Positions 1 through 64,000 of a DNA stretch of 64,000 nucleotides are shown here, in pieces. The stretch's first letter is position 1. Each line of letters begins with the position of its first letter. The notes beneath the pieces are model-generated. The model was not told where the DNA came from and did no database searches. It worked only from the letters and a program-made list of their open reading frames with translations. The position numbers and the translations under genes were made by a program. The stretch covers positions 22,846 through 86,845 of the forward strand of contig CAZHHM010000001.1 of the NCBI GenBank assembly GCA_964532225.1, read 5' to 3'. The DNA comes from an uncultured bacterium (GTDB lineage Bacteria; Margulisbacteria; WOR-1; JAKLHX01).

Positions 1-1066
1 CATTGTCCGACGGGTCCACCGCTATCGAGCTGTACGGATACAGCGAGGCGTCAAAAGAGGCGGTGACGGTCCAGACGCCGGATGAATTCGTGGTGTATTT
101 CACTTTGCTGTTGGTCTCGTCGAAATATGAGATATGCGCCTTGCCGACAGAGTCAACGCCGATCGACGTGTACTTGCCAACAGAACCGGTGTCGGCCGTA
201 TCCGTGACCCAGGACCCCGAGGCGTTGGTCGCGTATTTAAGGGTTTTTGCGGTGTCATCGTAATAGCTGACATGCGACGCGCCTGAATCGTCGACAGAAA
301 TGCCGCAATAACCGCCTCCGGCGCCCAGTCCGGTGTCCACCGTTGTAATGACCCAGGCCCCCGTAGCATAGGAGGCATGCTTTACCTGCTGGTTGGTCTG
401 GTCGAAGTAGGCGATCCTGGGAAGCCCTGAACCGTCTATGCCAAGTGACGAATATTTTCCCACATCGGCCGTCTGGTCGACGATCACGGGAAGCTTTACA
501 GTTATTACCTCGCTGGTCACGGGACTGTCGGAATACCCGGTCTTTGAGGACTTAGCCCGAAGAGTGGTCGTTGTCGAAATGCTTACAGGCGCAGTATAGA
601 GAACGGAAGGCACCGTTCCGTCGGTCGAATAATAGATGCTAGCCCCGGAAGTTGAGCAGGTTATCGTAACATCCTGCGTGGCGAAGTACGTGCCGGCCGC
701 GACGCTGAACCTCGGGGTCGCGGAAGCCGTGGTCACCTCGTAGGACGCCGAAACGACGGAACTGGGGATCCTTGGAGGGAAGTAGGCCCTTGCCTTTACT
801 TCTTTGCTGCCGGCGGAAGACAGCTTGAAGGCAGCCGTATATGTCGTTGAAGATACTGTCGGCTCGGACCCGTCAGTTGTGTACTTGATCGTAGCTCCGG
901 AGGTAGGGCAGGAGACGGAGATCTCCGTTTCGGTGGTAATGCTGCCGCCGGAAGGCGAGATGACCGGGGCGTCTACAACGGTGCCGAAATCAAGGGAGCC
1001 CCCCTGCCTGCCGCAGCCGGCGGCAAGAGGAAGGATAAATAGGGCAAGGACAAGCAGTTTTTTCAT
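1..1066 (-). CDS. Lipoprotein with tandem beta-rich repeats, partial (C-terminus runs off the window start). It begins MKKLLVLALFILPLAAGC, a signal peptide plus lipobox, followed by two Fn3/CHB_HEX_C-like segments (..YTTDGSEPT..) and repeated ~45-aa Y..D....KY units.
   Basis: Manual translation of the reverse strand from ATG at 1066..1064, whose start overlaps the ACP stop as ATGA. The lipobox is LAAGC. The ORF is not in the track because no stop lies inside the window. I did not check every codon for stops. Confidence 0.5.
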   Translation of the reverse strand, partial: MKKLLVLALFILPLAAGCGRQGGSLDFGTVVDAPVISPSGGSITTETEISVSCPTSGATIKYTTDGSEPTVSSTTYTAAFKLSSAGSKEVKARAYFPPRIPSSVVSASYEVTTASATPRFSVAAGTYFATQDVTITCSTSGASIYYSTDGTVPSVLYTAPVSISTTTTLRAKSSKTGYSDSPVTSEVITVKLPVIVDQTADVGKYSSLGIDGSGLPRIAYFDQTNQQVKHASYATGAWVITTVDTGLGAGGGYCGISVDDSGASHVSYYDDTAKTLKYATNASGSWVTDTADTGSVGKYTSIGVDSVGKAHISYFDETNSKVKYTTNSSGVWTVTASFDASLYPYSSIAVDPSDN

Positions 1067-1305
1067 TTTTTGGAGCGGTATTCCGCCACGACGGCTATGA
1101 TGTCGTTCAGCGTCTTAACCTTGTCCAGGCGCTTTTCGGGTATGTTCACGCCGTACTTCTTGTCGAGCGAGGCGAATATCTCGACCCCGAGCAGGGAATC
1201 AATGCCAAGGTCCTTGAACAGGTCGGCGTCAGGGCTTATCTTATCTTCGGGGACCTTGATTATCTTAGAGACGAGAGCCTTGATCTCGCTTTCAAGATTG
1301 TCCAT
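1063..1305 (-). CDS. Acyl carrier protein
   Basis: 80 aa with the DLGIDSL phosphopantetheine-attachment serine motif. It sits between an acyl-AMP ligase and a lipoprotein. Confidence 0.85.
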   Translation of the reverse strand: MDNLESEIKALVSKIIKVPEDKISPDADLFKDLGIDSLLGVEIFASLDKKYGVNIPEKRLDKVKTLNDIIAVVAEYRSKK

Positions 1306-1317
1306 GTTACCTCCGCA

Positions 1318-3006
1318 TCAGGAGTACATTTTTTTGACTGCGAAACGCTTGATCGAACGCTTCGGCGTCTTCGGGAGCTCCTCTTTGCTTATATAATATT
1401 TAGCAACTCTTTTATAGTCTGTCAAATACTTTCCGTACTTGTCCAGCTCCCCTCCGACAAGCTCCCTTACGAATTTCTCGTCCGCCTCTGCCCCTGCCTT
1501 GCCGGCGATGAAGGATATTTTCTCAATGTTCGGGAATACAGCCGCCGCGACCTCTTCCATGCCTTTCCTGGCCCCGTCCTTGATGACAGAGCCGAAAACG
1601 CAGATCTCAACTATGTACGGGCTTTTGGAAAGCGTGAACTCCACTTCATCGGGATAAACGTTCACGCCGCTTCCGAGCACTATCACGTCCTTGCTCCGTC
1701 CGGTTATCATCAGGTTACCGTTCTTATCGAACTTTCCGAGGTCCCCGGTGTGGAACCATCCGTCCCTGATGACCTCGGCCGTGGCTTCGGGGTTCCTGTA
1801 GTAACCCTTCATTACGTTAGGGCCTCTGGCTATTATCTCGCCGACGCCGTCATCGCTAATGCCGTCAAGCTTGAGCTCTATGCCGGGGAGCGCCTTTCCG
1901 ACAGTGCCCGCGACATTATCGTCGATGCGGGTGAAGGCAAGCACGGGCGATGTCTCGGTAAGACCGTATCCCTGAAGGATCTCAAATCCCATGTAACCGA
2001 AGTTCCTGATGAGCTCCCTGTCCAGCGCCGCTCCGCCGCTGACAAAATAGCGTATCTTGCCACCGAACTTCTTGTGTACTATACCGAACAGCTTCCTGCC
2101 GGGGTTGAACCCAAGGATATCGTTGCAGAACTTTGATATCCCGAACAGGGCTTTTAAAAGGACAAAGGAGACCTTGCCTTTCTCCTCGGCGCTCCTCCAT
2201 ATCCCGTCATAGAAAAGAGTGTATAACAGAGGGACCGCAGCTATCATAGTTACCCCGGTCTCCTGCATGTTGCGCAAGAGGCTGTGCGATTTGAGGCTTT
2301 CGGCATATGTGACCTTTGCCCCCAGATAAAATGCGGCGAACATCCCGACTATGCTCTCGAAAGTATGATAGGCCGGCAGTACCGAAAGGAAGTTGTCTCC
2401 CGGGCCGAGCATGTGGAATATTTTGCAGGACTCGACGCAGTTAGACATTATGTTCCTGTGGGTGAGCATCACTCCTTTGGGCTTGCCGGTCGTGCCCGAA
2501 GTGTAGATTATGACGGCAAGGTCCTCATCTTTGACTTTGTCCCTGTCAGGCAAAGACGGCGACTTTTCAGAAAGGATGGCCGCGTAATCTTTGTCTATGT
2601 TGACGACCTTAAGGCCGGGAAGCCCTTCTTTTATCGCCTCTACCTTTTCAAGCAGCTCGTTCGAGACAAAGATCATCTTCGAGCCCGAATCGAGAATGAA
2701 GTTCTTGATTTCAAGGGGCTCAAGCTTAGGGTCCAGAGGAACTACGACCCTGCCGGTATTGGCGGCGCCGTAATAGGTCATGGGCCATTCCGGCCTGTTC
2801 TCGGAAAGGAGCGCCACACGTTCCTGATATCCGACGCCCTGTTTTGCCATAAAAGCGCTGAGCTTTTGAACCGCATCGTGGAATGCTTCATAAGTGAAGC
2901 TCCTGTAGGTGCCGTCGTCGGTCCTCATCTGGCAATAGACCAGACAGCCGAACTTTTCTTTTGACCTGTCAAGCGCCTGAGGGATCGTGGGATATTTTTG
3001 TTCCAT
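1318..3006 (-). CDS. AMP-dependent synthetase/ligase (long-chain acyl-CoA / acyl-ACP synthetase family)
   Basis: AMP-binding motif IIYTSGTTGKPKGVMLTHRNI and YGLTETS; 562 aa; directly upstream of the ACP. Confidence 0.85.
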   Translation of the reverse strand: MEQKYPTIPQALDRSKEKFGCLVYCQMRTDDGTYRSFTYEAFHDAVQKLSAFMAKQGVGYQERVALLSENRPEWPMTYYGAANTGRVVVPLDPKLEPLEIKNFILDSGSKMIFVSNELLEKVEAIKEGLPGLKVVNIDKDYAAILSEKSPSLPDRDKVKDEDLAVIIYTSGTTGKPKGVMLTHRNIMSNCVESCKIFHMLGPGDNFLSVLPAYHTFESIVGMFAAFYLGAKVTYAESLKSHSLLRNMQETGVTMIAAVPLLYTLFYDGIWRSAEEKGKVSFVLLKALFGISKFCNDILGFNPGRKLFGIVHKKFGGKIRYFVSGGAALDRELIRNFGYMGFEILQGYGLTETSPVLAFTRIDDNVAGTVGKALPGIELKLDGISDDGVGEIIARGPNVMKGYYRNPEATAEVIRDGWFHTGDLGKFDKNGNLMITGRSKDVIVLGSGVNVYPDEVEFTLSKSPYIVEICVFGSVIKDGARKGMEEVAAAVFPNIEKISFIAGKAGAEADEKFVRELVGGELDKYGKYLTDYKRVAKYYISKEELPKTPKRSIKRFAVKKMYS

Positions 3007-3010
3007 TGCG

Positions 3011-4624
3011 TTACTCCTTAAAACCGTTAGTTATCGGCAGCCGCCTGTCCTTACCGAAGGCCTTCGGGGTTATCTTTATGCCCGGAGCCGACTGTCGGCG
3101 TTTATACTCGTTCTTGTCGATCAGCCTGACCGTATCATGAACGAGCTTTTTGTCAAAGCCCAGCGCGGAGATCCTGTCGGCGCTCTTATCGTTCTCCACG
3201 TATTCATGTATTATCCTGTCGAGAACGTCGTAAGGCGGAAGGCTGTCCTGATCTTTCTGATTTGGCCGGAGCTCGGCGGTGGGCGCCCTTTCGATAATAC
3301 TATCGGGGATCACTAATGAAACGGTGTTCCTGTATCTGGCAAGCTCATAGACGGTCGTTTTGGGCACATCCTTTATCACCGAAAGCCCTCCCGCCATATC
3401 GCCGTAAAGGGTCGAGTAGCCGGTTGAGACCTCGCTCTTGTTACCGGTCGCAAGGACAAGATATCCGAACTTGTTGGAAAAGGCCATCAGCAAAGTGCCT
3501 CTTATCCTTGCCTGAAGGTTCTCCTCGGCGATGTTCGCCGGGCTTCCCGAAAAATATGGAGAAAGATCGGTGAGGAAAGAACTGAAGATATTCTCGATGG
3601 ATATTTCCATAAGCTCAATGCCGAGGCTGCCGGCAAGAGCGATGGAGTCGTCCCTGCTTTGCGATGCCGAATACCTGGACGGCATGAATATCGCCTTAAC
3701 ATTTTCCTTTCCCAATGCGTCCGCGGCGATCGCGGCCGTTAGTGCCGAATCAATGCCTCCGGAAAGGCCGAGTATTACTTTCTTAAAGCCGTTCTTACGG
3801 ACGTAGTCTTTTAAGCCGAGACATAACGCAGAATAGATCTCTTTGATGGGAGAGTAGGGGGCAGTGACCAGTGACCGGTGACCAGTGACCAGTGGGGCAA
3901 CAAAATACACAATATCCTCTTCGAACTGCTTGCCGCGGGCGATGAGCTTTTTGTTCTTTCCCATAACAAAAGAATGGCCGTCAAAAACAAGCTCGTCCTG
4001 CCCTCCGACAAGGTTCAGGTAAGCGACCGCATTTGTCCTGCCGGCAAGCGCCTTGACCGCGGATTCCCTGTCCTTCCATTTGCCTGCATGGAAAGGAGAG
4101 GCGTTAATTGCAAGAAGCAGGTCCAGCCCTTTCCCTGCGAGCTTTTTTGCCGGTCCTTTATCATGCCAGATGTCCTCGCAGATGACCACCGCGAACTTCA
4201 GGCCGTTAATATTGAACACAGGGAGGCTAGTTCCCTGAGAGAAGTATCTTTTTTCATCGAATACACCGTAGTTAGGCAGGCAGACCTTGTCATAGACCCC
4301 AACTATCTTTCCTGACCGCAGAACGGCGGCGGAATTGAACAGACCGCCTTTTTTCCTGTTCACGAAACCCACGACAACCGCTGCCTTTCCTGCCGAAGCG
4401 GCTATCGTCCTGACAGCTTTGAGGTTCGCGTCGATGAAGCTTTTTTTGATCAGAAGGTCTTCCGGAGGGTAGCCGGTAAGGGCCAGTTCGGGAAAAGCGA
4501 TGATGTCCGCTCCGTTGCCTTCGGCTTCTTTTATGCGGGAGATGATCTTTGAGGCATTCCCATCAATATCGCCTACGGTGGGGTCGATCTGGCACAAGGC
4601 CACTCTTACGCCGGGCTTATCCAT
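3011..4624 (-). CDS. nadE: Glutamine-dependent NAD+ synthetase (CN-hydrolase domain + NAD synthetase domain)
   Basis: N-terminal nitrilase-like domain (VALCQIDP, AFPELALTGYPPEDL) and C-terminal GLSGGIDSALTAAIA PP-loop. The track start (TTG at 4645) is probably too long; ATG at 4624 gives MDKPGVRVAL. Confidence 0.88.
   Translation of the reverse strand: MDKPGVRVALCQIDPTVGDIDGNASKIISRIKEAEGNGADIIAFPELALTGYPPEDLLIKKSFIDANLKAVRTIAASAGKAAVVVGFVNRKKGGLFNSAAVLRSGKIVGVYDKVCLPNYGVFDEKRYFSQGTSLPVFNINGLKFAVVICEDIWHDKGPAKKLAGKGLDLLLAINASPFHAGKWKDRESAVKALAGRTNAVAYLNLVGGQDELVFDGHSFVMGKNKKLIARGKQFEEDIVYFVAPLVTGHRSLVTAPYSPIKEIYSALCLGLKDYVRKNGFKKVILGLSGGIDSALTAAIAADALGKENVKAIFMPSRYSASQSRDDSIALAGSLGIELMEISIENIFSSFLTDLSPYFSGSPANIAEENLQARIRGTLLMAFSNKFGYLVLATGNKSEVSTGYSTLYGDMAGGLSVIKDVPKTTVYELARYRNTVSLVIPDSIIERAPTAELRPNQKDQDSLPPYDVLDRIIHEYVENDKSADRISALGFDKKLVHDTVRLIDKNEYKRRQSAPGIKITPKAFGKDRRLPITNGFKE
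3862..3896. repeat. Heptanucleotide tandem repeat (GTGACCR)x~4.5 embedded in-frame in nadE, encoding PLVTGHRSLVTAP
   Basis: gcaGTGACCAGTGACCGGTGACCAGTGACCAGTGGggc read directly. A similar degenerate heptamer run is at 10226-10254 inside the amidotransferase gene. Confidence 0.7.
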
Positions 4625-4647
4625 GGTTGCTATAATGATATACAACT

Positions 4648-5595
4648 ATGACATCGAAATCAAACCTGCTTAAAGAGAAAACGGAGAAGGCAAGAGAGCT
4701 GTACAAAAGCTGCGTCCTGTGCGGGCACAGATGCGGCGCGGACAGGACGGGCGGTGCGACAGGAAAATGCGGGGCGGGGACGGATATCGTGCTGTCCTCA
4801 TATACGGCACATCACGGGGAAGAGCCGTTCATTTCAGGCAGCAAAGGATCGGGGACCGTATTCTTTTCGCACTGCAACCTGAAATGCGTTTTCTGCCAGA
4901 ATTACGAGATAAGCCACAAAAACAAAGGAAAGGCCGTTACGCCTGAGAGGCTGGCGGACATCATGCTCGAACTGCAGGCAAAGGGCTGCCACAATATCAA
5001 CCTTGTCACGCCAACGCACTTCATGCCGGGGATACTTGAAGCGCTTTATATCGCCCACGGCAAAGGGCTTGCACTCCCTATCGTTTACAACACCAACGGC
5101 TATGACAGCAAAGAGCTGCTGGACATACTCGAAGGGGTGGTGAACATTTATCTGCCAGACCTGAAATACCTAAGCAGGGAATCAGCAGCCAAATACTCTA
5201 ACGCTCCGGATTATCCGGAGACGGCAAAGAAAGCCATCAGGCAGATGCACGGCCAGGTGGGGGATATTTTGACCGACGACGACGAGATAGCCATCGAAGG
5301 GCTTGTGGTGAGGCACCTTGTCCTTCCGGGACACGCGGAGGAAAGCAGGAAAGTAGTTAAATATCTCGCGGGGATGTCCAAGGAGCTATGGGTCAGCATC
5401 ATGAGCCAGTACAGTCCGAGATTCAAAGCATGCGAGCATCCCGAGATCGACCGCAAGCTGACACCGGAAGAATACTGGAGCGTTATTGCCGTTGCCCAGG
5501 AAGAGAAGATGGAGAACTATTTCATGCAGGACATGAGCTCTAATGAAGCGTTCCTGCCGGATTTCAGCAAGGACGAGCCGTTCGGGGGTCAATAA
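4648..5595 (+). CDS. Radical SAM protein, PflX-like (pyruvate formate-lyase activating enzyme homolog family)
   Basis: CNLKCVFCQN CxxxCxxC radical-SAM cluster motif plus an upstream Cys-rich CVLCGHRCGADR; 315 aa. TATAAT at 4631-4636 lies only 11 nt upstream of the ATG. Confidence 0.7.
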   Translation: MTSKSNLLKEKTEKARELYKSCVLCGHRCGADRTGGATGKCGAGTDIVLSSYTAHHGEEPFISGSKGSGTVFFSHCNLKCVFCQNYEISHKNKGKAVTPERLADIMLELQAKGCHNINLVTPTHFMPGILEALYIAHGKGLALPIVYNTNGYDSKELLDILEGVVNIYLPDLKYLSRESAAKYSNAPDYPETAKKAIRQMHGQVGDILTDDDEIAIEGLVVRHLVLPGHAEESRKVVKYLAGMSKELWVSIMSQYSPRFKACEHPEIDRKLTPEEYWSVIAVAQEEKMENYFMQDMSSNEAFLPDFSKDEPFGGQ

Positions 5596-8267
5596 ACGAC
5601 CGTTCGGTCCTTATAGCCCAGTTCCTTCAGCGCGATTTCAAGTTCCGGATAGGCCAACCTAATGCAGGCAGCAGGACTGTTTGTCTTGTCAAGGAAGTCC
5701 CTTTTGCTGGAGATCAGCCCGTACAGTCCAGCTGCCGCGAACCATGCTTTTTGTCCCCGCTCCCCGGGCGTATTTCCTCTGTAGGCGACAACCTCTTTCA
5801 TGTAGATCTCAGCAGCTTTCTTATGGTCGCCCGCGGAGCGAGCTTCCGCGAACCCTTTTAATTTGTCAAGACTTGCAAGGATCTGACTTATCGCAGTTTC
5901 CCTGTTCCAGTAATTTCCGTACACCTCTTTGGGATGCAGAACATTAGGGTCGGTCTCGCTTATGATGCCGGGAACGGCCAGCTCTATCAACGCGCCGGCG
6001 CTGCAGACCTTGTCAAGATACGGCCTTACTTTTCCGAACAGTCCGTTAAGTCCGGCAATCTCCCGGAAGAAAGCGTTCTGTCCTCTTTTGTAATTCTTCA
6101 CTTTCTCACGGTATATAGCGGCCATTTTTTGCTTGTCGCCTTGCAGTCTGGCCTCGTAGAAACCGTCAAGGTTGGAATCAAGAGCGCGTAAGATCATTTT
6201 TACCGCGTAATCCCTGCTGTTCCACCAGCCGTGCTCAACCTCATGCGGAGCCAAAGCGTCAGGGTTGTCCTCGTCAATAAGACCGGGGAAAACCTTGCGC
6301 AAATACGCGCCGGTGCTGTTGTTCCTTTCAAGAAAGGATTTTTTTGAAAATATACCGTTCAGGTTTCCCTTGTCAATAAAATATTGATGATGTCCTCCGG
6401 GATAGTTGGAAACGTTAGAGCGGTAGAGCGCGGCCATATCCTTGATGTTGTTGGCGATCCTTGCATCTTTAAAGCCAGGGATGGCGTCCAGTGTCTCTCT
6501 GATGAAAAAGCAGACACTGTCCTCATGATTGAAAAAAGTGCGCTCCACCTCCCATGGCTTCAGTGCCCCGGGAAGGTTCAGGTCTAGGATCTCCGGGACT
6601 GCAAGCCTCAGAAGCGACAGCGGCTGGCTGGTCTTTGCCAGGTAGGTCCTTTTTACCCCCCACAATCCCTGAACGCCCATCTTTCGGAAGAAAAGGTTCT
6701 GCCCGCCGTAAGTGCCGTTATCCGGATCACGGTAGTTAATAACATGTTTTCTGTATATCTCGGCCATTGCCGCGACATCTCCTTTGCCGCGGGCCTTAAG
6801 GAATCCAGGCAAAGAATCGAGCACCGCAAGAACATAATTACGGGCTGTATTCTCGTTTTGCCAATAACCGTTAGGAACACAGTGCCTTTCCGACCTTCCC
6901 GAGATAAATAGCTGGCAAGCTTCGAGATAAGGAACTCCCATATCGGTAACCATTAATGGCATTATTCTGGGGTCAATAATTTTGAACTTGTTCTGGAACC
7001 GCACGACAAGACGAACCGTCCCGTTGATCAGGATCCGTCCCTCAATGACGCCAGAACTGAAGCGATTGCTCCAAACCGTGTTGCCTATGGCGAACTTGGC
7101 CATGTCAAAATCGACGATACTTTTTGGAAGAGGCATGCCGGAAAGAATTTCGCAGGCCTTCAGGTGTTTGCCGGGGATAAAAGGCAAGCAGCCTTTGTTG
7201 TTGTCCGTTTCATTTATCGCTACTATGGCAGGACCCCGCATAGCGAACTCGAGGGCCATTGTTTCTTGAGCGATGTTCAGATCGAATGATAGTTCTTTTC
7301 CCGAGAAATCACAGGTCACGAAACGCGCTCCGTCCCTCACAAAAAAGCCGGTCACGGTACCAATTCCGTGTTCAACGTGCTTTACAATATCAAAGACCCT
7401 GCAATCAGCTATTCTTGTGTCAGGAACTATCGCTGGCGCATCAACTACGTTCTTTGTTCCCGAGACAACAGGACCGGTTCCCGTCCGGTGCGCTGGCGTT
7501 CTCCCGGTTTTGCCGGCACTAAGGATCTTAATTGTTCTGTCGGAAAGTATCGCTTTTATCGAAAATCTCATTTCCTTTCCGTCCAAGGTCAATACGGTTA
7601 TCTTCCCGTTACTAGCCCTATCATTCAATATAGTTGCAGAAACGATATTCTTTCGCTTCCATTCAAACTCAACACCTGGGGCCAGATCTTCCGCGGTCAA
7701 GATGCGGACATCTTTGTGGTCGATAGCTTTGGCAAGAGACAGGATGTCTGACATCTCATACTTTTTGATCAGAATGCCGTCATGGTTATGGAACCCGATA
7801 TTAATAATATATCGGCTTGGCTTGCTTATTACATACCCTGAGGCCCCATCCAAAAAGTGCACAACATCATCGACATTTGTTTTTTCGAATTCCGCAGCGG
7901 CTGCTTCTTTTCCAAGAGATGCGAGCAAAGAGACCGGCCGCTCTTTCCTTGCCGCCGCCAATGCCAGCCCCCCAAGCCCGACAAGCATTCCCCAGTTGTC
8001 GCTGTTGGCAACCGAGGCCAGCGACAGGCGGTCGGTCAAAGCGTTCAGGTGAGGGAAAACCTCCGGCGCAAGCAAAGAGACCGCAGAAATAGCGCCGAAG
8101 GTAGTCAGCGATCTTCTTAAGGAAACGTCCCGCATTGAATTAATTCCAAGTTCAGGTCTTGCAAGCTCGCTTCCGGAAAAGAAGCTCCTTGTCCTTAAAG
8201 AAAGGTCTTGTATTCCCTGGCGCAAACGCGTCCCTATCGACGTTCTTGAAGAATATGCGCCGCTCAT
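5589..8267 (-). CDS. Hypothetical membrane-anchored protein with 4 C-terminal ~95-aa tandem repeats
   Basis: 892-aa ORF with one N-terminal hydrophobic segment (WGMLVGLGGLALAAA). C-terminal repeats have the pattern W..E...(Y)...L..L.G(F).EAR..GD....A.IYR..V.NY. Its stop overlaps pflX convergently by 7 nt. Confidence 0.55.
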   Translation of the reverse strand: MSGAYSSRTSIGTRLRQGIQDLSLRTRSFFSGSELARPELGINSMRDVSLRRSLTTFGAISAVSLLAPEVFPHLNALTDRLSLASVANSDNWGMLVGLGGLALAAARKERPVSLLASLGKEAAAAEFEKTNVDDVVHFLDGASGYVISKPSRYIINIGFHNHDGILIKKYEMSDILSLAKAIDHKDVRILTAEDLAPGVEFEWKRKNIVSATILNDRASNGKITVLTLDGKEMRFSIKAILSDRTIKILSAGKTGRTPAHRTGTGPVVSGTKNVVDAPAIVPDTRIADCRVFDIVKHVEHGIGTVTGFFVRDGARFVTCDFSGKELSFDLNIAQETMALEFAMRGPAIVAINETDNNKGCLPFIPGKHLKACEILSGMPLPKSIVDFDMAKFAIGNTVWSNRFSSGVIEGRILINGTVRLVVRFQNKFKIIDPRIMPLMVTDMGVPYLEACQLFISGRSERHCVPNGYWQNENTARNYVLAVLDSLPGFLKARGKGDVAAMAEIYRKHVINYRDPDNGTYGGQNLFFRKMGVQGLWGVKRTYLAKTSQPLSLLRLAVPEILDLNLPGALKPWEVERTFFNHEDSVCFFIRETLDAIPGFKDARIANNIKDMAALYRSNVSNYPGGHHQYFIDKGNLNGIFSKKSFLERNNSTGAYLRKVFPGLIDEDNPDALAPHEVEHGWWNSRDYAVKMILRALDSNLDGFYEARLQGDKQKMAAIYREKVKNYKRGQNAFFREIAGLNGLFGKVRPYLDKVCSAGALIELAVPGIISETDPNVLHPKEVYGNYWNRETAISQILASLDKLKGFAEARSAGDHKKAAEIYMKEVVAYRGNTPGERGQKAWFAAAGLYGLISSKRDFLDKTNSPAACIRLAYPELEIALKELGYKDRTVVY

Positions 8268-9739
8268 TGACCGCCCTCCGCTATGATCTCTATCCTTCCT
8301 CTGGACAAAAGGAATGAAAGGGAGAACAACTCCACATGTCCTTCAAAACTAACGTGGATATTGACCTCATCGTTCGGTTTTTTGTCAATTGACTTTATTA
8401 TGCCCGTCCTTGAACCGTCTATAAGGATCTTTTTCCCTTCGGTGAATGCATCCATCTTTGACCTGATGTCATCAGGGATCCTAAGTTTGCTGATACCGCC
8501 TGTATTGCTCCAGGCCTTTTGTTTTGTCTCTTTGGTCTTGCCGTCAGCGCCAAGCAAGGACGCAAGCAGCCTATCTGCCTCATCCCTGGAATATCTGAAA
8601 ATCTCTTTGGTGCCGGTAAGCATGCCTTTGTTCTCCGCAAGGAACTGCTGTGTCAGGACTTTAATGCAGGCGCTGTCCTTAAAATACACATACAGCTTTC
8701 CCGACAGCGTCCTCACCTTGACGCCAAGACCGAACGATCTGTGCTTAACGAAGGTCCAGTCATCAAAATCAGGAAAAGGGGATCGGCCTACACCGGCAAT
8801 GGGCGAAGCTCCCGAACTTACATGCTTTACGGGCCCGGGTGTTACCCGCACGACAGGTCCGTGCTCTTCTCCTGATGAATAGCGAATCGGGCTTTTGGGC
8901 TTTTCTTCGACCTCAGGTCCTTTTTCCGTCTCTTTCACGGCGATCTCAGGTACAGGAGCCGGATCAGGCTCTTTCACAGGCAACGGGCTTGCTTTTGCCT
9001 CCGCCTTTCCGTTCATTATGTCCGATATACGGACCAGATCAACGGGGAATGTGTTGAACGATTTCTTTAAGATCCCAGGAGAATCGTGCACAGCTTCGAC
9101 AGCGAATTTCAAGACCTTTTCAGACTTTCTAAAGAACACAACAAAAGCCCTTTCTTCGATATCGACCACATATCCAAGTCCTTCGGAAGTATTCTCAACG
9201 AACATGTTCTTGTGAATGCCGCTGTTCTTTTTGTCATAGATCAAAAGGGATGAGATCATTTCCTCTTCCGGGATCCGTTCTTCTGTTCCTTCAGGAAGCC
9301 TTATAACAAAGATCCTTGACTCTATTTGAGAGGAACTGAAGCTCCTGTCACCATTGGCATCTCCGGAGAACGAAAGACGGATATCGATTATTTCACCTTG
9401 TCTGTGTCCGGATAAAAGCACGGAATCGCCGATCTCAAGCTCGTTGCAGACCGTCCTTGAGATCTTGTCCCTGCTGGGAGTAAAAGCGGTGAGCCCGGAA
9501 GCTGCGGCAGCTCCCGCAAGACCCAGAGGAAGAAGGCCCTTTCCAAGACTAGCAAGATGCTGTGTGGACAAGACAGCATTGTTGTCAAACAACAGCGCTA
9601 TCCCGGCAACTGTAGCGGTAAGCCCAAGGCCTATTCCGGTCCTGTGCCTGTCGAGAAAAGCGACACATCTTTCGGAATACGGCCTCAGCATAGGCCTTTC
9701 CGTACGCAACTGCAATCTTTTGGATGCTCCAATACCCAT
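8264..9739 (-). CDS. Hypothetical protein (N-terminal TM segments; small beta-rich SH3/Tudor-like segments)
   Basis: 491-aa ORF. Its stop overlaps the start of the 892-aa gene by 4 nt, so the two are translationally coupled. No recognisable catalytic motif. Confidence 0.5.
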   Translation of the reverse strand: MGIGASKRLQLRTERPMLRPYSERCVAFLDRHRTGIGLGLTATVAGIALLFDNNAVLSTQHLASLGKGLLPLGLAGAAAASGLTAFTPSRDKISRTVCNELEIGDSVLLSGHRQGEIIDIRLSFSGDANGDRSFSSSQIESRIFVIRLPEGTEERIPEEEMISSLLIYDKKNSGIHKNMFVENTSEGLGYVVDIEERAFVVFFRKSEKVLKFAVEAVHDSPGILKKSFNTFPVDLVRISDIMNGKAEAKASPLPVKEPDPAPVPEIAVKETEKGPEVEEKPKSPIRYSSGEEHGPVVRVTPGPVKHVSSGASPIAGVGRSPFPDFDDWTFVKHRSFGLGVKVRTLSGKLYVYFKDSACIKVLTQQFLAENKGMLTGTKEIFRYSRDEADRLLASLLGADGKTKETKQKAWSNTGGISKLRIPDDIRSKMDAFTEGKKILIDGSRTGIIKSIDKKPNDEVNIHVSFEGHVELFSLSFLLSRGRIEIIAEGGQ

Positions 9740-9853
9740 CGGGAATTAATCGGCAGAAAAGAGGTGGGATTTCAGGAAAAAACGTATTTCAGCCTCTCTT
9801 TGGCTTTGCCACGGGAAGAGGGGGAAAGTGATGAATTCTATAGTGGGGCAGCT

Positions 9854-10630
9854 TCAGTCGCTACGCTCCTTCGCTGCGACTGCTTTGTTGGGCAGCTTCG
9901 CTCCGCTCGCAATGACCCTCGCAGCGACTGCAGATAACCAGCTTTTTATCAGATCTGTGCCAAAGGCGTTCAGAGAGCGGATATTCTTTTTTGTGTCAGA
10001 CAGGATCTTTTTGGGGTCGAGCCCTTCTTTTTTCAATTCTTCAGAATATTCTTTTATCCACTCTTTGACCATCTTTTCCGTGACCTCAAGATGGAACTGC
10101 AGGGCAAGGATATTCTTCCCGAACAAAAAGCCCTGGTTCTTGAACAATATTGAGCTCGCCAGCTTTTTAGCTCCTTTTGGCAGGGTGAATGTGTCTCCGT
10201 GCCATTGGAAAGCAGACAGGGACTTGTGACCGGTGGCCAGTGGCCGGGGTCCGGTAAAATCAACTTTATACCAGCCGATCTCCTTTTTCTTTCCTTTGAA
10301 CACTCTGCCGCCCAGGGCAGAAGCGATGAGCTGAGAGCCGAAACAAATGCCAAGCAGTGGCTTTTTCGTCTTTGTGATATTCCTTACAAGAAGCTTTTCT
10401 ATTTTTATAAAGGGGTACTTTTTATCCTCATAAACGCCCATGGGGCCGCCGAGGATCACAAAGGCGTCGTAGTTCTTCACTTTGTCCCAGGAAAGGTCCG
10501 CCTTTGAAGCATCGGCGTATTTTATCGAATAACCGGCCCGTTCAAAGACGCTTTTAAATATACCTAGCTTTTCACACGATATGTGGTAGATGGCCAGAAG
10601 CTTCTTCATTACAGGGATTTTACCACTCAA
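9854..10630 (-). CDS. Class I glutamine amidotransferase-like protein
   Basis: Catalytic Cys motif LLGICFGSQL and His/Glu motif LQFHLEV; 258 aa. Ala-rich C-terminal tail encoded by hairpin-rich DNA (9854-9935). Confidence 0.8.
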   Translation of the reverse strand: MSGKIPVMKKLLAIYHISCEKLGIFKSVFERAGYSIKYADASKADLSWDKVKNYDAFVILGGPMGVYEDKKYPFIKIEKLLVRNITKTKKPLLGICFGSQLIASALGGRVFKGKKKEIGWYKVDFTGPRPLATGHKSLSAFQWHGDTFTLPKGAKKLASSILFKNQGFLFGKNILALQFHLEVTEKMVKEWIKEYSEELKKEGLDPKKILSDTKKNIRSLNAFGTDLIKSWLSAVAARVIASGAKLPNKAVAAKERSD

Positions 10631-11348
10631 GAAGAACTGCGGGGTCGATGAGAAGCCTTTCTTTTACTGTCATCGGCAGGATCTCTGTCTCGCCGTCAGA
10701 GTAAGCGGCGACGTGGAAAAACGCATCCTTTAACTCCCATGCGGGGAGCTCCGTTCCGATTGTCCACATTATCTTTTCGGCATGGGCACGGTTCTCCCAT
10801 TTGTTGAGGTCCCAGGACATGCCTTTGACAAGGGTCTCTATGGTCACGGGCGACCGGTCAAGATCCGGCCATCTCAATAGGCCCGTATACATATCAAATG
10901 TCCGGCCGTTAAGCTCAATGAAACCTTCTATAGAGAGTTTCGCGGCAAGCTGTCTGAGGCCGGTGTCGCCGTCAAAATACCTGTCGGTCTCTTTACTGAA
11001 GTCGGAGTGAAGGAATTGCGAGAACGTGGCATCGACTATGTAGGATGCCCCTTCAGGGGTGACCGCAACATTGAAAGCATGGCTGTTTGCATGCCTTCCG
11101 AAGAGGCCCTGGGTGCTGTGCGGGCGGAGAGAGACTTCCCCTCCGGACATGAACCGGCACAGGCGGTTCATATCAAAGGCAGACAGGCCGCAAAGGTTCC
11201 TGTAGCCGAGAGAAGCCCTGTTCCTTCCGTTCTCGTCAACAATGTTGTCAAGCGCCCTTCTGTCCAGGGAAACCGCTTTTTTGAACATCGGCTCATATCT
11301 TGAGCCTGGGCCGGCAGGCCTGATCCCTCTCATGTTGTTCGGTCCCAT
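10620..11348 (-). CDS. Hypothetical protein, possibly a transglutaminase-like / papain-fold Cys-His-Asp protein
   Basis: Cys (NLCGLSAF) about 38 aa before HAFNVAV....IVDAT, a spacing typical of transglutaminase-like cores. The track start (11618) would overlap the divergent pfkA; the internal ATG at 11348 (MGPNNMRG) is more plausible. Confidence 0.4.
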   Translation of the reverse strand: MGPNNMRGIRPAGPGSRYEPMFKKAVSLDRRALDNIVDENGRNRASLGYRNLCGLSAFDMNRLCRFMSGGEVSLRPHSTQGLFGRHANSHAFNVAVTPEGASYIVDATFSQFLHSDFSKETDRYFDGDTGLRQLAAKLSIEGFIELNGRTFDMYTGLLRWPDLDRSPVTIETLVKGMSWDLNKWENRAHAEKIMWTIGTELPAWELKDAFFHVAAYSDGETEILPMTVKERLLIDPAVLLEW

Positions 11349-11401
11349 ATAATATATATCGTCATTTTGCGGCCATAATTTCAGGATTAGCTCTGGGCGG
11401 G

Positions 11402-11409
11402 TGTATAAT
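11402..11409 (+). promoter_or_regulatory. Extended -10 element TGTATAAT, 7 nt upstream of the pfkA ATG (probable leaderless transcript)
   Basis: gtgTATAATattggcATG read directly. The divergent intergenic region 11349-11415 also carries tataat at 11348-11353. Confidence 0.4.
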
Positions 11410-11415
11410 ATTGGC

Positions 11416-12384
11416 ATGAAGATAAAAAAGATAGGTGTTGTGACCACAGGCGGGGATGCTCCGGGCATGAATGCGGCGATCAGGTCTGTCGTTCGAACAG
11501 CGATCTTTAACGGGCTGGAAGTGGCCGGCATTGAAAGAGGGTGGGAAGGTCTTATAAGCGGGGACCTAAAGCCTATGGACGCCCGCTCCGTCAGCAATAT
11601 CCTTAACCGCGGAGGCACTATTTTAAAAACTCTCCGCTCCCCTGATTTCAGGGAAAAAAAGTCAAGGGAAAGGGCCTATGCCAACCTCAGGACCTACGGC
11701 GTTGACGCTCTTGTTGTAATAGGCGGCGACGGGTCTCTCGCTGCATCGTCGAACATCTTCAAGGAGAACGGGACGCCCTGTGTCGTAATACCGGCCACCA
11801 TCGACAACGATCTGGGCCTGACGGATTACACTATCGGTTTTGACACGGCGGTCAACACCGCGGTAGACGCGATAGACAAGATCCGCGACACCGCCACATC
11901 GCACGAAAGGGTCTTCATTGTGGAGATAATGGGAAGAGAGCACGGCTTTCTTGCTCTGGAGGTAGGCCTGGTATGCGGCGCCGAGATGGTGCTTATCCCC
12001 GAAAAGAAGTTCAAGGTGGGCGACGTGGTAAAAGCGCTCAAAGCCAACCACAAGAAAGGCAAGAGCAGCAGCATAATCGTAATGGCCGAAGGGGCAGGCG
12101 ACTCTTCGAAGCTTGCAAAAGAAATATCCGGAAAAACAGGGCTGGACGTCCGTGTTTCAGTGCTGGGCCATATGCAGAGGGGCGGATGCCCGTCGGCTAC
12201 GAGCAGGAACCTGGCCAGCAGGTTCGGCGAGGCCGCGGTAGAGCTGATAGTGCAGAAAAAGTTCAACAGGATGGTAGGGATAGCTTCAAACAAGATAACC
12301 TCATGGCCGATACAGGAGGTCCTTTCTTCGCATAAAAAGATCGACCTTGATGCTCTCCGTCTCGTGGACATCCTTGCGATATGA
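11416..12384 (+). CDS. pfkA: ATP-dependent 6-phosphofructokinase
   Basis: MKIKKIGVVTTGGDAPGMNAAIR and the GGDGS motif, classic PfkA. The track start at GTG 11401 was replaced by ATG 11416. Confidence 0.9.
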   Translation: MKIKKIGVVTTGGDAPGMNAAIRSVVRTAIFNGLEVAGIERGWEGLISGDLKPMDARSVSNILNRGGTILKTLRSPDFREKKSRERAYANLRTYGVDALVVIGGDGSLAASSNIFKENGTPCVVIPATIDNDLGLTDYTIGFDTAVNTAVDAIDKIRDTATSHERVFIVEIMGREHGFLALEVGLVCGAEMVLIPEKKFKVGDVVKALKANHKKGKSSSIIVMAEGAGDSSKLAKEISGKTGLDVRVSVLGHMQRGGCPSATSRNLASRFGEAAVELIVQKKFNRMVGIASNKITSWPIQEVLSSHKKIDLDALRLVDILAI

Positions 12385-12680
12385 AAGAAGAAACATTCAA
12401 CATATCAGGGAAGGCCGCCAAAGGATATACGGTATCTTTCGGCGATTTCAGCCTTGTCTTTGCAAAGACCGATAAGGGCATGGTCGGATGCGGGCTTTTT
12501 GACGTTTCTGTGTTCGACAGGTTCGGGTACCCCGCCGCCAAGGCAAAGGCAAAAGAAGGGTTGATAAGCGATATCCCTTCTCTTCTTTCCGCCGAGATCG
12601 TTGCCGCCAACTCCTCCGCGGAAAAGGCCGGAGTAAGGACCGGCATGACAGGCGCACAAGCCCTTGAACTGATGAAATGA
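12381..12680 (+). CDS. DUF1805 / YunC-like small protein
   Basis: GMVGCGLFDV ... GVRTGMTGAQALELMK closely parallels B. subtilis YunC. ATGA overlap with the pfkA stop. Confidence 0.6.
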   Translation: MKEETFNISGKAAKGYTVSFGDFSLVFAKTDKGMVGCGLFDVSVFDRFGYPAAKAKAKEGLISDIPSLLSAEIVAANSSAEKAGVRTGMTGAQALELMK

Positions 12681-13255
12681 CAAGCAGCAACAAGACCTGT
12701 CTAATACTTATTTCCATGCTCATGGCACTATCTTTACTTGTCCCCGCTTCCGATGCCGCCGTCAGAAGGACCAACACAAAAAGGACCATAGTCTCGGATT
12801 TTTACAGTCCGGCGTTCAAATACGGCCTTCCTATACCCGTAAAATACACATGCGACGGAGACAACATTTCTCCTCCTCTTGTCTGGAGACCGCTCCCGCC
12901 CAACGCGAAAAGCGCGGCTATACTCTGCTTTGACCCTGACGCTCCCGGCGGGACCTTTGTCCACTGGCTTATCTACAATATCAGACCGCAGATCAATTCC
13001 CTTCCGGCCGGGGTCCCCGACCTCGCTGCCCTGCCGAACGGGGCAAGACAATGCCTCAACGATTTTAACCAGTTCGGTTATGTAGGCCCTTGCCCGCCTA
13101 AAGGAATGCATAAATACATCTTCAAACTATTTGTCCTCAGTGAGGAGTTCTGGCCGGACCCCAGGGTCTCTCCCAGAAGCTTTTTAAATGAGATAAAGAA
13201 CTATCTCATCGATGAATATGAGCTTATAGGGACCTATGAAAAGGAATATCAATGA
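12677..13255 (+). CDS. YbhB/YbcL family Raf-kinase-inhibitor-like protein (PEBP), secreted
   Basis: Signal peptide, then CDGDNISPPLVW, DPDAP, FVHWLIYNI and GPCPPKGMHKY motifs of bacterial PEBPs. Confidence 0.85.
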   Translation: MTSSNKTCLILISMLMALSLLVPASDAAVRRTNTKRTIVSDFYSPAFKYGLPIPVKYTCDGDNISPPLVWRPLPPNAKSAAILCFDPDAPGGTFVHWLIYNIRPQINSLPAGVPDLAALPNGARQCLNDFNQFGYVGPCPPKGMHKYIFKLFVLSEEFWPDPRVSPRSFLNEIKNYLIDEYELIGTYEKEYQ

Positions 13256-13674
13256 AGCCGGACGCATTCTGGCTGGCCGTAATGACTTCGGTGATCTGGG
13301 GTTTCGTTCCCATCCTTGAAAAGATCGGACTGGCCAAGACAACGCCTTTAACAGGACTCTTCTTCAGGAGCTTCGGGGTCATCCTCGGTATGGTAGTGCT
13401 CTATTTCTTCTACCTTAAGCCTGACGAGATCAGGGCGATAGATCTCAGGTCGGCGCTGTTCGTCATGGCCGGAGGGTTCCTGGCAAGCTTTGTCGCGCAG
13501 GTCCTGTTCTATACCGCGCTAAAGACCGGAGATGTAAGCAGGATAGTCCCCATCTCCGGGAGCTATCCTCTCATAGCTTTCATATTAGGCGTGCTGATAC
13601 TTGGCGAGCAGGTGACCGTGCCGAAGATGATAGGGGCTCTGCTGATAATAGGCGGTGTCTGGCTCATTAAATGA
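13252..13674 (+). CDS. EamA-like (DMT superfamily) small membrane transporter
   Basis: 140 aa with four predicted TM helices, an EamA-type hydrophobic pattern, and a C-terminal LLIIGGVWLIK. Confidence 0.7.
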   Translation: MKPDAFWLAVMTSVIWGFVPILEKIGLAKTTPLTGLFFRSFGVILGMVVLYFFYLKPDEIRAIDLRSALFVMAGGFLASFVAQVLFYTALKTGDVSRIVPISGSYPLIAFILGVLILGEQVTVPKMIGALLIIGGVWLIK

Positions 13675-13677
13675 CCG

Positions 13678-13686
13678 TGATATAAT
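13678..13686 (+). promoter_or_regulatory. Extended -10 TGATATAAT, 9 nt upstream of the flavin reductase ATG (near-leaderless)
   Basis: ccgTGATATAATccacttatcATG. The element overlaps the EamA stop codon. Confidence 0.4.
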
Positions 13687-13695
13687 CCACTTATC

Positions 13696-14205
13696 ATGGA
13701 CCTAAAAGCACTCTTCAAACTTTCATACGGCATGTATATAGTCACGTCAGTGAACAGAGAGAAAAAATGCGGGCAGATAGCCAATACCGTGTTTCAGGTC
13801 ACTTCCGACCCTCCTCAGGTAGCGGTCTGCATTAACAAGCAGAACGAGACCCACGGCGCCATTTCCGCATCGGGCAAGTTCTGTCTTTCCGTCCTTTCGG
13901 AGACGGCCCCGATGACACTGATCGGCAGGTTCGGCTTCAAGAGCGGAAGGGACACCGACAAGTTCGGTCCGACCGAGCACACAGCAGGGGCCAACGGCTG
14001 CCCGGTAGTTACCGAGCACTCTATAGCGTGTTTCGAGGCCTCGGTTAATATGACCGCTGACTCCGGAACTCATACGCTGTTTGTCGGCGAAGTGACCGAG
14101 GCAAAGACACTTTATGAGGGGGCCCCGATGACCTACGCCTATTACCACGAGATCAAAGGCGGCAAGTCCCCTAAAACGGCCCCGACCTACATCAAAGAGA
14201 AGTAA
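13696..14205 (+). CDS. Flavin reductase-like domain protein (FMN-binding split barrel)
   Basis: 169 aa; SYGMYIVTS....ANTVFQVTSDPP and HTLFVGEV motifs typical of the Flavin_Reduct family. Sits next to the rubredoxin-type redox cluster. Confidence 0.7.
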   Translation: MDLKALFKLSYGMYIVTSVNREKKCGQIANTVFQVTSDPPQVAVCINKQNETHGAISASGKFCLSVLSETAPMTLIGRFGFKSGRDTDKFGPTEHTAGANGCPVVTEHSIACFEASVNMTADSGTHTLFVGEVTEAKTLYEGAPMTYAYYHEIKGGKSPKTAPTYIKEK

Positions 14206-14206
14206 A

Positions 14207-15136
14207 ATGATCTCCGCGGTGAGCTCCATCATACCGATAGCCGTATTGATCCTTTGCGGCGTGCTCGCAAGACATATAAAGCTGATCAAGGCCGGGGATG
14301 AGAAGGTCCTGAACAATTATGTCTACTATTTTGCCCTTCCTTCTATGTTCGTCGTAAGCCTTGCCGGGTCGGGCATGGACAGCTCCGCGATCAAGTTCAT
14401 GTCGGCCGCGGCGCTTCCCACTGTGCTCGTGATCGTCCTTGTCCTCTCCTTTTACAGGATGTTCAAAGCCGATAAGGGCAGCGCGTACTACCTGGTCATC
14501 TCATCCGTTTTCGGGAGCCTGGCATTCTTCGGCATCCCGTTCGTGCTTTTTGCTTATCCCGGGGAAGGGACCGAAAGGACAGCTGTGCTTGCTATCGCAT
14601 CGATATCCATAGTTTCGGTCATCACGTCGGTAACGCTGCTGGAGATCTACTCGGCGGAGCGCAAAGGAACGAGCCCAAGGCTCCTGTCTTTATCCGGGCG
14701 GTTCGCAAAGAACCCGCTCATAATATCCATACTCGCGGGCCTGCTTCTTTCTCTGGCAGGAATAGTTCTTCCCGCGGAGATCTCTACCGCTCTGCATATG
14801 CTGGGCGTAACGACCGCCCCAGTCGCCTTGTTCATGCTCGGAGCTTTCCTTTACGGAAAGAAGTATTCCGGACTGGCAAAAGCGGCGGCATTCTCTCTTA
14901 CAAGGGTGGTCTTGATGCCGGCCCTGGCATTGTCGGTATGCATATTCGCGGGCATAACAGGGGTAGAGAGGGATATCATCGTATTGATGAACGCAATGCC
15001 TACGGCAGTAGCCATGGTGGTGATGAGCGAAAGATACGACTTCTTCAGGCATGAGACGGCCATGCTCATCCTTCTCACTTCGGTCGGTTCGATAGTATAT
15101 CTTCCCTTATGGCTGGCGCTGCTGCGCGCCGTCTGA
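14207..15136 (+). CDS. AEC (auxin efflux carrier) family membrane transporter
   Basis: 309 aa, about 9-10 TM helices, N-terminal IPIAVLILCGVLAR pattern of the malate permease / AEC family. Confidence 0.65.
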   Translation: MISAVSSIIPIAVLILCGVLARHIKLIKAGDEKVLNNYVYYFALPSMFVVSLAGSGMDSSAIKFMSAAALPTVLVIVLVLSFYRMFKADKGSAYYLVISSVFGSLAFFGIPFVLFAYPGEGTERTAVLAIASISIVSVITSVTLLEIYSAERKGTSPRLLSLSGRFAKNPLIISILAGLLLSLAGIVLPAEISTALHMLGVTTAPVALFMLGAFLYGKKYSGLAKAAAFSLTRVVLMPALALSVCIFAGITGVERDIIVLMNAMPTAVAMVVMSERYDFFRHETAMLILLTSVGSIVYLPLWLALLRAV

Positions 15137-15146
15137 CGCCAAAGGG

Positions 15147-15152
15147 TATAAT
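15147..15152 (+). promoter_or_regulatory. -10 hexamer TATAAT upstream of fprA, followed by RBS GGAGAA
   Basis: aaagggTATAATtggaacaGGAGAAcgaacATG. Confidence 0.35.
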
Positions 15153-15170
15153 TGGAACAGGAGAACGAAC

Positions 15171-16361
15171 ATGAGCGCACGCAAGATCACTGAAGGCATA
15201 TATTCGGTCGGGGCTATCGACTGGGACAGAAGGCTTTTTGACGAGCTTATCCCTCTTCCTGACGGGACCTCTTACAATTCGTATCTCATAATAGGTAAAG
15301 ACAAGACCGCACTTCTTGACGGTGTGGACCCGACACTGTTCCATGAGCTTAAGGCAAACATAGAACAAACAGGGACAAAAAAGATCGATTATATCGTCAG
15401 CCATCATTCCGAGCAGGACCATTCAGGGATGATACCGGAACTTCTTAAGATGTTCCCGAACGCAAAGCTCGTGACCACGGAAAAATGCAAAGCAATGCTG
15501 CAGCTGCATATCGGGCTTCCGGAGGACAGATGCGTCGTCATGCAGCCCAACCAGACGCTTGACCTCGGAGGCAGGACCCTTGAGTTCATCCCCATGCCCT
15601 GGGTGCATTGGCCTGAAACTTTGGTCACATACGACAAAGAGGACAAGATATTGTTCTCTTGCGACCTCTTCGGTTCGCATATGGCGTCAAGCGACCTCTT
15701 CATAAAGAAAGAGAATGAAGGGGAGGCTTACAGGTCGGCAAAAAGATATTATGCCGAGATAATGATGCCCTTCAGAACGGCGATACAGGGGCATCTCCAG
15801 ACACTGAAGAAATATGACATTGAGATGATATGCCCGAGCCACGGATATGTCTACGATAAGCCGTCCTTTATTATTGATGCCTATGCCGACTGGACCTCCG
15901 ACAAGGTGAAAAATGAGGTCGTTCTCGCTCACGTGACCATGCACGGATCGACACAGATCCTTACTGAGCGGCTCATCAGCGCACTTATTGACAACGGTGT
16001 TAAAGTGGTCCCTTACGAGCTTTCAAGATCGGATATCGGCGACATTGCGATGTCTACCGTGGATGCAGCGACTATTGTGATCGGTTGTCCCGCTGTCCTT
16101 GCCGGTCCGCATCCTCTGGCGGCAAATATTGCCTTTCTTGCCAATGCCCTGAGGCCAAAAACAAGGTTCGTTTCTATTATCGGCTCGTTCGGCTGGGGGA
16201 GCAAAATGATCGAGTCCCTCACAGCCATGATGTCCAATCTCAAGGCAGAGGTCCTCCCTCCCGTGGTCGTCAAAGGCCTTCCTCGCGAGGAGGAGCTCAA
16301 GAAGATCGATGAGCTCGCAAAAACGATCGCCGAAAGGCATAAAACGGCAGGCTTGATGTAG
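15171..16361 (+). CDS. fprA: Flavodiiron protein (FprA / A-type flavoprotein; O2 or NO reductase)
   Basis: Metallo-beta-lactamase-like domain with the SHHSEQDHSG H-x-E-x-D-H diiron motif, plus a C-terminal flavodoxin-like domain; 396 aa. Confidence 0.88.
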   Translation: MSARKITEGIYSVGAIDWDRRLFDELIPLPDGTSYNSYLIIGKDKTALLDGVDPTLFHELKANIEQTGTKKIDYIVSHHSEQDHSGMIPELLKMFPNAKLVTTEKCKAMLQLHIGLPEDRCVVMQPNQTLDLGGRTLEFIPMPWVHWPETLVTYDKEDKILFSCDLFGSHMASSDLFIKKENEGEAYRSAKRYYAEIMMPFRTAIQGHLQTLKKYDIEMICPSHGYVYDKPSFIIDAYADWTSDKVKNEVVLAHVTMHGSTQILTERLISALIDNGVKVVPYELSRSDIGDIAMSTVDAATIVIGCPAVLAGPHPLAANIAFLANALRPKTRFVSIIGSFGWGSKMIESLTAMMSNLKAEVLPPVVVKGLPREEELKKIDELAKTIAERHKTAGLM

Positions 16362-16363
16362 TA

Positions 16364-16408
16364 TTGACATTCATTCCAATATTGTATAAAATACAAATTG
16401 TAATGAAT
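16364..16408 (+). promoter_or_regulatory. Sigma70-like promoter (TTGACA-17-TAAAAT) overlapped by a PerR/Fur-type operator palindrome TTGTATAAAATACAA, inside a longer inverted repeat ATTCATT...AATGAAT
   Basis: TTGACA 16364-16369, TAAAAT 16387-16392, perfect 6-3-6 palindrome 16382-16396. The perR ATG at 16403 lies inside the right arm, so the transcript is probably leaderless. Confidence 0.55.
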
Positions 16409-16831
16409 ACAAAACAGCGGACGGCCAAAGCCCTTCTTGAAGAAAAGGGGATAAGGCCGACCTTTCAGAGGGTGGCGATACTTGAGCATATGATGGGCAA
16501 CATGACCCACCCGACAGTTGAACAGGTCTATTCCGAACTTGCCCCCGGTGTACCGACACTTTCAAAGACCACGGTGTATAATACCCTCCAGATGTTCTCC
16601 GATAAGGACCTTGTCAGGGTGCTTAACATCGACCCCTCGGAGATCAGGTACGACGGAGAAGCGTGCGTCCATCACCATTTTTACTGCGGAACATGCGGCA
16701 GCATAATCGATATCCCGGTGAACTGTGCCACTGCTCAAAGACAGGAGGTCGATGGCCACAGGATAGACGAGGTCCACGGCTATTTTAAAGGTACGTGCAA
16801 GAAATGCATAAAGAAAGGGGGAAAGAGATGA
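16403..16831 (+). CDS. perR: Fur family transcriptional regulator, PerR-like (peroxide-responsive)
   Basis: [38 protein letters not shown].. with [10 protein letters not shown] and CxxC metal sites. Located inside the O2-detox cluster. The track start was trimmed to ATG 16403. Confidence 0.8.
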
Positions 16832-16989
16832 AAAGCTACGAATGCAGCGTCTGCGGTTACATTTACGATCCGGCAAAGGGGGACCCCGAAGGCGGGACAG
16901 CTCCAGGTACGGCTTTTGAGGATATCCCGGACAACTGGGTCTGCCCGTTGTGCGGCGCTTCAAAAGACCAGTTCACGCCGGTAAACTAA
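16828..16989 (+). CDS. rub: Rubredoxin
   Basis: [15 protein letters not shown]....[13 protein letters not shown] with two CxxCG knuckles. ATGA overlap with the perR stop; RBS GGGGGAAAGAG. Confidence 0.9.
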
Positions 16990-17000
16990 GGAGGAGAACA

Positions 17001-17384
17001 ATGAGCAACGTGAAAGAAAGGCTCCAGGTCTACAAATGTTCGGTCTGCGGGAATATCGTCGAGGTGATGCATGTAGGAGGCGGTGAGCTTGTATGCTGCG
17101 GCCAGCCGATGAACCAGCTAGTTGAGAATACAACGGACGCGGCAAAAGAAAAGCATGTCCCTGTGGTAGAAAAGAGCGGGAACAGCGTAAAGATCAAGGT
17201 CGGCTCGGTAGCGCATCCGATGGAAGACAAGCACTATATCGAATGGGTGCAGGCGATATCAGGCGACAGGGTCTGCACACAGTTCCTTAAGCCCGGACAG
17301 GCGCCTGAGTCAGTTTTTGAGGCGATCGCCGGAGCGGTTACAGCAAGAGAATACTGCAACCTGCACGGTCTGTGGAAGGCATAG
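17001..17384 (+). CDS. dfx: Desulfoferrodoxin (2Fe superoxide reductase)
   Basis: N-terminal desulforedoxin domain [20 protein letters not shown] and C-terminal SOR domain HYIEW....CNLHGLW. RBS AGGAGG. Track start trimmed to ATG 17001. Confidence 0.9.
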
Positions 17385-17387
17385 TTA

Positions 17388-17430
17388 GGGAACGGGGAAC
17401 AGGGAAGAGGGAACGGGGAATGGGGAAAGG
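17388..17430 (+). repeat. G-rich polypurine heptamer repeat (RGGGAAC)n between dfx and rbr, with G-quadruplex potential
   Basis: GGGAACGGGGAACAGGGAAGAGGGAACGGGGAATGGGGAAAGG. It shares a ~20-nt identical core (GGGAAGAGGGAACGGGGAA) with 49758-49825. Confidence 0.6.
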
Positions 17431-17450
17431 CAATAAAAGGAGGAAGAATT

Positions 17451-18029
17451 ATGGCTAAATCGATAAAAGGGACGAAGACAGAGAAGAACCTGCTGGCATC
17501 ATTTGCCGGCGAGTCGCAGGCAAGGAACAGGTATACGTATTTTGCAGGTGTCGCGAAAAAGGCGGGGTTCGAGCAGATCGCGGCGATATTCCTCGATACA
17601 GCCGACAACGAAAAGGAGCACGCGAAACGCTTCTTCAAATTCCTTGAAGGCGGAGAGGTGAAGATAGAGGCCTCGTATCCGGCCGGAGTGATAGCCGATA
17701 CGGCAGCTAACCTTCTTGCCGCCGCAGAAGGCGAGAACATGGAGTGGACCGTTCTCTATAAAGAGGCAGGGGACACTGCCGAGCAGGAAGGTTTCCCGGA
17801 AGTGGCGACAGTGTTCAGGGAGATAGCCGAAGTGGAGGCCGAGCATGAAAAAAGGTACCGCAAGCTGCTCGCAAACGTCAAAGGCGGCACCGTGTTCAAA
17901 AAGGACAAGAAAGTGAAATGGCATTGCAGGAACTGCGGCTATGTGCATGAAGGCCCGGAAGCTCCCGATGTATGCCCTGCCTGCGCGCATCCGAAGGCCT
18001 ATTACGAGATACTCGCAGAGAACTACTGA
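17451..18029 (+). CDS. rbr: Rubrerythrin
   Basis: Ferritin-like diiron domain ([10 protein letters not shown] motifs) plus C-terminal rubredoxin-like [10 protein letters not shown]....CPACAHP; RBS AAGGAGG. Confidence 0.9.
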
Positions 18030-18032
18030 TAA

Positions 18033-18659
18033 GTGCAGGACCTGATCGATAAGATCAAGGCGGTGCGAAGGTCGCCCGTAAAAAAGGAGATCGACGCCCG
18101 CCTTGAAGAGTTCAGAAAGCTCGAGGAAAGCGGTGAAAGCGCCGTTTTTTCCGAGCTTTGCTTTTGCATAATGACCGCCAACTACAGTGCCGACAGGGGC
18201 ATAAAGATACAGAAAGAGCTGGGGGACAAGATCGAAAAGCTGCCGCCCGAGAAGATGGCGAAAGAGCTGCGCCGGCTCGGCCACAGGTTCCCGAACATGA
18301 GGGCAAAGTTCATATGCGAGGCGAGGCCTCATAAGACCGCGATACACGGGATGCTCCTGGACAAGGTCCCTGACAGGAAGATAAGGGAATGGGTCGCCGG
18401 CAACGTTAAGGGACTGGGGATGAAAGAAGCAAGCCACTTTTTGAGGAACCTCGGGAAAGAGGGCTGCGCCATAATCGATTTCCACATAGTGGATATCCTG
18501 CGAGAACACGGCATAATAGGCGATTACAAAACGCTCACAAAAAAGAACTATATCGAGATCGAATCCAAACTGGAACAAATGGCCGAAAAGCTGGGGATGG
18601 GGCTGGGAGAGCTGGACCTGTATCTCTGGTACCTTGAAACAGGAAAGATATTAAAGTAA
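18033..18659 (+). CDS. ogg: 8-oxoguanine DNA glycosylase / AP lyase (Ogg, archaeal/Thermotoga-type Ogg2 family)
   Basis: HhH-GPD motif VKGLGMKEASHFLRNLG and IIDFHIVD; 208 aa; GTG start 3 nt after the rbr stop. Confidence 0.7.
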   Translation: MQDLIDKIKAVRRSPVKKEIDARLEEFRKLEESGESAVFSELCFCIMTANYSADRGIKIQKELGDKIEKLPPEKMAKELRRLGHRFPNMRAKFICEARPHKTAIHGMLLDKVPDRKIREWVAGNVKGLGMKEASHFLRNLGKEGCAIIDFHIVDILREHGIIGDYKTLTKKNYIEIESKLEQMAEKLGMGLGELDLYLWYLETGKILK

Positions 18660-18672
18660 AGTATTCCTATAA

Positions 18673-20655
18673 ATGAAAAGCAAAGACCTTTTCAAGACGG
18701 TATACCCGCCCGCATCAATTGACATCCTTAAGAATTCAAACGAGATAGGCGCCAGGATAGGGGAGCGGATCGTTCGCGCGATAAGAGAGAACCCCTACGC
18801 CATACTTATACTTCCGACCGGCTCGACGCCGATAACCGCTTACAGGTATGTCGTAAAGAAGTTCGGCGATGACAAAACGCTGGACATGTCTAAGATAATA
18901 ATCTTCAACCTTGACGAGTACATCGGATTTCCCGATGAGCACCCTCTGAGCTACTCATACTACATGAAGAAGGTCCTGTATGAGCCTCTCGACAAGATCG
19001 ACAGGAACCGTGCTCCTCACCCGAACAACAGAAGGATACCTTTTGTCAGAGAAGGAGAGCGGCCTTCGGATGTTGCCAAAAGGTACGGCGCCAGCCTTGC
19101 GGACGCGGTAAGGCGTTCCGACTCGGGTATGGTCGACCTGGCCGTGCTTGGCGTGGGAGGCGCATATCCCGTCTTTGACAAGCGAGGCCGTTTCTCAAAG
19201 ATAAAAGGCGGACACATAGGCTTCAACGAACCCGGTTCAAAGGTCACTGACGGAGCAAGGGTCGTGACCCTTACCGACAAGACAAAGCTGGATACGGCGT
19301 TCAGGTTCCTGAACCTGAAGTTCTGCGCCTCGAGCTACGGAAGGGATTTTCCGTGCAGAGTGCCCGACCAGGCAATAACTCTGGGGATAGCAGACATACT
19401 TGAGAGCAGGGAGATATGGCTTCTTGCCAACCTTGAAGAAAAGAGCCCCGTCATAGCCGAAGCGTATAAAGATATGCCCAATCCTGATTTCCCCGTCACG
19501 TTCTTAAAATGCCACAAGAACGTCCACTGGCTGCTTGATACCGACGCGGCCAGCGAGCTTCCGCACATAAAAAGGCCGTGGACGCTAACGGGCGCTTCGA
19601 CAAAATGGAGCAAGGTCCTGATGCGCAAGGCCGTTCTTGAATGCCTCAGGATACACCCCAAAAAGGAACTGGGCGATATTGACGAAAAGTATATGGCGGA
19701 TATCGGGGTCAGCGAAAAGGCGCTGGCCTCTATGGGAGGGCTCAAGAGGATAAAGGAGGACATGGTCAAGTTCCTCAGGTTCTTTGTCTGCGACAAGGAC
19801 GACAACCTGCTGCCGAAAAAAGAAAAGATAATAATATTCTCTCCGCACCCTGACGACGACGTGATCGACATGGCCGCCACTATACGCAAGCTCGTTGAAC
19901 GGGAGAACAATGTCTGGATAGTCTATATGGTGAACGGCGAGAACGCCGTGAGGATAGACCTGCCTGCTGCCAGAAAAGCTTTCAAGGATATCCACGCAAA
20001 GTACATGAAGAGCTTTCCGTCAAAAAAGCTGAGCTCGGTGGAGATCGAGGAGCTGTGGCGGAGGGCAAGGATAGCCGTAAGGAAAAAGGAATCGCAGAAC
20101 GCGGCAAAGGTGCTGGGCGTGCCGGAGAACAGGCTTATCTTCCTTGATCTGCCGTATTATTACCACAGGGGAATGGTCGATGTGCAGGCCATAGACACCG
20201 AAAAGGACGTCAGGCCGGTGAGGGACCTTCTGCTGCAGATAAGGCCGTCGCATGTTTTCTACAGCGCCGAGGCGGACCCGCACGGAGCCCACGGACTTTG
20301 CGCCGAGATAGTATCAAGGGCGCTTGAATGGCTCCTTTCTTTCTGGAACTGCTCTTTCTGGGGGTACAGGGGAGCCTATGAGGAATGGCCGCTCGAAAAA
20401 GCGGAGGACCTGATAATAGTGCCTTTCGACAGCGCTCTTATGAGAAGGAAGACGCTCGCGATAAAGGCGCATAAGTCGCAGATACACCCGATATTCCCCA
20501 GTTTCGACTGCAGGGAGTTCTGGGAAAGGGCCAGGGACAGGAACAGGCAGACCGGCAGGGTGCTAGAGCAGCTCGGTGTCGTCCGCTCGAAAGGCCGCGG
20601 CTACGCTGAGGTATTCCGCAAGATCGCCCATGCCGAGTTCATGAGGACGAAGTAG
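18673..20655 (+). CDS. Fusion protein: glucosamine-6-phosphate deaminase-like (NagB) N-domain + PIG-L/LmbE-family N-acetylglucosaminyl deacetylase C-domain
   Basis: N-terminus ILILPTGSTPITAYRYV...IIIFNLDEYIG...HIGFNEPGS (NagB signature). C-terminus IIIFSPHPDDDVIDMAATI (PIG-L HPDD motif). 660 aa. Confidence 0.7.
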   Translation: MKSKDLFKTVYPPASIDILKNSNEIGARIGERIVRAIRENPYAILILPTGSTPITAYRYVVKKFGDDKTLDMSKIIIFNLDEYIGFPDEHPLSYSYYMKKVLYEPLDKIDRNRAPHPNNRRIPFVREGERPSDVAKRYGASLADAVRRSDSGMVDLAVLGVGGAYPVFDKRGRFSKIKGGHIGFNEPGSKVTDGARVVTLTDKTKLDTAFRFLNLKFCASSYGRDFPCRVPDQAITLGIADILESREIWLLANLEEKSPVIAEAYKDMPNPDFPVTFLKCHKNVHWLLDTDAASELPHIKRPWTLTGASTKWSKVLMRKAVLECLRIHPKKELGDIDEKYMADIGVSEKALASMGGLKRIKEDMVKFLRFFVCDKDDNLLPKKEKIIIFSPHPDDDVIDMAATIRKLVERENNVWIVYMVNGENAVRIDLPAARKAFKDIHAKYMKSFPSKKLSSVEIEELWRRARIAVRKKESQNAAKVLGVPENRLIFLDLPYYYHRGMVDVQAIDTEKDVRPVRDLLLQIRPSHVFYSAEADPHGAHGLCAEIVSRALEWLLSFWNCSFWGYRGAYEEWPLEKAEDLIIVPFDSALMRRKTLAIKAHKSQIHPIFPSFDCREFWERARDRNRQTGRVLEQLGVVRSKGRGYAEVFRKIAHAEFMRTK

Positions 20656-21309
20656 CTATTCTGAGAACTTGAACAGATCCCCGGCAACGCCGACATCGAA
20701 ATTGAGCATGGGTTGCTTGATGATGCCCGGGATATTGGAGAAGCCCACATAAGCCGCTACGACGAAACCGATATTGTTCTTGCTGCGCAGAAAAAATGAA
20801 ATGCCGATGTTGTTATAAATGACGTTCTTTGAGAATACCGTGAATTCGTTCATGTCATTGGTATATGCATTAGTTCCCTGGATGAATGAGAACTTACCGT
20901 ATTTGATATTCCATTTTATGAATAACTGAGGGGCGTCGCTCCTTTCGGATAATTCGAAAGGCATATAGGACACTGCGAACATATGATGAGGGCCGACTTC
21001 TTCTCTTAAGTACGCGATCTCGCTCTCGGCTTGGCTTGGGGCTGGAAGGGAAGGGTCTCGATAGTCATATTCTAATTTAGCTATCTTGCCGTGATAAAGA
21101 TCGCCCATTATCCCGTACTCTATCCTAAACCTGCCGGACCTTAATCCTATAGTTGGTCCTACCAGCTCGCGGTCAAAATATGCGTTGCTTGGCAAGTCCC
21201 GTTCGGCTGTCTTGCCGTTCAATGCGGTGACCGTACGTGTATAGATGGCTTCATTATAGTGTTGAAGTTTTATATTTACGTTGAAACCGAGCGTTATCGC
21301 GCTTCCCAT
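20656..21309 (-). CDS. Hypothetical beta-strand-rich protein (last gene of the large minus-strand operon)
   Basis: Alternating hydrophobic pattern and a C-terminal ...NFDVGVAGDLFKFSE. The track start at 21432 would overlap the upstream gene by 120 nt, so ATG 21309 (MGSAITLG, SD GGTGAGG) is used. No signal peptide. Confidence 0.45.
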   Translation of the reverse strand: MGSAITLGFNVNIKLQHYNEAIYTRTVTALNGKTAERDLPSNAYFDRELVGPTIGLRSGRFRIEYGIMGDLYHGKIAKLEYDYRDPSLPAPSQAESEIAYLREEVGPHHMFAVSYMPFELSERSDAPQLFIKWNIKYGKFSFIQGTNAYTNDMNEFTVFSKNVIYNNIGISFFLRSKNNIGFVVAAYVGFSNIPGIIKQPMLNFDVGVAGDLFKFSE

Positions 21310-21311
21310 AT

Positions 21312-24269
21312 TTACCTCACCAGCATCATTTTTTTTGTATCTGTGACGCCGTTGGCGGTTATCCTGAGAAAATACATGCCCGGAGCATGCCCGCTGCCGT
21401 CCCATTGAGCAAAATAGCTGCCTTCGACGCACCTGCCGGAGTAAAGCTGTTTTACCTTCCTGCCCAGAGTGTCATAGACGGAAATATCCAGATCGTTTAC
21501 TGTCCGGGTAGCAGAGAATTTTACCGTGGTCGGGCCTGAGAAAGGGTTCGGGTAGTTCTGCGCGAGAACAAAAGTTGACGGGTTCTGCCGTCCCTGCGCG
21601 TCGATCGCGGTTATCGCGTCCAACGCCGGTTTTGGGGTCCCGTTACTGTTAAAGAGCCCGCGCTTCGCGTTGTAGTTTGCGATGTTGAACTTCCAGGGCT
21701 CATCGAACGCCTCGTCAAAATAGTATTTGTCGTAAGGGAAAGCCTGTCTGGCAAGACGCCTGAATTCTGTAACGAACCTTTTTTGGTATTCAGGAGTAGG
21801 GTAATTATACCTGCTAAAGTCCCCGGTGGACCAAAGTGACAGACTGGTGACCACAACCGGAATGTCCGGGTTGACCTGCATTACCTGCCGCCATTTCTGG
21901 ATGGCGTATTCAGCCGCGCCTTCGGGATCGGATAGCAGAAAATCGTCATAGATTGGGAATTCAAGGAAAGGATCAATCTTTATACCGATAAAATCGATCG
22001 ACTTGAAAAGTTCCGGAAGAACCGTCCTGGGCCATCTCTGCGTGAATATGCTTGCGTTGTCCTCTATGCCTATTGGAACTGTTGAAGAACTGCCGGCCTG
22101 TTTTAAATACTGGATATACGGGGCCGCCAGTTCAGGAGAGTACTGGAGATCGCTTTTTTTGCTCAGAAGGCCAGAACCGATCAAAAAGCCGCTCAGGTTA
22201 AGGGATGCGTTGTTCATCATCGAGACTGCGGCATTGACCGCGTCGGTGTTCTCCTGGTTATTGTCAAGATACTCCATCCAGGCAGTAGGCAGGACGCCGA
22301 AACCTTTCTCCGACGCGAAAGACGGTACTTCATGCGAGATCCCGGTTATCCCGAATGTCCTGATATCGGTGAACACGCCCGAAAGTATGTTAAGCTCGTT
22401 CTTTATCTGCCCTTCGGTCGGCTGTGCGCCCGAAGGTGATTGCCCCGGCTGTGTGAAGATACCGTAGCAGACTCCTATGCTTTCGGGCGGCTCCGTTCCC
22501 AGTATCCTTCTTGCTGACTCCTTAAGCGCCCCGTCTTTGGCGATAAGGCCTCTGCTGGCTTCATTTATCCCGTACACGGTCTTCCACGGCTCGTCGACGG
22601 CCTCGTTAAGATAGTATTCGCCGTCAGGCATCTCTTCTTTCGCAAGCCGCATGAACCTTGTGATAAAAGCGGCCTGTTGAGGACCCCCTGCGGTGTTCCC
22701 AGATTCGCTGCCGTCGGTCGGCCAGGAACCGAGGCTGGTTATTACGACCTTCTTGTCCGGGTATTTCTTCGTCACATCTATCCATGTGTCCATTGCGTAC
22801 CTTGCTGCCGCATAGGGATTGGTATTCTGCCTGTCCTTGAACGGGTCTATCTTTATGCCTATGAAATCTATGTTGTCAAAGATGCCGGGCAGACCGGGCC
22901 TGACCCAGTCGTTAAGGAAGAAGGCCGCATTGTCCTCAATACCAACGGGCAGGTTGGTCGAAAGGTTGGCGTTGACCACATACCCTATGTATCCGGCCGC
23001 GCGCGTCGGGTCGGTCTGAATTTCAGGATGGCCGCTTAAGAGGTCGCTGCCGACAATTATCTTGTCGATCTTGTTCCCCGCAGTTGCCGCCAGGGCGAGG
23101 AGCTGGTTCACTGAGGCCGTGTTCTCCGGCGTCCGGTCAAGGGAGCCGATGTAGGCCGATGCCATGGTATAGAGGTTCCTGGCCGCGGCCAGTCGCGGGA
23201 CCGCTCCCGACATGCCGATAACACCAAAGGTCCTGATATGCTGTGTAAGGCCCTGCAGCGAGGCCAGGTCCTGGTCGATCTGAGATTCCGACGGCTGTGT
23301 TCCCGAAGGGCTTTGTCCGTCCTTGGTGAAGATGCCGAAATTGAGCCCCATATATCCGCGGTCAGGAAGTCCCAGCAAAGGATTCACGGCCGGTTTTGGC
23401 CTGCCGTCAGAGTAGAAAAGGCCGTTGTATTCGGAAGAGTTGAGGACCCTCTTCTTCCACGGCTCATCAAGGACCTCGTTGATATAATACGAACGTCCCG
23501 GAAGATACTGCTCCGCCAGGCGTTTGAACTCTTCGACGAAAAGCCTCTGGCTGTGCCTTCCGGGGATGTTCCTGTCGGAAGTGCCGTCAGAAGGCCAGTT
23601 GGCGATATTCGATATGACCACCTCATTGTCAGGATACAGCCGGATAAGCATTTTCCATTTGTCCATTGTCTTTCTTGCTGCCTGTTTCGGGGTGGAGTCA
23701 GGAAAATCATGGAAAGGGTCGATAGAGACATAAAGGACCCTTCCGTTGGCAATAAGCTGCGGAAGCTTTTTCTTGATGGTATTCTCTTTGCCCCAGACCG
23801 ACCAATGGCATTCGGTGCCTACCGGAAGAGCCGAGGCGGCGTCCGCCTGGTCAAGGAACGCAAAGAAAGGGGCCGCGATGTCCTGGTTGAACTCAAGCTC
23901 TTCTATCCTGCTGTCTATTACTCCGCTTCCCACTATCAATCCGGACGTCTTGTTCAGAGGGTCGTTAGCAATAGCGATAAGGTCGCTTACCGATAGGGTG
24001 TCTTCGGGGCTTCCTGACAGCGAGCCGATCCATGCCGTGATCAGGCAGGAAATGCCTCTCTCGCCAGCAAGTCGGGGGACCAAAGCGGCCGCTCCGTTAG
24101 AACCAAAGGTTCGTATCCTGTCGGTAAGCGTCTGGACCTTTCCAAGATCGGCGCGCACCTGGGATTCGGTAACGGATGAGCTGTTCTCGGGCACCTGTCC
24201 TTCGCGGGTGAAAGGAGAATAGCAGGCTCCCCAGAACGGTTTTATGGCGGCAGTGTTTACGCTTCCCAT
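21312..24269 (-). CDS. Protein with three tandem GH17-like (beta-1,3-glucanase/transglycosylase family) TIM-barrel modules and a T9SS-type C-terminal sorting domain; no N-terminal signal peptide
   Basis: Module starts GACYSPF / GLNFGIF / IGVCYGIF, each with IRTFG, a GIED acid/base-like site and a ..DEPWK..GLF..DG.PKPA tail as in GH17. The C-terminus QNYPNPFSGPTTVKF...VYDTLGRKV...GMYFLRI matches the Por-secretion CTD consensus. In-frame TAA 12 nt upstream of the ATG prevents N-terminal extension. Confidence 0.7.
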   Translation of the reverse strand: MGSVNTAAIKPFWGACYSPFTREGQVPENSSSVTESQVRADLGKVQTLTDRIRTFGSNGAAALVPRLAGERGISCLITAWIGSLSGSPEDTLSVSDLIAIANDPLNKTSGLIVGSGVIDSRIEELEFNQDIAAPFFAFLDQADAASALPVGTECHWSVWGKENTIKKKLPQLIANGRVLYVSIDPFHDFPDSTPKQAARKTMDKWKMLIRLYPDNEVVISNIANWPSDGTSDRNIPGRHSQRLFVEEFKRLAEQYLPGRSYYINEVLDEPWKKRVLNSSEYNGLFYSDGRPKPAVNPLLGLPDRGYMGLNFGIFTKDGQSPSGTQPSESQIDQDLASLQGLTQHIRTFGVIGMSGAVPRLAAARNLYTMASAYIGSLDRTPENTASVNQLLALAATAGNKIDKIIVGSDLLSGHPEIQTDPTRAAGYIGYVVNANLSTNLPVGIEDNAAFFLNDWVRPGLPGIFDNIDFIGIKIDPFKDRQNTNPYAAARYAMDTWIDVTKKYPDKKVVITSLGSWPTDGSESGNTAGGPQQAAFITRFMRLAKEEMPDGEYYLNEAVDEPWKTVYGINEASRGLIAKDGALKESARRILGTEPPESIGVCYGIFTQPGQSPSGAQPTEGQIKNELNILSGVFTDIRTFGITGISHEVPSFASEKGFGVLPTAWMEYLDNNQENTDAVNAAVSMMNNASLNLSGFLIGSGLLSKKSDLQYSPELAAPYIQYLKQAGSSSTVPIGIEDNASIFTQRWPRTVLPELFKSIDFIGIKIDPFLEFPIYDDFLLSDPEGAAEYAIQKWRQVMQVNPDIPVVVTSLSLWSTGDFSRYNYPTPEYQKRFVTEFRRLARQAFPYDKYYFDEAFDEPWKFNIANYNAKRGLFNSNGTPKPALDAITAIDAQGRQNPSTFVLAQNYPNPFSGPTTVKFSATRTVNDLDISVYDTLGRKVKQLYSGRCVEGSYFAQWDGSGHAPGMYFLRITANGVTDTKKMMLVR

Positions 24270-24329
24270 GGTATTCAGATATTAATCGACAGATAAAGGC
24301 AAAGATTTCACGCTTTGTTGTCGAGCCAA

Positions 24330-25160
24330 TTAAAAACGGCTTGCCCAGCCGAGATCAAGGATCTTGAATATAAAAGGGACATATTCTTTTACTATGTTCC
24401 GCGTATTCATTTCCATCTTATCCTTAAATATTTGGGGAACACCATAAGAGTTCCAGATATCGTATGGCCACCATGATGTGACCGATATTCTGCCCATCGC
24501 CTCTTCAGGCGCGGAACCGAAGTCTCTTATCAATGATGCCAAAGAAGCCGAAGGGACATTGATTATCGCTTCATGTTTTCCTCTGCCGGAGCCGTTCATT
24601 ATCAGGTCGGTCATTATTGACAGCTCGAACACCGAAGGATCGTCCAAATATATCCCGAATTTTGAAAGAATGATGCCTTTTTCGAACTCTTCGGCCGATA
24701 ATGTGGTCATTGTTCCCGACACTTTTGGTATCATTCCGTACCTTGCGCCATTCTCATAATTGGCGTCCAATTGAGAAAGCGGGAGCCTCTCTTCAACGGC
24801 CATCCCTTTGGTCGAAACAACTCCGGGGGTCACAGAGAGAAAACCGTGAGAAAGTCCTAACCACTTTTTGTGGAACACTACGGCATCCCTTTTATATGCC
24901 GGAGTTCTGACAATAAAGCTCTCGGCGGGGATCCCGGCTGAGTTCAATCCATTTAGCATCCACCTGGCGGCAACAAAACAATCCCAGTTATCTTTAAACC
25001 GTCCTTCCGTCTCGATCCTTGGGGTCCCTGATAACAAGGAAAGGTGAGTTCCTGACGAGACTATCCTGGAATCGGTCCTTTTTAAGTAGCTGCCATACCC
25101 GTACTCCCTCACAGGGAAGACCTGTTTTGCCTTATGCAGTATTGCTTTTACCGATGACAT
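24330..25160 (-). CDS. Hypothetical protein (276 aa), co-operonic
   Basis: ORF with a 2-nt gap to the GH16 stop; no recognisable motif and no signal peptide. Confidence 0.45.
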   Translation of the reverse strand: MSSVKAILHKAKQVFPVREYGYGSYLKRTDSRIVSSGTHLSLLSGTPRIETEGRFKDNWDCFVAARWMLNGLNSAGIPAESFIVRTPAYKRDAVVFHKKWLGLSHGFLSVTPGVVSTKGMAVEERLPLSQLDANYENGARYGMIPKVSGTMTTLSAEEFEKGIILSKFGIYLDDPSVFELSIMTDLIMNGSGRGKHEAIINVPSASLASLIRDFGSAPEEAMGRISVTSWWPYDIWNSYGVPQIFKDKMEMNTRNIVKEYVPFIFKILDLGWASRF

Positions 25161-25162
25161 GG

Positions 25163-26398
25163 CTATCTTTTCGCCAGGAATCTAATGCTGCTGAGGTCAA
25201 GGTCGGCATTGCACTGGCCGATACCCATGATGTTTATCTTGTTCACGCCGTTGACATCTATGGTCAGGGTCTTTTTCTCTTTCGATGGCTTATAGCTCTT
25301 TTCTATAAGGACATTGTCGGAGCCGTCAAAATCGATGGCCAGTACGGTGAAAGAGCCGTTCCTCCAGCCGCCAGAGAAAGTGCCCGAATAATCTATCTCA
25401 AGCCTGCCGGAGTATTTTCTGCCGAGGTCGACAGTGATGCCGGCGTCGTTCTTATTGCTTATCTTCAGCGACAAGGCTCCGGAGGAGGCATTGACCACTG
25501 CCCCGTTAAAGCCGTTCCATCTGTATTTGCCGCTTAACAGGTCAAGGACAGGTCCTGCAGGCTTTGCGTCATGCGTCTTTACCTCAGGAGCGCTGTTGTC
25601 AGGGACGTTCGTCTTGGCTGTTTGAGGCGATACCGGCTTTTCGGTGCCCTGGGCCTTTTCTTCAGACGCCCCGATAACATTGGCTTGGGGGATAAATTCC
25701 ACATAATCGAACTTCACGGTGCCGCCGCTGCCTTTATAGACCCCGCCAAGCCAGCCCGTTACTTCCTGCGTGCCTGCCCAGTAGTTCATCATCAGCTGTC
25801 CAGGCCTGGTCGGGATGTCCTTGGTCGCCTTGTGCACCGGCTTGCCGTCGACATACCATTCGATATAATCCTTGGTCCACATGAACCCGTAAGAATGGAA
25901 GCCTTCTGTGGGGTCAAAAGGAAGCTCGATGATCTTTTCGTGTCCGCCCTTACCTTTTGTATAGTAGTTGAGCTGCAGCTGCGCCGAAGGCCCGATGAAC
26001 TCGATATCGATCTCATCGTGTGATTCAGTGCCCCATGAGCCGGTGTACGTGAAGAAAGTTCCTCCGACTATCCCGGGCCCTTTTGCCGCGACCATGCTGG
26101 TCTCATAGTAGCCGTACGAGAAATATTTGTCCGAGCGGTATTCGCCCGAAGCGTAAGGGAACCCGTCGCAGCCGGAAGGACAGCCCTTCGTGTCCAGTGT
26201 TATTACCATTTTGCCGCCTGAAAAACTGACGTTGTCAGGCTGAAAGTCGCAGTTAAAGACCCCTTTGTTCGACCAGTCGGCTTTTTGGAAATCCGGCCTG
26301 GCCGAGTCCATCGGGTCGGAGAGAGCGGGCTTGCCTTTTTTGCCTTTGCTAAGATTTTCAGGTCCGTCAGCCGCAGGCATAAATAATGAAATAAACAC
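25163..26398 (-). CDS. GH16 glycoside hydrolase (lichenase/laminarinase-type beta-glucanase) with extra C-terminal ~150-aa domain; no signal peptide
   Basis: Catalytic motif ESHDEIDIEFIG (E-I-D-I-E, Bacillus lichenase-type, no beta-bulge) and WTKDYIEWYVDG. GTG start 6 nt after AGGAGA; alternative ATG at 26380. Confidence 0.82.
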   Translation of the reverse strand: MFISLFMPAADGPENLSKGKKGKPALSDPMDSARPDFQKADWSNKGVFNCDFQPDNVSFSGGKMVITLDTKGCPSGCDGFPYASGEYRSDKYFSYGYYETSMVAAKGPGIVGGTFFTYTGSWGTESHDEIDIEFIGPSAQLQLNYYTKGKGGHEKIIELPFDPTEGFHSYGFMWTKDYIEWYVDGKPVHKATKDIPTRPGQLMMNYWAGTQEVTGWLGGVYKGSGGTVKFDYVEFIPQANVIGASEEKAQGTEKPVSPQTAKTNVPDNSAPEVKTHDAKPAGPVLDLLSGKYRWNGFNGAVVNASSGALSLKISNKNDAGITVDLGRKYSGRLEIDYSGTFSGGWRNGSFTVLAIDFDGSDNVLIEKSYKPSKEKKTLTIDVNGVNKINIMGIGQCNADLDLSSIRFLAKR

Positions 26399-26476
26399 AA
26401 TTAATCTCCTTAAATATATATCGGGAGATATTTCCTGTGATTTCAGCTAAAGTCAGGCCCGGTTTTCAGTAAGTGC

Positions 26477-29400
26477 CTAGTTGATAGGTATACCGAAGTT
26501 CAGGCTGGCTTTAAACCCACCCATTCTTTGATCGTATGGCAGAAAGTCCCAATTGAGTTTCTTGTCGGTGAATGATTCACCATTATTCCACATCCATGAA
26601 GCATCTAAATATACGTTGAATCTGCTGGCGCCATATCCTAATCTTCCGCCTACTTCAGTATAAATATACATGTTTCCGAAGTCGAGCAACCATGGTTTAC
26701 CCATATTGCCGTATTCCGCCCGGTATAGAACAGTATTTTGTGAATCGATCCTTCCTGACAGGAAAGAAGCACTCCCGAATAGTGAAGCGTAAGTCGATCT
26801 TGGCAGCCAAGATGACGGGACTCTCCATTCAGCAGAGAATGTGCCTCCGAAAGCTCCTTGAGCTTTGTCCGGCATCTCATCAGGGTTATCACCCAACAGG
26901 AACATAGATGAACCGAGCCTTTGATAGTTCTTGTAGAACAAGCTCAACGCCAGGTTGAAATTGGAGTCCTCATACTTCAGGGAGCCGGAAATGTCAGTAG
27001 ATATGTCCGTCTGAAGATTCCTTCTTAAGGCCTTTTGTGTGCCGCCGGCAGAGATGACCCTTTCGTCTTCTCCTTTATTAAGGTCCTTGAAATATATTGT
27101 CTTTTTAACTAGCCCCTGTTCGTCCCTTTCATATACAGTACGAATATAATACAATGGAAACGGATCTTCATTACTATTTTTCCCGATCACCGTGACCTTG
27201 GTTTCCCAGCTATTTGCCGTTATCGAGATCTCAGGCGCATTTGTATCTTCTATATACAAATCATCCGTGGCCTCGATCGGGGTCATTTGTGACAGATCTA
27301 TCGATGACAAGAGCGAAGCCTCCGGGAATGTGTCAAGAGGTGTTTCTACGGAGAAAGCATCGCTTGAATAGATGACACCACCGGAAGGGCCTAGTTTAGC
27401 GTAGGTTGCTTTACGCATGGTCTTCAGATTGATCTGCGTTGTTATGTCTTCATTTACTTCCGGTGGATGAGCGATAGGAATATCAACGGTTTTAATATTT
27501 GTTGTTATTGTAGCACCCAGATGCCAAATAAGATTTTCTCCTGTCCCGGTGGATTTCTTTTCGGGAATAAAATAAAACTTATTCCAGAATGTTTGAGGGT
27601 CTTCATTAGGTCTGTCCCATTTTGGAACCGAAACATCCTGAGTGAAGTACACAGGATATTGAGAAGGTGCCTGCCCCAAAATATTCCTCACCCATATTCC
27701 ATCATCCTTAGGTGGTATATAATCTTCCTGGTGAGTTACCACCCAATAGTAATACGGAATGCTGTTGTCGTGTCTGCCGACCGAGACCTTGCCTTTAAGC
27801 GTCCCGGAGAAGTAATCATTAAATCTTTGAGCGCCAGTAAAACCGAGCGACAGATTATAGGGCTGTGAATGTAACAGCGTTTCACCGTACATCGCTTTCG
27901 CTTGGGCGCCGAACTCCGCGTTGACGCTCATGTTCTTGCTGAACCTGTATTGTCCGTTGATCTGCAGCCGTTCCTCATCATTTTTCGGATTGTAGCCGTC
28001 CACTGTTCTTGAATATCCGCCGCCGACAGTGAACTTGCCGAAATCAAAGGTCGAACCAAAACCTTCATGCTTAACGGTTATCGGGTTGCCGGGTATCTGT
28101 ATGTTCATTCTGTCCAATGAATATGAAGGCTGCCAGTTAAGGTCCACGCCGCCGACAGAAAGATCTATATTTCCTGCCAAGTTCAGTTTAAGCGAATTTG
28201 TTGTCGGAGAACCTGCCGTTTTCCAAATATCGGAATTGCTTGCGGTCTGTACGCCGGCAGACAAGTAGGGCAGCGACAGCTTTGCGTCAACAAGGTTCCC
28301 GCTCGGCAGGTAAGAGATCCTTAAAGGCGTTGTCGCCCTTATCTGGCTGTCAAGCCACCAGTTGGCACCGTACTTGCGCAGCGACATATAGTCCTTGTAC
28401 GCTTCGAACGTCCTGCCGCTAGCCAGATTGAAGAGGCCCGAATCATACGCCCTCATGAAGAAGATGTACGGATCGGCCAGTTCCTCGGCCCTGGTCAGCT
28501 CTTTGTATCTAGCGTCAAGCGCGGCAGCCTCTTTTCTCGCGCGCAGGAGGTTGCCTTCCTCGAAGGCTTTCTTCGCCCTGTATTCTATCTCCGCAAGCTT
28601 GCGCAGATTGTCCTTCAGCTTTCCTCTCGTTTCCGGATCGCTGAGAATAGAGGCGTATATGGCCTCGGCCTTTTCGAAATTATCGTCCTCGGCATAATCC
28701 CTTGCCTGGTCGATATCAAGCTCGAAGCTGTCGAACGGTATGTTGTGGCGCCTGAACATATCAAGGAGAAGCTTGACATTGTCCCTTATCTGTATGGCCT
28801 TGCTCTTTTTCCTGTCGATGGACTGTATCCTTGCCGCGGAATTGAGCAGCTTGACCACGGTGATATAGTTGGTGTTGCCTATACCTGCCAGCGAAAGATA
28901 GGAATAGATGTCCTTTCTTTCGGAAGAGAATTCATCCGACAGCTTAAGGTCGGCAGGGGAGGACAGAGAAAAGAACTTCCTGGTGACCCTGCCGCTGCCG
29001 TCAAGATATCCGTTATCCTTAAGGTCAAGAGAAAGTTTTATCGCCGAGGCCGCGGGGTCATTGCTGAACAGCGGCTCGAACGTTTCCGGGCCTACCTTGG
29101 CCCCGACAGAGAAGAGCTTGTCCATTTCTGACTGGGCCTTTTCGATGTCCCCGGAATTGATCAGCGTTACGATGACCTTGGCTTTTATGTCATTGACCTT
29201 CTGATGGTCTTCAGGCATGCAGAGAAGCGCTGACTCGAACAGCCTGCCTGCCTGAGCGTTGCTTGATTCCGGGGAATCAATATCCTCAAGTCCCGCCACG
29301 GTCACGTTGTGGTCGTAAAAGTACGGGGCGAATATCAGGTAGATATCACCGAGAGCCTCATAGGCAAGCGCCCTGGTCGCGTCCTTTATCGAAGCGGCAG

Positions 29401-32400
29401 AGAGCACCCTGTTCAGGTTGGAGATGTATGTTGAAAGAGCGTCAAAATCGGAAGATACCTGCTCTTCCTTTATTATCCTTTTTTGCACATAGGACGTGTA
29501 TGACTTTGCCTGGTCGATAAGAATGCCGGCCCACTGGTCATAGCCGATCTTTGAGAAGATCTCCGCCTGACCGTAGGTGGCGACGGCCTCAAAATTTGTC
29601 GCTACGGTTTCAAAGCCCTCGGTTATCCTGGCCTTTAATGACAAAGCTTCCGCCATATCATAGTTGAGCAGATAACCTGCGCCGGTCACCGGGCCGATGT
29701 CGCTGAGTATGGAGTTGAACTCCTCGAACCTTCTGTCCAGGTTGACCAGCTCCAGGGAGCTGAAGTATCTTGTCCTGCAGTCGTGCAGGCCGGCCCTGGA
29801 GATCACCTCGCCGTAAGCCCTGGGATAAGCCCTGTCGGTAAGGAGCTTTGTTATCCCGCCTTCCGGCAGGGCGTTAAGATTGAACATGTTCTTGGTAATG
29901 GTGTCGAATTCGGTCCTGGCCATGCCGAGATACTGTTTTGACAGCTCGAGCTGCCTGTCAGCGTCCGCCCTTCTGGAAAATATGTTCTTGTCCATCAGCC
30001 AGATGTCAGCCGAGACCTGTGAGGACAGCAGGAAAGAATCGCTCCTCATCAGCTGCATGAACAGGTACTGCTTCTTGTCGTCATTCCTGAGATAGTGGCC
30101 GACAGATCCGAGCTTCGCGTCGAGCAAAGCGCCAAAAGCGTTGTTCGCTTTAAGGGTCTCGTTCAGGACCGTCCTTCTCCTGGTCTCGGAGGTCTCCTGG
30201 GAAGCGGCCACTGATCCCATCTTCAACAGATGCATGCAGATCTCGGCCGTCGCGGTCGCTTCGGCCGGTATGGTGGTTGCCGCCATGTTGCCCGCGACCT
30301 TTGATACCGTAGCCGTAAGGTCATTCTCCCTGCCGCCGAAGAACCTGGTGTAATGGTCGGCAGCGCTGGCATAAAGCTTTGTGTATCCCGGGTCGTTGGC
30401 CTCGGCCGCGCTGTACATGTCCATCTCAAAAGCCTGCCCGATGCCCTTATACGCCTTTATGACGAACAGTCTTTCATTGTCATCCGAGAGCGATGACACA
30501 GAATTCAGCTGGTCAACTATCCTGCCGGGATCGATCCCCGAAGGCATCGCTTCTTTCAGCGGGGAGACGTCGGACACTATGCCGATCTCAGTTGTTATGT
30601 CCGCATCGCGGCCTTTTAGCAGGGACGCGAATATTGACCTGCCCAGACCGTAAAGAGAAGGTTCTTTGCTGCGCGTAAGGGCTTCGGCCAGGCCGAACGC
30701 GGCATATTTCTTAATGGTCCTGTTATGAGGATCGAAGGTCTCGGGAAGCGGGCCGGATATGACCTCGATAAATGACCTGGCCGCAAGGAGTATCTCCCTG
30801 TCGTCGATCTCTTCCCTTGAAACGTAGTAGTTGCCTTTGCCAAGCACGGCCTGGAAATACATGTCGCTGTCGGTCCGCTTAATGTACGGGGTCTTTTCGA
30901 TGAGCTCCACAAAATCGAAAGCCCCCGCAAGCGACTCCACCGGCTGGCCGATGACATTATTAAGCATGGTCCTGTCGCTGTCGGAAAGAGAGACCTTCTC
31001 GCCTAAAAGCTTCATGTATATCTTTCCGGCGAGCTCGGACGTCGCCGAGTTCCTGGAAAGGATGTTGGCCAGTATCAGACATGATTTTTTCTTAAGATAA
31101 AGTTTTGTCTTGTCATTTTCGGGCACATTGTCAAGGAGCCTGACCGCCTCTTTAAGTGTAGAAAGAGCGTCCGCCGCTTTTTGTTTTGAGGCGTCATAGT
31201 CGTTATAGTTGAAGCTTGAAGAGGCCAGCGCCAGCTGTGCTTCGGATACGGACAGCATTGTCTCTGCTATGGACGCTTCAATATAGGACCTGCGCGGCAG
31301 CCGGAGGCTTTCAAACAGGCTTCTTGCTTTTCTCAGGTCTGCGATGGCGCTGTTCAGGTCTTCCGTGTCATATGACGCGAGGTTCTTTTCAAGGACTATC
31401 TGTCCTTTAAGCTTGTAAACTGCCGCGACATCAGGTATGACGAATTTCTTGTCTTTGACCTTCTGCGGGAGCCTGCCGAAATAGCTCTCCGATTCCTCTG
31501 CCAGGGCCAGGTCGTGGTTCCTTAAAATGAGCTTGAGCACAAGGATGTCGTCGCTTGTGCCGAGGCCGGTCCCGAAGAAGCTCTCGCCGAACGGGATGCT
31601 GTTCCCAAGCCTTTGATAGAACTTATCGGTCACTTTTCCGAAGCTGTCGATAAACCCTTCCCTGACCAGTCCGGCCCATACTGCCTTCTTGTCATCCCCG
31701 AGATCGTCAAGGTCTTTCAGCGTGATATTCACCTTTCCCGCAAGCAGACCGCCGAAAAAGGAGAGCGAGCCGTTCTCGAGCGATGCCTTAAGTTCGTACG
31801 GCTTGCACAAGGAGACAAGATTGGCAAGCCATATCCTGGCCCTTGCTTCCACAAGGGTCTTTTTGTTCACTAGAGATTCAGGGGCCGTGATTATGACCTG
31901 AGAAGAATATTCAAGCGACATGCTGATGTGCTTTAACGCGTCCCCAAGTATCTCCGGCTTCCTCTGGCTTTCCGGGGTAGGGTTGGAGTCTATCCATTCC
32001 TTAGATTCGAATATGCCCATGTTCAGATAAACATCCGAAAGGACCTGCATCATCTTTTGGTTTATACGGGCATATTCGGCCGCTATCAGGGAAGTAAGGC
32101 CTTTTGCCTTGTCGATGTTGTCCTTTGAGGCAAGCAGGGCCTTGAGATACACTTCGCTTGGGACGGGAGGCTTCTTGCCCTCGGCTTCAGCCTCTCTCGC
32201 GATCATATAGAGCTGAGCGTTTGACTGCATCATCTCGAACTCAATGCTCATATAGAGGTTCGCGAGCGATTTCTGTGCCTTCTGGTCGGCGGAAAGCGAA
32301 GCAAATATCTCTGACAGTGTCTGGAAAGATATCTGCCTGTTACCCGCCGCGACCGCGAGCCTGGACATCTTCCCGTTCTTGCCGATATCAGAGCCGTACG

Positions 32401-34219
32401 TTTCTGACAGCATCCCGAATAGCCGGTCAAATTCCGGTTCCTCCAGGAAATATCTTGTTCCGCTGGCCTGGATCTTTTTAAGGTACGCGAAAATGTCACG
32501 CACTTCTTTCATTACCTCGTCCTCATCTTGCAGGAAAACATCTCCGATGGTGCCGGTGGGCGTTCGTTTGTACATGTTCCTGAAAGACCTGACGGAGCTT
32601 TCGGAAAGGTCCGCTATCAGACCGCTGTTGTCGATAGCCCTTGAAAGAATAAGACTTGACCATACGTGGTCCCTAAGACCGTCATCACACGGCAGCTCGT
32701 CTTTGCTCGCGGTCCTCAGCAGTGCCCTGAGATGGTCTTTTTTTGTTTCAAATCCTGACAGCACCTTGTTCTTTTCGTCCAGAATCCCCGCGGCTTTAAG
32801 GTACCTGAAAAATGTGTAGCGGTTGTAATAGTCATACAGTATCTCTTTGCCAAGGGATTCCACTTGAGCGTCGGAGAAATATCCGGCAGGCTGATAATAA
32901 GAGAACAGATATGTTTCGGCGTCAACGCAGTGCCCGACCGCCGTGGTCAGAGCGGAGACCTTTCCTTTGGTGTCCAGCGCGTCATTGCCCGAATAGTTGA
33001 AGTTCGCCCTTGCAAGGTCAAGGTAGAGGCTGGCCTTGAGCCAAGGGTTCGTTGTAAGCATCTTGTCATGTTTCTGGTCGAAGAAAGACGTAACTTTTAT
33101 CCCGTCTATGACAGGGGATTCCTTGTCGTTCAATAGTTTGGTGAAGAAAGTCTTGGCTTCCGTTGCCTGGGCCGGCGACGGATCGTCAACATCGAGCAGG
33201 TCAAGCTCTTTCTCAAAGCCCTCTATCCCGATCAATTCCGCCTCCAGGAGAAGGAATGTTTTCGGGAGGTCCATTTTGACCCTCAGATCAGCGAAAAGCG
33301 GCTTGCAATGGGCAACAAAGGCGTTTATCAGCTTCGCGCGCTTGAACGGGTCGTTATGCTCCTTAGAATACAGCGCCGCAAGGTCTCTCTCTTTTTTGTC
33401 TTTTTGGTCCATCGTCAGGCCCCTCAACTCATCGTTGCCGGCGTAATACCTGCCGACCATGGACCGGGACTTTGAGAAAGCCTGCGCCCTGTTGTCGTTG
33501 CCCGACATTTCCGAATAGATCCTGAAAAGCATTGTCTCGGCCAGCAGAAGAGCGTCCTTTGCTTCGGCAAGAAGCTGCTTTATCCTTTTTTTGTTGTCCG
33601 GGTCGGATAGCTGGACATATCTGGCGTATCCCTTGCACGCTCTGGCCAGATGTATATACATGCTTACGGGGAACCAGGGAGAGGCGCTTTGATACTTGGT
33701 ATAAGGCCCGAAATCAGCGGGCTTATTCCTCTCCTTGTTCTTCGGTACTGTCATCTCTATAGTTTCGAAAGCGCAGTCCATTATCCTTACGCCAAAACGC
33801 TCGGCCCTGACAGAGAGCATCCTCTTCACGTTCTCATAAGCCAGTTCGAACATTTTCGGGTCGTCCTCGGCGGCCGTTAGGAGGTCCTGTATCTGTTGGT
33901 TAGGGCCGGACTTTGAAGGGGTCGATACGCCAAGAGGCCTTGCGACCAGATGGTCCTGTAACGCGAACTGTGAAATGATGGCCTGGAAATCAAGCCTTTG
34001 TTCGTACTTCCTCGGGTTAGAAAGGTCGATCCCGTAGGCCGTGCTGACATCCCCTTCATAGAAATCTTTTTCTATCGCGTTGATCTCATTTAGAAGGCTG
34101 TATGCCCGCGCAAAGACACGGCTGCCGTTCTCTGCCGGTTTCGGGTCATTTCCTTTTCCCGGCTTTTCCTGCGGGAAAGCCTGGAAGTCGGCCCCGACCT
34201 TTCTAATAATATTGAACAT
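26477..34219 (-). CDS. Giant hypothetical protein (2580 aa): long alpha-helical N-terminal ~2000 aa plus beta-strand-rich C-terminal ~500 aa; no signal peptide
   Basis: Single uninterrupted ORF. C-terminal alternating-hydrophobic strands (ITVKHEGFGSTFDFGKFTVGGGYSRTV, LQINGQYRFSKNMSVNAEFGAQA). Carries one copy of the shared NGYLDGSGRVTRKF module. Confidence 0.65.
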   Translation of the reverse strand: MFNIIRKVGADFQAFPQEKPGKGNDPKPAENGSRVFARAYSLLNEINAIEKDFYEGDVSTAYGIDLSNPRKYEQRLDFQAIISQFALQDHLVARPLGVSTPSKSGPNQQIQDLLTAAEDDPKMFELAYENVKRMLSVRAERFGVRIMDCAFETIEMTVPKNKERNKPADFGPYTKYQSASPWFPVSMYIHLARACKGYARYVQLSDPDNKKRIKQLLAEAKDALLLAETMLFRIYSEMSGNDNRAQAFSKSRSMVGRYYAGNDELRGLTMDQKDKKERDLAALYSKEHNDPFKRAKLINAFVAHCKPLFADLRVKMDLPKTFLLLEAELIGIEGFEKELDLLDVDDPSPAQATEAKTFFTKLLNDKESPVIDGIKVTSFFDQKHDKMLTTNPWLKASLYLDLARANFNYSGNDALDTKGKVSALTTAVGHCVDAETYLFSYYQPAGYFSDAQVESLGKEILYDYYNRYTFFRYLKAAGILDEKNKVLSGFETKKDHLRALLRTASKDELPCDDGLRDHVWSSLILSRAIDNSGLIADLSESSVRSFRNMYKRTPTGTIGDVFLQDEDEVMKEVRDIFAYLKKIQASGTRYFLEEPEFDRLFGMLSETYGSDIGKNGKMSRLAVAAGNRQISFQTLSEIFASLSADQKAQKSLANLYMSIEFEMMQSNAQLYMIAREAEAEGKKPPVPSEVYLKALLASKDNIDKAKGLTSLIAAEYARINQKMMQVLSDVYLNMGIFESKEWIDSNPTPESQRKPEILGDALKHISMSLEYSSQVIITAPESLVNKKTLVEARARIWLANLVSLCKPYELKASLENGSLSFFGGLLAGKVNITLKDLDDLGDDKKAVWAGLVREGFIDSFGKVTDKFYQRLGNSIPFGESFFGTGLGTSDDILVLKLILRNHDLALAEESESYFGRLPQKVKDKKFVIPDVAAVYKLKGQIVLEKNLASYDTEDLNSAIADLRKARSLFESLRLPRRSYIEASIAETMLSVSEAQLALASSSFNYNDYDASKQKAADALSTLKEAVRLLDNVPENDKTKLYLKKKSCLILANILSRNSATSELAGKIYMKLLGEKVSLSDSDRTMLNNVIGQPVESLAGAFDFVELIEKTPYIKRTDSDMYFQAVLGKGNYYVSREEIDDREILLAARSFIEVISGPLPETFDPHNRTIKKYAAFGLAEALTRSKEPSLYGLGRSIFASLLKGRDADITTEIGIVSDVSPLKEAMPSGIDPGRIVDQLNSVSSLSDDNERLFVIKAYKGIGQAFEMDMYSAAEANDPGYTKLYASAADHYTRFFGGRENDLTATVSKVAGNMAATTIPAEATATAEICMHLLKMGSVAASQETSETRRRTVLNETLKANNAFGALLDAKLGSVGHYLRNDDKKQYLFMQLMRSDSFLLSSQVSADIWLMDKNIFSRRADADRQLELSKQYLGMARTEFDTITKNMFNLNALPEGGITKLLTDRAYPRAYGEVISRAGLHDCRTRYFSSLELVNLDRRFEEFNSILSDIGPVTGAGYLLNYDMAEALSLKARITEGFETVATNFEAVATYGQAEIFSKIGYDQWAGILIDQAKSYTSYVQKRIIKEEQVSSDFDALSTYISNLNRVLSAASIKDATRALAYEALGDIYLIFAPYFYDHNVTVAGLEDIDSPESSNAQAGRLFESALLCMPEDHQKVNDIKAKVIVTLINSGDIEKAQSEMDKLFSVGAKVGPETFEPLFSNDPAASAIKLSLDLKDNGYLDGSGRVTRKFFSLSSPADLKLSDEFSSERKDIYSYLSLAGIGNTNYITVVKLLNSAARIQSIDRKKSKAIQIRDNVKLLLDMFRRHNIPFDSFELDIDQARDYAEDDNFEKAEAIYASILSDPETRGKLKDNLRKLAEIEYRAKKAFEEGNLLRARKEAAALDARYKELTRAEELADPYIFFMRAYDSGLFNLASGRTFEAYKDYMSLRKYGANWWLDSQIRATTPLRISYLPSGNLVDAKLSLPYLSAGVQTASNSDIWKTAGSPTTNSLKLNLAGNIDLSVGGVDLNWQPSYSLDRMNIQIPGNPITVKHEGFGSTFDFGKFTVGGGYSRTVDGYNPKNDEERLQINGQYRFSKNMSVNAEFGAQAKAMYGETLLHSQPYNLSLGFTGAQRFNDYFSGTLKGKVSVGRHDNSIPYYYWVVTHQEDYIPPKDDGIWVRNILGQAPSQYPVYFTQDVSVPKWDRPNEDPQTFWNKFYFIPEKKSTGTGENLIWHLGATITTNIKTVDIPIAHPPEVNEDITTQINLKTMRKATYAKLGPSGGVIYSSDAFSVETPLDTFPEASLLSSIDLSQMTPIEATDDLYIEDTNAPEISITANSWETKVTVIGKNSNEDPFPLYYIRTVYERDEQGLVKKTIYFKDLNKGEDERVISAGGTQKALRRNLQTDISTDISGSLKYEDSNFNLALSLFYKNYQRLGSSMFLLGDNPDEMPDKAQGAFGGTFSAEWRVPSSWLPRSTYASLFGSASFLSGRIDSQNTVLYRAEYGNMGKPWLLDFGNMYIYTEVGGRLGYGASRFNVYLDASWMWNNGESFTDKKLNWDFLPYDQRMGGFKASLNFGIPIN

Positions 34220-34229
34220 ATATCTCTTT

Positions 34230-36899
34230 CTATTCCATGGAGTTCAGCATGGATAATACCCCGACCCTGACCTCCATATTATCGGACTCGTTGGACAGGA
34301 CGATCACTTCCCTTATCCCCTTGATTATGTTCTTAGCCTTTATCCTGCTGCTTTCGTTGGATGACTCGTTCAGCAGAAGTCTGGCGTACTCCATGCCTAT
34401 CTGATAATAGGCAAGTCTTTCTTCCCATTTGCCGCCGCTGTAGAAATCCGCCTCGGAGTCCACTTTTATCTGTATTATAGTATCGTAAGCCTTCTCCATC
34501 GATTTCATTGCTTCGCGGACCGCGCTGTTCCTGTTTTCCGTGGAATTCAAAAGGCTTGCGGTCGCGAGCTTTAGTTGTGCCTCAAGCTGATATGATTGTG
34601 CCTGGAACAGCCAGAAGTTCTTTAGCTTGAACTGCTCGCTGGAAAGACCCTGTGTCGTGTACATAACTCCCTTGGCGAAATCTTTGAGGTTCAATATACC
34701 TTGAATATCTTTTATGAGAGCAGCGACCTTTTCTCTTGTGCTGTCTATGCTCTGCTTGGCAAAGACCGGATAAGAGTTCTTTATGCCATCACTTGACCAT
34801 GAATATATCTCGATGAGCTGGAGCATATGCCTGATATACAGCACTTCGGCCCTGATGGCGTTAAAGTTATCCCTGTACTTTGGCATCCAACCTGATTCCT
34901 TGAGACCGAACCAGCTGTCAAGCTTATCATCGACAACGGAATTGGAATACCGGTTGAAACCGGACGTGCAGTTCTTCAGGAGCTGATCCATATAGTCCAT
35001 GTCCGACCTTCTGAGCATGAAGCTCCTGTCATAGGACGGGACGCTCGCGATCATGACTATTATCTTCATTATCTGCAGGCTGTACCTTACCTTATAGCCA
35101 TACTCTTTTTCCTGAAGCTGTGAGAAAGCCCTCTCGAGCATGCCTTTTGCTTTCCATAAAAGCGCCACGGCATTTTTTGTGTCCTTTTTCTGGATGAACT
35201 CATTGATCTGGGCCATCATTACGTCTGAAGCAAGAATGACGGTCTCGTCGTAAGATTCCGGCCTTGCCCCGGATGTTGCCTTTAAGTAACCATTTTTCCT
35301 GCCGACATCCTCGAGAGGGCCGAGAGCTTCTTCGGCTGTCTTTATCGCTTTTTCGTACTGTCTGTCCTGAAAATATGCGCCGACAAGCTGATACTGGCCT
35401 TTTAATTTCGGGTCCCTGAAGCGGAAGCTCATCCTCCATCCGCCAAGATGTTCTATGTCTTTGGCGATATCCTCTTTTTCTTTGAACTTCATCCTAACTA
35501 TCACAACTCGGTCAAGAATGGTGCAGGTCTTGTGTTTCTCATCTCCGGTGAGAGTTGCAAGGCTTTTGTCGGCAACAAATTCTGCCCTTTTTCCGGAAAA
35601 ATGGGACAACAATCTGCCTTTTTTGTCAATATACTCGGAACGGATCAAGGCCTCCCAGATAGCAGCGCCTCTTTTTTCACCAAAGGTCCTGATGAACAGG
35701 CCTTTATTGACATATCCGATGTTCTTTTTCATCCACTCAAGGTCCAGGTCGACCTCGGGCGCTTCTTTGGGAACAATGACCGACCTTGTGCCTGAAAGCA
35801 CGGTCTTGATGTCCGTGCTGATGGCAGGGGAGACCGCAGCGAAGGCCTCTTTCAGGGCCTTCAGTGAAGAGGCGTCCATACCGTAGTCCTTATACGCTCC
35901 GCCTTCCTGTTTTGACAGGTTGAAAATAAAGAAACCGCTCAAGCCTTGTTCCCTGAAGTAACTGACGCTTTCCTTAAGGAACCTGGGCTTGAAGCCCGCA
36001 GGATCGTTCTTCTCCCTGTCGCATGAGAACTCGCCGATATAGATAGGTTTGTTGAACTGCCTTACCCTTGATATTGTAGGACCGAACAGCTCCGATGGGG
36101 ATCTGTACCGGCCCCCGTAGTCCTTAGTGTTGTAACCGTCAACCGAAACAAAATCCACCACATCGGCGCCCGGATAAAGCGAGGCTTCATTGCCGAAGTC
36201 GATGTTCACGTTATAGCCGAAAGTGATATTGCACCCGCCGGCCTCTCTCATGACGCGGACAACATGCCTGAAAGCCTTTTTAAACACTTCCGGGTCGTTC
36301 TTAGCTTCGATCGCCCATGGATAGGTCATTCCCATATTAGCCTCGTGGAACAGGATGACCTCGACAGGAACGCCTGCCTTTGCTGCTCCGACAGCAAAGT
36401 TCCTGATAAGGTGATCGAACTTTCCTTCGGCGATATCCTTCAAAGTAAAGGACCTGTCGTTTTCTCCGCCAAAGCTCCACGGCTCAAGCTTGATGCACAG
36501 CACTCCGCCCCTTGAGGCCATCATTTTTGCCTTTTCTGCAGGGAAGTCCAGGCCCAGAGAGAAAGGCTGGAACAGCAGCAGCTTATCAAGCTTCTGGCCT
36601 GTTGCCGATTCGTACTTGCCAATCGCGGCAATGAACTGATCGGTGCTTAGCTGAATGTCGCCAAGGAAAGCTCCGTTATAAAGTCCGTTGCTCACCACCT
36701 TGCGGCATTCGACCTGGATCTTTTGGGACTCCTGGGCAGGTTTTATCTGGCCGTTGCCCTTGCCGTTCTCGTCATTCTGGTCGATAAGCTGATCGGTCTC
36801 GTAGGGTCTCCGGCCGAGATCGTCAGCGATCTGCCTTTCCTTAAGGTCCGATAAGGACAGGGAATTTACTGCTCCCGCATTCACTTTATTTATCTGCAT
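34230..36899 (-). CDS. GH26-like (clan GH-A) glycoside hydrolase domain protein with a long uncharacterised alpha-helical C-terminal region (889 aa); no signal peptide
   Basis: ILFHEANMGMTYPW (cf. GH26 HEMN acid/base motif) and PIYIGEFSC (nucleophile-like xIGE). The N-terminal DENGKGNGQIK loop resembles the N-termini of the 924- and 331-aa proteins. Confidence 0.55.
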   Translation of the reverse strand: MQINKVNAGAVNSLSLSDLKERQIADDLGRRPYETDQLIDQNDENGKGNGQIKPAQESQKIQVECRKVVSNGLYNGAFLGDIQLSTDQFIAAIGKYESATGQKLDKLLLFQPFSLGLDFPAEKAKMMASRGGVLCIKLEPWSFGGENDRSFTLKDIAEGKFDHLIRNFAVGAAKAGVPVEVILFHEANMGMTYPWAIEAKNDPEVFKKAFRHVVRVMREAGGCNITFGYNVNIDFGNEASLYPGADVVDFVSVDGYNTKDYGGRYRSPSELFGPTISRVRQFNKPIYIGEFSCDREKNDPAGFKPRFLKESVSYFREQGLSGFFIFNLSKQEGGAYKDYGMDASSLKALKEAFAAVSPAISTDIKTVLSGTRSVIVPKEAPEVDLDLEWMKKNIGYVNKGLFIRTFGEKRGAAIWEALIRSEYIDKKGRLLSHFSGKRAEFVADKSLATLTGDEKHKTCTILDRVVIVRMKFKEKEDIAKDIEHLGGWRMSFRFRDPKLKGQYQLVGAYFQDRQYEKAIKTAEEALGPLEDVGRKNGYLKATSGARPESYDETVILASDVMMAQINEFIQKKDTKNAVALLWKAKGMLERAFSQLQEKEYGYKVRYSLQIMKIIVMIASVPSYDRSFMLRRSDMDYMDQLLKNCTSGFNRYSNSVVDDKLDSWFGLKESGWMPKYRDNFNAIRAEVLYIRHMLQLIEIYSWSSDGIKNSYPVFAKQSIDSTREKVAALIKDIQGILNLKDFAKGVMYTTQGLSSEQFKLKNFWLFQAQSYQLEAQLKLATASLLNSTENRNSAVREAMKSMEKAYDTIIQIKVDSEADFYSGGKWEERLAYYQIGMEYARLLLNESSNESSRIKAKNIIKGIREVIVLSNESDNMEVRVGVLSMLNSME

Positions 36900-36909
36900 A
36901 GCGCACCTC

Positions 36910-39900
36910 TTATTCGACCTTTATATTTAACGTTTTCATCAGGTTCGAGGCCGTTTCTATCACGATATGCTCTTGCGTTTCCTGCATCAGCTTCTTTATC
37001 GCCATCCTTGCGTTCGCGTCGTTAGGCGAAGCCTTCAGCGTTTCAATGCTCCTTATGGCTATGGTCATCTCAATTTGAGTATACAGCTCCACAAGAAGGT
37101 TCGCCTCATCCCTCCAGGCGTTCTGGAGGCTAATTGACGTGGCTCCCTTTGAATTTATAGCTCCAAGCTTATATAGGGTCGCCTTAAGCGAGTCCCTCAT
37201 TTGATAAAGCCGGTCATAGCCCAGCGTGTCCCTGCCGGCGGCGAGCTCTTCTTTAACGCTCGCATAGTTTTCAAAATCTGCGGTAAGCTGCTCATCCCTC
37301 ATTAACCCGAGGAGCAGCTCATAGACCTCTCTGGTGTGAGCTGCCAGCTCTTTCGGCAGAACGAACTTCTCAGGTATCGATGAAGGTGATAGCCAAGCAC
37401 CGTTCAGGAGCGTTTCGCGGATGTTGTATTCGTGGTTCGATACCATATTCTTGAACTCTTGGGTGACAGTGAAGGCCGTCTTTTTTTCATCCAAAGGAGA
37501 AATAAGCCTTAACGTCTCCAGGCTGGACGTGATGCCTTCTACAACCGAAGAGATACCGTCTTTCAAGGCCTTTGAAGGAGCTTTTGACGGATCTTGAGCC
37601 GCGGATGATTCCACCGACCGATTGCGAACGCTTTTGTCCTCGGTAAGTTTCCTGACGGACGGCAGCTCTTCAATGAACCTGTTCTCGATCGTGCCAAGTT
37701 TCGTCGATGACCTTTGTTTGGCAACTGGCAGACCCTCTCTCTTTTGCAGTGCTTTTGTTTTCATGAGCACAGCAGACTGGTAGCCGGAGAACAGAAGGTT
37801 TATTCCCATTCCTAATCCAGCCAAAGTGCCAAGCTGGTCAAAACCTCCCAGGAGCAGCGATGCCATCGATACCCCTGAAGTTGCCAGGGTGAAGCCTAGG
37901 AGCTTGTTTACCCATTGTTTGTACTCCCTGGGAACAAGAGAGCTGGCCCCGGCGCTCGTCAGCATGAAAGTTCCCATCTGGTTCTGCTCGACATACTGCC
38001 AGTTGGCAGACTTGAAATAACCTGCAAGGAAACCGATCTCCTTCGCGGGATTATCCCATAAGCCGGTCCCCAGCACACCGAAGCCGAGAGAGTTCAATTG
38101 AAGCTTGTAATTCATTGTGGCCGAAGCTGTCTTCGCGGCCCAGGTAGGGATGAACAAAGGTATATCCACAGGGAAAGACAAAATATTCCCCATAGAACCG
38201 TTGTAAACCGGCAGGGAACCAAGTTCTATCATCTTTGCCCAGGCCCATTTGTACCAGGTACGTCCGGCAGTTATCTCCCACATCGCCTCAAGGCTGGCGA
38301 AATAGAAGGGATCAAAGCTGGCCTTAGGGTTAAGGCCTTTAACAAGGTCTTTGGCGATCAGCTTGAACGGCTGCACGAACAGCGTTTCGCTGAATATGTA
38401 CCTTACGGCGTTCTGTACCTTGTACTTGTCAAAGGTCTTTTCTGCCGCCATTATGGCGACCATCTCTTTGATCACATGCATCTTCACTCCGAGCATCCAC
38501 GCTACCATTTCCATCTGGGTGTCCTCGGAAACGCCGACGCCCCAGAACTGACCACCGTAGTTCGACATCTTCTTGAAGTTGTCGCTGTTGGTCTCCATTA
38601 TGTCGGCGAACAGAGGATTGAACAGGAACTCCGCGGACATCATGTGCGTCCTTCCGCTCTGTATGCCTCTGAAGGCCCTGATAGATTTTGCCCTGTTCAA
38701 ACCGAAGTGCTCGCCGAATGCCTTTATCGTGCTGTACATGGCGTTCACCTGCAGGCCGTAGAAGTACGGGTCCCTGGCATATTCGCCCGATATCTCGCCT
38801 ACGTTGCCGAACCTTGTCTGCGGGCCGATAACGGATTTTATTATCCCTTCGATCGCCTGAGAGAACCCGCCTTTATTCTCTTTAAGTATCGCAAAAAGAT
38901 CTCCGATCTCTTCTTCGGTGAGGTCCATCCTGTTGTTCGGGTTGTCCTTGTTCCACGTCTCGATTATCTGCTTAAGCTGGACCACGTTGACCCATTTTAT
39001 CCTTTGGGTCTCTCCAAGGTTCTTTACAAGTCCGTTAGATTCCAGCATTTCCCATACATTGGGATGAGATGACAACAATACCTCTTTGTTGATCTTCTTT
39101 TCGTTGAGCTCCTTGTAGATCTCGCGCAATCTCTCGGGGGTGAGCTCGATCCTGCTGTTCCTGTTCTCTTCTTTTTTGTTCCATTCTTTGATCCAGGTCT
39201 CAAGAGACGCGACAGAAACTACTCTGGCTTTGTCCAGCTCCCAGTGATCGTTGGTTATCTCCGACAAGTTCTTTTCTACAAGATCGCGGGTGGTCTGGTC
39301 TATCCTTGAAAGGTCAATATTGTCCGCTCCCAGGTCAAGCGCCTCTTTATTCGGGAGAGATTTTGATACGGGGACCCATTTATTGCCGATCTTAACTGCA
39401 GATGTGAACAGCTGCGGAGAGACCTTTATTTTACCTTCCGGTAGCTCGGTCCCCTGCGGAAGCTTTATCTCATAGGTGTTCACCTTGTGCACAACAAGGC
39501 AAAGTCTGCCGTTGTGATAGGTATCTATTACAGGGTTATAAGTGTCGGTCGCATCGTCCCTTATGGAGGGGTCGCTCTGATATATGTCGCTAAGCCCTTT
39601 GACGCCCATGTCCTTGTTGTCAAGAAGTGACCTGCCGAAATTATCGGTAAATAATCCCTGTCCCAGTTCAAGCTTTGCCTCCTGTCCATCGGGGACGCCT
39701 TCCGGAGCGAACCTTATGGTGACGCTCTTATCGGGATTTACCCTTACCGAGCGTATCCATCCGAGGTCCGGTATGCTTTCTATTATTTTGGCCTCGGCCT
39801 CGTTCGAGATATTATAAACATAGGCCGATCTGTCATGCTCAAGCCCGTTCTGTTCGAGCCTTCTTTCAATTACAAGCAGCCGGTCGGGAGCAGACCCTCT

Positions 39901-42900
39901 TCTCATTTCAAGAGTGGCCGACACATGTTTTGACGCGTCCAGGGTGACCACAGGGGACAGCAATGTCCCTGTTATTCCCTTGCCGGGCGCCTGTCTAAAG
40001 TAATTGCCCAGATCGATAACGGGTCCTGCGGTGCTTGATCCGTCCTCTCCGAACACTGTTACAAGGCCAAGAGCGGAGCCTTTCCGGACCTCTTTTGCCT
40101 CAGTGCTTTTTTCCGGTCTGACGGGATAGAATATTCCGCCGTCAATGAACGCTTTTCCCGAGTTGTCCACTTCGGTTATCCTGTCGCCTTCTTTGATGCC
40201 TTCGAACCAGGCAGCAGGGATAGGGATGGAAACGCCCCTGGGCAGACATACGCCGTTAATGACTATTTCCTTGCCTTCATTCCTGGTCTCGATATTGTAA
40301 TAACCTCCGCCCACTTCGACATGAGACCTTTCGTTATTGTCGTTAAGCACCTCTTTGGACCTGCCGGTCTTGTTGAACAGCATGGGCCTGTCCCTGTCCT
40401 CACACCGCACAAAACCGAGCGTTCCGTCCTCATAACGTATCCTGTACCATGAAATATCGCCTTCTCTGTCAGGGTTTTGTTTGAAAGCATTGGCCTGCAG
40501 CGTTACTTTTCCGTCCTCTCTGGGCAGTCCGAGAGTCTCAAGATATCTCGGGAAAGCGCTTTCAGGGACCTCCATCTGATAGTTTCCGACGAGCTTAAGT
40601 ACAAGATCGCCTTTAAGATAGAACTTCATCTTTGTGGTAGCGTACAGGTTCTTCCAAAGAGGGCTGTCCTTCTCCGCTTCAGGCACGGCAATTTCCACGG
40701 ACCTTGAGCCGTCGCTGACCGTCATGACCGTCTTGCCTTCATTCCATTTGACCTCGAGCTCTACCTCTTTGTCCGAAAGATTGAAGAAATAAACTATCTT
40801 TTCCCTTATCTTTCCGTACTCCGGTATCCCGAAAGTATTTATAAGGGGATTGACGACCGAGCCGGAATCATTGCCTAAGCCCTTTCCAGAAATGAACTGG
40901 GTCTCCGAAAGCTCGGAATAGTTGAGGATGAGCCTGCGCCTGACCTCTCCTGTCTGCTTGTCGGTTTCGGTGATGACATCAACATCTCTCAGCCTTGCCC
41001 AGTCAACGAGACCGTTCCTCTGGGTCACTATTGCAGACCTGTCGACCTCATATGGGATCATCCTTTGAGCTCCGCCTTCGGGAGAATAGGCAAGCTCGAT
41101 ATTGCCGTTGAGCACATCGACCGAGCTTATCGCTTTTTCGGGATACGGGTTGTTGAAGGTGTAGCGCTTGCCCACAGGGAACCTGTAAACAAGAAGGAGC
41201 GCCTTGTTCTCGCGCTCCCTTTCTAGGAGCGCCTGCTGCTTGGAATAAGTAAAGACCTGTATGTCGTTCTTGTCCATCATGACCGCAGAATAGAAATCAG
41301 GGAAGCATATCGCAAGAGGAGAGGTGATATCGATATGTTCCATCAACGCTTTGTCTGAAGTTTCCGAGCCGGCGAAAGCGAACCTCCTGCCGATCTCATC
41401 TTTGGTTGCATGGGCTTTCTCTTTTGTCGCTTTTTCAAGTATGCCGTTGACCTCGGATTCAATTCTCCTTTGCTCGGCCTCATCTTTCGATATCTCGGCT
41501 CCCAGCCTGAAGGCGTCCTTTTTTGTGTAGAACTTTGATTCGACCAGGCCGTCCTTAGTTATCCAGCCGTTGCTTACGAGGGCATTCCAGACCTTGTCGG
41601 CGTTCTCCCCGAACATGGACCGGTCCACTTTTCCTCTTGTATAGAATCCCGCTATCTCGGGCTGCTTAAGCTGGTCCTTGTCGCTCACCCAGAAATAATC
41701 GCCTGCCGCGATCTTCGTTTCCCTGCCGTTGATCACTATCCTCTTTATGCCGGTGCTGCCTTTTTCAAATCCTGTCGTCTTTGACGGGTCGTTATCTGTT
41801 CTGGCGACATAGTCAGAAGTAGAAAGATAGGCTTCGTTCTCCTTTTGAAGGTCCTGCAGCACCCTTTCCGCCTTTATCCAGATATACTTGGAGGCCTCCA
41901 TGGTGCCGGGTTTTGCTCCATACCTGAACTCAGGGTTCTGTACCCTTGTCCATGTGCCGGTCACCCAGTCCACGGTAGGATAGTTCTTGTTCTCGACCTT
42001 CCAGAGCTTATATACCGTAAGCCCCCTGAAAAGGCCTATAGTGGCCACGTTCTCGACCTTCCTTACTTTCCAGTCATCGTGGTTCATTTCTTTTCTCGCG
42101 ATGAACGGATATGTGACGAAGTCAGGATCGAACCTCTTCATGAGGTTCTCATAATCGCGGTAAAAATCCGCTTCGGCTTGAGCGGTGTATGACCCTGAGA
42201 CCGCGAAAGAGCTCCGCGCCTTATCGCGCAGGGACCTGGCTAGAGACCTGTATTCGGACACTCTGGCATCCAGCTGCTCGAAGGCGGCGTTGAAGGCTTC
42301 TTCAGTATATTCCTCATACATCACAGCGAACAGCATCTGCACATACTCTCTCTGGCGGACGTCAGAGATCTCTTTTTTGGCCAGCTCCTCAACATTAATT
42401 TTGCTCTTTGGCCTTAGTTTTCCGGAAACCACATCAAAGAATATGGCAAGCTTTTCAGGCTTATTCAGCTCGGGAGCATTCGCAAGAACGGTCTCTTTGG
42501 AGAAAAGCTTCAGCTCCGGTTTTCCTTTGAATTTTCCATGTATGTCCTCTTGCAAAAATGCCTTAAGCTCCCCGCCCATATATGAGGCAAGCGATTCAAG
42601 GTTGGCGGCAAGGGCCTCAAATTTCTCTGATACTGACATATTTGCAAGGCCCTGTATCTCAAGCTTATTTGTGAGCGCTCTTTGTATATCGCTGATCCAT
42701 CTGAGGAACATCTTTTCTATTTTCACGTTCCCAAGGTCTGCCTGCGGTATCTTGTCAAGCATGTTTACAAAGCTTACATTGGGCTTGCCCATGAGAAGGG
42801 CAGTGAAGAGAGCTCCCTTGGTATGCTCCACGTTGCCTGTGTCCGGATTGATGAGCAGGACCTTTTTATCGTCTGAATATCGCTTGGTCTCCTGCCTGCC

Positions 42901-44484
42901 TATGATGTCCCTGCTCGGTGCCCTGAGCGAAGCCAAATGGCCGAGAGATGTGTTCATCGAATGGAAGGAGCCGTGTAATTCGCTGGCGAACAGCGTTAAG
43001 AAAGACGACCAGAATGTGCCGTAAAGGAACGCAGGCATCAGCGAACCCTCGGCGGCCCCGGCCAGGAGGGACAGCCCTGCTCCTCCGGCGAACCCGAGGT
43101 AGGGAAGCCTGGTCATAAAAGCGTCCCTTGAGGTCATCTTGAACCATTTTGAGGACTGCTCTTTTTCGGACCATTTCCAGCCCGGAAGCCATGATGAGGG
43201 CATGTTCCTAAGACCTACTGTTGCGCCCAGGGCGATAACAGGTAAAGCTATCGATAGCGGCGTCAGCCAGCTCAATGCGCTGGTCCCGCTCATCGCATTT
43301 TCAAAAAGCAGCCATGAAGAACCGCCGAAAAGAGTGGCCCTAGCGGCAAGATAGGTGCTTTCGGTGAACACGGCGCGCACGGCGGAGCCGGTCATTTTCC
43401 TCATCAGCCACCGTTCTCCGGGATTGGTCTGCCCTCCGTAAGAGCGGTCAAGCTCGTTGAGCTTATCGTTCTTCAGGTGACGGTAATATGCGTACAACCC
43501 GCCCATTAGACCGAACGTCGAGAAAGGCGATATGTCCTGGAACCCGTTCTGTATGTCGAAACCGTGGGACATAAGGGTGTTCCCGAATACTACCGAACCA
43601 GCAAGGACGGCCAAAGGACGGCCGTAGGTGGACAGGTATGAAGCGAACCTCTTTGCCGAACCTTCGGGAAGACGGTCAGCGAACCTGGCCGAGACCAGGG
43701 ACAATCCGCCGAATGCTGCAACTGCAGAGGTGAACAGATCAAAATTCAGGAGCGTGTTGGTCACCGCAAGTACGCCTGCCGTGCCCAGCGTCATTGAAAG
43801 CCCGAACTTGAAAGAGGTCTTTGTAACGGTCTTTGGCGAAAGCCACGACACCCCGAAGAACTCGTGGTTCCAGAAGCCTGAGGCTTTTGCCGTAGTATAG
43901 CTCAGAGCTTTCAGCGCGGTGTATTGTCTGGTGACCGGATTGTCGGCAGGGTCAAGCTCTATCTTTAATGACGCCTTAAGCTCTTCAAGTCTGCTTGGCC
44001 TGGTAAAGAGAGAGATGTCCCCGATGGTCAGCCCCGAGGCAGCGGCATCCTTACTTACTATCCCGGCAGATGCCAGGGACCCTGAGAACAGGCCGGGTTC
44101 GAGCTCTTTCTGGTTCATGATATTCTCGAACAATATTGTCCTGTCGGCGAACCCCATGAATTTGAGCGGAGAAAGAGCGCTTGCTATCCCCGAAAGATTG
44201 AACCTTGGCAGAACGGGATTGTCTTCAGGGCTGAGGTTTATCCCTTCAGTCCTCCAAAGAAGGTCAAGGCGTCTGCCGGTGACGGTCCGTGAGATATCGC
44301 CGATCCCCATCCGGTCGATAGGGGTGAGCTCGTTGGTTATACCGAAGCGGTAAAGGGTCTCATGGGAGATATTGCTATTTCTGATATTGTCCAGCAGGCG
44401 GGTGCGGTCGGCAAAGCCCAGGCCTATGCCGTGCCTTGCAGGGCCTCTGTCAACGCCTCTGGTAAAACTGCCTGTTCCTGTCAT
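36910..44484 (-). CDS. Giant hypothetical integral membrane protein (2524 aa): N-terminal cluster of TM helices, ~1700-aa soluble middle region, C-terminal TM helix cluster
   Basis: Hydrophobic helices near the N-terminus (GLSMTLGTAGVLAVTNTLL, ALSWLTPLSIALPVIALGATVGL, LPYLGFAGGAGLSLLAGAAEG) and near the C-terminus (NSLGFGVLGTGLW, LLGFTLATSGVSMASLLLGGF). SD GAGGGGG 6 nt upstream of the ATG. First gene after a 220-bp AT-rich gap. Confidence 0.65.
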   Translation of the reverse strand: MTGTGSFTRGVDRGPARHGIGLGFADRTRLLDNIRNSNISHETLYRFGITNELTPIDRMGIGDISRTVTGRRLDLLWRTEGINLSPEDNPVLPRFNLSGIASALSPLKFMGFADRTILFENIMNQKELEPGLFSGSLASAGIVSKDAAASGLTIGDISLFTRPSRLEELKASLKIELDPADNPVTRQYTALKALSYTTAKASGFWNHEFFGVSWLSPKTVTKTSFKFGLSMTLGTAGVLAVTNTLLNFDLFTSAVAAFGGLSLVSARFADRLPEGSAKRFASYLSTYGRPLAVLAGSVVFGNTLMSHGFDIQNGFQDISPFSTFGLMGGLYAYYRHLKNDKLNELDRSYGGQTNPGERWLMRKMTGSAVRAVFTESTYLAARATLFGGSSWLLFENAMSGTSALSWLTPLSIALPVIALGATVGLRNMPSSWLPGWKWSEKEQSSKWFKMTSRDAFMTRLPYLGFAGGAGLSLLAGAAEGSLMPAFLYGTFWSSFLTLFASELHGSFHSMNTSLGHLASLRAPSRDIIGRQETKRYSDDKKVLLINPDTGNVEHTKGALFTALLMGKPNVSFVNMLDKIPQADLGNVKIEKMFLRWISDIQRALTNKLEIQGLANMSVSEKFEALAANLESLASYMGGELKAFLQEDIHGKFKGKPELKLFSKETVLANAPELNKPEKLAIFFDVVSGKLRPKSKINVEELAKKEISDVRQREYVQMLFAVMYEEYTEEAFNAAFEQLDARVSEYRSLARSLRDKARSSFAVSGSYTAQAEADFYRDYENLMKRFDPDFVTYPFIARKEMNHDDWKVRKVENVATIGLFRGLTVYKLWKVENKNYPTVDWVTGTWTRVQNPEFRYGAKPGTMEASKYIWIKAERVLQDLQKENEAYLSTSDYVARTDNDPSKTTGFEKGSTGIKRIVINGRETKIAAGDYFWVSDKDQLKQPEIAGFYTRGKVDRSMFGENADKVWNALVSNGWITKDGLVESKFYTKKDAFRLGAEISKDEAEQRRIESEVNGILEKATKEKAHATKDEIGRRFAFAGSETSDKALMEHIDITSPLAICFPDFYSAVMMDKNDIQVFTYSKQQALLERERENKALLLVYRFPVGKRYTFNNPYPEKAISSVDVLNGNIELAYSPEGGAQRMIPYEVDRSAIVTQRNGLVDWARLRDVDVITETDKQTGEVRRRLILNYSELSETQFISGKGLGNDSGSVVNPLINTFGIPEYGKIREKIVYFFNLSDKEVELEVKWNEGKTVMTVSDGSRSVEIAVPEAEKDSPLWKNLYATTKMKFYLKGDLVLKLVGNYQMEVPESAFPRYLETLGLPREDGKVTLQANAFKQNPDREGDISWYRIRYEDGTLGFVRCEDRDRPMLFNKTGRSKEVLNDNNERSHVEVGGGYYNIETRNEGKEIVINGVCLPRGVSIPIPAAWFEGIKEGDRITEVDNSGKAFIDGGIFYPVRPEKSTEAKEVRKGSALGLVTVFGEDGSSTAGPVIDLGNYFRQAPGKGITGTLLSPVVTLDASKHVSATLEMRRGSAPDRLLVIERRLEQNGLEHDRSAYVYNISNEAEAKIIESIPDLGWIRSVRVNPDKSVTIRFAPEGVPDGQEAKLELGQGLFTDNFGRSLLDNKDMGVKGLSDIYQSDPSIRDDATDTYNPVIDTYHNGRLCLVVHKVNTYEIKLPQGTELPEGKIKVSPQLFTSAVKIGNKWVPVSKSLPNKEALDLGADNIDLSRIDQTTRDLVEKNLSEITNDHWELDKARVVSVASLETWIKEWNKKEENRNSRIELTPERLREIYKELNEKKINKEVLLSSHPNVWEMLESNGLVKNLGETQRIKWVNVVQLKQIIETWNKDNPNNRMDLTEEEIGDLFAILKENKGGFSQAIEGIIKSVIGPQTRFGNVGEISGEYARDPYFYGLQVNAMYSTIKAFGEHFGLNRAKSIRAFRGIQSGRTHMMSAEFLFNPLFADIMETNSDNFKKMSNYGGQFWGVGVSEDTQMEMVAWMLGVKMHVIKEMVAIMAAEKTFDKYKVQNAVRYIFSETLFVQPFKLIAKDLVKGLNPKASFDPFYFASLEAMWEITAGRTWYKWAWAKMIELGSLPVYNGSMGNILSFPVDIPLFIPTWAAKTASATMNYKLQLNSLGFGVLGTGLWDNPAKEIGFLAGYFKSANWQYVEQNQMGTFMLTSAGASSLVPREYKQWVNKLLGFTLATSGVSMASLLLGGFDQLGTLAGLGMGINLLFSGYQSAVLMKTKALQKREGLPVAKQRSSTKLGTIENRFIEELPSVRKLTEDKSVRNRSVESSAAQDPSKAPSKALKDGISSVVEGITSSLETLRLISPLDEKKTAFTVTQEFKNMVSNHEYNIRETLLNGAWLSPSSIPEKFVLPKELAAHTREVYELLLGLMRDEQLTADFENYASVKEELAAGRDTLGYDRLYQMRDSLKATLYKLGAINSKGATSISLQNAWRDEANLLVELYTQIEMTIAIRSIETLKASPNDANARMAIKKLMQETQEHIVIETASNLMKTLNIKVE

Positions 44485-44611
44485 TGCCAGCCCCCTCTAT
44501 ATATATATCGATAAGAACCATCCGGAATCCCAGTCCCGGAAACCCCCGTTCCGTGACTTCTTATATATAACGGGTTTAACTATTAAAAACTTGCATAAGA
44601 TTTACAATTCC

Positions 44612-44644
44612 TTAATAGTCGAACCTTAACATCTCTTCGTTCAT
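44612..44644 (-). other. Possible 10-codon upstream ORF (MNEEMLRFDY) with a perfect SD GGAGGGAGG, in the 5' leader of the giant operon
   Basis: Minus-strand reading ggagggaggtATGAACGAAGAGATGTTAAGGTTCGACTATTAA, 128 nt upstream of the 2524-aa gene ATG. Confidence 0.2.
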
Positions 44645-44705
44645 ACCTCCCTCCGATTTCACGGAATATTAGGGTGTCCCGAAGATTTTTCAAGGCAAGC
44701 ACGAA

Positions 44706-45701
44706 CTATCTGTTACGAGGACCCCGTTTCCCCAGGCTTGAGCCTTCCAGCCCGTCAGCTATCACTATGGTCTGGTATGCCATAAAGGTCTTTCCGAAAG
44801 CCACGCAATAGTATGTCCCGGGCTCAGCCATCTTGCCGTTGTCGTATAGGCCGTCCCAGTATACGAACTGCTCTCCCACGGAGCGTGACACCGATTCTCC
44901 TATTGTCCTGACGATATTGCCTTCGGTATTGTTCGTCCTTAGTGCGTTATAGATCGACCGTTTTGCCGAGAGGGCCCAGTTGAACTTGAGGAAGTCCTTG
45001 GTCTCTTTGGTAAGGTCAGAGTATTCCACCAGCCTTGTAAACCCTTCTTTCGTTTCGATATCCGAGGTAGAAGAGCCGGTAAAGAGATCACCGAGCCGGT
45101 CTATCATTTCGGGGCATGAAAGAAGCAGCCTTTCTTTATCAAAAACAACGTTCCTGGCAAAGCTCACGGGGATGTTGATCTCCCTTGCATCATCGATAAG
45201 AGCGTATTTCGGGGTAACGTTCCCGTCCCTGTCGACATACCCGTTGTTCAGCATTGCCTTCCACATTTCTTCAACCTGCCCGGATACTCTTTCTTTCAGA
45301 CATCCGACATCAAGCGTCCATTTGTATATCCTGATGGTGATGGAGTCAGGCTTGATCAAATGGTAGGAGAGGACCTCGATCTCGTTCTTTGCCATTCCGC
45401 CGGGATCATCATCTTCTCCATCCATTTTCCAGCCTTTCGTGGTCCACACCGCCATTACCGGCTTCTTGATCTTAGTGTCCACGATGGAGCTCATCGTCTG
45501 GGACCTGTCGGCCAGCTCATAACCCGCGAGATACGTCTCCATTTCTTTCGCGAGCCTGACGGAGTATTTGGCACAGGCGGCTACCGCGGAGTCCCTTTCC
45601 TTTACCAGGTCCAGAACGCCGTTCCTGTTGCCGAAATGGTCTCCGTTCGTGAGGAACGTCCGGAATTCTTTGGGGGCCTCGGATATTTTTAATGATGACA
45701 T
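44706..45701 (-). CDS. Hypothetical protein (331 aa) with conserved N-terminal ISEAPK/GN-NG module and C-terminal FlgD-Ig/T9SS-CTD-like beta-sandwich
   Basis: N-terminus MSSLKISEAPKEF...FGNRNGVLD is paralogous to the 924-aa protein N-terminus. C-terminus VYWDGLYDNGKMAEPGTYYCVAF. Contains the MWKAMLNNGYVDRDGNVTPKY module. Confidence 0.55.
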   Translation of the reverse strand: MSSLKISEAPKEFRTFLTNGDHFGNRNGVLDLVKERDSAVAACAKYSVRLAKEMETYLAGYELADRSQTMSSIVDTKIKKPVMAVWTTKGWKMDGEDDDPGGMAKNEIEVLSYHLIKPDSITIRIYKWTLDVGCLKERVSGQVEEMWKAMLNNGYVDRDGNVTPKYALIDDAREINIPVSFARNVVFDKERLLLSCPEMIDRLGDLFTGSSTSDIETKEGFTRLVEYSDLTKETKDFLKFNWALSAKRSIYNALRTNNTEGNIVRTIGESVSRSVGEQFVYWDGLYDNGKMAEPGTYYCVAFGKTFMAYQTIVIADGLEGSSLGKRGPRNR

Positions 45702-45716
45702 GATATTCTCCTTTGC

Positions 45717-46703
45717 TTATTTATCGATAGAAGGGACAAACCCCCATTCGGTTCCAAAGAACGGATAGAACAACGGGTTCAGTTTTGAAGAAAACTCAGC
45801 CTTTACCCCTGCAAAAAGGGAGATCCTGACCTTTTTACTGTAAAAACCGGATACCAGGTCCGTTATGACCGCGGCTGATACAACAAGCGGGCGGATGAAG
45901 CGTTTGTCGCCGGGCTGCACCGCGGAAGTCAGCTCCAGCACGGTCTCGGGAACAGAATTATCCACGGATAAGTATTTGTAGAACGGAGTAAATCTGCCGG
46001 AGATGCCGATGTTAAAAGTCTCCTTGTTATACTCCAACAGATCGCGCGAGTTTATCTCGGCAAAGAGTCCGGCAAACAGTCCATGGCCCGAGACATTCCA
46101 GAACCTGCCGGTCAGGAACTTTACCCCGAGGAGGTTCTTAGGGGTCCTTATGAAGAAATCCACTGCCCAGGAATTTAGCAGTTCGGGCTCGTCGTCTTTC
46201 TCGGCTTTCTCGACTAATGTTGCTGCCGGAACAGAGGAATACGGGAACCCGGTGTTTTCTTCTTCGCCGATATAGGGCGCTTCCGGAAGGTCCATCACAG
46301 GAGGGCAATCACATCCTTTTTTTTCTTCTGTTCCGGTCTGCTGAGCGGCAGGTGCTCCGGCGCAGACGCCCTGTCCGGCAAAGAGCTTGCCGCCCGGGAA
46401 CATATCAGGGTCAAGGCCCGGATGCCTTTTCAGCAAAGCAGCTTTGGTGTCGCCTTTTTGGACCACAGCGCATTCACCGCTCATATCCGGTATCATAAGC
46501 AGTTGCCCGACCCGGAGCCTGTCGATATCCTTAAGAGGTATATCGCTTGATCTGGCGATATACTCCATCGGCACATTGTGCCTCCTGGCAATTTTTGCAA
46601 GAGTATCTCCTTTTTTCACCTTGTATCCGGTAAAGACATACCGGGACGGCTCAAATGAACCGTAGGCCTTTCCCATCGACCTGACATAAGGATGTTCGCT
46701 CAT
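45717..46703 (-). CDS. LysM domain protein with beta-rich C-terminal half
   Basis: YKVKKGDTLAKIARRHNVPMEYI....LRVGQLLMIP is a canonical LysM, followed by a second degenerate LysM-like stretch; 328 aa; no signal peptide. Confidence 0.7.
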   Translation of the reverse strand: MSEHPYVRSMGKAYGSFEPSRYVFTGYKVKKGDTLAKIARRHNVPMEYIARSSDIPLKDIDRLRVGQLLMIPDMSGECAVVQKGDTKAALLKRHPGLDPDMFPGGKLFAGQGVCAGAPAAQQTGTEEKKGCDCPPVMDLPEAPYIGEEENTGFPYSSVPAATLVEKAEKDDEPELLNSWAVDFFIRTPKNLLGVKFLTGRFWNVSGHGLFAGLFAEINSRDLLEYNKETFNIGISGRFTPFYKYLSVDNSVPETVLELTSAVQPGDKRFIRPLVVSAAVITDLVSGFYSKKVRISLFAGVKAEFSSKLNPLFYPFFGTEWGFVPSIDK

Positions 46704-49477
46704 TATTTTTCTCCTCCGTATACGATCTCGAACGGTGCGAAGTTCTCTTTTTCGCTGTCATATTTGATGCCCAGGAAGTAAATGCCGGGCCGAACTGTCT
46801 TCCCTGAGAAATCCCTGCAATCCCAGAATACTTCGGCCAGAGGATTTATCTTAGAGAACCTGGTCCTTGCGGTGACATCCGAGACCTCGGTATCCATGGT
46901 GGGCATATATTTCAGGAGTTTGATCACAGCCCGTTTTCTGGCAAGGTCGAATTTTTCAAGAAGATATGCTTTGGCGTTCTCGCTCATGCCGTCGTTCCTG
47001 ATCAGCGCAGGGGCATCCTCCTTAAAGGTCATTGCCGCTGTCTCGGGGTCAACAAAGAACTTGAACAACCGGTCCTTTATCTCCGGTACCCGGGCGACGA
47101 TCCTGTCCCTTTCCACACTGCCCGTTGTAACATGTTCGGCGGAAAGCTCGCTCTCGGATTCTCTCAAAAGGAAGGCAAGTTTCTTTGTGGCATTACCGTC
47201 AGCGTCTATGTAGCCTTTATCCTTCAGTTCGCTCCAGAAAGCTTCAGTATCCTTGACCAGGCCCGTGAACTGCTCCTTTTTGTAGGCCATCCTGAATATC
47301 GAAGCTCTGTAGGTTACCAGTTCCGGGTCATTAGGCGTGGCAACAAGAAGCAGGCGTATGCGGTTCTTCTCTGCCGGACCTATCGTGAACGGATCGTTGT
47401 ATGGAGGTTCGAACACAATGTCTTCATGGTCCTTCATGTAATTTGCAGGGTTCACTTTTCCCGGAACGGACAGATCGTTAGTCTTTTCAGAATATCCAGG
47501 AGCGAAGGTCACGCCGCCGGAAATACTGCCGGTAAGACCGCTCAACAAGCTATGTGAAAGGTTAACGCCGGCGGTCCAGGGGGAAAAGCTGCCGGAAGTC
47601 GCGGTCCTGACCAGGTATTCTTTAACGGAGGGCTCTTTACCGGCGAGGTCATCTGGCAGCGAGACGCCCTGTTCTTTGTCCAGGTACTCCCAGATCGCCT
47701 CTCTCAGGAACACATGCGGTATGTTTAGCACGACCTCTTCGATGTTGTCCCTGAACACCAGATCGTCGCTTGAGACATCCTTGAACAAAAGGGCTTTATA
47801 TTCTTTGTTGTAGACCTCTTCCCCGAAACCGTATCTTTTGAGCATGTTCAGAAGGTCAGCTTTTCTTATAGAGACGCTTCCTGTATTCCTGATGTCCGTG
47901 AAGCGCTCGCCGGTCCCGCCTTTTCCGGTGAGATATCCGTTGCCGATAAGATGTTCCGCTATCTTTCTCCCTTCTCCGGGGAATTCATCGTCCATCTCAT
48001 CAATTACATCCTGCCTGTCGCGCTGAAAAGTGTAAGTAAAGATCAAGCCGAAGGAAAATGGTCGCCCTTTAAAATTGATGCCGAACGGGCTTTTAACCCC
48101 AAAATAGGCGCCGCCGGCAAAACGGCTTGCTTCCGTTCCGGTCTCGATCTTTCCGGTAAGTTCGGTCAAGCGGAGGGAGTTGATGTTCACTGATGATACG
48201 GCCCTGGCCATCACACGGCCGATAACAGGGAGCTTGAAAGGATAGCTGAATACCGTCGAGAGCTCGACGGGCGGGAGACGGTACCTGCCAAGACCCGGAG
48301 CAGCATCAAGCAACGCCCCCTTCATCTCGGGGGACGAGATCAGGGAGAAAATAAGAGCTAAAGGCACCACTGACGAAGAGACCTCTGTATCCATGCTCAA
48401 ACTCTCAACAATAAAGTTATTGAATGCTCTCTCAAGAGATACCCCGGCAGAGAACAGAGGCATTGAAAACGCTCCTTGAGGAAGAACGGCCCTGTAGCCG
48501 GTGTAAGGGCCTGCGAATATTCGGGTATTACCGGTAAAGAACAATCCGCCGGCTGACATTGACCCTTTAAATCTCAAACCTAGTATCGTGTCAGAGGATG
48601 TTTCGGCTTTGATCCCTGCAACGAACGATCGCCAGAGCGTGACGGATATCCCTGCGTCTTTTAATTCAATCGAAGGCGAAAAACCGCCGAAAAGCCCAAG
48701 TTTTCCGTTATTACCCAAACGGAAAGAGGCGAGGACCGAGAACAGCGAGTTTTCCGGCGCAAGGACCTTAAAGGCAGCATCATTTATCGCGGAGTTCAGC
48801 AGCGAGAAGCCGTCGTTCTTATCGGCAAGCATGTTCAATACATGGCCAGCGCAAGTGCCTATGGCCCTCTGGCGGGCTTCCGGGCTCATTTCTTTTTCCA
48901 TAAGTATATCGGTCAAACCCTCTATGGCGGAGGGGAACTTCTCTCCGAAGAACTTCGCCCCGTCCCTGTAATCCGTAAGAAGCAGAGACGCGTTCTCCTG
49001 CCTGCTGTTCTTTGGGTCCAAAGAGGCCGTGCCTTTCCAGCCCCGGAAAAAGTCGGCCACAGTCCTGCTGTCTATGCCCAGCGAGAAGATATTGTTACCG
49101 ATATAGTCTGCCAGTTGGGCGCCGTCGCCATCGCCAAAGCTGCCAACCGGGGTTTTAAGAAAATCCATTACATAGAAGTCCTTTGAAAAATGCTCGTATC
49201 CTAGCTTTGCCGATACACCGAAGGAGAACCTGCTTTCCCGGTATCTCATGTACTGATACTGTCTGTCGGGCCATCTTTCAAGTGTGTCGAAGCCTTTTGA
49301 GAATAGATACTGCCTCATGTCCTCCATTTGAGAAACGTCCCAGGCATTGCACTCGGCAACAGCCCTTCTTGCTTCTTCAAGCGAGTCTATCTGCCCGTTG
49401 CCGTTGCCGTGGTTGTCGGCGTACGAAAGATAAAGTTCCAGCTTTTTCGGGGCTTCAGAAATATTTATACTTCCCAT
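46703..49477 (-). CDS. Hypothetical protein (924 aa), larger paralog of the 331-aa protein: same N-terminal module, beta-rich middle, two NGYxDxDG modules, FlgD-Ig/CTD-like C-terminus
   Basis: N-terminus MGSINISEAPKKLELYLSYADNHGNGNGQID. C-terminus EVFWDCRDFSGKTVRPGIYFLGIKYD. Modules FWSELKDKGYIDADGNATKKLAF and IAEHLIGNGYLTGKGGTGERF. Confidence 0.6.
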   Translation of the reverse strand: MGSINISEAPKKLELYLSYADNHGNGNGQIDSLEEARRAVAECNAWDVSQMEDMRQYLFSKGFDTLERWPDRQYQYMRYRESRFSFGVSAKLGYEHFSKDFYVMDFLKTPVGSFGDGDGAQLADYIGNNIFSLGIDSRTVADFFRGWKGTASLDPKNSRQENASLLLTDYRDGAKFFGEKFPSAIEGLTDILMEKEMSPEARQRAIGTCAGHVLNMLADKNDGFSLLNSAINDAAFKVLAPENSLFSVLASFRLGNNGKLGLFGGFSPSIELKDAGISVTLWRSFVAGIKAETSSDTILGLRFKGSMSAGGLFFTGNTRIFAGPYTGYRAVLPQGAFSMPLFSAGVSLERAFNNFIVESLSMDTEVSSSVVPLALIFSLISSPEMKGALLDAAPGLGRYRLPPVELSTVFSYPFKLPVIGRVMARAVSSVNINSLRLTELTGKIETGTEASRFAGGAYFGVKSPFGINFKGRPFSFGLIFTYTFQRDRQDVIDEMDDEFPGEGRKIAEHLIGNGYLTGKGGTGERFTDIRNTGSVSIRKADLLNMLKRYGFGEEVYNKEYKALLFKDVSSDDLVFRDNIEEVVLNIPHVFLREAIWEYLDKEQGVSLPDDLAGKEPSVKEYLVRTATSGSFSPWTAGVNLSHSLLSGLTGSISGGVTFAPGYSEKTNDLSVPGKVNPANYMKDHEDIVFEPPYNDPFTIGPAEKNRIRLLLVATPNDPELVTYRASIFRMAYKKEQFTGLVKDTEAFWSELKDKGYIDADGNATKKLAFLLRESESELSAEHVTTGSVERDRIVARVPEIKDRLFKFFVDPETAAMTFKEDAPALIRNDGMSENAKAYLLEKFDLARKRAVIKLLKYMPTMDTEVSDVTARTRFSKINPLAEVFWDCRDFSGKTVRPGIYFLGIKYDSEKENFAPFEIVYGGEK

Positions 49478-49489
49478 CTCCGGACCTCC

Positions 49490-49702
49490 TTAATTAATGT
49501 ATTCCCTTATCCCGCCGCAAAGTCCGGGGTTAAGGCGCTCAAGCTCCTGCAGGATATCATCCGCGTCCCTCTCGTACAGCTTCATGAATTCCGCCGCTGT
49601 CTCCCTGTCGTCCCCTGCGAATTTATCCAGAAGATACGCCACTGTTTTTGCTTTATTAGAGCCGCAATTAGAGGATACCGGCCTTATCGATGTTATTTTC
49701 AT
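49490..49702 (-). CDS. Small hypothetical protein (70 aa), first gene of the minus-strand operon
   Basis: Strong RBS AAGGAG 7 nt upstream of the ATG; sequence MKITSIRPVSSNCGSNKAKTVAYLLDKFAGDDRETAAEFMKLYERDADDILQELERLNPGLCGGIREYIN; 12-nt gap to the next gene. Confidence 0.4.
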   Translation of the reverse strand: MKITSIRPVSSNCGSNKAKTVAYLLDKFAGDDRETAAEFMKLYERDADDILQELERLNPGLCGGIREYIN

Positions 49703-49723
49703 TGGTCCGCTCCTTTCTTAGTT

Positions 49724-49740
49724 CCTTACTGCAGTAAAGG
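49724..49740. promoter_or_regulatory. Near-perfect palindrome CCTTACTGCAGTAAAGG in the divergent intergenic region (candidate operator)
   Basis: Read directly; centred on CTGCAG, between the small ORF / operon start and the MBL-fold gene. Confidence 0.3.
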
Positions 49741-49757
49741 AGCAATTTACCCGCCGT

Positions 49758-49825
49758 TGGGGGCGGGGAGCAGGGAAGGGGGGAAGAGGGAACGGGGAAC
49801 GGGGAACAGGGAACAGGGAACGGGC
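49758..49825 (+). repeat. G-rich polypurine heptamer repeat (RGGGAAC)n, second copy of the element at 17388-17430
   Basis: GGGGCGGGGAGCAGGGAAGGGGGGAAGAGGGAACGGGGAACGGGGAACAGGGAACAGGGAACGGG, ending 23 nt upstream of the MBL gene ATG. Confidence 0.6.
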
Positions 49826-49847
49826 AAATGAGTGATAAAATTGAAGT

Positions 49848-50603
49848 ATGGACTTCATTAAATTCCTTGGCACAGCGGGCGCGAGGATAGCAGTTGCCCG
49901 GCAGGCAAGGGCTTCCGGAGGGATATGGCTGCGTCTTGACGGAGTGAACCTTCAGATAGATCCCGGTCCTGGAGCGCTGGTGAAATGCTTTGAGTCCAGG
50001 CCGAAACTTGACCCGACCTCGCTTGACGCGATACTTCTTTCGCACAAACATCTTGACCACAGCGGCGACATAAATGCCATGATCGAGGCCATGACGCTGG
50101 GAGGTCACGCGAAAAAAGGCGAGATCTTCGTTCCGCGCGATGCCCTTAACGGCGACAGGGTGGTCCACGAGTACAACAGAGTATATTTGGAAAAAGTGAA
50201 CGTTCTTAAGGAAGGTTCTAAGTATGAGGTCGGAGGTTTGAAGTTCGAGACGCCGGTCAGGCATATACACGGGTGCGAGACCTTCGGCTTCAGGTTCAGG
50301 GGAAAGAACTGTTCGGTATCCTATATAACAGATACTGATTATTTCAATAAACTGGCGCTCAAATACAAAGCGGATGTCCTTATAATCTCCGTCCTTACGG
50401 AGAACGAGAACAGGTTCGACCACCTTTGTATAAACGAAGCCGGTTCGATAATCGAGCGTATAAGACCGAAAATCGCCATCCTTACGCATTTCGGTATAAA
50501 GATGATAGAGGCCGGTCCGGAGAGGATAGCCAGGGACCTTTCCAGAAGGACAGGGGTCCGCATCATCGCCGCGCGGGACGGACTTCGCGTGCCTTTGCGT
50601 TGA
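49848..50603 (+). CDS. MBL-fold metallo-hydrolase
   Basis: LSHKHLDHSGD (HxHxDH) motif; 251 aa. Confidence 0.8.
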   Translation: MDFIKFLGTAGARIAVARQARASGGIWLRLDGVNLQIDPGPGALVKCFESRPKLDPTSLDAILLSHKHLDHSGDINAMIEAMTLGGHAKKGEIFVPRDALNGDRVVHEYNRVYLEKVNVLKEGSKYEVGGLKFETPVRHIHGCETFGFRFRGKNCSVSYITDTDYFNKLALKYKADVLIISVLTENENRFDHLCINEAGSIIERIRPKIAILTHFGIKMIEAGPERIARDLSRRTGVRIIAARDGLRVPLR

Positions 50604-50629
50604 ACTGGTAGATGTAAATAGTATATAAT
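50600..50629 (+). promoter_or_regulatory. Sigma70-like promoter TTGAAC-18-TATAAT upstream of secD
   Basis: TTGAAC 50600-50605, TATAAT 50624-50629, ATG at 50644. Confidence 0.4.
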
Positions 50630-50643
50630 CAAAAAAGTTAATT

Positions 50644-51990
50644 ATGGGCGAGAACATCACAAAGCTGAAGGTCCTGGGAATAATCGCGCTTGTCGCAGCG
50701 AGCATAGGCGTGGTCTACAAGCTGCCTATGGTGCAGGGCCTTGATATTCAGGGCGGGACGAGGATAGTCCTTGAGGCGCAGTCAACTCCCGAGCTGAAGG
50801 TCAACGACGATTCCATGTCAGGCGTCTCGGCTGTCATCAGGAACAGGATAGACGCGCTTGGAGTGACCGAGCCGACGATACAGAGGAAAGGCGCGAACCA
50901 GATAGTAGTGGAGCTCCCCGGGATAAAAGACCCCGAGCACGCCATCAAGGTCATCGGCGAAACGGCGCTTCTTGAGTTCATCGATTCCGAGTGGTCGCCG
51001 GGGGACGAAAAAGCGCTTCCGCCATCGAAAGTGGAAGAAGTGTACGGAGCAGGCGCAAGGCTTGACCGGGTCATAGAAAAAGAAGGCGACAGGGTAGTCA
51101 GCGATCAGCCGATCATCCTCAAGGGCACGGTGCTGACGGGAGCCGACCTTAAAGGAGCATGGCCGGGCGTTGACGGGTACGGCAACCCGGTGGTGGACAT
51201 AGAGTTCAATGCCAAGGGCGCGGGCACTTTTGCCAACGCGACCGAAAGGCTTGTAGGCAAGCCGATAGCGATAATGCTCGACAAAAAGATAATATCAGCT
51301 CCCACGGTGAGGGAGCCGATCCCCAACGGAAGGGCGCAGATATCCGGCAATTTCAAGATAGAAGAGGTGCAGGACCTCGTTGTTCAGCTGCGCGGAGGCT
51401 CTCTTCCGGTACCGGTAAAGCCGCTTGAAACAAAGATCGTCGGCCCAACTCTCGGCAAGGACTCACTTGATAAAAGCAAATTCGCCGGACTGGTGGGCAT
51501 CGCTTTCATCGTGGTGTTCATGATATCCATATACAGGCTGCCGGGCTTCCTGTCGCTTGTATCGCTGTTCATATATTTCTTCCTGACGCTTGCAGGGTTG
51601 ACGCTCCTTCGCACGACGCTTACTCTGCCCGGTGTTGCAGGCTTCCTGCTCTCGATAGGCATGGCAGTTGATGCAAATATAATCATCTTTGAAAGGTTCA
51701 AAGAAGAGCTGCAGGCAGGCAAGAACCTCAGGGTGGCGGTCGACCTGTCGTTCAAGAGGGCTTTTGCCGCCATTCTCGATTCGAACGTAACAACGCTTAT
51801 CGCCGCGGCCATGCTTTTCTTTATGGGCACCGGCACCATCAAAGGATTCGCGGTCACGCTCAGCGTCGGCATACTTGCCAGCATGTTCACCGCCATCACA
51901 ATAACAAAGTTCTTCATGGACCTGCTCATCGACTGGAAGTTGGTCGATTCTGCTGAGTCAAAAATGCTGTACAGAGGATTCCGCAAATGA
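50644..51990 (+). CDS. secD: Protein translocase subunit SecD
   Basis: N-terminal TM helix, periplasmic domain with GLDIQGGTRIVLEA and TEPTIQRKGANQIVVELPG, and a C-terminal 6-TM bundle. Confidence 0.9.
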   Translation: MGENITKLKVLGIIALVAASIGVVYKLPMVQGLDIQGGTRIVLEAQSTPELKVNDDSMSGVSAVIRNRIDALGVTEPTIQRKGANQIVVELPGIKDPEHAIKVIGETALLEFIDSEWSPGDEKALPPSKVEEVYGAGARLDRVIEKEGDRVVSDQPIILKGTVLTGADLKGAWPGVDGYGNPVVDIEFNAKGAGTFANATERLVGKPIAIMLDKKIISAPTVREPIPNGRAQISGNFKIEEVQDLVVQLRGGSLPVPVKPLETKIVGPTLGKDSLDKSKFAGLVGIAFIVVFMISIYRLPGFLSLVSLFIYFFLTLAGLTLLRTTLTLPGVAGFLLSIGMAVDANIIIFERFKEELQAGKNLRVAVDLSFKRAFAAILDSNVTTLIAAAMLFFMGTGTIKGFAVTLSVGILASMFTAITITKFFMDLLIDWKLVDSAESKMLYRGFRK

Positions 51991-52889
51991 ACATTATCGG
52001 CAAATCAAAAGTATGGTTCACTCTGTCGGCAATAATGCTGGCTGTAAGTTTAGCGGGTTTCGGCTATAACCTCATGTTCCGCGGCAGCCTGATGAACTTC
52101 GGGATAGATTTTAGCGGAGGCACGATACTCACTCTCAGGTTCGACGAAAAAGCGCAGATCACCTCGAATTTCAGGCAGGTGAGGGAATCGCTTCAGAAAT
52201 TCAAGTTCAAGGACAGCGTTATCCAGACGATAGGAGAAAATGACATCACGATAAGGACCGAGCCGATAGAGAGCGAAAAAAGGACACTGGTGATACAGGA
52301 CCTGTCGGCCAAGTTCGGGAATGTTGAGCTGCTGGAGGCCGATACCATCGGGCCGGTCATCGGCAAGGAACTTAGGACCCAGGCTTTCTGGGCTCTTCTT
52401 CTGGCGTCATTGGGGATCCTTATCTATGTCACGTTCAGGTTCGAGTTCAGATACGCTCTGGCCGCGCTCCTGGCGCTGCTGCATGACGCATTTATCACGA
52501 TAGGCATCATAGCTATCCTCTGGAGGTCCGTGGACACTCCGTTCATTGCGGCCATACTTACTATACTGGGTTATTCAATAAACGACACGATAATAATATT
52601 TGACAGGATAAGGGAGAATATCCTTCATCCCAAGAAGACAAGGGAACCTTTCGAGCAGACCGTGAACGACAGCATCAACCAGACAATGGCAAGGTCCATA
52701 AATACCGTATTGACCGTGCTCTTCATGAACGTCTGCCTGCTCCTGTTCGGCGGCGTGACGCTTAAAGACTTCGCTCTGACGCTCCTCATCGGCTTCACTT
52801 TGGGCGCGTATTCCTCAATATTCATCGCAAGCCCGATACTTGTCTACCTGGAGAACAGAGTTGCCGGCCAAAAAAAACGAGGTTCGTGA
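51987..52889 (+). CDS. secF: Protein translocase subunit SecF
   Basis: 300 aa; GIDFSGGT motif and a 6-TM C-terminal domain; overlaps the secD stop by 4 nt. Confidence 0.9.
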   Translation: MNIIGKSKVWFTLSAIMLAVSLAGFGYNLMFRGSLMNFGIDFSGGTILTLRFDEKAQITSNFRQVRESLQKFKFKDSVIQTIGENDITIRTEPIESEKRTLVIQDLSAKFGNVELLEADTIGPVIGKELRTQAFWALLLASLGILIYVTFRFEFRYALAALLALLHDAFITIGIIAILWRSVDTPFIAAILTILGYSINDTIIIFDRIRENILHPKKTREPFEQTVNDSINQTMARSINTVLTVLFMNVCLLLFGGVTLKDFALTLLIGFTLGAYSSIFIASPILVYLENRVAGQKKRGS

Positions 52890-55152
52890 AACTGAAGGCC
52901 ACCGCCACACGATAGGCGGGATACTGCTCATCGCGCTCGCGATATATATCCTTTTCTGCTCGGTATCATCTTCAACGTCCACAGGCTGGATGGGGCTTCT
53001 GGGCATGTGGGGCGTAAAATGGCTGCTTGAAAAGATAGTCGGCTTCGGCGTGTTCCTCCTTCCTCTTCTCCTTACATTCATGGGCTCCATAATGCTGACC
53101 CGGCAGGAACCCAGGTCGCTAAGGATAAGGATGATCGGGTTTGCTCTGTTCTTTCTTACCTTCATCACTACATCGCAAAGGCTGTTCGAGGACTATTATG
53201 TTGACACGCCGCAGGTCTTTTTGAAGGGCGGCGGGGGCATGGTGGGATGGCTGTTCGACTATATCTTCATGAGCCTTATCGGACAGATGGGCACTTTTAT
53301 AATACTTTCTGCGATGCTCCTGATCTCGCTGATCCTCATTTTCAACATCACGTCCGTTGAGGCTTTTATGTCATTCTTCAGCAGGATGGTCCCGGAAAAA
53401 GGGCCGGAAAAGATACAGCCGAAAAAGCAGCCGAAAAAAGTGAATATTTCCGTGCCTATCATGGACGGCCTTCCGGATAAGAGCATCGCGGCACAGCTTC
53501 CGCTCATAAAGGACATAAAACCTAAAGAAGAGCCGGTCTTTGAAATGCCGGAGCCGAAGATAGAGCAGAAGATAGAGATAAGCCAGAGCGACATATCGCT
53601 TGAAATGCCGCAAAAGCCCCAAAAGAAGTACAAAAGGCATACATACAAGCTACCTTCTCTCGAGCTCTTGAACACGCTGACCGAAAAAGAAAAGCAAAAG
53701 GCCCTGAAGCTGAGAGAACTTACTCAGCAGAGGAAGAACGACCTTGAAAGAGCCCTGCAGAGCTTTGGAGTGGGGGCCCAGGTCGTTAATATCAGTATCG
53801 GCCCTGCGGTCACAAGGTTCGAAGTACAGCCGGACCCGGGCGTTAAAGTAAGCAAGATCGCCAATCTCGCGGATGATATAGCGCTCAATCTTGCTTCAGG
53901 CGGTGTCAGGATGGAGGCTCCGGTGTTCGGCAAATCGGTCGTAGGTATTGAGGTCCCGAACCCGACGGTCACCCCCGTACATCTGGGCGAGATCGCAAGG
54001 ACGGCCGAGTTCACGCAGAACGAATCAAAGCTGTATATCGGCATAGGCAAGGATATCGCAGGCACACCTATATTCGGCGATCTTTCAAAAATGCCGCACA
54101 TACTGATCGCAGGAACGACGGGTTCCGGTAAGAGCGTGGCCATCAACTCGCTCATAACGAGCATACTTCTGCGCGCAAGGCCTGACGAGGTGAAGTTCAT
54201 TATGATAGACCCTAAAATGGTCGAGCTCGCGACCTACATGGACATACCGCATCTTATGGCGCCTGTTGTCACCGACCCGAGAAAAGCATCGGCGACGCTG
54301 AGGGACTGGGTAATAAAAGAGATGGAGCGCCGCTACAAGGACTTTTTCAACCTGGGGGTCAGGAATATCGAGGCATACAACCGCAAGGCCGAAGCTCTTG
54401 AAGGAAAAAAAGACGATGATACGCTAGTCCCGGAGCGCCTGCCGTATATCGTCGTGATCATCGACGAGCTGGCAGACCTCATGATGGTCGCGGCGGCTGA
54501 GGTAGAGACCTCGATATGCCGCATTGCACAGCTGGCACGCGCAACGGGCATACATCTTGTGGTCGCTACACAAAGGCCCTCAGTGGACGTTATCACGGGA
54601 CTGATCAAGGCCAATATCCCGTCAAGGGTATCGTTCGCCGTGGCCACGCAGATAGACTCAAGGGTCATACTTGATATGAGCGGGGCAGAGAAACTTCTCG
54701 GAAGGGGCGACATGCTCTATTCGCCTATAGGCGCGATGAAGCCTACCAGGGTACAGGGAGCTTTTGTAAGCGACGATGAGATCGAAAGGATAGTCAGCTT
54801 CATAAAAGAGCAGGCATCCCCCGAATACTCCGAAGAGATACTTAACATCAAGGTCAACGGGGATAAGCCCGGCGCGCCCGGCCAGCAGGGAGGACCAGAA
54901 AGGGATGAGCTGTTCGCCGAAGCCGCAAAGATCATCATCGAGGGGGGGCAGGCATCCACATCGCATCTGCAAAGAAGGATGAGGATAGGCTACAACAGAG
55001 CGGCCAGGCTCATGGATGAGCTTACCGACGCCGGTGTGGTCTCGCAGCCCGAAGGGGAGAACAAGCCAAGAAAGATACTCAAGTCGATGTCCGACCTTGC
55101 TTCAATGGGGTATCTTGACGGCGACGGCGGCCCGGACTATCCGAAGTTCTGA
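52861..55152 (+). CDS. ftsK: DNA translocase FtsK/SpoIIIE
   Basis: N-terminal TM helices; motor domain with Walker A GTTGSGKSVAINS and Walker B IVVIIDELAD; C-terminal winged-helix gamma domain (GGQASTSHLQRRMRIGYNRAARLMDEL). Start uncertain: the track uses TTG 52840, I prefer TTG 52861. Confidence 0.85.
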   Translation: MPAKKNEVRETEGHRHTIGGILLIALAIYILFCSVSSSTSTGWMGLLGMWGVKWLLEKIVGFGVFLLPLLLTFMGSIMLTRQEPRSLRIRMIGFALFFLTFITTSQRLFEDYYVDTPQVFLKGGGGMVGWLFDYIFMSLIGQMGTFIILSAMLLISLILIFNITSVEAFMSFFSRMVPEKGPEKIQPKKQPKKVNISVPIMDGLPDKSIAAQLPLIKDIKPKEEPVFEMPEPKIEQKIEISQSDISLEMPQKPQKKYKRHTYKLPSLELLNTLTEKEKQKALKLRELTQQRKNDLERALQSFGVGAQVVNISIGPAVTRFEVQPDPGVKVSKIANLADDIALNLASGGVRMEAPVFGKSVVGIEVPNPTVTPVHLGEIARTAEFTQNESKLYIGIGKDIAGTPIFGDLSKMPHILIAGTTGSGKSVAINSLITSILLRARPDEVKFIMIDPKMVELATYMDIPHLMAPVVTDPRKASATLRDWVIKEMERRYKDFFNLGVRNIEAYNRKAEALEGKKDDDTLVPERLPYIVVIIDELADLMMVAAAEVETSICRIAQLARATGIHLVVATQRPSVDVITGLIKANIPSRVSFAVATQIDSRVILDMSGAEKLLGRGDMLYSPIGAMKPTRVQGAFVSDDEIERIVSFIKEQASPEYSEEILNIKVNGDKPGAPGQQGGPERDELFAEAAKIIIEGGQASTSHLQRRMRIGYNRAARLMDELTDAGVVSQPEGENKPRKILKSMSDLASMGYLDGDGGPDYPKF

Positions 55153-55162
55153 ACGGGAGCCA

Positions 55163-56032
55163 ATGAAAAAGACCGCTCTTACATTAATATTCCTGATACA
55201 ATTCGCGGCTTTCGCGGCCGCTTTCCCGTCCACTGTCACAGACGATGACGGCACAAGATACACGATCATCTCAAGGCCCGCGAGGATAGTGTCGACCATG
55301 CCGAGCAATACCGAGATACTATTTTCTCTGGGGCTTTCACGAGAGGTAGTGGCCGTGACCGATAAATGCAATTATCCGCCCGCAGCCCTTAAAAAAGCGC
55401 GTATCGGCTCTTATCCTCTCAACGCGGAAAAAGTGGTGTCGCTGAATCCCGATCTGGTAGTTATGCTTAAGGACGCACAAAAAGCTGATGTCGAAAGGTT
55501 CAAGGAGCTGGGGCTGCCCGTGTTCGTGATCAACCCTCACAACATCGCCGATCTTATCGGGTCGATCGCCAGGCTCGGAAGGGCAACGGGAAAACTTAAA
55601 GAAGCCGACGATCTGATAACAAGGATGAAAAGAAAGCTCAATGCCGTTGAAAAAAGAAATAGCGGAAGAACGGCCCCCGTCGTATTCGTTTCGCTTTGGC
55701 CGGACAGCCTGATCACGGCCGGACCCGGCACCTTCATATCGGATGCCGTCCGTCTTGCCGGAGGGCGGAACCTCGGGGACAGCGCAAGAACGCCGTATCC
55801 GCTGCTTAATCCTGAAGAGCTCGTGGGCCAGGACCCTGACCTTATCATAATCGCCGGAAAGAGCCTTGATGATATCAAGCGCTTCAGGCAGAATAAAAGA
55901 TGGTCGGGCATCAAAGCGATCAGGGAGAACAGGCTTCTTCTCATCGACAGCGACCTTTTGACAAGGCCCTCTCCCAGGATAGTGGATGCCGTGGACCTTA
56001 TATCGACTTACATGGACGGGAGGATAAGATGA
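55163..56032 (+). CDS. ABC transporter periplasmic substrate-binding protein (BtuF / Fe3+-siderophore cluster A-II family)
   Basis: Signal peptide MKKTALTLIFLIQFAAFAAA, then RIVSTMPSNTEILFSLGL, VVAVTDKCNYPP and LNPDLVV motifs. Track start trimmed to ATG 55163. Confidence 0.8.
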   Translation: MKKTALTLIFLIQFAAFAAAFPSTVTDDDGTRYTIISRPARIVSTMPSNTEILFSLGLSREVVAVTDKCNYPPAALKKARIGSYPLNAEKVVSLNPDLVVMLKDAQKADVERFKELGLPVFVINPHNIADLIGSIARLGRATGKLKEADDLITRMKRKLNAVEKRNSGRTAPVVFVSLWPDSLITAGPGTFISDAVRLAGGRNLGDSARTPYPLLNPEELVGQDPDLIIIAGKSLDDIKRFRQNKRWSGIKAIRENRLLLIDSDLLTRPSPRIVDAVDLISTYMDGRIR

Positions 56033-56982
56033 AAAAGGCCGCAGCGCTTTTCCTTCTCATGCTGCTGCTCCTGATAGCGGCAGCTGCAGCCAGCGGATGC
56101 ATAGGCGCGATCATGGTGGACCCTTTCAACGGCTCGTATCTTTCAAACGTAATTGTCTGGCAGATACGCATGCCGCGCGTCATAATGGCGGCGATAGCCG
56201 GAGCGATGCTCTCGATGTCGGGTGCGCTCCTGCAGTCATCTTTGCGTAACGACCTTTCCGATCCGTACATCCTTGGGGTCAGTTCAGGGGGAGGCGTCGG
56301 CGCTGCCGCGGCGATAGTATTCTCTCTTCCGTTCATCTGGGTTTCTTTTTTCGCGTTTGCCGGAGCTCTCCTTACGGTGCTGACCGTCTACAGGATATCC
56401 AGGATGGCCTGCTCCTCAAATCCTGCCGTTCTTATACTGGCGGGCGTTGCGGTCTCATCTCTTTTAGGCGCACTGCTGACGATCCTTGCGATATCATCCG
56501 ACGACCTTTATACGATCTATTTTTGGATACTTGGGACGGTCTCAGGTGCTTCCTGGCATGAGGTCTCTTTCGCATCGTTCATACTTGTCACAGGCACAGT
56601 GCTGTCAATGACGCTTTCGCGAAAGCTTAACGCAATGGCCCTTGGTGACGAGGATGCAATGTCGCTCGGGATCGATGCCGTAAAGCTCAGGCTGAACGCG
56701 CTCTCGGTCGCGTCGCTTATGTCGGGGACGGTGGTGGCGCTAACCGGAATGATAGGGTTTGTAGGGCTTATGACCCCGCATATGGTCAGGGCCGTTGTGG
56801 GCAACAACAATGTGTATGTCATACCGCTTTCGGCCGTGTCAGGGGCTTTGCTCCTTGTTCTGTCGGACCTGGCCGCGCGGATGCTGCTTGCGCCGGCGGA
56901 CCTTCCTCTGGGCATAATCACTTCATTGCTCGGTGCCCCGTTCTTCATCTGGCTGCTGGTCAAAAGAAAGGCCGGCTGCTGA
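56028..56982 (+). CDS. FecCD/BtuC family ABC transporter permease
   Basis: RMPRVIMAAIAGAMLSMSGALLQ and GVSSGGGVGAAAAIV motifs; about 9 TM helices; ATGA overlap with the binding-protein stop. Confidence 0.85.
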
Positions 56983-57710
56983 TGGCTTTCCTTGAGGTCT
57001 CCAAGGCCCATGCCGGCTATGGCGGCAGGGACATCATCAAAGGCGCCGATATCTCGGCAGAAAGAGGAGAGCTTATCTGTCTTGCCGGACCGAACGGATC
57101 GGGCAAAACCACTCTCTTAAAAGTGATATCAGGTCTTCTTCGGCCTGGCAAAGGTTCGGTAAAGATCGGTGTAAATGACATATCGGAGATCGGCCGGGAG
57201 CAAACGGCAAGGCTGGTATCTTTTGTCCCGCAGCTGATCCAGCCCGTACCGGGGATCACCGTGCGCGACCTGATCAAGCTTGGACGCACAGCATACAGGA
57301 GCGGACCTCTCTCTTCAGATCCAGGCCTGCATAAAGCCGTTTCTCTCGCTTCTGAAAGGACAGGCGTCGCAGGACTTCTGGACAGGGACATATCGCAGAT
57401 AAGCGGCGGAGAGTTCCAGAGAGCTCTTATCGCCAGGTCCATCGCTCAGGACACAGGAGTGATACTGCTTGACGAGCCGGTAGCCCATCTTGATATCAAA
57501 TTCCAGAAGGATATCATGGACCTACTGGTATCTCTCACGGACAAGCTTGTGATCGCCACGTTCCACGACCTTTCTCTTGCAGCCAGATACGCCAAACGCG
57601 TGGTCCTGATGAAGGACGGCGTTATAGTAAACGACGGCGAGATGGCGGGATTAAAAGGCAGCGGGGTTATTTCAAGCGTCTACGGTGTGGACGAAAGCCT
57701 CATCTTCTAA
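56982..57710 (+). CDS. ABC transporter ATP-binding protein (FecE/BtuD-like)
   Basis: Walker A GPNGSGKTTLLK, signature LSGGEFQRALIA, Walker B ILLDEP. Confidence 0.85.
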   Translation: MAFLEVSKAHAGYGGRDIIKGADISAERGELICLAGPNGSGKTTLLKVISGLLRPGKGSVKIGVNDISEIGREQTARLVSFVPQLIQPVPGITVRDLIKLGRTAYRSGPLSSDPGLHKAVSLASERTGVAGLLDRDISQISGGEFQRALIARSIAQDTGVILLDEPVAHLDIKFQKDIMDLLVSLTDKLVIATFHDLSLAARYAKRVVLMKDGVIVNDGEMAGLKGSGVISSVYGVDESLIF

Positions 57711-60297
57711 AACAGACAAGGTCCTGCTTGACCACATCCGAAACGATCTCGACCTCATTGTCGCCAAGGTCCCTAACCTGGACAGTGTCCGCATATTGCG
57801 AATATTCCGGCAGGAGCTTCCCGAGGATGTTGTCCCCTTTAAGCAGGGCTGTCTCGTTGAAGACAGTGTCCGGCCTTTCCCTGAAGACCGCGGAATAAAA
57901 AATATCGGTCTCGACCAGGTCCTGGAAAAAATGCGTCCCGAAAGATATTTCAGGGACCAGATTGGCGGTCTTGAACGACAGCTCTACAAGTACGCTTGCT
58001 TTGTTTATCTCCGAGAAATTCACAGGAACACCCATTGAAGGGCTTGTTGTCCCCCATCTTCCCGGACCTATAAGCATTAGAGGGGTCTTTTCCCTGTCGT
58101 CTATCATCCTGTTGAGCCTGCCGATAAGTCTGGCGATATCGTACCTTGCCGACGGTTCAAGCTTTACATAATTGGCTGGGTCGACATAGACCATCCTTTT
58201 CAGCGAAAGGGAGATGTTGCCGCCCATGAAATTACCCTTTGTTCTTATGATGAGCCTGTCAGAGGGTACGTTCTCGGGTATGTGGACCTTGATCTGCCCT
58301 CCTTTCGTCTGCAGCGGCCTGCACTGAAGCAGGTTGATGCTCATCTTGTCCTCGCTCCCGAAGTTGACAGTGAATTCGGTGTCGACAGGATGTCCGTACT
58401 GCGATTCAAGGAACTTTAGCATTTTCTGCATGGTGGCGGGGAACCCGGAGCCGGACAGGAAGCGGTCGAAGTTCATTATCCAGTATTTCCTGTCCTTAAG
58501 GCCCATTCCTGAAGCGATGCTTTCGGCCTCATGGTCCTCATCGGCGAACTTTTGCACATTGCCTGCGCCTATCTCCGCCAAAAGGTCGTTGAGCTCAACG
58601 GTGGAGTGGCAGTTGCACTTGGTGCTCAGTGCGTCGACCTTGTGCTGCGAGAACTTCCGCTCGTCCCTTATGCCGGCCAGAGGCTTGAGGAGCGGCTGGT
58701 CAAGCGCCACTATCCTGGGATAATCGTCCTCCACCCTGTTAACGGCGCGTGTTCCCAGGCCGTATACAAGTCGGAGCATGCCTGCCTTCGGGTCCATATC
58801 CGGGTTCCATACGAAAGTGTTGTAAGAGATCCCGACGCCCGCGAGGTCAGGAAGGAAGAAACCGTCCCTGTGCGAACCGGAGACCCTCTGCACGAGAAGG
58901 GCCATTTGCTCTTCCTGCTGGTCAAGGCCTTTCTGCATCCTGTAGAAGAGAGCGTCCTCGTTCATCGTGCTGGCAAATATCCTGCGTATCGCGTCCTCGA
59001 AAGCATGGTACCTTTCGTCGGGATTGCCCTGGTTGACGCAGAAGATGCTCTCATATTTGCCGGCGAAAACATTGCCGAAACTGTCCTCGAGCAGCGAGGA
59101 GGACCGGACAATGATAGGGGACTGGCCGAAATACTCTATCAGTTCCTGGAACTGCTCGCGTATCTCGTGCGGGAATTTACCGGACAAAAGCTTTTTCATG
59201 AGGTCCCCGGCCGCAGAGAAGTATTTCTCAGGCGTCTTCTGCTCCATGAGCTGCTTCCACCAGCCGTTCTGGACAATGTAGCTGTAGAAAACGTCCGATC
59301 CGATATAGAAAGAGTCGTGCTGTTCGAGCTGTTCGGCCCAGTTAACGCTCTTGTCCCTCTGGAGTATCTTCCGGGCAAGGAGCATGCCGACCGCTTTCCC
59401 TCCGATATAACCGGTGCCGATCATCTTTGACTTTATCTGCAGCAGGTCCTCGATGCTGAAGTTCTCCCGGGCCAGGGCCAGCATTTTTTCCTCCCTGCCG
59501 ATCATGATCCTGCAAAGTTGCTCGATCATTTTTGACTTTTCCTCGTCGGAGGCCCTGTCCTCGATCAGCGCCGTTGCCTTGAGGAATATCCTGTCCCAGT
59601 AATCAAGGAGCCTTTTGTTGTCTGTCGCGGTCTTTGATATATACGAAAAAAGTTTAGCGGCGTCCGCACTGTTGGTGATGGGGAAGAACTTCTCGCCCTG
59701 CATGACATGAGGGAGGAACATGGTGGGGGAATACCTGTTGAACACCTTGAGCGGGTGCACATGTATCCTGTTCTTCACGTTAAAGACATCGAGAAGGAGC
59801 TGCGTTGTCTCCCTTATCCTGGCGATGGTCTTGAACGAGTGACTGTTGCGGATAAGGCCGAAATAGGCGATAGTGTCCAGCTCGAAAAGGCGAGGGCAGG
59901 TTATCTGAAAAAAGTTGCCAATCATGAGGTCGGTGGCCCAGAATGAGAGAAGGTCGGAAAGGCAGTCAAAGACATAAAAGACGCCTTCGCCTTCTTTGTT
60001 GGCGATATTGTGTATCTGCGTGGAGAAGACCTCAAAACCGGCCTCAGGGTCGACCTTGTAGACCGTAACGCCGTCCTTTTCCGACAGGAGCGGAGGATGC
60101 GACGCGAACCTGATATACACTATCCTGCGCGACTGCTTTTTCGCGTTATTTACGTACGGAGCGACGAACTGCTCGTAATCGGAGACATTATCCACCTGCC
60201 AGACAACGTTATCCCCTATCCTGAGGCCGTGGACTATATCGTCAAGGCCCGCAAGACCGGTTGAGGCCTTCGTCGATGATATGCTCATTTTGAGCAT
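57700..60297 (-). CDS. PEP/pyruvate-binding (PPDK_N-like ATP-grasp) domain protein, 865 aa
   Basis: IGGKAVGMLLARKIL and SPIIVRSSSLLEDSFGNVFAGKYES resemble the pyruvate phosphate dikinase / PEP synthase N-terminal nucleotide-binding domain. No phospho-His swivel motif seen. Confidence 0.55.
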   Translation of the reverse strand: MLKMSISSTKASTGLAGLDDIVHGLRIGDNVVWQVDNVSDYEQFVAPYVNNAKKQSRRIVYIRFASHPPLLSEKDGVTVYKVDPEAGFEVFSTQIHNIANKEGEGVFYVFDCLSDLLSFWATDLMIGNFFQITCPRLFELDTIAYFGLIRNSHSFKTIARIRETTQLLLDVFNVKNRIHVHPLKVFNRYSPTMFLPHVMQGEKFFPITNSADAAKLFSYISKTATDNKRLLDYWDRIFLKATALIEDRASDEEKSKMIEQLCRIMIGREEKMLALARENFSIEDLLQIKSKMIGTGYIGGKAVGMLLARKILQRDKSVNWAEQLEQHDSFYIGSDVFYSYIVQNGWWKQLMEQKTPEKYFSAAGDLMKKLLSGKFPHEIREQFQELIEYFGQSPIIVRSSSLLEDSFGNVFAGKYESIFCVNQGNPDERYHAFEDAIRRIFASTMNEDALFYRMQKGLDQQEEQMALLVQRVSGSHRDGFFLPDLAGVGISYNTFVWNPDMDPKAGMLRLVYGLGTRAVNRVEDDYPRIVALDQPLLKPLAGIRDERKFSQHKVDALSTKCNCHSTVELNDLLAEIGAGNVQKFADEDHEAESIASGMGLKDRKYWIMNFDRFLSGSGFPATMQKMLKFLESQYGHPVDTEFTVNFGSEDKMSINLLQCRPLQTKGGQIKVHIPENVPSDRLIIRTKGNFMGGNISLSLKRMVYVDPANYVKLEPSARYDIARLIGRLNRMIDDREKTPLMLIGPGRWGTTSPSMGVPVNFSEINKASVLVELSFKTANLVPEISFGTHFFQDLVETDIFYSAVFRERPDTVFNETALLKGDNILGKLLPEYSQYADTVQVRDLGDNEVEIVSDVVKQDLVCFRR

Positions 60298-60314
60298 ATT
60301 ATATCACCGTGATA
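60281..60314. promoter_or_regulatory. Two adjacent palindromes in the 27-bp divergent intergenic region: ATGCTCAtttTGAGCAT, which contains the minus-strand start codon, and TATCACcGTGATA
   Basis: 7-3-7 palindrome at 60281-60297 and 6-1-6 palindrome at 60302-60314, between the PPDK_N-like gene (start 60297) and xth (start 60325). Confidence 0.35.
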
Positions 60315-60324
60315 GAATTTAAGC

Positions 60325-61098
60325 ATGAGAGCTAAAAAACTGATATCCTGGAACGTCAACGGCATCAGGGCGTCCCAGAAAAAAGGCCTTATCGAATGGG
60401 TGGAGAAGGAGTCGCCCGACGTGCTTTGCCTTCAGGAGACAAAAGCGTCTCCGGAGCAGCTCTCCCCTGAGCTTATCAACATCAAAGGCTACACATCGTA
60501 TTTTTCATCGGCCGAGAAAAAAGGCTACAGCGGGGTCGCAGTGTACACTAAGGAGCCGGCCGTAAAAGTTAAGACCGGCTTCGGCATAAAGAAGTTCGAC
60601 AGCGAAGGCCGTATGATCGCGGCAGATCTGGGAAAGTTCGTCCTTCTTAACATCTATTTCCCCAACGGGAAAGCCTCTCCCGAAAGGCTCGCCTACAAGA
60701 TGGAGTTCTATGAGGAGTTCCTCAAATATGCCGACAGCCTGACAAGGTCAGGCCGGGACCTGGTGGTATGCGGCGATGTGAACACCGCGCACAAGCCGAT
60801 AGACCTGGCAAGGCCGAAGGAGAACGAGAGCGTATCGGGCTTCCTTCCCGAAGAAAGGGCCTTTCTCGACAAACTCGTTGCACACGGATACTCGGATACA
60901 CTGCGCATGTTCGACCCGTCTCCCGGGCTCTATACCTGGTGGGACCTTAAGAGCGGCGCCAGGTCAAGGAACGTAGGCTGGAGGATAGATTATTTCTTCG
61001 TGAACGACGCCTTCAAGGATAAAGTAAGGTCCGCCTTCATACTCAAGGACGTGCAGGGCTCCGACCATTGTCCGATCGGGATAGTGCTAGAATCATAA
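60325..61098 (+). CDS. xth: Exodeoxyribonuclease III (AP endonuclease, Xth family)
   Basis: [17 protein letters not shown] and SDHCPI motifs of the EEP/ExoIII family; 257 aa. Confidence 0.9.
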
Positions 61099-61099
61099 T

Positions 61100-62122
61100 A
61101 TGAGGATAGTAATAACAGGCAATCCCGACTCGGGACAGAGAGAGCTTTTTTCGATACAGACGGGCATAGCTCTTGACGTTATCTCGCAGAAGCCCATGGA
61201 AGTGCAAAAGGGCGTCTGCGACGTAAAAGACCCGCGCATCATGAAGCTGTCCGAGATGTACAAGCCCAAAAAGACCACCTACACGAAGATAGAGTACAGC
61301 CTGCTCCCCGACTTCAATCTGCAGGGTCCGGCAAAGACACTGGTCCTTAACGAGCTGCGCAATTCGGATGAGATCTGCTGGGTGTGCCGGAGCGAAGAAG
61401 CCGATAAGGATGTCGACGCCTTCATTTCGGAGCTGTTCATCAACGACATGATGCTTGTGGAAAAAAGGCTCGAGACTCTTGAAAAGGAACTTAAGAAGAA
61501 GCAGGTCGAGTCGAAGGAAAAAGAAAGATCTCTCATACAGCGCTGCAAGCAGGCGATAGACGAGAACAGGATGATCAGGACCCTGGAATTCACTCAGGAA
61601 GAGAACGTGCTTATCAGGACGCTGCAGTTCCTGACGGCAAAGCCTATAGTCGTTGTGATCAACTCCGAAGAAGGGCAGGACGCGTCAGCGCTTGCGTCCG
61701 GCATAGAAAGCAAGTTCGGGACAGCGGCCATTTCGTTTAACGCAAAGATTGAAGAAGAGATAAGCAGGCTCTCGGACGAGGACAAAAAGACCTTCATGCA
61801 GGAGTTCGGCATAGAAGAACCCGCGCTGCAAAAGATGACGCGGGTAGTTTACCGCTCGCTTGGCCTGATATCATTCTTCACCGTAGGCGAGGACGAGGTA
61901 AGGGCCTGGCCGATCAGAGCGGGTGCTTCGGCCCAGGAAGCCGGCGGAGCGATCCATTCGGACATAGCCAAGGGCTTTGTAAGGGCGGAGCTGTTCAAGT
62001 ATGCCGATCTCCTGGAGGCCGGCTCTGAGGCAAAGCTCAAGGATACGGGCAAATACTACCTCAAAGGCCGCGACTATACCATGGAAGACGGCGACATCGC
62101 GAGCTTCAGGTTCAACGTTTAG
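61100..62122 (+). CDS. YchF-like protein with intact C-terminal TGS/YchF domain but degenerate G motifs (probable pseudo-GTPase)
   Basis: C-terminus LISFFTVGEDEVRAWPIRAGASAQEAGGAIHSDIAKGFVRAE....EDGDIASFRFNV matches the YchF C-terminal domain. The N-terminal G1 is GNPDSGQRELF instead of GLPNVGKSTLF (P-loop Lys replaced by Gln), and G4 NVNE is replaced by RSEE. Confidence 0.6.
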   Translation: MRIVITGNPDSGQRELFSIQTGIALDVISQKPMEVQKGVCDVKDPRIMKLSEMYKPKKTTYTKIEYSLLPDFNLQGPAKTLVLNELRNSDEICWVCRSEEADKDVDAFISELFINDMMLVEKRLETLEKELKKKQVESKEKERSLIQRCKQAIDENRMIRTLEFTQEENVLIRTLQFLTAKPIVVVINSEEGQDASALASGIESKFGTAAISFNAKIEEEISRLSDEDKKTFMQEFGIEEPALQKMTRVVYRSLGLISFFTVGEDEVRAWPIRAGASAQEAGGAIHSDIAKGFVRAELFKYADLLEAGSEAKLKDTGKYYLKGRDYTMEDGDIASFRFNV

Positions 62123-62131
62123 TCCTCAGCC

Positions 62132-62572
62132 CTAGAACACCTTCCAGCTTATCTTTGAGTACGGCAAAGTGTGCTCCAGCGACTGATAACAAAGATGGGA
62201 GCTGCTTGCCGGGTCCTTTCCCAAAAAACCAATGCTGTACACGCGGTCAATGCCCGCTGGCTTTATCAGCTTAAATCCGCCCTGTCCCATAAGATATATC
62301 TTCCCTTTGCACGAGTACAGCAGCTGCTTTTTGTCGTTGGCGGCGACAGGAGGGTCGGTCACGAAAGAAGGGTCCTTGACCAGAGCGGATTTTGCCGTCT
62401 CGATGCCGGATTCGGACAGATAAAAGACACATTCGCCCAGATAGGCATCACGGCTTTGTTTGAGCCTGGCGACAGAAAGAACGGACATTATCACGATGCC
62501 TGACAGCAGGACGAACAAAATGAACAGGCTGGAGGCAAGCACAAACCCACTGCGCGCTCTCATGACCTGCAA
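62132..62572 (-). CDS. Pseudopilin-like protein (GspK/PilX-like N-terminal hydrophobic segment)
   Basis: RARSGFVLASSLFILFVLLSGIVIMSV; 146 aa; last of four tandem minor-pilin-like genes. Confidence 0.45.
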   Translation of the reverse strand: MQVMRARSGFVLASSLFILFVLLSGIVIMSVLSVARLKQSRDAYLGECVFYLSESGIETAKSALVKDPSFVTDPPVAANDKKQLLYSCKGKIYLMGQGGFKLIKPAGIDRVYSIGFLGKDPASSSHLCYQSLEHTLPYSKISWKVF

Positions 62573-62988
62573 AAGGCCTCTACCGTTAACGGTGCCCCTG
62601 AAAGCTCCGGAACTATCGTGGTCGTCACCAGCTTTCCCGACAGGAAAAACGAAAGGCCTTTGATCGTATCCTCGTCGGTGATATACATTACCGATGTCCC
62701 TTTGGTCCGTTTAAGGCGCCCCAGGCTGAGCTCAAATGAGATCTGATACCCCGGCTGATCAAGGACGAGCTTTGACGGGCCAGAGAGAGGCGATATGCCC
62801 GACGATGACCTCACCTCATTCCTTATCAGCCAGCCGGCATGGCCGCACTGGGCTGTGTTGATGCAATAGGATGAAAATGTGCCGCAAAAGGCCGATTGCC
62901 TGAGGCAAAGTGTCGAGACCGAAAGAAGGAATACGGCCGATACGGACACAGCTATCATCATTTCTATCAGAGTAAAACCTTTAATCAT
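62560..62988 (-). CDS. Prepilin-type N-terminal cleavage/methylation domain protein (type IV pilin-like / T2SS pseudopilin)
   Basis: MIKGFTLIEMMIAV class III signal motif; 142 aa. Confidence 0.7.
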   Translation of the reverse strand: MIKGFTLIEMMIAVSVSAVFLLSVSTLCLRQSAFCGTFSSYCINTAQCGHAGWLIRNEVRSSSGISPLSGPSKLVLDQPGYQISFELSLGRLKRTKGTSVMYITDEDTIKGLSFFLSGKLVTTTIVPELSGAPLTVEAFCRS

Positions 62989-63277
62989 ATCGGGACCTTA
63001 CCAGGTACAATGGCCGCGCGCCCGATGACGTTACAATAAGCTTTGTGTCGGCATCTATGGCAGATACCGAATATGACGCAGTTGACGACAGGGCGTCGAA
63101 CGACTGAGACCTTGTGCCCTCAAGGCAGTTGGATGAGGCCCGAGTCTCCCTGTCGTTGCCGGCCGCCTTTTCAACTGCTGTAACAGAAGCTCTCAAGGCT
63201 CCGTTATATGACACCGCAAAGACAGTGAACAGTAATATCGCGACCGTCAGCTCTATCAAAGTAAAACCTTTGTTCAT
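62981..63277 (-). CDS. Prepilin-type N-terminal cleavage/methylation domain protein
   Basis: MNKGFTLIELTVAIL; 98 aa. Confidence 0.7.
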   Translation of the reverse strand: MNKGFTLIELTVAILLFTVFAVSYNGALRASVTAVEKAAGNDRETRASSNCLEGTRSQSFDALSSTASYSVSAIDADTKLIVTSSGARPLYLVRSRYD

Positions 63278-63696
63278 TCCATCCTTATCCTTCCGGCAGA
63301 GGAAATTACTATCTTCCTTTGTCCGCTGACAGTTATGGTCCCGAACTTTCCGGGCACGGGATATCCGGAAGGGGAGAACTCGATGTTCAGTGCCCCGGTG
63401 AGCTTCGCGGGTAAGAATCGCCTTTCAAGGACGACGGGAGGAAGTCCTCCAGAAAAAGAAGCAACACTAAGTGTGTATTTTGCCGGGCCGATGGACAGAA
63501 CAGTATTGGCTCCACGCATGGCGGCAAGCTGCCGCGCGGCGATGACATCGTTGAAAAGCGTAACTGCAATGTTGCGTGTATTTACCGCTTTCAGATGGAA
63601 AGTGTAGGCCTTGACCGGAAAAAGAGAGAACGTCAGGGCTATAGCAAGTACGGTGATGAGCTCGATGAGAGTGAAAGCGTTCTTCATAAGGGGCAA
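63274..63696 (-). CDS. Prepilin-type N-terminal cleavage/methylation domain protein (GspH-like size)
   Basis: KNAFTLIELITVLAI; 140 aa. Confidence 0.65.
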   Translation of the reverse strand: MPLMKNAFTLIELITVLAIALTFSLFPVKAYTFHLKAVNTRNIAVTLFNDVIAARQLAAMRGANTVLSIGPAKYTLSVASFSGGLPPVVLERRFLPAKLTGALNIEFSPSGYPVPGKFGTITVSGQRKIVISSAGRIRME

Positions 63697-63704
63697 TGAG
63701 CAAT

Positions 63705-64000
63705 TTAGCCGCCGTTGACCACAGTATTATCGATAAGACGGGTCTTCCCGATGAAGACAGCAAGGGCGATCAAAGTGGGGCCTTTTATTACCGGCTTTTC
63801 CGCAAAGGTCTCCGGATCGGATATCGAGATGTAGTCTATACTGGCGGTCTTTTCGGATAATATCGTCCTTTTAACGGCGCCAAGAACGGCGCTTCTTTTT
63901 CTTGTGCCTTTCCGCACAAGTTCCCGTGCGACGGCAAGAGATCTTGAAAGGACCAGGGCGGCCTTTCTTTCTTCTTTTGACAAATAAGCGTTCCTTGAGC
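63705..64000 (-). CDS. panC: Pantoate--beta-alanine ligase, C-terminal part (gene continues beyond the window end)
   Basis: ..SRNAYLSKEERKAAL......AVFIGKTRLIDN parallels E. coli PanC C-terminus SSRNGYLTAEQRK...AARLGSTRLIDN. The ORF is open through position 64000. Confidence 0.65.
   Translation of the reverse strand, partial: SRNAYLSKEERKAALVLSRSLAVARELVRKGTRKRSAVLGAVKRTILSEKTASIDYISISDPETFAEKPVIKGPTLIALAVFIGKTRLIDNTVVNGG

What the first reader, a model, noticed from the sequence alone, without database searches (positions are those of the whole stretch)
44706..49477. Paralogous pair (924 aa and 331 aa) sharing an unusual N-terminal module and a C-terminal Ig-like beta-sandwich, bracketing a LysM protein
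Both proteins start M[SG]S[LI].ISEAPK, then [DN].[FH]GN.NG.[IL]D...E...AVA.C with no hydrophobic signal. The loop NGNGQID...E resembles an EF-hand/dockerin-type Ca-binding loop, and a similar DENGKGNGQIK loop occurs near the N-terminus of the 889-aa GH26-like protein.

Both end in W[DC]....GK...PG.Y beta-sandwich domains resembling the FlgD-Ig / T9SS-CTD clan. The conserved N-terminal module on signal-less proteins could be a non-classical targeting or docking tag.
Basis: seen in the sequence. Interest (0 to 1): 0.55.

Follow-up and report, generated by a model that had tools for sequence, protein, structure and literature searches.

The report
Paralog pair with novel N-terminal domain
Two neighbouring genes of an uncultivated bacterium encode related proteins that share an undescribed 60-residue N-terminal domain, a second short module found in every large protein of the surrounding giant-gene cluster, and a known Ig-like tail; their function is unknown, and the best guess is that they are attachable accessory parts of an uncharacterised cell-envelope machine.

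Summary
The 924-aa and 331-aa proteins are paralogs: N-terminal residues 1-68 are 38% identical (E=1e-10) and about 210 C-terminal residues are 26% identical (E=4e-15). They flank a true LysM protein, and none of the three has a Sec signal peptide.

The tail is a FlgD_ig-type beta-sandwich, not a T9SS sorting domain.

The core of that string (2524-aa, 889-aa and 2580-aa proteins) recurs in six metagenome loci. The pair and the LysM gene are absent wherever the upstream side of those loci is visible.

Best reading: lineage-specific accessory or adaptor subunits. Function is inferred, not shown.

The parts
46703..49477 (-). p924, the 924-aa paralog. It has the N-module, a unique beta-rich central region (~res 70-690), the GYID module and a FlgD_ig-like tail.
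   Evidence: ORF. RBS. Only a self-hit among 5.8 billion clusters and in the exhaustive HMMER search. No Pfam, NCBIfam, PHROG or PADLOC family.
49280..49477 (-). N-module of p924 (res 1-66).
   Evidence: BLASTP E=1e-10 to p331. Eight-sequence alignment A2 with invariant I6, A9, P10, D21, E35, A39 and C43. AF2 pLDDT 93.2, pTM 0.80.
47078..47272 (-). GYID module of p924 (res 736-800, FWSELKDKGYIDADGNATKKLAF...).
   Evidence: Regex and HMM searches. Profile region 733-787 hits P0031 and P0049.
46706..46915 (-). FlgD_ig-like beta-sandwich of p924 (res ~855-924).
   Evidence: Profile positions 862-916 hit FlgD_ig repeat proteins at E down to 1e-17. Those hits were verified as PF13860.
45717..46703 (-). 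LysM protein p328. The LysM domain is res 27-72 (46488..46625). The C-terminal half is beta-rich. Its start overlaps the p924 stop (TAATG).
   Evidence: Pfam LysM E=1.1e-10. Overlap and GGAGGAG RBS. Weak similarity of res 167-221 to p924 res 218-274, E=0.005.
44706..45701 (-). p331, the 331-aa paralog: N-module, GYID module and FlgD_ig tail.
45510..45701 (-). N-module of p331 (res 1-64).
   Evidence: AF2 of full p331 gives res 1-60 pLDDT 89-98 with the same secondary structure as p924.
45102..45299 (-). GYID module of p331 (res 135-200, MWKAMLNNGYVDRDGNVTPKYAL...).
44802..44945 (-). FlgD_ig match in p331 (res 253-300).
   Evidence: Pfam PF13860 E=1.3e-5, 25.6 bits, cutoff 27. NCBIfam FlgD E=0.0037. 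PDB 3osv FlgD E=0.37.
49490..49702 (-). 70-aa ORF with an AAAGGAG RBS, the first gene of the string, 12 nt upstream of p924.
   Evidence: Only a weak WXG100 hit, E=0.14.
44485..44705 (-). 221-nt spacer between p331 and p2524. It holds a promoter-like site and a structured RNA, and may separate the accessory trio from the core genes.
   Evidence: TTGAAA-16-TAATAT at 44693..44666. Fold z=-2.55. No Rfam match.
36910..44484 (-). p2524, a 2524-aa probable membrane protein and conserved core of the cluster. It carries two GYID modules (41425..41625 and 38899..39093).
   Evidence: Homologs at 38-45% identity in six metagenome places, L082/83 and L090-L095. Hydrophobic segment blocks. No Pfam, NCBIfam or PDB match.
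34230..36899 (-). p889, with a GH26-like domain and a helical C-terminal half. It has a GYID module at 35496..35693 and a possible degenerate N-module at 36705..36830 (res 24-65).
   Evidence: Pfam GH26 E=2.7e-8. GYID. N-module hint. Homologs in related loci.
26477..34219 (-). p2580, a 2580-aa helical-repeat protein with a beta-rich C-terminus. It has a GYID module at 31520..31714 and a weaker one near 28967..29023.
   Evidence: Porin_4 E=6e-4, below cutoff. GYID. Its homolog P0031 in L082 has three GYID copies.

Best explanation
p924 and p331 are true paralogs built from three shared modules.

1. A compact ~60-residue N-terminal domain. It has a short N-terminal strand paired to an Asn/Gly-rich loop and packed on three helices. 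It is a new, autonomous, mobile domain family that sits at the very start of the polypeptide.
2. A ~55-residue 'GYID' module (W-x2-L-x3-G-[YFW]-[ILV]-[DT]-x2-G-x-[VL]-x2-K-[FY]). The pair shares it with all three giant or large proteins encoded just downstream.
3. A C-terminal FlgD_ig-type beta-sandwich.

p924 additionally carries a ~620-residue beta-rich insert.

The most likely role, which is inferred and not shown, is as follows. Together with the translationally coupled LysM protein, they are lineage-specific accessory or adaptor subunits of the uncharacterised machine encoded by the conserved core p2524 (probable membrane protein), p889 (GH26-like plus helical repeats) and p2580 (helical repeats plus beta-rich C-terminus). 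The GYID module would be the element that ties the proteins to that machine or to its common ligand. The N-module would be a protein-protein docking or oligomerisation domain that needs a free N-terminal position. The LysM and FlgD_ig parts would contact glycan or cell-wall material.

None of the proteins has a Sec signal. Either the assembly is cytoplasmic or inner-membrane associated, or it is exported by an unknown route.
For: Shown:
- Paralogy.
- The N-module folds on its own with high confidence: pLDDT 93.2 and pTM 0.80. The fold is reproduced in p331.
- The N-module starts at residue 1 in p924, p331, P0007, P0032, P0047 and P0050/52. P0007 and P0032 have tandem second copies. The C-terminal parts are unrelated: HEAT repeats, beta-rich regions, FlgD_ig.
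- Seven positions are invariant across eight copies.
- The strict GYID pattern occurs six times in the six-frame translation of the 64-kb window, all in p924, p331, p2524 (twice), p889 and p2580.
- An HMM built only from window copies finds three copies in P0031, the p2580 homolog of another cluster, with best E=1.8e-6.
- The core trio is conserved in six metagenome places.
- Gene layout: the p924 stop overlaps the LysM start, 15 nt separate LysM and p331, and a 221-nt promoter-like spacer precedes p2524.
- The FlgD_ig assignment is supported.

Inferred: the docking role and the link to glycan, the latter from LysM, GH26 and GH16 in the string.
Against: - No N-module is found in any of the related core clusters (and the HMM scan).
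- The p924/LysM/p331 trio is absent upstream of the core in L093 and L094, the two loci where that side is visible. The N-module is therefore not an obligatory part of this machine.
- Other N-module proteins sit in unrelated neighbourhoods, one a HEAT/MORN operon and one among housekeeping genes.
- The rest of p331 could not be modelled (pLDDT <50), so nothing is known of how the modules are arranged.
- LysM, FlgD_ig, GH26 and GH16 domains normally act outside the cytoplasm. Yet no operon protein has a signal peptide, while another ORF of the window (12677..13255) has a classic one. Localisation is therefore unresolved.
- No partner or ligand has been identified.
Confidence: 0.4

Rival explanations
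1. The N-module is a divergent single EF-hand, derived from an EF-hand pair, that binds Ca2+. The N-terminal strand would replace the second loop. It would act as a calcium-dependent switch or a dockerin-like Ca-stabilised connector.
For: - AF2 gives helix (11-22), loop (23-32), helix (33-46), with a beta-bridge at loop residues 29-30 paired to residues 4-5. This is the place where EF loops pair.
- Loop positions 3 (N/D), 5 (N), 6 (G), 8 (I/L) and 9 (D/N), and often 12/13 (E/D), are EF-compatible.
- The gene next to the N-module protein P0047 starts with a sequence that aligns to the N-module (hhalign P=8e-4). It then carries a canonical PS00018 loop and sub-threshold EF-hand_7 and EF-hand_6 hits (E=0.027 and 0.025).
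Against: - Loop position 1 is H/F/I/V/Y/K/Q, never Asp.
- None of the eight copies matches PS00018.
- No EF-hand or dockerin Pfam hit at E<=1.
- No PDB sequence hit.
- There is only one loop per module, whereas dockerins have two.
Confidence: 0.2
2. The N-module is a trafficking domain. It would mark signal-less cargo for a Sec-independent export or assembly route, in the way LXG, MIX or WXG-type N-terminal domains mark cargo of type VII and type VI systems. It would deliver the LysM/FlgD_ig-bearing proteins to the cell surface.
For: - The position at the extreme N-terminus is strict, and the C-terminal 'cargo' is variable.
- All nine proteins of the gene string lack Sec signals although several carry typically extracytoplasmic domains: LysM, FlgD_ig, GH26, GH16 and Por_Secre_tail.
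- Four of eight module copies have a second Cys 7-10 residues after invariant C43, which could form a disulfide.
- A 70-aa helical ORF sits directly upstream, with a weak WXG100 hit at E=0.14.
Against: - No secretion ATPase or known secretion-system gene is present in the 64-kb window.
- The module is a folded domain, unlike type III signals.
- It also heads HEAT-repeat proteins, which are usually cytoplasmic.
- The GH16, LysM, p985, p889 and p2580 proteins lack both a Sec signal and the N-module, so the module cannot be the general export tag of the string.
- The WXG100 hit is not significant.
Confidence: 0.15
3. The proteins are cytoplasmic. The whole string would build an intracellular or inner-membrane-associated assembly, and the 'extracellular' domains would be re-used for cytoplasmic glycan or protein binding.
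For: - No signal peptide is present in any of the nine proteins.
- The GYID module also occurs in a radical-SAM enzyme, P0049 (E=8.9e-4 against 1.84 billion proteins). That enzyme lies in a cytoplasmic glycan-biosynthesis cluster of GT2, radical-SAM and ABC genes.
- N-module proteins with HEAT repeats exist.
Against: - LysM and FlgD_ig are overwhelmingly extracytoplasmic.
- p985 passes the NCBIfam T9SS sorting-domain cutoff (39.2 bits against 23).
- The beta-rich, porin-like segments in p2580 (Porin_4 E=6e-4), p924 and the LysM protein look like outer-membrane strands. For p924 and the LysM protein this is judged by eye only.
Confidence: 0.2
4. The similarity is chance or an annotation or translation-start artefact.
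For: None beyond the shortness of the N-terminal motif.
Against: - E=1e-10 and E=4e-15 in the pairwise comparison.
- Independent homologs exist in metagenomes, including internal copies.
- The AF2 model is confident.
- Synonymous differences at the DNA level show selection on the protein.
Confidence: 0.01

Closest known systems
FlgD Ig-like domain (Pfam PF13860, FlgD_ig). It is found in the flagellar hook-cap protein FlgD and as repeats or tails of many bacterial surface proteins.
   Same: The C-terminal ~70 residues of both proteins carry its signature...G..V+.......G...v.WDG.d..G..v..G.Y. Profile hits are to bona fide PF13860 proteins.
   Different: The match is below Pfam's gathering score for p331 and undetected for p924 as single sequences. 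There is no FlgD N-terminal domain (PF03963) or Tudor domain, so these are not FlgD. There is a single copy at the C-terminus.
EF-hand and dockerin Ca2+-binding helix-loop-helix modules.
   Same: Helix, Asn/Asp/Gly loop, helix, with a beta-bridge at loop positions 7-8. The module is small and sits at a protein terminus. Dockerins likewise attach varied catalytic 'cargo' to a scaffold.
   Different: There is no Asp at loop position 1. The PROSITE pattern fails. There is one loop rather than two. No Pfam or structural match was found. No cohesin-like partner is known.
C-terminal three-helix subdomain of M4 metalloproteases (thermolysin 255-316, LasB, ProA).
N-terminal trafficking or anchoring domains of modular bacterial proteins. 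Examples are LXG/WXG (type VII), MIX/FIX (type VI), and SLH domains of OmpM/Slp-type outer-membrane tethers in Cyanobacteria and Negativicutes.
   Same: A small helical domain fixed at the N-terminus, one or two tandem copies, in front of interchangeable C-terminal parts. Two members combine it with porin-like beta-rich regions, as SLH-porins do. This comparison rests on my own knowledge of those families.
   Different: No sequence or profile similarity to any of them was found. SLH-porins have Sec signals. No type VI or VII machinery is visible in the window.
Synthase-dependent exopolysaccharide systems (Bcs, Pga, Pel, Alg). These have an inner-membrane synthase, a periplasmic glycoside hydrolase with TPR repeats, and a TPR-porin.
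   Same: The gene order resembles that layout: giant membrane protein, then GH26-like plus helical repeats, then helical repeats plus beta-rich C-terminus, followed by a GH16 beta-glucanase. This concerns the surrounding cluster, not the pair.
   Different: No glycosyltransferase family or solved synthase matches p2524, even with a six-sequence profile. No signal peptides are present on the presumed periplasmic or outer-membrane parts. This is a lead only.

Membership tests
EF-hand (PROSITE PS00018; Pfam EF-hand_1/5/6/7) | 12-residue loop D-x-[DNS]-x-[DENSTG]-[DNQGHRK]-x-[LIVMC]-[DENQSTAGC]-x2-[DE], with Asp at position 1. | tested here: not met
   The regex finds no match in any of the eight N-module copies or in any operon protein. 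Position 1 is H/F/I/V/Y/K/Q.
EF-hand (PROSITE PS00018; Pfam EF-hand_1/5/6/7) | Profile match to an EF-hand family. | tested here: not met
   No EF-hand Pfam hit at E<=1 for p924 or p331. No PDB sequence hit with profile A2.
EF-hand (PROSITE PS00018; Pfam EF-hand_1/5/6/7) | EF-hand pair fold (four helices, two paired loops). | tested here: not met
EF-hand (PROSITE PS00018; Pfam EF-hand_1/5/6/7) | Ca2+ binding. | not testable with these tools
   This needs ITC, a 45Ca overlay or a structure of the purified domain.
Dockerin (Pfam PF00404) | Two tandem 22-residue Ca-binding segments, a profile match and a cohesin partner. | tested here: not met
   Each module has a single loop. There is no Dockerin_1 hit. 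No cohesin is found in the window ORFs scanned.
FlgD_ig domain (Pfam PF13860) | Profile match to the Ig-like beta-sandwich with the WDG...G....G.Y signature. | tested here: met
   p331 gives E=1.3e-5 and 25.6 bits, 1.4 bits under the gathering score. The joint p924+p331 profile hits over 40 proteins through positions 862-916. Six that were checked have PF13860 at E<=5e-33. p924 alone gives no Pfam hit.
Flagellar hook-cap protein FlgD | N-terminal FlgD domain (PF03963) and Tudor-like domain; a flagellar gene neighbourhood. | tested here: not met
   Neither domain is present. The NCBIfam FlgD match covers only the Ig part, at 17.2 bits against a cutoff of 230. No flagellar genes are nearby.
Type IX secretion cargo (type A CTD, TIGR04183 / PF18962) | Match to the sorting-domain model at the C-terminus. 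| tested here: not met
   There is no Por_Secre_tail or TIGR04183 hit for p924 or p331. p985 further down the string does pass (39.2 bits against 23).
Type IX secretion cargo (type A CTD, TIGR04183 / PF18962) | N-terminal Sec signal peptide for crossing the inner membrane. | tested here: not met
   There is no hydrophobic N-terminal segment. The ORFs cannot be extended upstream.
Type IX secretion cargo (type A CTD, TIGR04183 / PF18962) | T9SS machinery genes in the genome. | not testable with these tools
   Only 64 kb of the genome is available, and its contig was not retrievable.
LysM peptidoglycan/chitin-binding domain (PF01476), for the bracketed gene | Profile match above the gathering score. 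| tested here: met
   E=1.1e-10, 41.7 bits against a cutoff of 20.9, residues 27-72.
New N-module family (defined here) | ~60 residues at the extreme N-terminus, consensus I.I..AP.KFR.YL..AD..GNKNG.ID...EA..AVA.C, with invariant I6, A9, P10, D21, E35, A39, C43. | tested here: met
   p924 and p331 score 99 and 88 bits against the eight-copy HMM, which includes these two sequences, so these scores are not independent. The independent evidence is: a profile built only from p924 and p331 found the module in four other protein families. p889 res 24-65 is only a weak candidate at 7.6 bits, E=0.15.

The most novel reading that the evidence does not exclude
The gene string encodes a previously unknown multi-protein envelope system of uncultivated bacteria. 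Its core would be the 2524-aa membrane protein, the GH26/helical-repeat protein and the 2580-aa helical-repeat/beta-rich protein. Its components would be assembled or exported without Sec signals. The two undescribed modules, the N-terminal three-helix domain and the GYID module, would be the recognition tags that recruit interchangeable accessory proteins such as p924 and p331 to it.
Probability: 0.12. Interest if true: 0.85.

Novelty: categorically new. Interest (0 to 1): 0.55.

Why it matters
If the reading holds, the window defines two new protein modules and places them in a conserved cluster of giant proteins with no annotation.

- **The N-module.** It is a confidently folding 60-residue N-terminal domain with no sequence or structural relative.
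- **The GYID module.** It is a 55-residue module shared by every large protein of the gene string.
- **The cluster.** It recurs in several uncultivated lineages, probably including Margulisiibacteriota.
- **The localisation puzzle.** Nine consecutive proteins carry typically extracellular domains (LysM, FlgD_ig, GH26, GH16, a T9SS-type tail) but have no Sec signal. This is a concrete and testable puzzle about protein localisation in these bacteria.

The N-module is small and predicted with high confidence, so it is a good target for structure determination and binding assays. The practical value for now is annotation: two new domain families and a marker for a new gene cluster. There is no mechanistic handle yet.

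Tried and rejected
1. Word-index homolog searches with p924, p331 and the N-module alignment returned only self-hits or nothing.
It placed the organism nearest Margulisiibacteriota (61% identity), but none of the 80 loci holds operon homologs.
3. The window's own contig could not be retrieved.
4. AF2 of full-length p331 was confident only for residues 1-60. The GYID and middle-region fold therefore remains unknown.
6. afdb50 was unavailable.
8. A mixed-fragment alignment (A4) was misaligned by MAFFT and discarded.
9. The N-module alignment was too divergent for pattern scans of contig collections.
10. I had recalled a resemblance between p2524 motifs (GPQTRFG, GVSEDTQMEM) and processive beta-glucan synthases, and read the L093 upstream gene as a UDP-sugar pyrophosphorylase. 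No Pfam, NCBIfam or PDB search supports either idea. Both are dropped as claims.
11. No internal duplication of the shared C-terminal region was found in p924 res 486-690.
12. tblastn against plasmids gave nothing. PADLOC gave only one weak hit, PDC-M65A at E=0.018. PHROGs gave nothing for the pair.
13. The GYID profile has no PDB or Pfam relative.
14. The literature search found no description of these proteins.

Full report
**Anatomy**

The region is part of a long minus-strand gene string. In order it contains:
- a 70-aa ORF (49702..49490)
- p924 (49477..46703)
- a LysM protein p328 (46703..45717)
- p331 (45701..44706)
- a 221-nt spacer
- p2524 (44484..36910)
- p889 (36899..34230)
- p2580 (34219..26477)
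- a GH16 beta-glucanase (26398..25163)
- p276
- p985, which has a T9SS-type C-terminal domain

p924 and p331 have strong ribosome-binding sites and start at the first possible start codon. The p924 stop overlaps the LysM start (TAATG). The neighbouring SecD is 61% identical to that of a Candidatus Margulisiibacteriota MAG, so the organism is probably from that group. This is an inference from one gene.

**Check of the observation**

BLASTP of p924 against p331 gives 38% identity over residues 1-68 (E=1e-10) and 26% over 212 C-terminal residues (E=4e-15). The pair is therefore paralogous. p331 corresponds to p924 minus its central ~620 residues.

The middle gene has a LysM domain above Pfam's threshold. 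Neither paralog has a hydrophobic N-terminus. Codon-level comparison shows synonymous differences, so the conservation acts on the protein.

**The N-terminal module is a real, new domain**

An exhaustive HMMER search of 1.84 billion representative proteins used a profile built from the pair. It found no other full-length relative. It did find the N-terminal ~65 residues in four other protein families:
- P0007 (148 aa, two tandem copies)
- P0032 (387 aa, two copies plus a beta-rich C-terminus)
- P0047 (1192 aa, HEAT repeats)
- P0050/P0052 (231/329 aa, helical)

In all six protein families the first copy begins at residue 1. Eight copies align with invariant I6, A9, P10, D21, E35, A39 and C43. 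The consensus is I.I..AP.KFR.YL..AD..GNKNG.ID...EA..AVA.C.

AlphaFold2 with this shallow alignment gives pLDDT 93.2 and pTM 0.80. The model has a beta-bridge at residues 4-5, helix 11-22, a loop 23-32 with a bridge at 29-30, helix 33-46 and helix 48-60. The same structure is reproduced in p331.

The domain matches nothing in Pfam, NCBIfam, PHROGs, PADLOC or PDB sequences. Its structural neighbours are weak:
- Foldseek gives at best E=3.9 against PDB and E=2.0 against viral models.

**EF-hand and dockerin question**

The local geometry is helix, Asn/Gly loop, helix, with a bridge where EF loops pair. Loop positions 3, 5, 6, 8 and 9 resemble an EF-hand. Several tests argue against membership:
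- Position 1 is never Asp.
- No copy matches PROSITE PS00018.
- No EF-hand or dockerin profile hits.

One hint of a distant relationship remains. The gene next to P0047 begins with a sequence that aligns weakly to the module (hhalign P=8e-4). It then carries a canonical EF-hand loop with sub-threshold EF-hand Pfam hits. I therefore do not file the module as an EF-hand or dockerin. I keep 'EF-hand-derived, possibly Ca-binding' as a rival at about 0.2.

The statistics are weak: hhalign P=0.0046, and hmmsearch --max E=0.15, although it is the best non-member of 2533 ORFs. It is a possible degenerate third copy.

**The C-terminal domain**

p331 hits FlgD_ig (PF13860) at E=1.3e-5, which is 1.4 bits below the gathering score. 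Most of the 50 hits of the joint profile are to its positions ~860-916. Six that were checked are strong PF13860 proteins, including a genuine FlgD.

The pair lacks the FlgD N-terminal and Tudor domains, and matches no T9SS sorting-domain model. The tail is therefore a FlgD_ig-type beta-sandwich. It is not FlgD and not a T9SS CTD.

The 26%-identical C-terminal stretch contains a motif, W-x2-[LMI]-x3-[GE]-[YFWL]-[ILV]-[DTK]-x2-G. This motif occurs six times in the six-frame translation of the whole 64-kb window. All six are in p924, p331, p2524 (twice), p889 and p2580. A weaker seventh copy lies in p2580.

The motif extends to a ~55-residue module (alignment A8). An HMM built only from window copies finds three copies in P0031, the p2580 homolog of another cluster (best E=1.8e-6). 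The exhaustive search also hit P0031 and a radical-SAM enzyme, P0049 (E=8.9e-4). P0049 lies in a GT2/radical-SAM/ABC glycan cluster. The module has no Pfam or PDB relative.

It links the pair to the giant proteins downstream more directly than the N-module does.

**The surrounding system**

The p2524, p889 and p2580 proteins have homologs in the same order in six metagenome places: L082/83, L090, L091, L092, L093 and L094/95. p2524 homologs are 38-45% identical over the C-terminal ~650 residues. That region contains long invariant stretches such as IKSVIGPQTRFG, RDPYFYGL, RGIQSGRTH, GVSEDTQMEM and EITAGRTWYK.

None of these proteins has any family or solved-structure match apart from GH26 in p889 and a sub-threshold Porin_4 hit in p2580. 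p2524 has N- and C-terminal blocks of moderately hydrophobic, Gly-rich segments.

Where the upstream side of the core is visible (L093, L094), there is no p924, LysM or p331 homolog. No related locus contains an N-module. The 221-nt spacer before p2524 carries a promoter-like site and folds more stably than shuffles (z=-2.55). The trio is thus a lineage-specific addition in front of a conserved core.

**Localisation puzzle**

None of the nine proteins of the string has a Sec signal. ORF 12677..13255 in the same window has a textbook one. Yet the string carries LysM, FlgD_ig, GH26 and GH16 domains and a T9SS-type tail that passes NCBIfam's cutoff.

Two readings remain open:
- The proteins may be exported by an unknown route. 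In favour, four of eight N-module copies have a second Cys that could form a disulfide.
- The assembly may be cytoplasmic or inner-membrane associated. In favour, the GYID module occurs in a radical-SAM enzyme, and N-modules occur on HEAT-repeat proteins.

I cannot decide between them with these tools.

**Verdict**

Best explanation, at confidence 0.4: p924 and p331 are modular accessory or adaptor proteins of an uncharacterised machine. They are built from a new N-terminal docking-type domain, a new cluster-wide GYID module and a FlgD_ig tail.

What is shown: the paralogy, the domain boundaries, the fold of the N-module, the distribution of both modules, and the conservation of the core.

What is inferred: the docking role, the link to the core machine, and any glycan contact.

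Noticed in passing
window 21312..49702 (-), N-termini of nine consecutive genes: None of the nine proteins of the string has a Sec signal peptide, although several carry typically extracytoplasmic domains (LysM, FlgD_ig, GH26, GH16 BglS-like, Por_Secre_tail). ORF 12677..13255(+) in the same window has a classic signal peptide.
   Followed up: partly
window starts of p924 (49477), p331 (45701), p985 (24269), p276 (25160): Four of the nine operon proteins begin M-[GS]-S-[ILV]-[NK] (MGSIN, MSSLK, MGSVN, MSSVK). No other large ORF of the window does. N-module homologs elsewhere do not share this, so it is window-specific. It could be a short N-terminal signal or a translation-initiation preference.
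   Followed up: no
window 36910..44484 (-), especially 37495..38871: The C-terminal ~460 residues of the 2524-aa protein are very strongly conserved, with over 100 invariant columns across six metagenome homologs. Motifs include GPQTRFG, RDPYFYGL, RGIQSGRTH, GVSEDTQMEM and AGRTWYK. There is no Pfam, NCBIfam or PDB match. In L093 the gene is split into two ORFs (5849..9103 and 9104..11782).
   Followed up: partly
window 21312..24269 (-): The 985-aa protein has a T9SS type A sorting domain above NCBIfam's cutoff (TIGR04183, 39.2 bits against 23; Pfam Por_Secre_tail E=1.8e-9). It has no signal peptide, and the genome is probably outside the Bacteroidota.
   Followed up: no
window 49764..49824: A tandem heptamer array, GGGAACA x ~6 (period 7/14/21), lies in the divergent intergenic region. 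That region sits between the MBL-fold hydrolase gene (49848..50603, +) and the 70-aa ORF that heads the minus-strand string.
   Followed up: no
window 49490..49702 (-): A 70-aa ORF with its own RBS lies directly upstream of p924. It looks helical by eye, and its only hit is a non-significant WXG100 match (E=0.14).
   Followed up: partly
window 44485..44705 (-): The 221-nt spacer between p331 and p2524 has a sigma-70-like site (TTGAAA-16-TAATAT). Its RNA fold is more stable than shuffles (-65.1 kcal/mol, z=-2.55). There is no Rfam match.
   Followed up: partly
L084 13585..15462 (+), the gene after the N-module/HEAT protein P0047: This 625-aa MORN-repeat protein has an N-terminus that weakly resembles the N-module. 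It then carries a canonical EF-hand loop (DQNGDNKLSPWEV, a PS00018 match; EF-hand_7 E=0.027). It may be an evolutionary link between the N-module and EF-hand pairs.
   Followed up: partly
L098 10001..11191 (+) (P0049): A radical-SAM enzyme carries a GYID-type module (LWKDLENNGYIHADGTILDKF). It sits in a cluster of about ten radical-SAM genes, GT2 glycosyltransferases, a methyltransferase and an ABC-2 exporter.
   Followed up: no
window 45717..46703 (-) res 167-306 against p924 res 218-295: There is a weak collinear similarity between the beta-rich C-terminal half of the LysM protein and part of the central region of p924 (E=0.005, plus SLFAGVKAEFSS / SFVAGIKAETSS). They may share a beta-rich domain.
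   Followed up: partly
window 45510..45701 (-) (p331 res 7-71): There is a weak PADLOC hit of the N-module region to the candidate defence protein PDC-M65A (E=0.018, 12 bits, profile positions 125-189 of 398).
   Followed up: no
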